From a virus (taxonomy: Duplodnaviria > Heunggongvirae > Uroviricota > Caudoviricetes), in IMG/VR virus record IMGVR_UViG_3300032050_000059: a stretch of 24,313 bases of DNA; one strand, 5' to 3'. The translations under genes and the position numbers were made by a program. This document shows, piece by piece, positions 1-24,313 of the stretch. The first letter of the stretch is position 1, and the number at the start of each line of letters is the position of its first letter. The notes beneath the pieces are model-generated. The model was not told the origin of the DNA. It saw only the letters and a list, made by a program, of their open reading frames with translations, and did no database searches.

Positions 1-2
1 CC

Positions 3-1613
3 TACTACAGTGAAAAACAGTTGAGTCCACGTAAGAACGGTGAGCAGATAGCTATTCTTAAAGAGTTCTTGAAATATGCTAAGATGGCTGACTTCAGCTT
101 CAATCTTACACAGGCTTCCAACTATGACACTACTAAATTCAGAAATGCAGAGAACCTCTCTAACAAACAATACAAGCAGGAATTCGCAGAGAATTATAAC
201 ATATTCTCTTCTGTGGATGATCTTTTAAGAAATACACACATTGGAGAGCAAGCCATGTACCTCAACAAGAGTGTAGATGCTGCTGCTGAATACCTTGTTC
301 TTGATAAGCCTGAGTTCATGGAGATCACAGATGAGCTTATGGAGCCTTATTACAGAGATCAATACTTAGGTAATGAAGATCGTAATAAGGTGGGTAATAA
401 GATGAAATCTGCTCTTCTTGACTTCATCATCCAGACAAGAACAGATGTTGCTGCTAATCTATACAGAGACTTGGTAGAAACTTCCACCTCTGTAGCAAAC
501 ATGCTCACTGAGGCTAAGAAGCAATTCCCTAACGTAAAGATTATCAATGACTTAGAGGTGGATAGCTCAGGTAGAATTGGAGGTGCACAAACCATCAAAC
601 TGAGAGTGAATGATAGATCTAAGGATAGTGAAGACATGTACACAGGAATGATGAGAGAGCTTAGAGATGATCCTCGTACAAACGCTCTGTATAATGGAAT
701 AGTGAAACTATCCATCCTACAGGGTACACAGATGTCTCCTATCTCCATCAAGAACATCATACCTGTAGAAGACTATGCTGCTAAGATAACTCCCATTATT
801 GCTGGTCTGAAGGCTGATGAGTCAATTAAAGCCTTTGCAAAAAGTTATGAGTTCCAAAGGAATGAGTTTGCTGATGATAAGGTGGTACCAATTGTAAATC
901 CTAGATTTAGAGAGGTAGAGCAGGTTGAATATAACGAAGATGCTCCTAGAAGATTCCAGGCTGCCTTTGTAAAGATTAACACAGTGAAGGGTCCTATCGT
1001 GGTTCCTGGTCAATTCCCAACCATCCAAGGTTTGGGTGTTAAAACCATGCAAAGACAGCTGTTGTTCTTGAATGAGAAGTATGATGCTAAGGGTAGCAAC
1101 TATGATGTGGTGAAGGTTCCTAGAGCGCTTCCTATCAACAAGAAGAAGCTAGATGAGGGTAAGTTTGATATAGCCACTGGCTTAGAAATCACTAACCAAA
1201 CTTACGCTGAGAAGATAAAGAATGGTGACACATCTCTTCAGAACTACTATGGCTATCAGAAGGTGAAGAATGTAGATGGTTCTCCTGTAATTGCTGGACG
1301 TGATAGAGACGGAAATGCAATTTATGTCTATAAATTTATTAACTTGCATGGGGATGGTAACTACACCACTGAGTATTATGGAGATGGAAGACCTTCCGTT
1401 TTCAACAATGGAACTCAGAAGAACATCATAAATGTAAACGGATCAAAGGTGAGTGGTGAGATTTCAGATGCTGCAATAGTTGACTACTTCATGGAGAATG
1501 CATATTCAGACATCATGAAACTGCAAGCTGCAGATCCTGTAGTTAATAAACAAATTGAACCAGAGGGACTTCCTCCAATTGATGACGAGAATCAAAATAG
1601 TTGCAAATCATGA
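3..1613 (+). CDS. C-terminal fragment (5'-truncated by the window edge) of a large phage protein; possibly the tail end of a crAss-like virion RNA polymerase/cargo protein
   Basis: The frame is open from base 3 (YYSEKQLSP...), so the TTG at 21 is not a true start. It ends at TGA 1611-1613, overlapping the next ATG (ATGA). No catalytic motif such as DxDxD is visible. The RNAP idea rests only on position and a loose recollection of Q..IL..FL.Y...A...QA.NYDT-like segments. Confidence 0.6.
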   Translation, partial: YYSEKQLSPRKNGEQIAILKEFLKYAKMADFSFNLTQASNYDTTKFRNAENLSNKQYKQEFAENYNIFSSVDDLLRNTHIGEQAMYLNKSVDAAAEYLVLDKPEFMEITDELMEPYYRDQYLGNEDRNKVGNKMKSALLDFIIQTRTDVAANLYRDLVETSTSVANMLTEAKKQFPNVKIINDLEVDSSGRIGGAQTIKLRVNDRSKDSEDMYTGMMRELRDDPRTNALYNGIVKLSILQGTQMSPISIKNIIPVEDYAAKITPIIAGLKADESIKAFAKSYEFQRNEFADDKVVPIVNPRFREVEQVEYNEDAPRRFQAAFVKINTVKGPIVVPGQFPTIQGLGVKTMQRQLLFLNEKYDAKGSNYDVVKVPRALPINKKKLDEGKFDIATGLEITNQTYAEKIKNGDTSLQNYYGYQKVKNVDGSPVIAGRDRDGNAIYVYKFINLHGDGNYTTEYYGDGRPSVFNNGTQKNIINVNGSKVSGEISDAAIVDYFMENAYSDIMKLQAADPVVNKQIEPEGLPPIDDENQNSCKS

Positions 1614-4600
1614 GTAAATGCGCATTAGATATAAGGAAAGATATCGTTGCTACTGTTGGTAGAAAGCTTACAGAGAAGGGAGCTATTGTGCAAGGAGATG
1701 TAGGATATTTCCCAAATCCTTCTAGGGCTGGAGCTGCTATCAATGATATTAACTCTGAGTTCAAGACTAGTATTGTAAAAGAAAGTGAGAAAGGATCGTT
1801 CCTAATTGAACCATCTGATGATCTTATTAATAGATATTTTGAACAATACAAAAGACAGGAAGAAGGTGAAGCTGGACAATTGCAAGAAGAAGAAAGACTT
1901 AGAGGTGGATATACAGAAGAACAGCGTGGTGAGTTCTTTCAGTTAGAACAAACTGAAACATCAGCAGCATCTCCTGCTACAATAGCTAAGATAAAAGACT
2001 TCCTTGAAAGAATTGGTGTGAATGTTAAGGAGTATGACAGCATAGTTGTAAATGGTGTCAAGCAAGATGCTAATGCTGCAGCCCTAATTACACAGAAGCT
2101 CATTCAGATTGTTCAGGGTAAGGAGGGTGTTGCTCTTCCTGAAGAAGCTATGCACTTTGCTTTGGAGATCATAAAGCAAACAAACCCAGCGCTTTATAAC
2201 AAGCTGCTCAAAGAGATTAACAACTATCAGTTTTATAAACAGATATTGGCTGACTATGGTGCACATCCTCTATACCAAACTGCTGATGGAAAACCTGACA
2301 TCAGAAAGTTAAAAGACGAAGCTATTGCTAAGGTGTTAGCTGAGACAGTGATTAACCAGAACGAGGGTTCTGTAGAGAATCCTGAACACCTAGCAAAGGT
2401 GGAAAGCTGGTGGTCACAGATTGTAGAATGGCTTAAAAACCTATTCAACATAAAGAGTGGATTTGATCAAGCAGCCCTTGCTGTGCTTTCTGGGGAAGAG
2501 ATTGGCACTGTAGAAGATATTAGAGCAGAAGAGGGAGCAGCCTATTTACAAAAGACCAAGCAGGAAGATAGCATCGATAGATTGAAAGCTATGGATAGCA
2601 GACTATCTATCAAAGATGTTGAAGAAGAGGGTAAAAAAGAACCTAGGTATTTCTTAGATGGCGTTACAAAGATATTGAAAAGGGTGTCTGATGATGTAAA
2701 AGATTGGTACTCAAGAAGATTCTCAAACAATGAAATCACCAAAACTGAGAAAGACAAGGCAATCGATGATATAAAAAGAGACAAAGGAACTAAAGGACAC
2801 AGTGATCAAGACTATTTGATAAGAGGATTGAACGATGGTAGAGGTGGTATATTGGTTGATGAGAATGGCTATCTTAGACAAGATCCTTTAGACGATAGTG
2901 GATATGTTCCTCAGATGGACCCTAATGATCCTGAGAGAGTTATATATGAAACGCTAAAAGAGAATCTACGTGAGAGACTTGCATCCTTTGGAGAAAGTAC
3001 AAGGTTTCTTTCTGAGATAAAAATATATGATCCAAAGACTAACAAGGCTGGTACAATTGACCTAGTTGCCATCACTAAAGATGGTAAGGTGAATATAATA
3101 GACTGGAAGTTTATGGATTTAAACGTTGATGTATATGAGGATGTTCCTTGGTACAAGATAGCTGCTTGGAAGAATCAGATGGATCAGTATAAAACCATGC
3201 TAATCAATGCTTATGGTTTTAAATCTCAAGACTTTGGACAAACCAGAATGATTCCTATCAGGACAGTTTATTCTGGTGGTACACTCCTAGGAATAGAAAT
3301 AGGTGCTGTAGATCCAAAAGATATCACAGATGCATATCTTATGCCTGTTGGACTGGAAGAAGAAGCAACAGGAAACGAACAGATAGATGCACTGTTGAAG
3401 AAACTGAACGCTGCCTATAGAACTCTTTCTGAGAAGAAAGCACTTCCTTCAGAGAAGAAAGAAAAGGCTGTGCAGTTGAATACCCTGATGTCAGCCATCA
3501 GACAACTTCAGATAAGACAAAACATTGAACCGCTTTTGGAAGAAGCTAAGTTGCTTAACAACTACATCCAGAAGGTAATCAATCGATTTGAAACAGAATG
3601 GAAGGATAAAGAAAGAATAACACCAGAAGAAGAAGCACAGAGAAGTGCATTCTTAAAGGAGATAAGAGATGCTGAGAAGATGCTTGGTACATACACTAGC
3701 TTGGATGTTGACCTTTCAGACCTATTCTTATCAGGAGGTTCTGAGAATGAGAAGCTTGAGACTGAGGTGGCTAAGACTGTTAGAGTGGCTAGAGCCTTAG
3801 GTGACAAGCTTAATAGAACTAAGACAGCTTTCGTAAGAGATGTTGTAGGTAGAAGTGAGAAGGTTGAGGACATTATAAAGGAAGAGAAGGAGATAGGTAT
3901 TGTAGCAAGATGGTTCTCAGATACAGCCTCTTTACAGCTCAACTCTGCAAAGGTGCTATTTAGAAAATCTAACAGAGCGCTTGCAAAAGCTTCTATGGAT
4001 TCTGTAGACCTGGCAAGAGAACTTCAAGAGATTGAGGGTAGATATAAGAAATGGGCCACTGCTAAAGGTCTTAATAAGAAAGACTACTTCAATATCATCA
4101 AGAAGAAGGGTAAGAATGAACTTATCGATGAGTTTAATCCTGAGTTCTACAAAGAACTTAAGTCTAGAATAGATAGGAAAGATCCTGATCTATTTAACTG
4201 GGTTAAGGAAAACATTGATATCAAAGCTTATAACGACTTCCTTGATGAGCAAATCAAAAAGGAAACAGAAGAGATTAATCAGAAGTATAAGGACAGAATG
4301 GAGTTTGACAGAGCTACAGGAAACTTCTATCTGTCTGAAGAACAGGAAAGAAAGAAGGAGTGGGAGCTGAACAAGATGAAGAAAGCCTATAACACTTCTT
4401 CAACAACAAGTGCTGGCTGGTTACAATATAACTTCATCAAGAGATTTCCAAAGGTGGAGAAGTGGCAGTCTCAAGAATGGAAAGAGTTGTTTAAGAAAGA
4501 TGCTGCTGGTAACTATGTGAATAAACCTGCTGTGGACTTATACAACTACATCAGGAAAGTTAATGACGACTATAGATCTATTGGATATTTAGGAAGAGGA

Positions 4601-6625
4601 GAAGAAAGGGTGTTCTTACCATGGGTGAGAAAGAGTTTAGTGGAAACACTTATGTCTGGTGGCAGGGTGAATCTATTTGAACAGTTCCTAAAGTCTATAT
4701 CTGTTGATCCAAATTCAGAAGTGGGTCTTGGTAAAATGGACCAGTACACTGGTAAACCAATTGACGAGATTCCTAAATACTTCACTACAGAGATTAAGGA
4801 GGACGTGAGTGAGGACTTATTCAGGAACCTGGCTCTATATAACACCATGGCTCTTAGATATAAGTATCTTTCAGAGATTGAAGAGCAGGCTTTGGGTTTG
4901 GTTGACATAGAGCAAAACAAAGGATCAATTGCCACTTCTTGGTTCTCAAAGACCCAATACGACAAGAAAACTGGAAAGCTCATCACTGTTCCAAATAATA
5001 GCAAGAACACTGAGCTTATTGATAGCATGGTGAAGGGTATCATCTATGGACAGAAATATCTGAAGAATGATACGTTTGACCAGGCTCTTGGAAAGCTAAC
5101 CAACGTTGGTGAAACGATAAACAAAAAACTTGGTGTGAAGATATTCCCAGAAGGATTAGAGGGAAGAATCATATCAATGAATAAATCTATTGATACACTG
5201 AACAAAACATTCAGTCTCCAAGCTATGGGTCTGAACCCTCTGTCAGCCACTTCCAACTTGTTTGGTGGCACATCTCAGTCAATTATTAATAGTGGAAAAT
5301 ACTTTACAAAGGGAGACTATCTCGCTGCTGAAGCAAAGGTGAATGCTAAATGGCTCAACTTTATATCCACTGAGGAAAAGAAAAAGATTATCGGTGCCCT
5401 AGATTACTTCCTTCCTCTTACAGAAGACTTCTCTAGGGATATTGCTAATGAACTGTCTTTGGGTAAGTTGAGTCCTGATGGGATACAGAACTTCCTCATG
5501 AGCCTCATGAGAAACTCAGACAAGCACGTACAAACTGTTAACTTCCTTGCTTACATAGGTAACTCTATTGTAGTGGATGGACAGGTGGTAAATGCTAGGG
5601 AATACCTACGCACCACTCCTGAATACTCAGATATGTATTCTGGTACAACAGAGGAAAGACAAGAAAGAGAGAAACGCTTTGAGAAGGATGTTGAGAAGCT
5701 TGTAGAAGAAAAGGGAGTGATGAAGGTAGGACAAGTGGTTGATAATAAGTTTACTATACCTGGCGTAGATAGAAAATCTGAATCAGTGATTGAGCTCAGA
5801 AGGAAGATACAACAAGTGAGCAAGGATGCTCTTGGTAACATGACAGATGACGCTAGGAGAATGATTGACATGAACATATATGGAAATTCTTTCATGTTGT
5901 TCAAAAAATGGATTCCAAGACTGGTGGATGTTAGGTTTGGTGACCTGAAATACAACTCAGCTTCTGATGCTTATGAATGGGGTAGGATGCGTGTTGCGTT
6001 TAGCATGCTATCTCTTGACGTTATTAAAAGCATAAAGAGGCTAAGAAACTCTCTTGTAGGTAACCAGGCTGGTGTGGATGATATGAGACAGATGTTTGAG
6101 AAGAAGAAGGAGGAATATGAGACAGAAACAGGTAAAGAGCTGGATATGACAGAAACCGAGTTTGTAGACTTGGTAAGAAGAAGTATACAGTCTCAGATGA
6201 TTGATCTTATGTTCTACCTCACACTGATAGGATTGTTCATGGCTCTGAAGGCAAATGCCCCAGATGAGGATGAGGATGAGGTGGTTAGAAACAGATATAG
6301 GTTTATCATGAGGGCTACAGACAAGCTTAAGGATGAGATTGCCTATTTCTACAATCCAGCCAACTTCTCAGCCCTTGTGGCAGGGGGTATATTCCCAGCC
6401 ATCAGCCAGCTTGACAACTATGGGAAGTTCTTAAGCAACTTCATGAAGGAAATGTTTGGGGTGATTGTGGGTGACCAGGAGATGAGAGATGACGCTTTTG
6501 CTATAAAATACCTTATGAAATCCTTCCCAATTACAAATCAGCTGTCCCAATATCTCCCTGTGTTTGTTCCAGATGTAGCTAAAGACCTAGGAATTAAAAT
6601 GCAGTCAAGATCAGGTATAAGGTAA
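1610..6625 (+). CDS. Large polyvalent/ejection-type virion protein (1671 aa) with a zincin-like (MPTase) motif, a PD-(D/E)XK nuclease motif and a helical C-terminal region
   Basis: ATG at 1610 overlaps the upstream stop (preferred over TTG 1601). LPEEAMHF (EEAMH at 2141-2155) is followed by WWSQIVEWLKNLF. KGTKGH (2783-2800) precedes SEIKI...GTIDLV...IIDWK...QMDQY (about 3011-3190). A long charged helical region and a hydrophobic LMFYLTLIGLFMAL (6206-6247) follow. Confidence 0.75.
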   Translation: MSKCALDIRKDIVATVGRKLTEKGAIVQGDVGYFPNPSRAGAAINDINSEFKTSIVKESEKGSFLIEPSDDLINRYFEQYKRQEEGEAGQLQEEERLRGGYTEEQRGEFFQLEQTETSAASPATIAKIKDFLERIGVNVKEYDSIVVNGVKQDANAAALITQKLIQIVQGKEGVALPEEAMHFALEIIKQTNPALYNKLLKEINNYQFYKQILADYGAHPLYQTADGKPDIRKLKDEAIAKVLAETVINQNEGSVENPEHLAKVESWWSQIVEWLKNLFNIKSGFDQAALAVLSGEEIGTVEDIRAEEGAAYLQKTKQEDSIDRLKAMDSRLSIKDVEEEGKKEPRYFLDGVTKILKRVSDDVKDWYSRRFSNNEITKTEKDKAIDDIKRDKGTKGHSDQDYLIRGLNDGRGGILVDENGYLRQDPLDDSGYVPQMDPNDPERVIYETLKENLRERLASFGESTRFLSEIKIYDPKTNKAGTIDLVAITKDGKVNIIDWKFMDLNVDVYEDVPWYKIAAWKNQMDQYKTMLINAYGFKSQDFGQTRMIPIRTVYSGGTLLGIEIGAVDPKDITDAYLMPVGLEEEATGNEQIDALLKKLNAAYRTLSEKKALPSEKKEKAVQLNTLMSAIRQLQIRQNIEPLLEEAKLLNNYIQKVINRFETEWKDKERITPEEEAQRSAFLKEIRDAEKMLGTYTSLDVDLSDLFLSGGSENEKLETEVAKTVRVARALGDKLNRTKTAFVRDVVGRSEKVEDIIKEEKEIGIVARWFSDTASLQLNSAKVLFRKSNRALAKASMDSVDLARELQEIEGRYKKWATAKGLNKKDYFNIIKKKGKNELIDEFNPEFYKELKSRIDRKDPDLFNWVKENIDIKAYNDFLDEQIKKETEEINQKYKDRMEFDRATGNFYLSEEQERKKEWELNKMKKAYNTSSTTSAGWLQYNFIKRFPKVEKWQSQEWKELFKKDAAGNYVNKPAVDLYNYIRKVNDDYRSIGYLGRGEERVFLPWVRKSLVETLMSGGRVNLFEQFLKSISVDPNSEVGLGKMDQYTGKPIDEIPKYFTTEIKEDVSEDLFRNLALYNTMALRYKYLSEIEEQALGLVDIEQNKGSIATSWFSKTQYDKKTGKLITVPNNSKNTELIDSMVKGIIYGQKYLKNDTFDQALGKLTNVGETINKKLGVKIFPEGLEGRIISMNKSIDTLNKTFSLQAMGLNPLSATSNLFGGTSQSIINSGKYFTKGDYLAAEAKVNAKWLNFISTEEKKKIIGALDYFLPLTEDFSRDIANELSLGKLSPDGIQNFLMSLMRNSDKHVQTVNFLAYIGNSIVVDGQVVNAREYLRTTPEYSDMYSGTTEERQEREKRFEKDVEKLVEEKGVMKVGQVVDNKFTIPGVDRKSESVIELRRKIQQVSKDALGNMTDDARRMIDMNIYGNSFMLFKKWIPRLVDVRFGDLKYNSASDAYEWGRMRVAFSMLSLDVIKSIKRLRNSLVGNQAGVDDMRQMFEKKKEEYETETGKELDMTETEFVDLVRRSIQSQMIDLMFYLTLIGLFMALKANAPDEDEDEVVRNRYRFIMRATDKLKDEIAYFYNPANFSALVAGGIFPAISQLDNYGKFLSNFMKEMFGVIVGDQEMRDDAFAIKYLMKSFPITNQLSQYLPVFVPDVAKDLGIKMQSRSGIR

Positions 6626-6659
6626 CGCTATATTATATCGTTTATTTCCTCATAACTCA

Positions 6660-6689
6660 TTGAAAATACATTAATAACAACTAATTTTG
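6660..6689 (+). promoter_or_regulatory. Bacteroidota-type sigma-A promoter (-33 TTG, 19-nt spacer, -7 TAATTTTG)
   Basis: TTG at 6660-6662, 19 nt, then TAATTTTG at 6682-6689, in the largest intergenic gap of the window (69 nt). Matches the established TTG-N19-21-TAnnTTTG consensus. Confidence 0.65.
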
Positions 6690-6694
6690 CTTAT

Positions 6695-7090
6695 ATGCGA
6701 ACTGCTGCAATTTGCCCAACATGTCCCTCATATGAGAACGCTTTGTGCGTGCTCTATAACGGAGAATATCTGACCAATATCGACGTAAACCCTTTAGACT
6801 CTCTAGAGGTAGCCCTTGGCAAGATAAATGATAACCTCGTGCCTGTATCAGGAACAGGAGCTCCCACAGCTGGAGCTATCTATTTAGGACAGCTCTATGT
6901 AAGAACCACCGTGGCTCCAAACCTCTACTTCGCTAAGTCAACAGGTACAGGTGCTTTGGACTGGAGGATTCTCCTTTCTATTCCATATACAGGAGCCCCT
7001 GAATATGCTGATAACGCTGCTGCCATAGCTGGTGGTTTAACAGATGGTCAAGTCTACCGTACAGGTGACGTATTGAAAATCGTACATTAA
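6695..7090 (+). CDS. Small structural/fibre-adaptor-like protein (131 aa)
   Basis: The N-terminal 35-aa Cys module (CPSYENALCVLYNGEYL...DSLEVALGKI) is shared with the giant fibre. The C-terminal YADNAAAIAGGLTDGQVYRTGDVLKIVH is a motif I recall from C-termini of Bacteroidota phage fibre-type proteins. Confidence 0.7.
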   Translation: MRTAAICPTCPSYENALCVLYNGEYLTNIDVNPLDSLEVALGKINDNLVPVSGTGAPTAGAIYLGQLYVRTTVAPNLYFAKSTGTGALDWRILLSIPYTGAPEYADNAAAIAGGLTDGQVYRTGDVLKIVH

Positions 7091-7098
7091 TTTAGAAC

Positions 7099-10000
7099 AT
7101 GAACGTACTTCCTAATATACTAAGTTATGGAAGTTCAGGTTCATCTGGTACATCAGGTGAAGCTGTTCCCCATATACCAGACTTTTTAGAAAGCTTTCCC
7201 CAGCAGGTTGAGACACCTGAACCAATCGATCCTACGGTTGGTAAGCCTTCCTTTTTGTCTAAACTGTATAATAGCCCACAGTATCAGACTCCTGATCCTG
7301 AGAATACGTCTATAAATTATAGTGAGAGTTTCTTCAATACACCTCTCCTTTCTAATATTGTTGGCTCTGAATCCTCTGAGGGTGATGGCCAATCATTCAT
7401 AAATAAGCTCTTTGGTACAACCCATTGTGAGCCTAAGTTCACATCCGCCCCTGTGGTATGTGCAGCTAACCCATGTCCTATCACATTGAACGCCACCTGT
7501 GTGTTCTATGAAGGACCCAATTTGATCTATACAGGAATTAACACTAATGACAACCTCCAGACAGCTCTTGAGAAGATAGAGGCAGCTATTGCTGACGAAC
7601 TTGCAGGTAGCTCTGGTACAAGCGGTACGTCAGGCACCTCAGGAACATCTGGCACATCAGGTAGCTCTGGAACCTCAGGAACTGACGGTAGTGGGGGAAG
7701 CAGTGGTACATCTGGCACTAGCGGTATAGACGGAACAAGTGGCACAGCAGGAACTAGTGGCACTTCTGGTACCACTGGTACATCTGGAAGTAGTGGAACT
7801 AGTGGAACAGATGGAAGTGGAGGTAGTAGTGGTACATCAGGGACTAGTGGAACCTCTGGGACATCTGGCACATCTGGTACTACAGGAACCTCTGGTACTA
7901 CGGGTACAAGTGGCACCTCTGGTACAGATGGTAGCGGTGGCACCTCAGGCACTTCTGGCACTTCTGGGACCAGTGGTACAACTGGCACCTCAGGGACAAG
8001 TGGAACTACAGGAACTAGTGGTAGTAGTGGAACTAGCGCTACATCAGGTACATCTGGGACATCAGGAACCTCTGGAAGTTCAGGTACAACTGGCACTAGT
8101 GGAACGTCTGGAACAACAGGTACCTCTGGTAGCTCAGGCACTACAGGCACGTCTGGTACCTCAGGTACTTCTGCAACAAGTGGTACGAGCGGCACCAGTG
8201 GTACAGATGGAACAGGAGGCACAAGCGGTACATCTGGTACATCAGCCACTAGTGGAACTAGTGGTACAACAGGAACCAGTGGGTCAAGTGGCACCAGTGG
8301 AACTTCAGGAACATCAGGAACTGATGGTAGTGATGGTAGTTCTGGTACATCAGGAACATCTGGTACAGCTGGAACTAGTGCAACATCTGGTACTTCTGGC
8401 TCTTCTGGAACTGCAGGAACCTCTGCAACTAGCGGAACATCAGGCACTTCTGGTACGTCAGCCACTGATGGAACAGGGGGAACTAGTGGTACGTCAGGTA
8501 CATCTGCCACCTCTGGATCATCAGGATCTTCTGGAACTGATGGAACAGGAGGTACATCTGGATCGAGTGGTACAAGTGCAACCAGTGGTTCATCTGGAAC
8601 CTCTGGAACTTCTGGTAGTAGTGGAACAACAGGTACATCAGGCACTAGCGGTACAAGTGGTACGTCTGCTACAGACGGTACAGGAGGTACAAGTGGAACA
8701 AGTGGAACGTCAGGAAGTAGTGGAACCACGGGTACATCTGGTACTACAGGTACGTCAGGCACAAGTGGAACCAGTGGTACAAATGGTTCACCTGGAACAT
8801 CTGGTACATCTGCAACATCAGGAACTAGTGGTTCAAGTGCTACATCAGGCACATCTGGAACTAGTGGAACAACTGGTACATCAGGAAGCTCTGGCTTGAG
8901 TGGAGATAGATATGCCACTACATCAAGCACAACATATACATTACAAGCAGCTGGTAATACAGGCACAATCACTGTAGGAACAGGACTAGCCTATACAGTG
9001 GCTCAGTCTATTATAATTGCCTACAATGCAACAAATTACCAAGAGGCTGAGGTGACATCGTACAACTCTGGTACAGGTAGTTTATCATTCACCACCATTA
9101 CACAGGTGGGAAGTGGAACATATAGTTCATGGTTTGTAAACCTAGATGGTGCAACAGGAGGAGATGGTTCTAACGGTACATCTGGTACAAGTGGAACATC
9201 TGCTACATCTGGCACTTCAGGCACTACAGGAACTTCAGGCACTAGCGGTAGTTCAGGAACTACAGGTACATCTGGTACGTCTGGAACTCCTGGTACATCA
9301 GGAACCAGTGCTACTAGTGGAACCTCAGGAACTACAGGTACTTCGGGCACAACAGGTACTAGTGGCACATCAGGCTCATCAGGCACCTCAGGTACTGATG
9401 GATCTGGAGGAACAAGTGGAACCAGCGGCACCACAGGCACATCTGGCTCAAGTGGAAGTAGTGGATCTTCAGGAAGCAGTGGTTCTAGTGGAACATCTGC
9501 CACTTCTGGAACATCTGGTACCTCTGGCACAAATGGTAGTGCAGGCAGTAGTGGAAGTAGTGGGTCCTCAGGATCAAGCGGTAGTGCTGGAACGAGTGGT
9601 ACAGCAGGTAGTCCTGGTACGTCTGGTACTAGTGGTAGTTCAGGCACATCTGGTACAGCAGGTACAACAGGAACTTCTGGAACCTCAGGTACAACAGGTA
9701 CCTCTGGAACTAGTGGATTAACAGGAACTTCTGGTACATCAGGGGTGAATGGTACTAGTGGAACATCTGGAACCTCAGGGTCTAGTGGCACTGCTGGTAG
9801 CTCAGGTACAGCTGGTAGCTCAGGAACTAGTGGAACTGCAGGTACATCTGGAACCAATGGTTCTCCAGGTACCAGTGGTACAAGTGGGTCTAGCGGTTCC
9901 TCTGGATCATCAGGAACAACAGGCACTTCAGGTTCTAGTGGTACAAGTGGAACATCAGGCTCTAGTGGTACGTCTGTAGCTGTAGCTGGTACACAGGAAT

Positions 10001-13000
10001 ACATTGTTAAGTTTACATCAGCCACAACAATTGGAAACAGTGCCACATGTCAAAAGGCTAGTGGTGACCTCTGTGTCAACCTAGCAGGTGGTATTGGTGT
10101 GGATGTTGGTAAGGGTGGTGGATCTATTGCTACAAACACAGCAGTGGGTAACAGTGCTCTGTCAAGCAACACCACTGGTGCAGGGAACGTTGCTGTTGGA
10201 TATTTTGCTCTAAGATGTAACACTACAGCTAATAATAACATTGCTATTGGTAAAAATGCTTTATGTGCTAATGTATCATCAACTGATCTTACAGCAGTTG
10301 GAGATGCGGCACTTAAAGCAAACACAGGTGCTTATAATTCAGCTTTTGGTGCTGCTGCTTTGTATAAAAATACAACAGGAACTAGTAATACAGCCATTGG
10401 TTTAAGAGCACTACAAGAAAATATTACAGGCAGTAATAACACTGCTGTTGGTAGGTTAGCTCTATTCTGTAACACGGCATCAAATAATACAGCAGTAGGT
10501 ACTTGTGCACTAAGAAGCAATACCACTGGTATTTATAATACAGCTCTTGGAACAAATGCACTCAAATCTAACACTACAGGTGGAAGAAACGTTGGTATTG
10601 GTCTTAACGCTTTGATTAGTAACATTACAGGTGCTCATAACATAGCTGTTGGATATGTTGCTTTAGGTTGTAATGTTTCAGGCAACAATAACATAGCTCT
10701 TGGTAGTTTAGCTTTACAATATAATACAGCCTCCAACAACACTGCTATAGGATTTTTTGCATTAAGAGCTAATACTACAGGTAATTACAACACAGCTATT
10801 GGTAGAAATGCGTTAAAGGCTAATACTATAGGTAGATATATTGTGGCTTTGGGAGATAGTGCCTTATATTCAAACACAACAGGTGAACGAAATACCGCTG
10901 TAGGATATGGTACTTTAGTATGTAATACTGTCGGAGCTAACAATACAGCTCTTGGATTCCAAGCACTCCGTCAAAATACGGCTTCCAATAACACAGCCGT
11001 TGGTTTCTGTGCTTTAAGAAGTAACACCACTGGTGTATATAATACTGCATTAGGTTTTCAATCTTTAGCATCTAATACAACAGGTAATAGTAATACTGCA
11101 GTTGGTTTACAATCACTTTTATACAATACTAGTGGTGTTCAAAATACAGCTGTAGGTAGAAGTACACTATTCTGTAATACTACAGGAAGTAATAACGTAG
11201 CTTTAGGTCAGGCTGCTCTTAGACTTAACACTATAGGTAATAGAAACATAGCCATAGGTAGAGCTGCTATGGAAGCCAATACTACTGGTGCGGATAACGT
11301 AGCTGTAGGACATTATGCTCTTATAGCTAATAGTGTTGGTACAAACAACGTAGCTATTGGTAGAAATGCTTTGTATTGTAATACCGCATCAAATAACACA
11401 GCAGTTGGATTTAGTGCTTTACGTAGTAATACTACTGGTACAAACAACGTAGCAGTAGGTTATTGTGCATTAAGAAATAATACAATTGGCACAGGAAATA
11501 ATGCATTTGGACATGGTTCACTAATCTGCAACACAACAGGAGCTAATAATGTTGCTGTTGGTACATCTTCTTTAGGTAGAAATACAATTGGTACAGACAA
11601 TACTGGTATTGGTGTAAATACTCTTTTATATAATACAACAGGTATAAACAACACAGCTGTTGGTAGAAGTGCTCTTCAAACAAATACTACAGGAACTCTT
11701 AATACAGCAGTAGGTGTTAATTCATTGTTAGTTAATACTGTAGGTTCAGTAAATGTTGCTGTTGGTGTAGGTGCTTTACAATCTAATATATCTGGTAATA
11801 ACAATATCTCAATAGGTGTTAACTCCCTTGTAACAAATCAGGTAGGTAGCTCTAACGTAGCTGTGGGTAGAGATGCTTTGTTTTCTAATACAGCATCAAA
11901 CAATACAGCTATAGGCCACTATTCTTTAAGATGTAATACTACTGGTACACCTAATACAGCTGTTGGTGCTAATGCTCTTGCTTCAAATACAATTGGAGAT
12001 ATTAATACAGCAATAGGTGTAAATGCTTTAAATTCTAATACAACAGGAAGAGGAAACGTCGCTGTAGGTCACACAGCATCCAATTCAAATGTTGTTGGTT
12101 CTTATAACACTTCAGTAGGTGTAAGTGCATTAAGATGTAATACTGCATCAACCAATACTGCAATTGGATTTTATTCTATGAGAAATAACTCCACAGGAAC
12201 TGTCAATACAGCTCTTGGAGTACAATCATTAGCATATAATACAACTGGTGCTAGAAACGTAGCAATAGGACATCAGGCACTTTTCAGTAATGTAGTAGGA
12301 GTAAACAATACATCGGTAGGTTATTTAGCTCTACTTTGCAGCACTGCATCAAACAACACAGCCGTAGGTTATTGCTCTCTTAGAAGCAATACTACTGGTA
12401 CATCAAATGTTTCTGTAGGTGGGTTTTCAACAAGATTAAATACCACTGGTGTACACAACTCTGCTTTAGGATTTGCTGCTCTTGAAACAAATGTAACAGG
12501 AAATTATAATGTTGCCGTTGGATATAGATCATTAAACCAAAACAAAGCTAGCAACAACACAGCAGTTGGATTTAATTCTTTAAGATTTAACACTACAGGT
12601 GCGTCAAACGTAGCTGTTGGTAAAAATGCGTTAGTAAGTAATACTACTGGTGCGCAGAATGTTGCAATGGGGTATAATGCCTTACTTGCAAACACCTCAG
12701 GTGGTAGCAATACTGCTTTGGGAATGAAAGCATTGTATTCTAACACAGTATCAAACAATACAGCTGTTGGTCGATATGCAATGTGTGCTAATACAACAGG
12801 CACCCAAAACACAGGTCTTGGATTTGGTGCATTAAAAACTAACACTACAGGTAATACAAACACAGCTGTTGGATATAACGCTTTAACATACAACACAACA
12901 GGAGGTCTTAACACAGCAATGGGTGTGTTGGCTCTTGAAAAGAATACAACTGGGTGCTATAATATAGCAATAGGACCATCTGCTCTTAGAAACAATACTA

Positions 13001-16000
13001 CAGGTGCTAGTAACGTTATTATAGGTAGAGATGCTGGGTATGCTAACACAATAGGATGTGCTAATACAGCAGTGGGTACTAACTCTTTAAAATGTAATAC
13101 AACAGGAGGCAGAAACTCTGCATTAGGATCTGGTGCCTTAAATGCCAATACAACAGGATGCTTTAACACAGCTGTTGGTTTTAACTCTTTAACAGCAAAC
13201 ACAGTAGGAAGTTTAAATACAGCCCACGGTGTTCAGGCATTAAAATCTAACACCACAGGAAATAGAAATACAGCTTTAGGTTTAAATGCATTATATGCAA
13301 ACAACGGTAGTTACAACGTAGCAGTTGGTACCTATTCAACACAAAATACAACAACAGGTTCTTGTAACGTAGCTGTGGGTTATGCAACGTTAGTTGCTAA
13401 TACAACAGGTATTAGAAACGTAGCAATAGGTGTTTGTGCTTTAAGTGCAAACCAAGCATCTTCAATTGTTGCTGTGGGACCTAATGCCTTAAGATGTAAT
13501 ACAACAGGAGCAGGAAATACAGCACTTGGTAATCAGGCATTGTTTGCTAACACAACAGGAGCAAATAATACTGCTGTTGGACAGAATGCAATGTTATGTA
13601 ATACTACTGGAGGTGGTAACTCTGCACTTGGTGATTACGCATTAAGGAGTAACACAACTGGTAATAATAACGTAGCAATTGGTAGATTAGCAGCATCATG
13701 CAATACTGTTGGTTCTTATAACATAGCAATAGGTAGAGACTCTTCACAAAATAATGTATCAGGAAGTAATAATATTGGTATTGGTTTCCAAGCATTACTA
13801 CAGAACACAGCGTCAAATAATACTGCTCTAGGATATAGAGCATTAAGAAGCAACACTACTGGTGCTTATAATGTAGCAGTAGGTGCATGCTCATCAATGT
13901 ACAACACCACAGGTGGTATAAACAGTGCATTTGGTTTTAGAGCAATGCTTAGAAACACCACTGGTATTCAAAATAATGCATTTGGTTTCTTAGCGCTTTG
14001 TAACAGCAATGGTAACTATAATAACGCATTTGGTGTTTGTGCTCTAAGACAAAACACGACAGGTGCTCGTAATACAGCTGTGGGCCATAGATCCATGAAC
14101 TATAACACAACAGGTAGTTATAACACAGCCATGGGTATGTGTTCTTTGTTGTGTAACACCACAGGTTCTAGTAATGTTGCTTTAGGATTTGCCTCATTAC
14201 AATGTAACTTAACAGGTACAGACAACGTTGCAGTTGGTGTTAATTCGTTATTTAAGAATTGTTCTAATAATAATGTTGCAGTTGGTGCTGCGGCTATGTT
14301 GGAAAACACAACTGGTACAAACAATGTTGCAATTAGTACCAGTGCGTTGAGGAATAATACAACAGGAGTAAGCAATGTTGCTATAGGATTTTATTCTCAA
14401 AGAGTTAGTGTTGCTTCTAACAACACTTCAGTGGGCGTTAGTACACTGAGATGTAACACAACAGGTACTAATAACGTAGCACTTGGAATTTCAGCGTTGT
14501 ATTCAAATACAACAGGTGTTTCAAATGTTGCTATAGGATCTGTTTCTTTGGCAGGCAATACAATAGGTCAACACAACGTAAGCATTGGTAGAGTAGCTCT
14601 TAGAAATAATAGTACAGGTAATAGTAACGTCGCTCTTGGTAGCTATGCTCTTTATGCAAATGTTACAGGTTGCAATAACATAGCCATGGGTTATTTGTCT
14701 TTAGCTTGTAATACTGCTTCTAACAATACAGCAGTGGGATATGCATCATTAAGATTTAATACCTCTGGTACAGACAATGCAGCATTAGGTCAATGTGCAT
14801 TGATTTTCAATACTACGGGTGCACAAAATACAGCTGTTGGTAAACAAGCTATGATGTACAACAACGTAGGTTGTAGAAACACAGCAGTGGGTACTTTTGC
14901 ATTGTTTAGAACAAGGTGTAGCAATCAAGTGGCTGTAGGATATGGTGCTTTAAGATATAACATAACAGGTGTTGGTAATACAGCAGTGGGTTATACCGCA
15001 GGAAGAAATAACGTATGTGGAAACAATAATACATCATTAGGAAATTCAGCATTAACTTCTAATACAGCATCATATAATACAGGTATAGGAGCTCAGGCAT
15101 TAACAAGTAATACAACAGGTGGTAACAATACAGCTGTTGGTATGCAATCAATGTTGCTTAATACAACAGGGTATCGAAACACAGCATTAGGTGTAAGAGC
15201 ATTATGTGCTAATACTACAGCAAACAGTAATACTGCACTAGGGTATAGTGCACTAAGAAAAAATATAACAGGCGCAGATAACACCGCTGTAGGAGGATAT
15301 GCTCTTGCATGTAACACATCAGGACGTCAAAACGTAGCTATTGGTAAGGATTCATCTAGATACAATCAAACAGGTATTTATAATACATCTCTAGGTGTAG
15401 CCTCTTTACAATCAAATACAGCAGGTAGTCGTAACACTGCTATTGGTTATCAAGCTTTATTATTGAATACAGCTTCTAACAATACAGCAGTGGGATATCG
15501 TTCCTTGAGGAATAATACTACAGGCTATTGTAATACGGCTGTAGGTAGATTTGCTTTATTTGCTAATACAACAGGCTTTAGAAACAATGCTTTTGGATCA
15601 AGAGCACTCTATTCCAATACTACAGGTGTTAGAAATGTGGCAATGGGTGATAGAGCTCTGGCAGCAAATACAATAGGTTTAAGTAATAGCTCCTTTGGAA
15701 CTTATGCTCTCTATACTAACACAACAGGATCTCTTAACGTAGCTGTAGGAAGCCAAGCATTATTTTATAATCTAGTTGGCTCAGCTAACACTGCTGTTGG
15801 AGCTGATGCGCTATTGTGTAACAAAGCATCAGGTAACACAGCCGTTGGTTTTTGTGCCTTAAGAACTAATACTACTGGTGCTCAGAATGTAGCTGTGGGG
15901 TACGGAGCATTGAGATTAAATACCACAGGTCAGTATAACACTGCTTTAGGATATCACGCTTTACGTAATAGCACAGGATCACAGAACAATGTTGGTTTAG

Positions 16001-18954
16001 GAATGCATGCAGGATGTGCTATTACTACAGGTAGTAATAATATTGCAATTGGTAGGGACGCTTTATCTACTGGCCAAACCATGAACAACAACGTTGCTGT
16101 AGGTAGAGATGCGCTACTTTTAAATACAGCAGACCACAATACCGCAGTAGGATTCTGCGCACTTAGAAGTAATACGACAGGTAATAGAAATACCGCTGTT
16201 GGTAGATATACTTTAAGATCTAATACAACTGGTAAATACAACGTAGGTGTAGGTGTTAATGCACTAGAATCAAATGCAGTGGGAGATAATAATACTGCTG
16301 TTGGTATGTTTGCACTTACAGCTAACACAGCATCAAACAACACAGCGGTTGGTTTCTGTTCTCTTAGGAGTAATACTACAGGAGGTAATAATACAGCTGT
16401 TGGTAGATACTCACTAAGAACAAACACTGTAGGCTACAATAATACTGCTCTAGGTGTTAATTCACTACAATGTAATGTATCAGGTAGATGGAATACAGCA
16501 GTTGGTTTTGTATCATTAAATTTAAACACTACAGGTATAGACAATACAGCATTAGGTGGAAACTCACTATATGCTAATACAACAGGAAACAGTAATACAG
16601 CGCTAGGTACCAACGCTTTGTGTGCTAATACAACAGGTGGATTCAATGTTGCTGTTGGACAGTCTGCATTAAGAGTAAATACTGCATCTAATAATACGGC
16701 TGTAGGTAGTTGTGCCTTAAGATATAATACCACTGGTACACAAAACGTAGCTCTTGGATTTGAAGCTCTACTATTAAATGTAGGTGCTAATAACAATACA
16801 GCTGTAGGAGCAGTGGCTATGAGAAGAAATACCAGCGGTGCTTACAATACAGCTATGGGTAGGGCTGCTCTTTATGCTAACACAATAGGAACTAGTAACG
16901 TTGCCATTGGATATAGATCATTATTTTCTAATACCACTGGAGATCATAATGTTGGTGTTGGAACTAACTCATTAAGATATAATACTACAGGAGGTTGTAA
17001 CGTAGCATTAGGTAGTACAGCATTGAGAAATAATACAACTGGTATTCGTAATACGGCTGTAGGTTGTGGTGCTATGTATGGAAACACAGGAGGACAAGCA
17101 AATGTAGCTGTTGGATTTAATGCTAATCAAGCTAACAACACAGGTGGAAGTAACACAGCTATTGGATTTAATTCACTGGCTAATAATAAAGCAGGTAGCA
17201 ATACAGCTGTAGGTGCTAGTTCACTTTATAATAACACTACTGGATTTAATAACACAGCTGTAGGACTTAATGCTTTAGTATCAAACACAACGGGATATAA
17301 TAACGCTGCACTTGGTGTACAATCACTTCAGTGCAATACAACAGGAAGACGTAATGTTGCGGTGGGTCCAAATGCACTATTCTGTAATACAACAGGACAA
17401 AATAACACAGGTTTAGGTTATAGATCTGGACAAAATAACCAAACTGGTACAGGAAACGTATCTGTTGGATATTATTCATTAACAGCCAATACAGCTTCAA
17501 ATAATACAGCATTAGGTGCAAGTGCGTTAAGAGCCAACACCACTGGTGCTAATAACACAGCTTTAGGTTATGTTGCGTTAAGGAATAATACTACAGGAGC
17601 ATCTAACGTAGCAATTGGATTTAGAGCACTTTGTGGCAATACAACAGGTGTAGCTAATATATCCATAGGTGTTCAATCCATGCTATATAATGCAGGTGGC
17701 ACTGCAAACATAGCTGTAGGATCACAAGCATTGTATAAGAACAATGGTTCTAATAACACTGCGGTTGGTCATGAAGCAATGAAATGTAACACAACAGGTA
17801 ATAGTAATACTGCTGTTGGATCTAACGCACTGTTTAAGAATACCACTGGTGTTTACAACACAGCGCTTGGAGGTAATGCTTTACAATGTAACACAACTGG
17901 TTGTAGGAACGTTGCTCTAGGTTTAAATACAATGAGATTTAACCTAACAGGATACCAAAATATAGGAATAGGTGTAAATGCTCTGTTGAACAGCTCATCA
18001 AACTCTTGTGACATTGGTATAGGTGATGGTGCTTTGTGTTCTAATACATATGGTGGTGGAAACGTAGGTGTTGGTATGTTGGCACTGAGCAGCCACAACT
18101 GGTACATCAAATCTCACAACGTTGCTATTGGTACCAGGGCATTGAAAGCAAACACCATTGGTAGCAATAATACAGCTGTAGGAGGATATGCTCTATATAA
18201 GAACACTAATGCAGGTGAGAATGCTGCGTTTGGTTACTTGTCTATGGCGTGCAACACCACAGGTAGTAGCAATGCAGGATTGGGAACCCAAACACTAAAA
18301 TCCAATACTACAGGTGTTTGTAATACAGCTGTAGGTACAAGAAGCTTATATCAAAACACCATAGGTACTTGCAATACAGCTGTAGGAACATGGGCCCTCT
18401 TTAACAACACTACAGGAAGATGTCACGTGGCTGTTGGATTTATAGCCAACTGTGCTATAAATGCGAACATCACTAACACTATTGCTGTAGGTACATGTTC
18501 TGCTACATCTGCTACAACAGGTCACACTGTTTGGGGTAATAGTGGTAACAACGTTTGTAACTGCGTATATGCAGCTTGGTCAAACGTATCTGACTGTCGT
18601 GATAAGACCAATGTTGAAACTCTTCCTGAGGAGCTTGGACTTAAATTCATCAAGAAACTTAGACCAGTTAAATACAACTGGGATCATAGAGACAACTATG
18701 TTAGAGAGTGTAACTATGAATATGGTGTGAAGGATGGATCTTTGGCTAGTGAGAAAGAACACTACGGTATTATAGCTCAAGAACTTAAGGGTGTTCTGGA
18801 TGAACTTAATGTGAGATATGATGCTCTAGGACATGATGGTGAGAAAGATGCCTACAGAATGACATATGAGGAACTGATTGCTCCGTTGATTAAGGCCATC
18901 CAAGAGATAGATGCTAGACTGGAAGTTGTGGAAGATAAAGTTTTGGCTAAATAA
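7099..18954 (+). CDS. Giant tail/head fibre protein (3951 aa): docking module, two Gly-X-Y (GTS) collagen-like blocks, about 165 17-aa solenoid repeats, C-terminal peptidase S74 chaperone
   Basis: Uninterrupted 11,856-nt ORF, with the repeat architecture directly visible and a C-terminal WSNVSDCRDKTNVETL...LRPVKYNW...HYGIIAQEL...YEELIAPLIKAIQE S74 signature. Confidence 0.92.
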   Translation: MNVLPNILSYGSSGSSGTSGEAVPHIPDFLESFPQQVETPEPIDPTVGKPSFLSKLYNSPQYQTPDPENTSINYSESFFNTPLLSNIVGSESSEGDGQSFINKLFGTTHCEPKFTSAPVVCAANPCPITLNATCVFYEGPNLIYTGINTNDNLQTALEKIEAAIADELAGSSGTSGTSGTSGTSGTSGSSGTSGTDGSGGSSGTSGTSGIDGTSGTAGTSGTSGTTGTSGSSGTSGTDGSGGSSGTSGTSGTSGTSGTSGTTGTSGTTGTSGTSGTDGSGGTSGTSGTSGTSGTTGTSGTSGTTGTSGSSGTSATSGTSGTSGTSGSSGTTGTSGTSGTTGTSGSSGTTGTSGTSGTSATSGTSGTSGTDGTGGTSGTSGTSATSGTSGTTGTSGSSGTSGTSGTSGTDGSDGSSGTSGTSGTAGTSATSGTSGSSGTAGTSATSGTSGTSGTSATDGTGGTSGTSGTSATSGSSGSSGTDGTGGTSGSSGTSATSGSSGTSGTSGSSGTTGTSGTSGTSGTSATDGTGGTSGTSGTSGSSGTTGTSGTTGTSGTSGTSGTNGSPGTSGTSATSGTSGSSATSGTSGTSGTTGTSGSSGLSGDRYATTSSTTYTLQAAGNTGTITVGTGLAYTVAQSIIIAYNATNYQEAEVTSYNSGTGSLSFTTITQVGSGTYSSWFVNLDGATGGDGSNGTSGTSGTSATSGTSGTTGTSGTSGSSGTTGTSGTSGTPGTSGTSATSGTSGTTGTSGTTGTSGTSGSSGTSGTDGSGGTSGTSGTTGTSGSSGSSGSSGSSGSSGTSATSGTSGTSGTNGSAGSSGSSGSSGSSGSAGTSGTAGSPGTSGTSGSSGTSGTAGTTGTSGTSGTTGTSGTSGLTGTSGTSGVNGTSGTSGTSGSSGTAGSSGTAGSSGTSGTAGTSGTNGSPGTSGTSGSSGSSGSSGTTGTSGSSGTSGTSGSSGTSVAVAGTQEYIVKFTSATTIGNSATCQKASGDLCVNLAGGIGVDVGKGGGSIATNTAVGNSALSSNTTGAGNVAVGYFALRCNTTANNNIAIGKNALCANVSSTDLTAVGDAALKANTGAYNSAFGAAALYKNTTGTSNTAIGLRALQENITGSNNTAVGRLALFCNTASNNTAVGTCALRSNTTGIYNTALGTNALKSNTTGGRNVGIGLNALISNITGAHNIAVGYVALGCNVSGNNNIALGSLALQYNTASNNTAIGFFALRANTTGNYNTAIGRNALKANTIGRYIVALGDSALYSNTTGERNTAVGYGTLVCNTVGANNTALGFQALRQNTASNNTAVGFCALRSNTTGVYNTALGFQSLASNTTGNSNTAVGLQSLLYNTSGVQNTAVGRSTLFCNTTGSNNVALGQAALRLNTIGNRNIAIGRAAMEANTTGADNVAVGHYALIANSVGTNNVAIGRNALYCNTASNNTAVGFSALRSNTTGTNNVAVGYCALRNNTIGTGNNAFGHGSLICNTTGANNVAVGTSSLGRNTIGTDNTGIGVNTLLYNTTGINNTAVGRSALQTNTTGTLNTAVGVNSLLVNTVGSVNVAVGVGALQSNISGNNNISIGVNSLVTNQVGSSNVAVGRDALFSNTASNNTAIGHYSLRCNTTGTPNTAVGANALASNTIGDINTAIGVNALNSNTTGRGNVAVGHTASNSNVVGSYNTSVGVSALRCNTASTNTAIGFYSMRNNSTGTVNTALGVQSLAYNTTGARNVAIGHQALFSNVVGVNNTSVGYLALLCSTASNNTAVGYCSLRSNTTGTSNVSVGGFSTRLNTTGVHNSALGFAALETNVTGNYNVAVGYRSLNQNKASNNTAVGFNSLRFNTTGASNVAVGKNALVSNTTGAQNVAMGYNALLANTSGGSNTALGMKALYSNTVSNNTAVGRYAMCANTTGTQNTGLGFGALKTNTTGNTNTAVGYNALTYNTTGGLNTAMGVLALEKNTTGCYNIAIGPSALRNNTTGASNVIIGRDAGYANTIGCANTAVGTNSLKCNTTGGRNSALGSGALNANTTGCFNTAVGFNSLTANTVGSLNTAHGVQALKSNTTGNRNTALGLNALYANNGSYNVAVGTYSTQNTTTGSCNVAVGYATLVANTTGIRNVAIGVCALSANQASSIVAVGPNALRCNTTGAGNTALGNQALFANTTGANNTAVGQNAMLCNTTGGGNSALGDYALRSNTTGNNNVAIGRLAASCNTVGSYNIAIGRDSSQNNVSGSNNIGIGFQALLQNTASNNTALGYRALRSNTTGAYNVAVGACSSMYNTTGGINSAFGFRAMLRNTTGIQNNAFGFLALCNSNGNYNNAFGVCALRQNTTGARNTAVGHRSMNYNTTGSYNTAMGMCSLLCNTTGSSNVALGFASLQCNLTGTDNVAVGVNSLFKNCSNNNVAVGAAAMLENTTGTNNVAISTSALRNNTTGVSNVAIGFYSQRVSVASNNTSVGVSTLRCNTTGTNNVALGISALYSNTTGVSNVAIGSVSLAGNTIGQHNVSIGRVALRNNSTGNSNVALGSYALYANVTGCNNIAMGYLSLACNTASNNTAVGYASLRFNTSGTDNAALGQCALIFNTTGAQNTAVGKQAMMYNNVGCRNTAVGTFALFRTRCSNQVAVGYGALRYNITGVGNTAVGYTAGRNNVCGNNNTSLGNSALTSNTASYNTGIGAQALTSNTTGGNNTAVGMQSMLLNTTGYRNTALGVRALCANTTANSNTALGYSALRKNITGADNTAVGGYALACNTSGRQNVAIGKDSSRYNQTGIYNTSLGVASLQSNTAGSRNTAIGYQALLLNTASNNTAVGYRSLRNNTTGYCNTAVGRFALFANTTGFRNNAFGSRALYSNTTGVRNVAMGDRALAANTIGLSNSSFGTYALYTNTTGSLNVAVGSQALFYNLVGSANTAVGADALLCNKASGNTAVGFCALRTNTTGAQNVAVGYGALRLNTTGQYNTALGYHALRNSTGSQNNVGLGMHAGCAITTGSNNIAIGRDALSTGQTMNNNVAVGRDALLLNTADHNTAVGFCALRSNTTGNRNTAVGRYTLRSNTTGKYNVGVGVNALESNAVGDNNTAVGMFALTANTASNNTAVGFCSLRSNTTGGNNTAVGRYSLRTNTVGYNNTALGVNSLQCNVSGRWNTAVGFVSLNLNTTGIDNTALGGNSLYANTTGNSNTALGTNALCANTTGGFNVAVGQSALRVNTASNNTAVGSCALRYNTTGTQNVALGFEALLLNVGANNNTAVGAVAMRRNTSGAYNTAMGRAALYANTIGTSNVAIGYRSLFSNTTGDHNVGVGTNSLRYNTTGGCNVALGSTALRNNTTGIRNTAVGCGAMYGNTGGQANVAVGFNANQANNTGGSNTAIGFNSLANNKAGSNTAVGASSLYNNTTGFNNTAVGLNALVSNTTGYNNAALGVQSLQCNTTGRRNVAVGPNALFCNTTGQNNTGLGYRSGQNNQTGTGNVSVGYYSLTANTASNNTALGASALRANTTGANNTALGYVALRNNTTGASNVAIGFRALCGNTTGVANISIGVQSMLYNAGGTANIAVGSQALYKNNGSNNTAVGHEAMKCNTTGNSNTAVGSNALFKNTTGVYNTALGGNALQCNTTGCRNVALGLNTMRFNLTGYQNIGIGVNALLNSSSNSCDIGIGDGALCSNTYGGGNVGVGMLALSSHNWYIKSHNVAIGTRALKANTIGSNNTAVGGYALYKNTNAGENAAFGYLSMACNTTGSSNAGLGTQTLKSNTTGVCNTAVGTRSLYQNTIGTCNTAVGTWALFNNTTGRCHVAVGFIANCAINANITNTIAVGTCSATSATTGHTVWGNSGNNVCNCVYAAWSNVSDCRDKTNVETLPEELGLKFIKKLRPVKYNWDHRDNYVRECNYEYGVKDGSLASEKEHYGIIAQELKGVLDELNVRYDALGHDGEKDAYRMTYEELIAPLIKAIQEIDARLEVVEDKVLAK
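7606..8904 (+). repeat. Collagen-like Gly-X-Y block 1 (144 triplets, mostly Gly-Thr-Ser/Gly-Ser-Ser)
   Basis: First Gly codon at 7606 and last at 8902, exactly 144 x 9 nt apart. The Gly position is occasionally Ala (ATS). Codons are heavily synonymously varied. Confidence 0.93.
9148..9975 (+). repeat. Collagen-like Gly-X-Y block 2 (92 triplets)
   Basis: 828 nt = 92 x 9 nt of GTS/GSS/GTT/GTA triplets, from GATGGDGSNG to ...SSGTS. Confidence 0.93.
10135..18492 (+). repeat. Array of about 165 degenerate 17-aa (51-nt) repeats, consensus NTAVGxxALxxNTTGxx, with interspersed 16-aa variants; likely beta-solenoid/beta-roll
   Basis: The unit is read directly from the translation (e.g. NTAVGNSALSSNTTGAG). 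2786 aa / 17 is about 164. The fold assignment is inference. Confidence 0.9.
18589..18951 (+). other. Peptidase S74 intramolecular chaperone/autocleavage domain
   Basis: S-D-C-R-D-K (Ser3831, Lys at +5, the same spacing as the Ser-Lys dyad of endosialidase chaperones), followed by L.PV.Y.W, GIIAQE and a C-terminal coiled coil. Confidence 0.92.
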
Positions 18955-18973
18955 AAAACAATAGGTATATTTG
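18942..18973 (+). promoter_or_regulatory. Bacteroidota-type sigma-A promoter (-33 TTTG, 20-nt spacer, -7 TATATTTG) heading the glycan-modification operon
   Basis: TTTG at 18942-18945, 20 nt, then TATATTTG at 18966-18973, followed by C, at the fibre/GT boundary. Confidence 0.65.
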
Positions 18974-18976
18974 CCT

Positions 18977-19636
18977 ATGCGTAAAGTTCTCATAGGTACA
19001 CCCTCATATGATGGGAGAATAGATGTCTGGTATGCTAATAGCTTACTGGGCACTGTTAAAATGGCTTATGAGAAGGATATATATGTCCATGCTATTTACA
19101 CAAGCTATGATAGCCTCATACAAAGGGCTAGAAATAGCCTGTTTAAACTAGCTCTTACAGGTGGATATGATGATTTGTTCTTTATAGACTCAGATGCTGA
19201 ATGGGAACCAGAATGGTTCTTCAGGCTTTTGGAAAGACCAGAACCTATTGTAGGAGGGGCATTGGTTAAGAAGAGTGATGATAACGAGGGGTACACAGTG
19301 AAACTGATGGATAAAAACCTGAAGTGGTCCAAGGATAAGAAGATAATAGAGGTGGATGGTGTAGGTACAGGCTTCCTAAAGGTGAACAGGTTTGCTCTGG
19401 AGAAACTATGGGAGATGTCTGATAAGTATACATCTGAGGGTGAGGAGCACAGAATGATATGTGATATAAAGGTGGAGAACGGTGACCTAATATCTGAAGA
19501 CTACATCCTCTGTAACAAGTGGAAATCATTAGGATATAAGGTGTGGCTAGATCCAACTATAACACTCAACCACATAGGAACTAGGAAATACAAGGGTGAT
19601 TTCCAATCCTTTATAAAGAAACACGGGTATGTTTGA
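18977..19636 (+). CDS. GT-A fold (GT2-like) glycosyltransferase (219 aa)
   Basis: KVLIGTPSY N-terminal strand, SLIQRARN, DxD motif FIDSD (19187-19195), GVGTGF, SEDY...G.KVWLDPTITLNHIG. ATG 18977 is preferred over TTG 18971, which lies inside the -7 element. Confidence 0.82.
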   Translation: MRKVLIGTPSYDGRIDVWYANSLLGTVKMAYEKDIYVHAIYTSYDSLIQRARNSLFKLALTGGYDDLFFIDSDAEWEPEWFFRLLERPEPIVGGALVKKSDDNEGYTVKLMDKNLKWSKDKKIIEVDGVGTGFLKVNRFALEKLWEMSDKYTSEGEEHRMICDIKVENGDLISEDYILCNKWKSLGYKVWLDPTITLNHIGTRKYKGDFQSFIKKHGYV

Positions 19637-20540
19637 TAAACCAATGGGAGGTACAGAGCTTATGTATAATGAGCTCATGAAGAGATTACCAGAAGAATAT
19701 AAGGACAAGTGGTCCATATTTAACTACATAGGAGATGCTGATTTTAAAAAGCCAACCATCTATTGGAACCAGCTAAGCTATGATCAACAGGCTGTACAAT
19801 GGCTAAGAGATCCTAAGAACATTGAAGCTATTGATCAGTTTGTATTTATAAGTCACTGGCAATCAGAATGTTATAGAAAACTATTCAATATTCCTGGATA
19901 CAAAACTTCTGTTATAAAGAATGCTTGTATTGGTGTAGAACCACGTAAACCAGGAGAAAGAGAAATAGTGAGGCTTTGTTATACATCCACACCCTTCAGA
20001 GGACTTGATGTTCTTCTAAAGGCATGGGACATACTTAAGCCTAAGGGATGTGAGCTACATGTTTTCTCTAGCTGTAAAATATATGGAGAAGACTATGCTT
20101 CCACAGAAGATCCTAAATATACAGACTTGTACAACGCCTGTCTAAACACAGAGGGTATTGTGTACAGAGGATCTATTCCTAATGAGGAGCTGAGGAAAGA
20201 ACTTCCCAGCTTTGACATCCTAGCCTATCCCTGTACATTTGAGGAAACCTCTTGTATAGCTGTGATAGAAGCTCTGTCAGCTGGACTAAAGGTAGTGACA
20301 AGTAATATAGGCGCTCTACCTGAAACTACAGAAGGATGGGCTACCATATATCCCTACCTAATGGATAAGGATAGACATGCTGAAGCATTTGCCTCCATCC
20401 TCAAGAAGGAAATAGATGCTGTCAAAACTGGCATGCATCTAGAGGAACAAGTGAACATATATGCTCCTAGATGGAGCTGGGACAACAGAATAAACCAATG
20501 GACAAACTATTTAGACACATTAACCCCAAGAGAGCCCTAG
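19629..20540 (+). CDS. GT-B fold (GT4-like) glycosyltransferase (303 aa)
   Basis: GGTEL N-terminal motif, YTSTPFRGLDVLL, and ILAYPCTFEETSCIAVIEALSAGLKVVTSNIGALPE containing the E-x7-E retaining-GT motif. Confidence 0.88.
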   Translation: MFDKPMGGTELMYNELMKRLPEEYKDKWSIFNYIGDADFKKPTIYWNQLSYDQQAVQWLRDPKNIEAIDQFVFISHWQSECYRKLFNIPGYKTSVIKNACIGVEPRKPGEREIVRLCYTSTPFRGLDVLLKAWDILKPKGCELHVFSSCKIYGEDYASTEDPKYTDLYNACLNTEGIVYRGSIPNEELRKELPSFDILAYPCTFEETSCIAVIEALSAGLKVVTSNIGALPETTEGWATIYPYLMDKDRHAEAFASILKKEIDAVKTGMHLEEQVNIYAPRWSWDNRINQWTNYLDTLTPREP

Positions 20541-21100
20541 ACATAGGAGCACATGTGGGCAACTTCACAAAGGAACTCTATTACAGATTTCCTGAGTGTA
20601 GAGTGGTTATGATAGAGGCTAACAAGAACTGTGAGCCCCATCTAAGACTATTGGGAAAGCCCTATGAGATTGTAGCTCTGTCTGATAAAAATGGAACAGC
20701 TGAGCTCTATATGGAGGATGGCAATCCCATAGGTACAGGTAGTTCCTTGTATAGGGAGAACACGCAGTGGTATACACAGGGTAAAACCCAGACAGTGGTG
20801 ACAAAGCGTCTAGATGATTGTAACTATTTCAATGGAGAACACCCTGATTTCATCAAGATGGATGTGCAGGGTTCTGAATTAGACATAATAAAAGGTGGTG
20901 AGAATACAATAAAAAATGCTACCTTTGTGTTAATGGAAACCTCTCTGTTAGAATATAACCAGGGAGCTCCTTTGATAGATGCATTAGTGGAGAAAATGGT
21001 GGACCTCCAGTTCTGCATGATTGACATTGTTGAATACCACCGCTTAGAAAACGGACTTATTTTTCAACTAGATATATTATTTAAAAACTTAAAACAATAA
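20498..21100 (+). CDS. FkbM-family SAM-dependent methyltransferase (200 aa)
   Basis: ALDIGAHVG (motif I), VVMIEAN, IKMDVQGSELDIIKGG, Q.DILF. The start is placed at ATG 20498 because motif I then falls at the usual N-terminal position; ATG 20471 is possible. Confidence 0.88.
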   Translation: MDKLFRHINPKRALDIGAHVGNFTKELYYRFPECRVVMIEANKNCEPHLRLLGKPYEIVALSDKNGTAELYMEDGNPIGTGSSLYRENTQWYTQGKTQTVVTKRLDDCNYFNGEHPDFIKMDVQGSELDIIKGGENTIKNATFVLMETSLLEYNQGAPLIDALVEKMVDLQFCMIDIVEYHRLENGLIFQLDILFKNLKQ

Positions 21101-21106
21101 GAAGCC

Positions 21107-21457
21107 ATGAAAATGCTTTTTGCAAAGATTAATCCCGTTGCTGAAATTCCTGAAATGGAATCTCCTTTCCAGTATGATGTTAAACAAGCTGACTATCTTA
21201 CAGCTGTAGCATCTCCTTATCGCTTGGGTGCTGAAGAAGTGAACTTTAGCCTCATCTATGGCACTGCTACATTTGATGCTGAAGGAAACATGGAAACATT
21301 TACACGCTTATTGGGTGGATCGCTTACATTAGGTGCTCCTTACATTCAGCAGTGGGGATTGGATGATTCTGTAATTCTTGGAACTATTTGTGAGCAAGTG
21401 GGAACAGAAGCTGTTGAATTCATTGAGGGTGACCCAAAGAACTTCAACCCATTCTAA
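21107..21457 (+). CDS. Hypothetical protein (116 aa, acidic)
   Basis: The ORF fills the gap with 6-nt and 25-nt spacing. No catalytic motif recognised; contains QQWGLDDSVIL. Confidence 0.75.
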   Translation: MKMLFAKINPVAEIPEMESPFQYDVKQADYLTAVASPYRLGAEEVNFSLIYGTATFDAEGNMETFTRLLGGSLTLGAPYIQQWGLDDSVILGTICEQVGTEAVEFIEGDPKNFNPF

Positions 21458-21482
21458 TTGAACATTAAAACCAACAAACATA

Positions 21483-22304
21483 ATGGTCAAAAAGATATTC
21501 TACAACAGCTCTCTACCTAGAGCTGGAAGTACACTTATTCAGAATATTCTAGCACAGAATCCAGAGATACATTCCACTCCCACCTCTGGCATCTTTGAGA
21601 TGTACATGCAAGCTCGTACCTATTTCTCTAATGGGTTAGAGTTTAAGGCACAAGATCAAAATCTCATGGAAGCAGGGTTTAAGGGAATGCTTAAAGATGG
21701 ACTCTATGGATTCTATAATGCTGTAACAGACCGTCCATATGTGATGGAAAAGTCTAGGGGTTGGGCAATGGAGCGTGATTTTATTCATGCCTTTGATCCC
21801 AACCCCAAGATTATTTGTATGATAAGGGACATTCGTGCTATCTATTCTTCTCTAGAAAAGAAGTATAGAAACAATCCTTTAGTGGACACAAACATTGCTA
21901 ACTGGGGTAATCTAACAGGCACCACCACAGATAAGCGTATGGTGGTGTGGTCCAACAACCCTCCTATAGGTCCATCTCTGGACCGTTTGTATCAGACACT
22001 TGTAGCTGGTACACATCAACACATCCTATTTATTAAATTTGAAGAGCTATGCCTAGATCCTGATACACAACTAAGACGTGTGTATGAGTATTTAGAGCTT
22101 CCCTATTTTCAGCATGATTTCAAAAACATACCACAGTATTCTATAGAGGATGACAAATGGTATGGTATATTTGGTGACCACATCATCCGTGGAGAGTTAA
22201 AGCCTGTAAAAGATGACTTCCGTGAGGTGCTCGGTCCTAATGCATGCAAGATAATAGAGGAAGGCTACCCATGGTTCTTCAATGATTTTGGATATAAAAT
22301 ATAA
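21483..22304 (+). CDS. PAPS-dependent sulfotransferase (273 aa)
   Basis: 5'-PSB loop SSLPRAGSTLIQNIL, 3'-PB motif KIICMIRDIRAIYSS, and IKFEELCLDP...VYEYLEL, typical of the sulfotransferase P-loop fold. Confidence 0.88.
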   Translation: MVKKIFYNSSLPRAGSTLIQNILAQNPEIHSTPTSGIFEMYMQARTYFSNGLEFKAQDQNLMEAGFKGMLKDGLYGFYNAVTDRPYVMEKSRGWAMERDFIHAFDPNPKIICMIRDIRAIYSSLEKKYRNNPLVDTNIANWGNLTGTTTDKRMVVWSNNPPIGPSLDRLYQTLVAGTHQHILFIKFEELCLDPDTQLRRVYEYLELPYFQHDFKNIPQYSIEDDKWYGIFGDHIIRGELKPVKDDFREVLGPNACKIIEEGYPWFFNDFGYKI

Positions 22305-22308
22305 ACCA

Positions 22309-23262
22309 ATGAACGTAGGATATAAGACAGAAGAGGAATTGCAAAAGGATGAGAAGCTGACAGTGTTAGAAGATCGTTCTTCAGACAGCAATAAGTATGT
22401 TGTATGGCATATAGAAGGTGGGCTGGGAAAGAACATAGCAGCTACATCCATTATAAAGGATGTGAAGGAAAGATATTCAGATAGGAAACTCATCATGGTG
22501 GTGTCCTATCCTGAGATATTCCTAAACAACCCTAACATACACAGGGTGTACAGGGTGGGCATGACCTCCTATTTCTATGATGACTACATCAAGGATAAGG
22601 ACACTATTATATTCCGTCATGAACCTTATTTCCAGAGTGATCACATCCTAAAGAAGAAACATCTGATACACAACTGGTGTGATTTGATGGATGTAGAATA
22701 CAAAGATCAACTTCCTCAGTTTCATCCTAACGCTGTGCAGAAAATGTTACAATACAACTGGCAGAGAGAAAAACCTGTCATGGTGATACAGACAAATGGA
22801 GGAGGTATGGGTAATGAGTTCTCTTATGCTTGGTCAAGAGATATGCCTTATGAAATAGCTGTTGCTGTTGCTGATAGATATAGAAACACCCATCATATTA
22901 TACAGGTGACAAGACCTAACACCAATCTTATTCCTAATGTGGAATATGTCACCCAACAGCTTAGCAACTTTGAAATGTTGTCTATTCTAGCTGTTTCTCA
23001 GAAGCGTGTGTTAATAGATTCCTTCTTACAGCATGCTGCTGCAGGTATGGGACTTCCTTCTACGGTGCTATGGATAGGCACATCTCCTATCAACTTTGGA
23101 TACAAGATGCACAACAACATTGTTGCTAAAGATCCTCCAGGCAGCACTAAGCTTATAGACAGCTACATCTTTGACTATTCACTTGAAGGGTCAATTCATG
23201 AGTGTCCATATAACAGCGTAGAAGAAATGTTTGACATTAACACCATCTTTAAGAGTATATGA
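22309..23262 (+). CDS. GT-B fold, GT9 (heptosyltransferase)-like glycosyltransferase (317 aa)
   Basis: WHIEGGLGKNIAATSII (cf. GT9 GxxGD.....P) and LIDSFLQHAAAGMGLPSTVLWIGTSPINFGY (cf. DSGxxHxAxAxxxP). ATG 22309 lies 4 nt after the upstream stop; ATG 22282 is an alternative. Confidence 0.7.
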   Translation: MNVGYKTEEELQKDEKLTVLEDRSSDSNKYVVWHIEGGLGKNIAATSIIKDVKERYSDRKLIMVVSYPEIFLNNPNIHRVYRVGMTSYFYDDYIKDKDTIIFRHEPYFQSDHILKKKHLIHNWCDLMDVEYKDQLPQFHPNAVQKMLQYNWQREKPVMVIQTNGGGMGNEFSYAWSRDMPYEIAVAVADRYRNTHHIIQVTRPNTNLIPNVEYVTQQLSNFEMLSILAVSQKRVLIDSFLQHAAAGMGLPSTVLWIGTSPINFGYKMHNNIVAKDPPGSTKLIDSYIFDYSLEGSIHECPYNSVEEMFDINTIFKSI

Positions 23263-23717
23263 TTATAGTTCTTTTTGGACAGCCACACAGTGGCAAGTCC
23301 ACAATAGCTAATGAAATCCTAGCACACACTACATCCTTTGTAAACATAGATGGGGATAAGCTCAGAGAGCTGTTTGTTAATAAAGACTACTCTAGAGAGG
23401 GTAGAATAAAGAACCTGAACAGGGCTAGTGATATTGCTCACTTCCTAAACTCTACAGGGACAAACGTCATCCTCTCTCTTGTCTATCCTTATAAGGAAGC
23501 CAGAGACTATCTCAATAACCTTACAAAGGATGTCATATGGGTGTATTTAACATACACAGGAGAAAGAGGAAGAGAGGGTTTTCATGTACAAGATTTTGAC
23601 TATCCTGTAGAAGAAGATGTTTTGAATATTAACACATCTTCTGTATCTTTGGAATATTGTATGCAAATTATAAACAACTACATAGATGCAAAACGTTCTA
23701 GCAAAAGCAGCAAGTAA
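23259..23717 (+). CDS. cysC: Adenylyl-sulfate (APS) kinase-like protein, compact form (152 aa)
   Basis: P-loop GQPHSGKST, IDGDKLR, YSREGRIKNLNRASDIA, VILSLVYPYKEAR, all matching CysC motifs. ATGA overlap with the upstream gene. Confidence 0.82.
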   Translation: MIIVLFGQPHSGKSTIANEILAHTTSFVNIDGDKLRELFVNKDYSREGRIKNLNRASDIAHFLNSTGTNVILSLVYPYKEARDYLNNLTKDVIWVYLTYTGERGREGFHVQDFDYPVEEDVLNINTSSVSLEYCMQIINNYIDAKRSSKSSK

Positions 23718-24072
23718 GTCAGGACAATGGGCCATGTTTATTGGAAGATGGCAACCTTGGCATGCTGGTCACAGATGGTTAATTGATCAAGCCCTTAACG
23801 AGGGTAAGAAGGTGTTGCTCTGTATAAGAGAAGTGGAACCAGATGAAAAGAATCCCTGGACACCACATCAGGTTATGATGACACTTGCTAATGAATTGAA
23901 TGGCCTTATACAAGAGGGCAAGTTGAGGATAATGACCATCCCTGATATTGAATCTATTAACATTGGTAGAGGTGTGGGTTATGATGTTATAGAACATGTT
24001 CCTCCTGCAGAAATACATGATATATCTGCTACAAAGATTAGAGAGAATATGAAAAGGGAGGGTAGATTATGA
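23686..24072 (+). CDS. HxGH (cytidylyltransferase-like) nucleotidyltransferase (128 aa); candidate minimal ATP sulfurylase
   Basis: MFIGRWQPWHAGH (HxGH motif), KNPWT, INIGRGVGY and ISATKIR. The fold is supported by motifs; the substrate is inferred from context only. Confidence 0.75.
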   Translation: MQNVLAKAASKSGQWAMFIGRWQPWHAGHRWLIDQALNEGKKVLLCIREVEPDEKNPWTPHQVMMTLANELNGLIQEGKLRIMTIPDIESINIGRGVGYDVIEHVPPAEIHDISATKIRENMKREGRL

Positions 24073-24293
24073 TAGTAGAAAGAAAACGACACATAGCTAA
24101 GACTATAAGCTACCGTCTTATTAGCACACTGATTGGTGTACTCACTATGTTTATTGTAACAGGATCTATGAAAGCAGGCGCTGCATTTGGTGTAGCTGAG
24201 CTGTTATGGAAACCCATACAATACTACATCCACGAACGTATATGGTATAAGTGGATTAGATATGGCCTAAAAGGGCAAAAACAACCTGACTAG
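24069..24293 (+). CDS. DUF2061-like small membrane protein (74 aa)
   Basis: RHIAKTISYRLIST...TGS...A.FG.AE...K...YYIHERIW matches my recollection of the DUF2061 pattern; two hydrophobic segments; ATGA overlap. Confidence 0.78.
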   Translation: MIVERKRHIAKTISYRLISTLIGVLTMFIVTGSMKAGAAFGVAELLWKPIQYYIHERIWYKWIRYGLKGQKQPD

Positions 24294-24313
24294 CATCTAT
24301 CTTCTGGTGGCAT

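Follow-up and report, generated by a model that had tools for sequence, protein, structure and literature searches.

A conserved phage operon predicted to build a methylated, sulfated glycan next to a repeat-rich tail fiber gene

A 24,313-nt stretch of viral DNA (the window) carries, directly behind the gene for a giant tail fiber, a run of genes resembling glycosyltransferases (GTs), a methyltransferase, a sulfotransferase, and enzymes that supply its donor, PAPS. What would these enzymes modify, and where would the sulfate come from? The original prediction, made from the window alone, was that the phage places a methylated, sulfated glycan on its own fiber. Our analysis favors a version of this idea: with a probability of about 0.55, the cassette decorates a virion protein, in all likelihood the upstream fiber, with a methylated, sulfated sugar and has its own sulfate-donor supply. 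The direct basis for this reading consists of protein families and folds, conserved gene order, linkage to the fiber gene, and linkage of a nucleotidyltransferase to APS-handling enzymes.

A conserved operon behind a tail fiber gene

The window belongs to an 87.6-kb contig (~76% complete) of an uncultured crAss-like phage, in agreement with the phage origin claimed for it. Nine tightly packed open reading frames (ORFs), g1 to g9 (positions 18977 to 24293), lie 3' of the gene for a 3,951-residue tail fiber; all are on the plus strand and at the positions first reported. The intergenic gaps (−8, −43, +6, +25, +4, −4, −32, and −4 nt) were also reproduced, given starts at 18977 for g1, 20498 for g3, and 22309 for g6, the last being the same ATG that is used in relatives. 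The promoter-like element proposed at 18943 to 18971 did not survive scrutiny, as sigma-70-like sites occur at chance level (16 found versus 17.3 expected). Operon order and sequence are conserved, at 33 to 96% amino acid identity, in more than 10 other viral contigs, which argues that g1 to g9 are real genes.

The fiber gene followed by g1 to g9 is found in L005 to L009, L097, L100 to L102, and L109, and L107 has a partial cassette only (g1, g2, g3, and g5). In 10 of 10 assessable loci (L005 to L009, L012 to L014, L110, and L111), which were retrieved via the sulfotransferase and not via the fiber, the gene immediately 5' of either the cassette or the sulfotransferase encodes a repeat fiber. 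Core parts of the cassette also lie 3' of S74-type fibers in contigs of unrelated phages, the 398-kb L110, where g2 and g3 are fused so that a GT4 domain is joined to an FkbM domain, and the 137-kb L111, where genes for a 2OG-oxygenase and an amine oxidase are neighbors. In three relatives with the same fiber type, the slot 3' of the fiber is occupied by another set of glycosyltransferases, including a member of PF11397, the Skp1 protein GlcNAc-transferase family.

The fiber itself (7099 to 18954, plus strand) matches Pfam Collagen (3.5e-70), Peptidase_S74 (3.8e-9), and PHROG tail fiber/spike families. Residues ~200 to 1000 form collagen-like Gly-Thr/Ser-Ser/Thr triplets, residues 1013 to 3775 comprise ~160 copies of a 17-residue repeat with the consensus NTAVGxxALxxNTTGxx, and the C terminus is a Peptidase_S74 chaperone domain (PF13884, 37.1 bits against a cutoff of 22). 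With 481 Ser and 616 Thr, each chain indeed offers the hundreds of such residues that had been expected. The proposal that the Gly-Thr-Ser collagen-like stretch is the acceptor fared less well: several relatives with a full cassette have fibers that lack such runs, whereas the NTAVG..NTTG repeats are present throughout the clade. The cassette is locked to the fiber gene across relatives, but its constant partner is the 17-residue repeat region, not the collagen-like part.

Transferases encoded by the cassette

Six of the motif calls made from the window alone (GT4-like, FkbM, sulfotransferase, APS kinase, HxGH, and DUF2061) correspond to Pfam matches that exceed the cutoffs. The GT-A call for g1 (18977 to 19636), in contrast, is weak, with a sub-threshold GT2 score (PF00535, 16.6 bits against a cutoff of 23.3); in the Atlas neighbor clusters, Anp1/GT2 domains occur on just 12 to 33% of members. 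The putative transferase has a DxD-like IDSD motif, a match to phrog_1574 (1e-25), and a 67% identical homolog in the equivalent slot of L110. The next gene, g2 (19629 to 20540), is predicted to encode a GT4-type (GT-B) glycosyltransferase (Glyco_trans_1_4, 4e-12; Glycos_transf_1, 4.5e-11; PF13692, 47 bits against a cutoff of 27), and g3 (20471 to 21100, perhaps starting at ATG 20498) a SAM methyltransferase of the FkbM family (Methyltransf_21, 4.4e-21; PF05050, 76.2 bits against a cutoff of 22.7).

The product of g4 (21107 to 21457) is a conserved 116-residue protein with zero matches in Pfam, PHROG, or Atlas; its gene is always immediately 5' of the sulfotransferase gene, and homologs with 31 to 94% identity occupy the same slot in relatives. 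The sulfotransferase gene, g5 (21483 to 22304), is assigned to Sulfotransfer_3 (PF13469, 7e-19, 69.3 bits against a cutoff of 27; PF00685, 2e-11) and is predicted to be PAPS dependent, since its PRAGST (5'-PSB) and RDIRAIYSS (3'-PB) motifs line up with those of TPST1.

For g6 (22309 to 23262), Pfam gave no match at an E value of ≤0.1, PF01075 (GT9) included, and a profile built from eight homologs found none among PDB sequences. The AlphaFold model (pLDDT of 72), however, has the GT9 protein 3tov as its best PDB fold match (E value of 2.5e-9, TM of 0.63), followed by WaaF (1psw), WaaC, and TibC. The GT9-like (GT-B) call is therefore backed by the predicted fold, and g6 is probably a glycosyltransferase-like protein. 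In every locus, g6 is paired with the sulfotransferase.

A predicted PAPS module with a candidate mini ATP sulfurylase

The gene g7 (23259 to 23717) appears to encode a trimmed APS kinase, predicted to convert APS to PAPS. It matches PF01583 (5.4e-13, 49.7 bits against a cutoff of 21.1) and contains GQPHSGKST (P-loop) and IDGD motifs, and all 18 of its PDB sequence matches at an E value of ≤0.01 are APS kinases or PAPS synthases containing an APS kinase. The protein is 152 residues long, versus 175 to 211 in stand-alone solved APS kinases, and covers positions 4 to 107 of the 152-position model, with the C-terminal lid region (the last third) unmatched.

The partner that would make APS is less obvious. 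The 128-residue product of g8 (23686 to 24072) is an HxGH nucleotidyltransferase whose only Pfam match is PF01467 (CTP_transf_like, 5e-6), with neither Sat (PF01747) nor CysD matched. Its fold is NadM-like; NMN adenylyltransferases are closer to it than ATP sulfurylases in both sequence and fold, and Foldseek E values against Sat cores are only ~0.02 to 0.03. The company that the family keeps points elsewhere. Among the top 150 representatives, 40 of the 50 long proteins carry an APS_kinase domain, fusions are seen in both domain orders, and L021 joins a g8-type domain to a bona fide CysC (APS_kinase, 8e-51). In Marinimicrobia, Patescibacteria, and SAR86, the g8-type gene adjoins an APS kinase gene. 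In SAR11 it lies 5' of aprBA in ~65 of ~70 loci, which is the usual position of sat, and the two SAR11 genomes checked have no Sat, CysD, or APS kinase. One Marinimicrobia genome likewise lacks Sat and CysD; its sole APS kinase match adjoins the nucleotidyltransferase by coordinates, and this copy is located inside a cluster of sulfotransferase and polysaccharide genes. Because the family is fused to APS kinases and takes a sat-like place beside SAR11 aprBA, g8 is probably an unrecognized mini ATP sulfurylase, so that the phage would make its own PAPS.

The module ends with g9 (24069 to 24293), which encodes a small DUF2061 membrane protein (PF09834, 4.3e-14); in viral loci, the DUF2061 gene comes after that of the nucleotidyltransferase. 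The two predicted enzymes would resemble known PAPS synthases (human PAPSS1/2; Aquifex Sat-CysC, 2gks; CysDN/CysC; rhizobial NodPQ) in following a two-step route from sulfate to APS to PAPS, often within a single fused protein. They differ in that g8 is of ~125 residues and closest to the NadM type and in that g7 is without the C-terminal lid part. The families represented support the original claim that GTs, a methyltransferase, a sulfotransferase, and a putative private PAPS supply share one operon.

A TibC-type protein encoded opposite the operon

At the end of the window, on the minus strand, lies the 3' end of a convergent gene (24256 to 24313, continuing past the window edge; whole gene, G000:C1:69632-73051) that shares a 38-nt overlap with g9. 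According to Pfam and phmmer, its 1,139-residue product combines a SAM methyltransferase domain, a GT4 domain, and a C-terminal domain of the TibC-type protein O-heptosyltransferases. A phmmer search of the PDB aligned query residues 832 to 1131 (300 residues) with residues 61 to 379 of TibC (4rap) at an E value of 5.3e-49. In TibC, D110 is catalytic and cysteines 339, 342, 358, and 370 bind iron (PMC4358343); the equivalents D879, C1091, C1094, C1110, and C1122 are all kept. A gene of the 1,139-residue type is retained in L004 to L006 and L108, and in L011 to L014 stand-alone TibC-like genes share an operon with g6 and the sulfotransferase. No TibC-type gene was detectable near the operon in L009/L099, L100, or L101.

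TibC works in the cytoplasm, where it hyperglycosylates a repeat adhesin whose gene lies beside its own (PMC4358343). By analogy, the TibC-type domain beside the cassette offers the strongest hint that a protein may be the acceptor. The E. coli BAHT family (bacterial autotransporter heptosyltransferases) to which the TibC/TibA and Aah/AIDA-I systems belong (PMC4358343; PDB 4rap and 4rb4) transfers heptose from ADP-heptose to Ser residues of a repeat passenger domain and forms a dodecameric ring. Both settings thus bring together a GT9-related enzyme and an adjacent long repeat protein, which in E. coli is glycosylated before export (PMC4358343), and the phage domain is a true sequence homolog (E value of 5e-49) in which the catalytic Asp and the Cys residues of the iron finger are conserved. 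In the phage, however, this domain shares its polypeptide with methyltransferase and GT4 domains, its substrate would be a tail fiber with repeats of 17 rather than 19 residues, and further transferases, methylation, and sulfation are predicted.

Proposed mechanism

Every enzymatic activity is inferred here, as are the acceptor, the sequence in which the steps occur, and what g4 and DUF2061 contribute. In the proposed scheme, g8 would convert ATP and sulfate to APS, which g7 would phosphorylate to PAPS. In the cytoplasm of the infected cell, Ser and Thr residues of the 17-residue fiber repeats would be primed by a protein O-glycosyltransferase, either the TibC-type domain of the 1,139-residue protein or, where relatives lack it, the GT9-fold g6. 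The sugar would then be lengthened by g1, g2, and further GT domains, methylated by g3 and a second methyltransferase, and sulfated from PAPS by g5. Nucleotide sugars would come from the host; as reported earlier for the window, synthesis genes for them were not found, and none were found in the whole contig (~76% complete), nor were genes for heptose synthesis. The cytoplasmic scheme leaves the membrane protein DUF2061 unexplained, and this counts against it.

Alternative targets of the cassette

The strongest competitor, which we nevertheless regard as unlikely, is that infection is accompanied by remodeling of a host envelope glycan (LPS core, O-antigen, or capsule), which could block superinfection or keep progeny from sticking to debris; proximity to the fiber gene would then reflect clustering of receptor-related genes. 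This target has to be weighed because the synthesis of LPS and O-antigen, too, commonly draws on the GT9, GT4, GT2, and FkbM families. It would suit a membrane protein such as DUF2061, as well as the Marinimicrobia homologs of the PAPS module, whose polysaccharide cluster includes a Wzx-like domain. However, the TibC family modifies proteins (PMC4358343), and one of the families in the alternative cassette of sister phages is that of a protein GlcNAc-transferase. Moreover, a scan covering the window, the ORFs of L003, and the cassettes of relatives turned up neither a flippase or polymerase nor a lipid-carrier priming transferase or ligase, and the gene content is that of a crAss-like phage with no signs of lysogeny.

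Considerably less probable is that g5 sulfates Tyr, Ser, or Thr of the fiber protein itself, as tyrosylprotein sulfotransferases do, while the GTs act apart. In a sequence comparison with solved structures, g5 comes closest to TPST1 and TPST2 (E value of 1e-4), and Tyr makes up 3% of the fiber, often at repeat positions 6 and 7. Known Tyr sulfation sites are acidic, however, whereas Asp and Glu together account for only 2.4% of the fiber. In the pairwise alignment with TPST1, STPTSG of g5 stands opposite the "GEET" segment, so that the Glu, which we take to be the catalytic base, is lost. Finally, the constant pairing of the sulfotransferase with a GT9-fold gene suggests a sugar acceptor.

We give very little credence to g7 to g9 being an auxiliary metabolic module that raises host sulfur assimilation separately from the GTs. 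Phages of Xylella, Xanthomonas, and Stenotrophomonas do carry homologous kinase-nucleotidyltransferase fusions, and at the one such locus inspected, in Xylella phage Salvo, no sulfotransferase is annotated nearby and a cysteine dioxygenase gene sits alongside the fusion. In every related locus, however, the module shares an operon, with overlapping genes, with the sulfotransferase, and scanning genes of the window and of the region downstream revealed no PAPS reductase or sulfite reductase. We find it hardly credible at all that the product is a small glycoside or lipid bearing sulfate and methyl groups, Nod factor-like or natural-product-like, with no macromolecule decorated: it would follow the logic of NodPQ/NodH, in which PAPS supply is dedicated to one sulfotransferase, and would suit the 2OG-oxygenase and amine oxidase genes adjoining the L111 cassette, but the window shows no scaffold-forming enzymes and the fiber linkage is strict across differing phage backbones.

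Implications and related phage systems

A literature search turned up no report of sulfated phage virions. If a fiber glycan is indeed the product, it would be the first sulfated virion glycan in any phage and the first autotransporter-type protein glycosylation used by a phage, and a polyanionic coat on the host-recognition fiber could alter adsorption, stability, and recognition, which current host-range models ignore. Whatever the acceptor, the g8 family (4,894 representative clusters) is a candidate new and very widespread class of ATP sulfurylase that could close a gap in sulfur-metabolism reconstructions for SAR11 and other abundant aquatic bacteria. A broader and more tentative generalization, to which we assign somewhat less than even odds, is that several unrelated phage lineages coat their fibers with a methylated, sulfated O-glycan primed by TibC-like or GT9-fold protein glycosyltransferases of the autotransporter type, with sulfation fueled by new ATP sulfurylases of ~125 residues, and that the same family is the missing sat partner of SAR11 aprBA and the sole sulfate activator of some Marinimicrobia.

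Some mycobacteriophages carry their own GTs within the structural gene block and are presumed to decorate virion proteins using host sugar nucleotides. The present locus shares with them phage-encoded GTs beside structural genes and a presumed reliance on host sugar nucleotides; compared by description, they differ in targeting capsid and tail-tube proteins and in being without a sulfotransferase, PAPS supply, or BAHT-type enzyme. The idea of phage virion glycosylation is echoed in other work (PMC11256854). Sulfotransferases annotated in cyanophages S-SKS1, S-SRM01, and S-SCSM1 and in OM43 phages also belong to Sulfotransfer_3 and are 24 to 30% identical to g5; the authors who describe them call the function of phage sulfotransferases unclear (PMC10580990). 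Unlike the present locus, theirs have neither a PAPS module nor fiber linkage annotated; in S-SRM01, the sulfotransferase gene adjoins those of a glycosyltransferase and a sugar epimerase.

Operon layout and gene assignments

The window corresponds to positions 45377-69689 of an 87.6-kb viral contig, and nine plus-strand open reading frames, g1 to g9, fill positions 18977-24293 directly behind the tail fibre gene. With the gene starts of the original prediction, its intergenic gaps of -8, -43, +6, +25, +4, -4, -32 and -4 nt were reproduced, and relatives start g6 at the same ATG, 22309. Six of the nine products scored above Pfam's own cutoffs (GT4-type, FkbM, Sulfotransfer_3, APS_kinase, HxGH cytidylyltransferase-like, and DUF2061). 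The product of g6, predicted to be GT9-like, had no Pfam match, but its fold bears the assignment out: an AlphaFold model computed from eight homologues (pLDDT 72) best matched GT9 structures (3tov, E 2.5e-9, TM 0.63), followed by WaaF, WaaC, and TibC. A profile of g6 homologues retrieved nothing from PDB sequences. The GT-A assignment of g1 is weak, with a GT2 score of 16.6 bits against a cutoff of 23.3, leads only from the Atlas search, and no meaningful match among PDB sequences. The promoter-like element reported ahead of the operon (18943-18971) is one of 16 such matches, where 17 are expected by chance, and scans for sigma-70-type promoters and terminators gave no enrichment.

The 116-aa product of g4 (21107-21457), which might serve as an adaptor or determine specificity, matched nothing in Pfam or PHROG and nothing usable in the Atlas search. 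Its gene is kept directly upstream of the sulfotransferase gene in phages as unlike as a crAss-like phage of 88 kb and a jumbo phage of 398 kb (31% identity). That sulfotransferase, g5, retains both PAPS-binding motifs and belongs to a family of at least 757 clusters, with contigs as long as 402 kb. Annotated distant homologues (24 to 30% identity) occur in cyanophages, and the one in S-SRM01 has genes for a glycosyltransferase and a sugar epimerase next to it; according to one paper, what phage sulfotransferases do is still unclear (PMC10580990). The operon DNA had no match in the GenBank phage collection. Public sequencing runs containing 18977-24293, all of them DNA, carry fungus, freshwater, and lake metagenome labels, and on account of these labels the phage is probably of freshwater and not of marine origin.

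Linkage of the operon to repeat fibres

The fibre gene (7099-18954, plus strand) encodes collagen repeats and a C-terminal Peptidase_S74 chaperone domain and has strong matches to PHROG tail-fibre families. Its product is as rich in Ser and Thr as predicted (481 Ser, 616 Thr): residues 200-1000 are Gly-Thr/Ser-Ser/Thr triplets, and in residues 1013-3775 a 17-residue unit (consensus NTAVGxxALxxNTTGxx) is repeated about 160 times.

A sulfotransferase-based search yielded 11 viral loci. In five of these (L005-L009), the fibre is followed by g1 to g9 in unchanged order, and a sixth, L004, begins within g2; a convergent gene for a protein of 1139 residues is also kept in L004-L006. More distant loci (~50% identity) have smaller cores. 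L010 and L011 carry genes for a GT9-fold protein, a sulfotransferase, an APS kinase, a nucleotidyltransferase, and DUF2061, preceded in L011 by a stand-alone TibC-like gene. The set in L012-L014 comprises genes for a repeat protein, a sulfotransferase, GT8, TibC-like and GT9-fold proteins, and another sulfotransferase. Look-ups of two more distant sulfotransferase clusters added two contexts. On a 398-kb contig (L110), the gene for an S74 fibre carrying these same repeats is followed in turn by the g1 counterpart, GT4 and FkbM fused in one gene (GT4::FkbM), the g4 counterpart, the sulfotransferase, the g6 counterpart, and DUF2061. In L111, a contig of 137 kb, four genes for S74 fibres precede those for the sulfotransferase, the g6 counterpart, APS kinase, the nucleotidyltransferase, and DUF2061, and a GT4/GT9 multidomain gene is convergent with them.

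The proposed co-occurrence of cassette and fibre holds for repeat fibres, which directly precede the cassette or the sulfotransferase in all 10 assessable loci (retrieved by sulfotransferase, not by fibre), but not for collagen-like Gly-Thr-Ser runs. The 17-residue motif is present in every full-cassette fibre, at 20 to 154 copies, and the collagen-like runs are often absent (L097, L100, and L102). Since full cassettes accompany fibres without such runs, we rejected the Gly-Thr-Ser region as the specific acceptor. In the still more distant L010, L011, and L019, the neighbors are other large proteins with 21 to 28% Ser plus Thr.

When the fibre C-terminus was used as the query, 13 loci were recovered. 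The whole operon lies directly behind the fibre in nine, and L107 has a partial version (g1, g2, g3, and g5). In three others (L103-L105; in L104, 14040-19521), the same type of fibre is followed by a different glycosyltransferase set, consisting of PF11397 (the family of the Skp1 protein GlcNAc-transferase), GT25, HtrL_YibB, and several uncharacterized genes. The position behind the fibre seems to accommodate exchangeable glycosylation kits.

A TibC-type protein convergent with the operon

The DUF2061 gene is the last of the operon, and the next gene is convergent with it, overlapping by 38 nt. Its 1139-residue product (L003:333-3752, minus strand, in the same phage's DNA just downstream of the window) combines SAM methyltransferase and GT4 domains with a match to GT9. 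Over its last 300 residues, this protein is clearly homologous (PDB 4rap, E 5.3e-49) to TibC, the E. coli heptosyltransferase that acts on the repeat adhesins TibA and AIDA-I (PMC4358343). The catalytic Asp110 of TibC and its iron-binding cysteines 339, 342, 358, and 370, whose roles are described in the same work (PMC4358343), are kept at the aligned positions. A BLASTP comparison of g6 with the 1139-residue protein was not significant. Between the methyltransferase and GT4 domains, a stretch of ~500 residues (~120-615) matched no family; a DADS motif inside it could mark a further GT-A domain.

The cultured cyanophage Microcystis phage Mel-JY01 encodes a 1226-aa protein annotated "methyltransferase FkbM" (L096:4750-8430), which at its C-terminus shares 42% identity with the TibC-type domain. 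Its gene adjoins a structural protein gene and the phage is in culture, offering a possible experimental handle.

Further downstream on our contig lie lysis genes and, at L003:6725-7603 and L003:14593-16749, a 292-aa collagen-like protein, two adjacent extra GT2 glycosyltransferases, and an NHL-repeat protein. The GT2 pair brings the phage to at least six glycosyltransferase domains overall. Nucleotide-sugar synthesis families (NTP_transferase, Epimerase, and SIS) were not found in the contig, which is estimated to be 76% complete.

Proposed fibre decoration and alternative roles

We put at roughly 0.55 the probability of a portable fibre-decoration cassette, one that combines priming, sugar extension, methylation, and sulfation from phage-made PAPS. 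In such a model, a protein O-glycosyltransferase, of the TibC type or with the GT9 fold, would act in the cytoplasm and prime the repeat fibre; other transferases would extend the sugar, two methyltransferases would methylate it, and the sulfotransferase would add sulfate from PAPS made by the phage. A narrower reading, in which the operon serves as a glycan-plus-sulfation module and supplies its own PAPS, is likely to be correct, more so than fibre decoration. The main alternative is that the cassette remodels a glycan of the host envelope. We consider this unlikely because a flippase, a polymerase, and a priming transferase are all absent from the genes scanned, the TibC family is protein specific, and the alternative cassette of sister phages contains a protein GlcNAc-transferase family. 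Fibre decoration itself may be N-linked instead of O-linked: the 17-residue repeats hold 160 Asn-x-Ser/Thr sequons, mostly NTT (10135-18500, residues 1013-3800). Direct protein sulfation by g5, which aligns weakly with tyrosylprotein sulfotransferases (E 1e-4) and is missing the Glu of their GEET segment, is a minor alternative, as are a sulfur-assimilation role and a small-molecule product.

Virion glycosylation by phage-encoded enzymes is a known phenomenon. The enzyme families and adhesin heptosylation (PMC4358343) are also already known; what is new is their combination on a phage fibre, along with sulfation and the candidate mini ATP sulfurylase, g8. No description of the system was found in the literature on DUF2061, phage sulfotransferases and virion glycosylation, TibC in phages, and SAR11 aprAB/sat, within a coverage short of all journals.

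Predicted PAPS supply

The g7 product keeps the P-loop and DGD motif, and its PDB sequence matches at E<=0.01 are without exception APS kinases or APS-kinase-containing PAPS synthases (18/18); it matches the first two thirds of the APS-kinase family model only. The nearest relatives of g8, by sequence (E 1e-5) and by fold, are archaeal-type NMN adenylyltransferases, with PPAT and ATP-sulfurylase cores ranking lower. The g8 family is very large (7762 matches at 90% clustering, 4894 representatives at 50%), and its genomic context argues that g8 handles APS. A g8-type gene adjoins APS kinase in Marinimicrobia, Patescibacteria, and SAR86 genomes, and in an Acidobacteriota genome a single protein joins the domain to a complete CysC (APS_kinase 8e-51). 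Among the best 150 representatives, 50 have at least 233 residues, and 40 of these 50 carry an APS_kinase domain on either side; PHROG 10255 is likewise a kinase-nucleotidyltransferase fusion. Since the coupling to APS kinase and aprBA is consistent, we rejected g8 as an NMN adenylyltransferase. Both domain orders occur among the fusions (L021:7300-8256, L092:1386-2207, proteins P0132-P0271), and single g8-type fusions to methyltransferase, chorismate synthase, or DHQS domains were also seen.

A caveat is that homologous kinase-nucleotidyltransferase fusions exist in Xylella, Xanthomonas, and Stenotrophomonas phages, and at the one locus inspected, in Xylella phage Salvo, no sulfotransferase is annotated near the fusion gene. 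The Salvo fusion protein is gp32 (L095:5578-6324, annotated "kinase"), encoded in the early region and separated by a few genes from one for cysteine dioxygenase.

In ~65 of ~70 SAR11 loci, the g8 homologue lies just ahead of an aprB and aprA pair that has one unknown gene on each side, with the gene for a TauE sulfite exporter coming last. "Ca. Pelagibacter ubique" HIMB058 (L056:3710-8834) has this arrangement, with unknown genes of 263 aa ahead of aprB and 116 aa between aprA and TauE, as have ~65 other SAR11 loci within L022-L094. In sat-aprMBA clusters, the position of the SAR11 g8 homologue is held by sat. Sat, CysD, and APS kinase are all absent from the two SAR11 genomes checked, whose assemblies may be incomplete. 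In SAR11 sulfite oxidation, the g8-type protein may fill the place of the missing AprBA partner that releases sulfate.

One Marinimicrobia genome, the assembly of which may be incomplete, is without Sat and CysD, and its single APS kinase match is, by coordinates, the gene beside the nucleotidyltransferase. Neighbors of the Marinimicrobia g8-type copy include sulfotransferase, UDP-glucose dehydrogenase, and polysaccharide synthesis genes. In a Marinimicrobia single-cell genome (L018:4757-12592), the APS kinase and g8-type pair sits amid Sulfotransfer_5, UDP-glucose dehydrogenase, and a Wzx-GT4 fusion, in what looks like a cellular sulfated-polysaccharide locus using the same PAPS module.

Follow-up and report, generated by a model that had tools for sequence, protein, structure and literature searches.

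A small phage HxGH nucleotidyltransferase linked to APS kinase as a candidate minimal ATP sulfurylase

From where does a phage-encoded APS kinase obtain its adenylyl-sulfate (APS) when no known ATP sulfurylase is encoded beside it? The question is raised by a stretch of DNA of 24,313 nucleotides (the window) from the virus record IMGVR_UViG_3300032050_000059, a member of the Caudoviricetes, in which the APS kinase gene is followed by the genes of a small HxGH nucleotidyltransferase, named NT here, and of a DUF2061 protein. Sulfate activation is the entry to assimilatory and dissimilatory sulfur metabolism and to all biological sulfation. Only two enzymes have been named for this step, Sat and CysDN (PMC6286981), and phage cysC genes are widespread as "auxiliary metabolic genes" (PMC10914622). 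The sequence-only reading of the window had found neither sat nor cysD, and the gap extends beyond the window: the virus record (87.6 kb, 76% complete) contains no match to PF01747 and none to PF01507 (PAPS_reduct/CysD). It had also proposed that NT itself makes APS for the adjacent kinase, a proposal that gains comparative support from the genomic context, the gene fusions and a phyletic gap.

NT is encoded by an open reading frame of 128 codons at positions 23686-24072 (+ strand), present as it had been described. The overlaps read earlier from the letters agree with the ORF positions, being 32 nt with the upstream APS kinase-like ORF (23259-23717, +) and 4 nt, ATGA, with the downstream DUF2061 ORF (24069-24293, +). 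A second in-frame ATG is found at 23734, 9 nt past an AGGA, and would give a 112-aa core beginning with MFIGRW. The long start at 23686 is nevertheless plausible because the N-terminal MxNxLAKA is kept in most NT relatives, including those without an overlapping gene. Three characteristic elements have been recognised in the protein: (i) HAGH (His26 to His29; 23761-23772, +) within FIGRWQPWHAGH, read from the sequence as the HxGH nucleotide-binding/catalytic motif; (ii) the family-specific loop IESINIGRGVGY (Ile88 to Tyr99; 23947-23982, +), delimited by conservation and by a deletion relative to the NadM protein MJ0541, and proposed as the sulfate site; (iii) ISATKIR (Ile113 to Arg119; 24022-24042, +), the superfamily-wide ISxTxxR motif, which aligns with SGTEIRR of NadM and LSGTKLR of Sat. 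Residues H26, G28 and H29 reach 90% conservation or more in a set of 84 diverse relatives and do not vary at all in 12 that span all genomic contexts; S114, T116 and R119 are invariant too. Within the loop the invariant positions are E89, S90, N92, G94, R95, G98 and Y99.

The AF2 model of NT (pLDDT 92) predicts a confidently folded HxGH, cytidylyltransferase-like nucleotidyltransferase with an intact catalytic fold, which places HAGH at residues 26-29 and ISATKIR at 113-119 of a Rossmann-like fold. Matches are obtained to PF01467 (27.1 bits, cut-off 21), confined to residues 17-58 in the N-terminal half, and to TIGR00125 (31.2, cut-off 27.7). The structures nearest to the model are those of PPAT and NadM, not Sat, with Z-scores of 10.5-10.8 across 110-113 residues. 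The top neighbour, PPAT (CoaD), reaches Z 10.8 over 111-113 residues at a sequence identity of 15-20% (E-values of at least 9e-4). The NadM NMN adenylyltransferases (MJ0541, PDB 1f9a; the Methanothermobacter thermautotrophicus enzyme, 1ej2; NadM-Nudix, 2qjo) share the fold at Z 10.5 over 110-111 residues, with TM 0.62-0.68, and are the best sequence match (3e-12 with the family profile). The likeness of GRWQPWHAGH to NadM, already pointed out from the letters, is thus borne out by the best NCBIfam and PDB matches, and NT is to be placed, by descent, with the NadM/PPAT-like enzymes; it is not a shortened Sat. The family is large, with 7762 relatives in 90%-identity clusters and 1046 representatives at 50% identity. 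At the nucleotide level, positions 21000-24313 found no match in the phage collection.

The same resemblance carries the main alternative, according to which NT acts as a conventional adenylyl- or cytidylyltransferase on a phosphorylated acceptor such as NMN, 4'-phosphopantetheine, glycerol-3-phosphate or a sugar-1-phosphate, for NAD salvage or glycan precursors, its linkage to the kinase reflecting shared polysaccharide operons. The closest sequence and structure matches, NadM and PPAT, agree with it, as do the public annotations of NT relatives, which read NMNAT or cytidyltransferase, and the many NT loci that are polysaccharide clusters. We nevertheless regard it as unlikely, and the acceptor side of the protein speaks against it. 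NT and NadM have the GRxQPxHxGH, NPFT and SxTxxR motifs in common, but the alignment is confined to ~75 N-terminal residues and the stretch around SxTxxR. The replacement of NadM GIGSAQ..NPFTAGER by CIREV..NPWTPHQ had been observed correctly, with the NPxT core retained; across the NT family, GSAQ has become (I/V)RD. A larger difference had been missed: NT has no counterpart to ~33 NadM residues that lie between DIE and GY, nor to the final ~30 of the NadM chain. In a profile alignment to MJ0541, NT residues 9-81 correspond to 4-76 and 90-118 to 110-137, and MJ0541 77-109 and 138-168 are left unmatched; these parts, the post-DIE segment and the C-terminal helices, we take to complete the NMN site. 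In place of the ~33 residues the NT family has the new invariant loop IESxNxGRxVGY. With the DIE-GY segment missing, the acceptor site of NT would be smaller than that of NadM, which was counted in favour of sulfate. NT also scores far under every curated family cut-off, those of NadM included (NF002243, 35.8 against 127; TIGR01527, 29.2 against 181.2), and there it matches residues 16-93 only. A role in NAD metabolism fits poorly with the setting, which is one of sulfur genes and not NAD genes: neither NAMPT nor NAPRTase is encoded in the phage record, and NadD, which scores above its cut-off in 25 of the 27 carriers that are bacteria, leaves NAD synthesis there with no need of NT. Finally, some loci have a separate TagD/RfaE-type transferase beside NT.

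Is NT, in turn, related to the known ATP sulfurylases? With Sat (PF01747; the yeast, Penicillium and Thermus enzymes and the ATPS domain found in PAPS synthase), NT shares membership of the HxxH nucleotidyltransferase superfamily and a tendency to adjoin APS kinase or be joined to it in one chain; the reaction proposed for NT is the one that Sat catalyses. Sat is, however, an enzyme of about 380-410 aa with a catalytic domain of 212 positions, and it is not among the top structural matches. NT has no match to PF01747 at E <= 0.1, and in hhalign its family profile aligns with 10 Sat domains over 19 columns at 29% probability; on these two results a Sat ancestry of NT has been ruled out. The resemblances suggested by the sequence-only reading fared unequally. 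INIGRGVGY had been likened to the GRD loop of Sat, yet it is left unaligned in the profile-profile comparison, even though the position of the family-invariant GRxVGY along the chain resembles that of VGRDHAG in Sat. ISATKIR does pair with LSGTKLR of Sat in that 29% alignment, but the motif is also that of NadM and is superfamily-wide, so that the pairing is not specific to Sat. Nor does the description of NT as a "stripped" core hold, as 128 aa is a normal size here (glycerol-3-phosphate cytidylyltransferase has 132 aa and PPAT about 157-160 aa). In the Sat motif QxRN(P)xHxxH, Gln and Arg contact the phosphosulfate (PMC6607087). The spacing differs in NT, where the Arg and Gln of GRWQPWHAGH lie at -5 and -3 from the first His, compared with Arg at -4 and Gln at -6 in FQTRNPxHRAH of Sat, and as far as the sequence alignments go, neither of the two motifs with which Sat binds sulfate/APS, QxRN and GRD, is in register in NT. 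The use of the HxxH motif by Sat is still a precedent for sulfate activation by this superfamily (PMC6607087). CysDN is taken to share with NT the reaction and the pathway step upstream of CysC, and nothing of its construction: the fold of CysD, a PAPS-reductase-like ATP pyrophosphatase, is unrelated, CysD needs the GTPase CysN whereas NT is found without a GTPase partner, and the CysD and CysN models and PF01507 give no match to NT.

The genes around NT provide the evidence for a sulfur substrate. The upstream partner KIN (23259-23717, +) is a 152-aa APS kinase with a shortened lid, converting APS to PAPS, and is recognised by PF01583 (49.7 bits against 21.1) and NF004041 (5e-16). The downstream gene (24069-24293, +) encodes a small DUF2061 membrane protein (PF09834, 53.1 bits), the third member of the module. 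Further upstream are located a PAPS-dependent-type sulfotransferase (21483-22304, +; PF13469, 7e-19; PF00685, 2e-11), the presumed consumer of the module product, and ORF326 (22282-23262, +), a protein with phrog_8954 as its sole match and none in Pfam or NCBIfam, which travels with the module and has homologues in many viral and some cellular loci. This arrangement is common among related viruses. APS kinase is present in 68 of the 69 viral loci with room upstream of NT, and in 59 of these it is the gene immediately before NT and shares its strand; DUF2061 follows NT directly in 57 of 77 viral loci, and a sulfotransferase homologue occurs in 21 of the 39 with enough flank. Linkage to cysC, raised in the sequence-only reading as a point to be counted, therefore holds in viruses, and it holds in cells as well, where the kinase adjoins NT in about 50 of 80 loci.

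The two activities are also found in one chain. An APS_kinase domain is contained in 27 of 35 long NT homologues (best 9.5e-69), with NT at either the N- or the C-terminus, and phrog_10255 represents such a kinase-NT fusion. The architecture resembles the two-step single chains of PAPS synthases (metazoan PAPSS; bacterial Sat-CysC and CysN-CysC); the differences are that the fusions have 250-380 aa, that the putative sulfurylase half is a ~112-aa NadM/PPAT-like domain, that the domain order is variable, and that the DUF2061 membrane protein is an additional member of the module. A similar logic is known from CoA synthesis, in which adenylyl transfer by CoaD is followed by a P-loop kinase, dephospho-CoA kinase (CoaE), acting on the adenosine 3'-OH, the pair being encoded by separate genes or by a fusion (eukaryotic CoA synthase); the partner of NT, in contrast to CoaE, belongs to the APS kinase family.

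In cellular genomes some of the kinases adjoining NT are equivalog-level CysC (TIGR00455, 256 bits; cut-off 139), and NT-kinase loci lie inside capsule/EPS clusters with Sulfotransfer_5 genes. Five Nitrospirales loci have another composition: a CymR-like regulator, sulfite reductase and thioredoxin-dependent APS reductase (TIGR02055, 272 against 235) are followed by NT, with no adjacent kinase. Judged by gene order, NT would occupy there the slot expected for an APS-producing enzyme. An ordinary transferase making glycan precursors would leave both this operon and the kinase fusions in either order unexplained. The Dadabacteria-like genomes, in which NT is near no sulfur gene, were counted against the sulfate reading.

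The phyletic distribution points in the same direction. A sample of 151 genomes from the phylum of one carrier (G001) included three with NT, and 301 Bacteroidota genomes sampled around a single carrier yielded no second NT-bearing genome. As NT is too rare in such samples for phylum-wide complementarity to be informative, carriers were compared with APS-kinase-positive non-carriers instead. Sat and CysD are both absent from 64 of 77 carrier genomes (83%), complete chromosomes included, and from 11 of the 95 APS-kinase-positive non-carriers in the 151-genome phylum sample (Fisher p = 1.7e-22 without phylogenetic correction, a statistic that overstates independence, many carriers being incomplete SAGs or MAGs from few lineages). 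APS kinase is encoded in all of the first 30 carrier genomes. The other 13 carriers, among them the Nitrospirales with NT in a sulfate-assimilation operon, also hold Sat or CysD, and NT is thus not always gap-filling.

Taken with the fold, these comparisons suggest that NT is probably an ATP:sulfate adenylyltransferase (EC 2.7.7.4) of a new and minimal type that supplies APS kinase with its substrate. The sulfate reading is supported because of the operon with APS reductase and sulfite reductase and because of the absence of Sat and CysD from 83% of the carriers. Two points of chemistry were counted against it: sulfate is a poor nucleophile, and the small size of the 112-aa core leaves it a candidate for such a reaction. 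The fold, the motifs, the linkage of the genes, the fusions and the phyletic distribution are observations; sulfate as the substrate, what the loop does and how NT is coupled to the kinase are what we infer in the following scheme. ATP would be held by the HxGH and ISxTxxR motifs, as in the relatives of NT. The part of NadM that binds the large acceptor NMN having been deleted, the short invariant loop IESxNxGRxVGY in its place would bind sulfate, which would attack the alpha-phosphate to give APS and pyrophosphate. The formation of APS from ATP and sulfate is thermodynamically unfavourable, and would be pulled forward by the adjoining or fused APS kinase through the conversion of APS to PAPS. 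The PAPS may then be used by the sulfotransferases next to the module, leading to sulfated glycans of the phage or host surface. The kinase, NT and the DUF2061 protein would in this way form a portable three-gene module of PAPS synthesis, with which sulfate could be activated in the absence of Sat or CysDN, by the phage as well as by numerous marine bacteria and archaea of small genome size.

The close association with the kinase could be read in another way. NT may be a nucleotide-binding accessory subunit that completes a short-lid kinase or senses ATP, APS or PAPS, with APS supplied by the Sat or CysDN of the host. The kinase of this phage and many of its counterparts are indeed without a lid (Pfam covers 4-107 of 152 in KIN, and the subfamily has 143-158 aa), fusion is compatible with a regulatory domain, and likely phage hosts can have CysDN, as indicated by a CysD match in the Bacteroides control. 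An accessory role is nonetheless very improbable in our judgement. A regulatory domain would hardly account for HxGH, SxTxxR and the family-specific loop being invariant across phyla, NT is also paired with full-length canonical CysC and stands beside APS reductase where no kinase adjoins it, and in 64 of the 77 carrier genomes there is no other known source of APS. A different action on the adenylyl-sulfate pool (APS as adenylyl donor, the conversion of APS and pyrophosphate to ATP, or the use of another nucleotide or of a related oxyanion such as selenate, a phosphonate-like compound or thiosulfate) is the least credible of the alternatives and scarcely to be expected, for although the context ties NT to APS/PAPS metabolism without fixing direction or acceptor, and the Nitrospirales carriers also encode a Sat-CysC fusion, the position of NT upstream of the APS consumers (kinase and APS reductase) and the lack of another APS source in most carriers favour the forward reaction, and no data point to another oxyanion.

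On balance, NT would probably represent a third, evolutionarily independent class of ATP sulfurylase, built on a ~112-residue core derived from NadM/PPAT and forming with the short-lid kinase and the DUF2061 protein a portable three-gene PAPS synthase. In crAss-like and other aquatic phages this module would sulfate glycans free of host sulfur regulation, and in small-genome Marinimicrobia, Dadabacteria-like bacteria, marine group III archaea and some Bacteroidota NT would be the sole sulfate activator. No published description of the family was found in the literature on DUF2061, new ATP sulfurylases and phage PAPS synthesis. Several consequences would follow if NT is indeed a third sulfurylase. 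A pathway hole would be closed in the many genomes whose APS kinase now looks like an orphan, the sulfur-cycle potential of marine and freshwater metagenomes would be scored differently, and thousands of "NMNAT/cytidyltransferase" annotations would be corrected. The phage cysC genes would belong to a self-contained module for PAPS supply and sulfation instead of boosting cysteine synthesis in the host. Enzymatic sulfation would gain a compact PAPS generator made of two proteins, and deletion of the acceptor segment would be seen as a way to redirect an HxGH transferase towards an inorganic anion.

Some further observations concern the neighbours of NT. DUF2061 is fused to APS kinase in two proteins (P0314 and P0315) and is also carried by one long NT homologue. 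A His_Phos_1 neighbour, considered as a PAP phosphatase, proved to be an ordinary GpmA phosphoglycerate mutase, and the second small transferase encoded between CysC and NT in some Bacteroidetes, considered as an NT paralogue, is a TagD/RfaE-domain-II-like protein.

At 23686-24072 (+) lies the gene of NT, the 128-aa HxGH nucleotidyltransferase, of which only the first 42 residues match Pfam CTP_transf_like. Its start overlaps by 32 nt the end of the ORF for KIN, a 152-aa APS kinase (23259-23717, +; PF01583, 49.7 bits, profile positions 4-107 of 152), and a 4-nt ATGA overlap joins NT to the downstream 74-aa DUF2061 ORF (24069-24293, +; Pfam, 53.1 bits). Upstream are located ORF326 (22282-23262, +), with a weak PHROG match (phrog_8954) and none in Pfam or NCBIfam, and a sulfotransferase gene (21483-22304, +; Pfam PF13469/PF00685). 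The latter clusters on the same strand with a group-1 glycosyltransferase and an FkbM methyltransferase after a 3951-aa ORF (7099-18954), whose product may be a target of glycosylation and sulfation. Neither Sat (PF01747) nor PAPS_reduct/CysD (PF01507) was found in the entire 87.6-kb virus record around the window (completeness 76%, CheckV). The sequence-only reading had described NT correctly, since the ORF, both overlaps and the absence of sat and cysD were all confirmed. An internal ATG at 23734, preceded by AGGA, is an alternative start giving a possible 112-aa protein; the N-terminal MxNxLAKA is kept in most relatives, also where no gene overlaps.

The comparative evidence indicates that NT is probably an ATP sulfurylase. 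Four independent lines of such evidence favour this reading, and they include gene linkage, fusions, an APS-reductase operon and a phyletic gap. The resemblance to Sat motifs is not among them. The same comparisons support the earlier proposal that NT would supply APS to the neighbouring kinase.

No curated NCBIfam model covers the NT family, and the best matches are NadM-type NMNAT models, far under cut-off (35.8 vs 127). The relatives number 7762 in 90%-identity clusters, mostly of 128-132 aa and annotated as cytidyltransferase or NMNAT, with 1046 representatives at 50% identity. Residues G20, R21, Q23, H26, G28, H29, R48, P57, D87, G94, R95, V97, G98, Y99, S114, T116, I118 and R119 are at least 90% conserved in the 84-sequence family alignment; this set, together with E89, S90 and N92, is invariant in members sampled from every genomic context. 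The AlphaFold2 model is confident (pLDDT 92), its top Foldseek matches are NadM NMNATs (TM 0.62-0.68), and VIA-align gives Z 10.5-10.8 against PPAT and NadM over 110-113 residues. The family profile found the NadM protein MJ0541 (1f9a) at 3e-12 and, in the same search, no Sat. Since NT 9-81 pairs with MJ0541 4-76 and NT 90-118 with 110-137, NT lacks some 33 residues that follow the DIE strand in NadM as well as the ~30 at the NadM C-terminus, a part that carries nicotinamide-binding residues in NMNAT structures; the NadM GSAQ is swapped for (I/V)RD. An ordinary phosphate-acceptor transferase, to which these NMNAT matches might point, is unlikely, and its NMNAT version is weakened by the finding that 25 of 27 bacterial carriers (genomes with NT) have a NadD scoring above cut-off and by the lack of NAMPT in the phage record.

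The Sat-like motifs claimed previously were not borne out by sequence comparison. When the family profile was compared with those of ten Sat catalytic domains, ISxTxxR alone aligned (19 columns, 29% probability), leaving the Sat motifs QxRN and VGRDHAG (PMC6607087) unmatched. The possibility of a cut-down Sat was therefore rejected, and NT is a shortened NadM/PPAT-like enzyme. Nor is a length of 128 aa "stripped" for the HxGH superfamily, in which it is ordinary (GCT 132 aa, PPAT about 157-160 aa).

Eighty viral loci encoding NT relatives at 60-83% identity were fetched. Among the 69 with at least 600 nt upstream, APS kinase is present in 68 and stands immediately 5' of NT on the same strand in 59, while DUF2061 follows immediately 3' in 57/77. 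A homologue of the window sulfotransferase occurs in 21 of 39 loci having long flanks. Across the viral loci NT is better conserved than its kinase partner (60-83% vs 35-75% identity). Proteins of 250-380 aa are numerous among the best 150 of the 1046 representatives; 27 of 35 such homologues contain an APS_kinase domain (best E 9.5e-69), with NT after or before it, and one of the 35 also carries DUF2061. PHROG 10255 ("kinase", 230 positions) matches KIN in its first half and NT in its second, and two protein clusters, P0314 and P0315, fuse DUF2061 to APS kinase. Judged by these fusions, kinase, NT and DUF2061 behave as a single module. Its near-constant third partner, DUF2061, is predicted to be a membrane protein of ~70 aa with two helices, and the link gives this domain a first functional context, sulfate activation. 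The kinase partner belongs to a distinct short subfamily (143-158 aa, Pfam coverage ending near position 107-110 of 152) without the lid segment, common to phages, small-genome Marinimicrobia, MGIII archaea and others (loci L001-L118); other carriers pair NT with full-length CysC.

From more than 569 matches of a genome scan, 80 cellular loci were kept, from small-genome Marinimicrobia, several Bacteroidota, Dadabacteria/Thermodesulfobacteriota, Nitrospirales, marine group III and other archaea, one Patescibacteria genome, Verrucomicrobiota and others. The kinase, in some loci an equivalog-level CysC, is adjacent to or fused with NT in about 50 of the 80; viral loci, cellular loci and fusions all show homologues linked to cysC. 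Sulfotransferases (Sulfotransfer_5) and capsule/EPS genes are repeated neighbours. In uncultured marine Bacteroidetes single-cell loci (L120, L122, L124-L126, L132, L136, L149, around 7000-11000) canonical CysC is followed by a TagD/RfaE-domain-II-like transferase (six loci), NT, SAM synthetase and SAH hydrolase, an arrangement that ties the module to the methyl/sulfur cycle. On Dadabacteria/Thermodesulfobacteriota chromosomes (L137, L139-L160) NT has a class-I glutamine amidotransferase on one side and a SAM methyltransferase on the other; Leu/Phe-tRNA protein transferase and MsrA are encoded nearby, and the single canonical CysC is distant. These complete genomes hold neither Sat nor CysD.

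A role as accessory subunit is quite improbable; in five Nitrospirales loci no kinase adjoins NT. Their operon (L119 4218-9479; also L121, L127, L133, L138) consists successively of an Rrf2/CymR-like regulator, an 820-aa assimilatory sulfite reductase with a YedF/TusA-like tail, a thioredoxin-dependent APS reductase (TIGR02055, 272 bits vs cut-off 235), NT with a ~45-aa N-terminal extension, and a TrpD/YbiB-like glycosyltransferase-3 protein. Since APS reductase uses APS and not PAPS, a sulfurylase without kinase would be expected in the NT slot. Some other role in APS metabolism is very improbable. Elsewhere, the Nitrospirales genomes with this operon encode a Sat-CysC fusion as well.

The phyletic pattern likewise favours an ATP sulfurylase. 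APS kinase was present in 30/30 of the first carriers tested, with Sat in 3 and CysD in 2; a further 47 had Sat in 5 and CysD in 3. Both known ATP sulfurylases are absent from 64/77 carriers (83%), including complete chromosomes of ~1.0 and 1.6-2.4 Mb. In a background of 151 genomes from the phylum of genome G001, NT was found in 3, APS kinase in 98, Sat in 48 and CysD in 48, and 11 of 95 kinase-positive, NT-negative genomes (12%) lacked both. Fisher's exact p for this difference is 1.7e-22, which overstates the evidence because carriers are clustered in few lineages and many genomes are incomplete; the direction of the excess is clear, across about ten separate lineages. The 11 genomes in which APS kinase was found but, under the thresholds applied, none of Sat, CysD and NT (G332, G341, G350, G356, G364, G387, G425, G442, G444, G461, G476) may be incomplete, or may encode a divergent NT or yet another enzyme that activates sulfate.

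In the searchable literature, Sat and CysDN are the only ATP sulfurylases named (PMC6286981), phage cysC is regarded as an auxiliary gene of assimilation and no partner is mentioned (PMC10914622), and no paper describing the NT family was found. The nucleotide site is intact (HxGH/ISxTxxR on a PPAT/NMNAT fold), the acceptor-side segment of NadM is missing, and an invariant IESxNxGRxVGY loop is gained. ATP would be bound as in the relatives. Sulfate would sit in the reduced acceptor pocket, where R95 of the loop and, in most cases, R48 would grip it, and would attack the alpha-phosphate of ATP. The adjacent or fused kinase, or APS reductase, would take APS away at once, and it is through this removal that an unfavourable equilibrium would become workable. 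DUF2061 may tether the NT-kinase pair to the membrane, and the phage PAPS would supply the window sulfotransferase.

An ORF326 homologue frequently accompanies the module in viral loci; in many of these, and in a few cellular ones, it occurs alongside both the sulfotransferase gene and the kinase-NT pair. Its product may be a glycosyltransferase or an acceptor-binding partner in the sulfation step.
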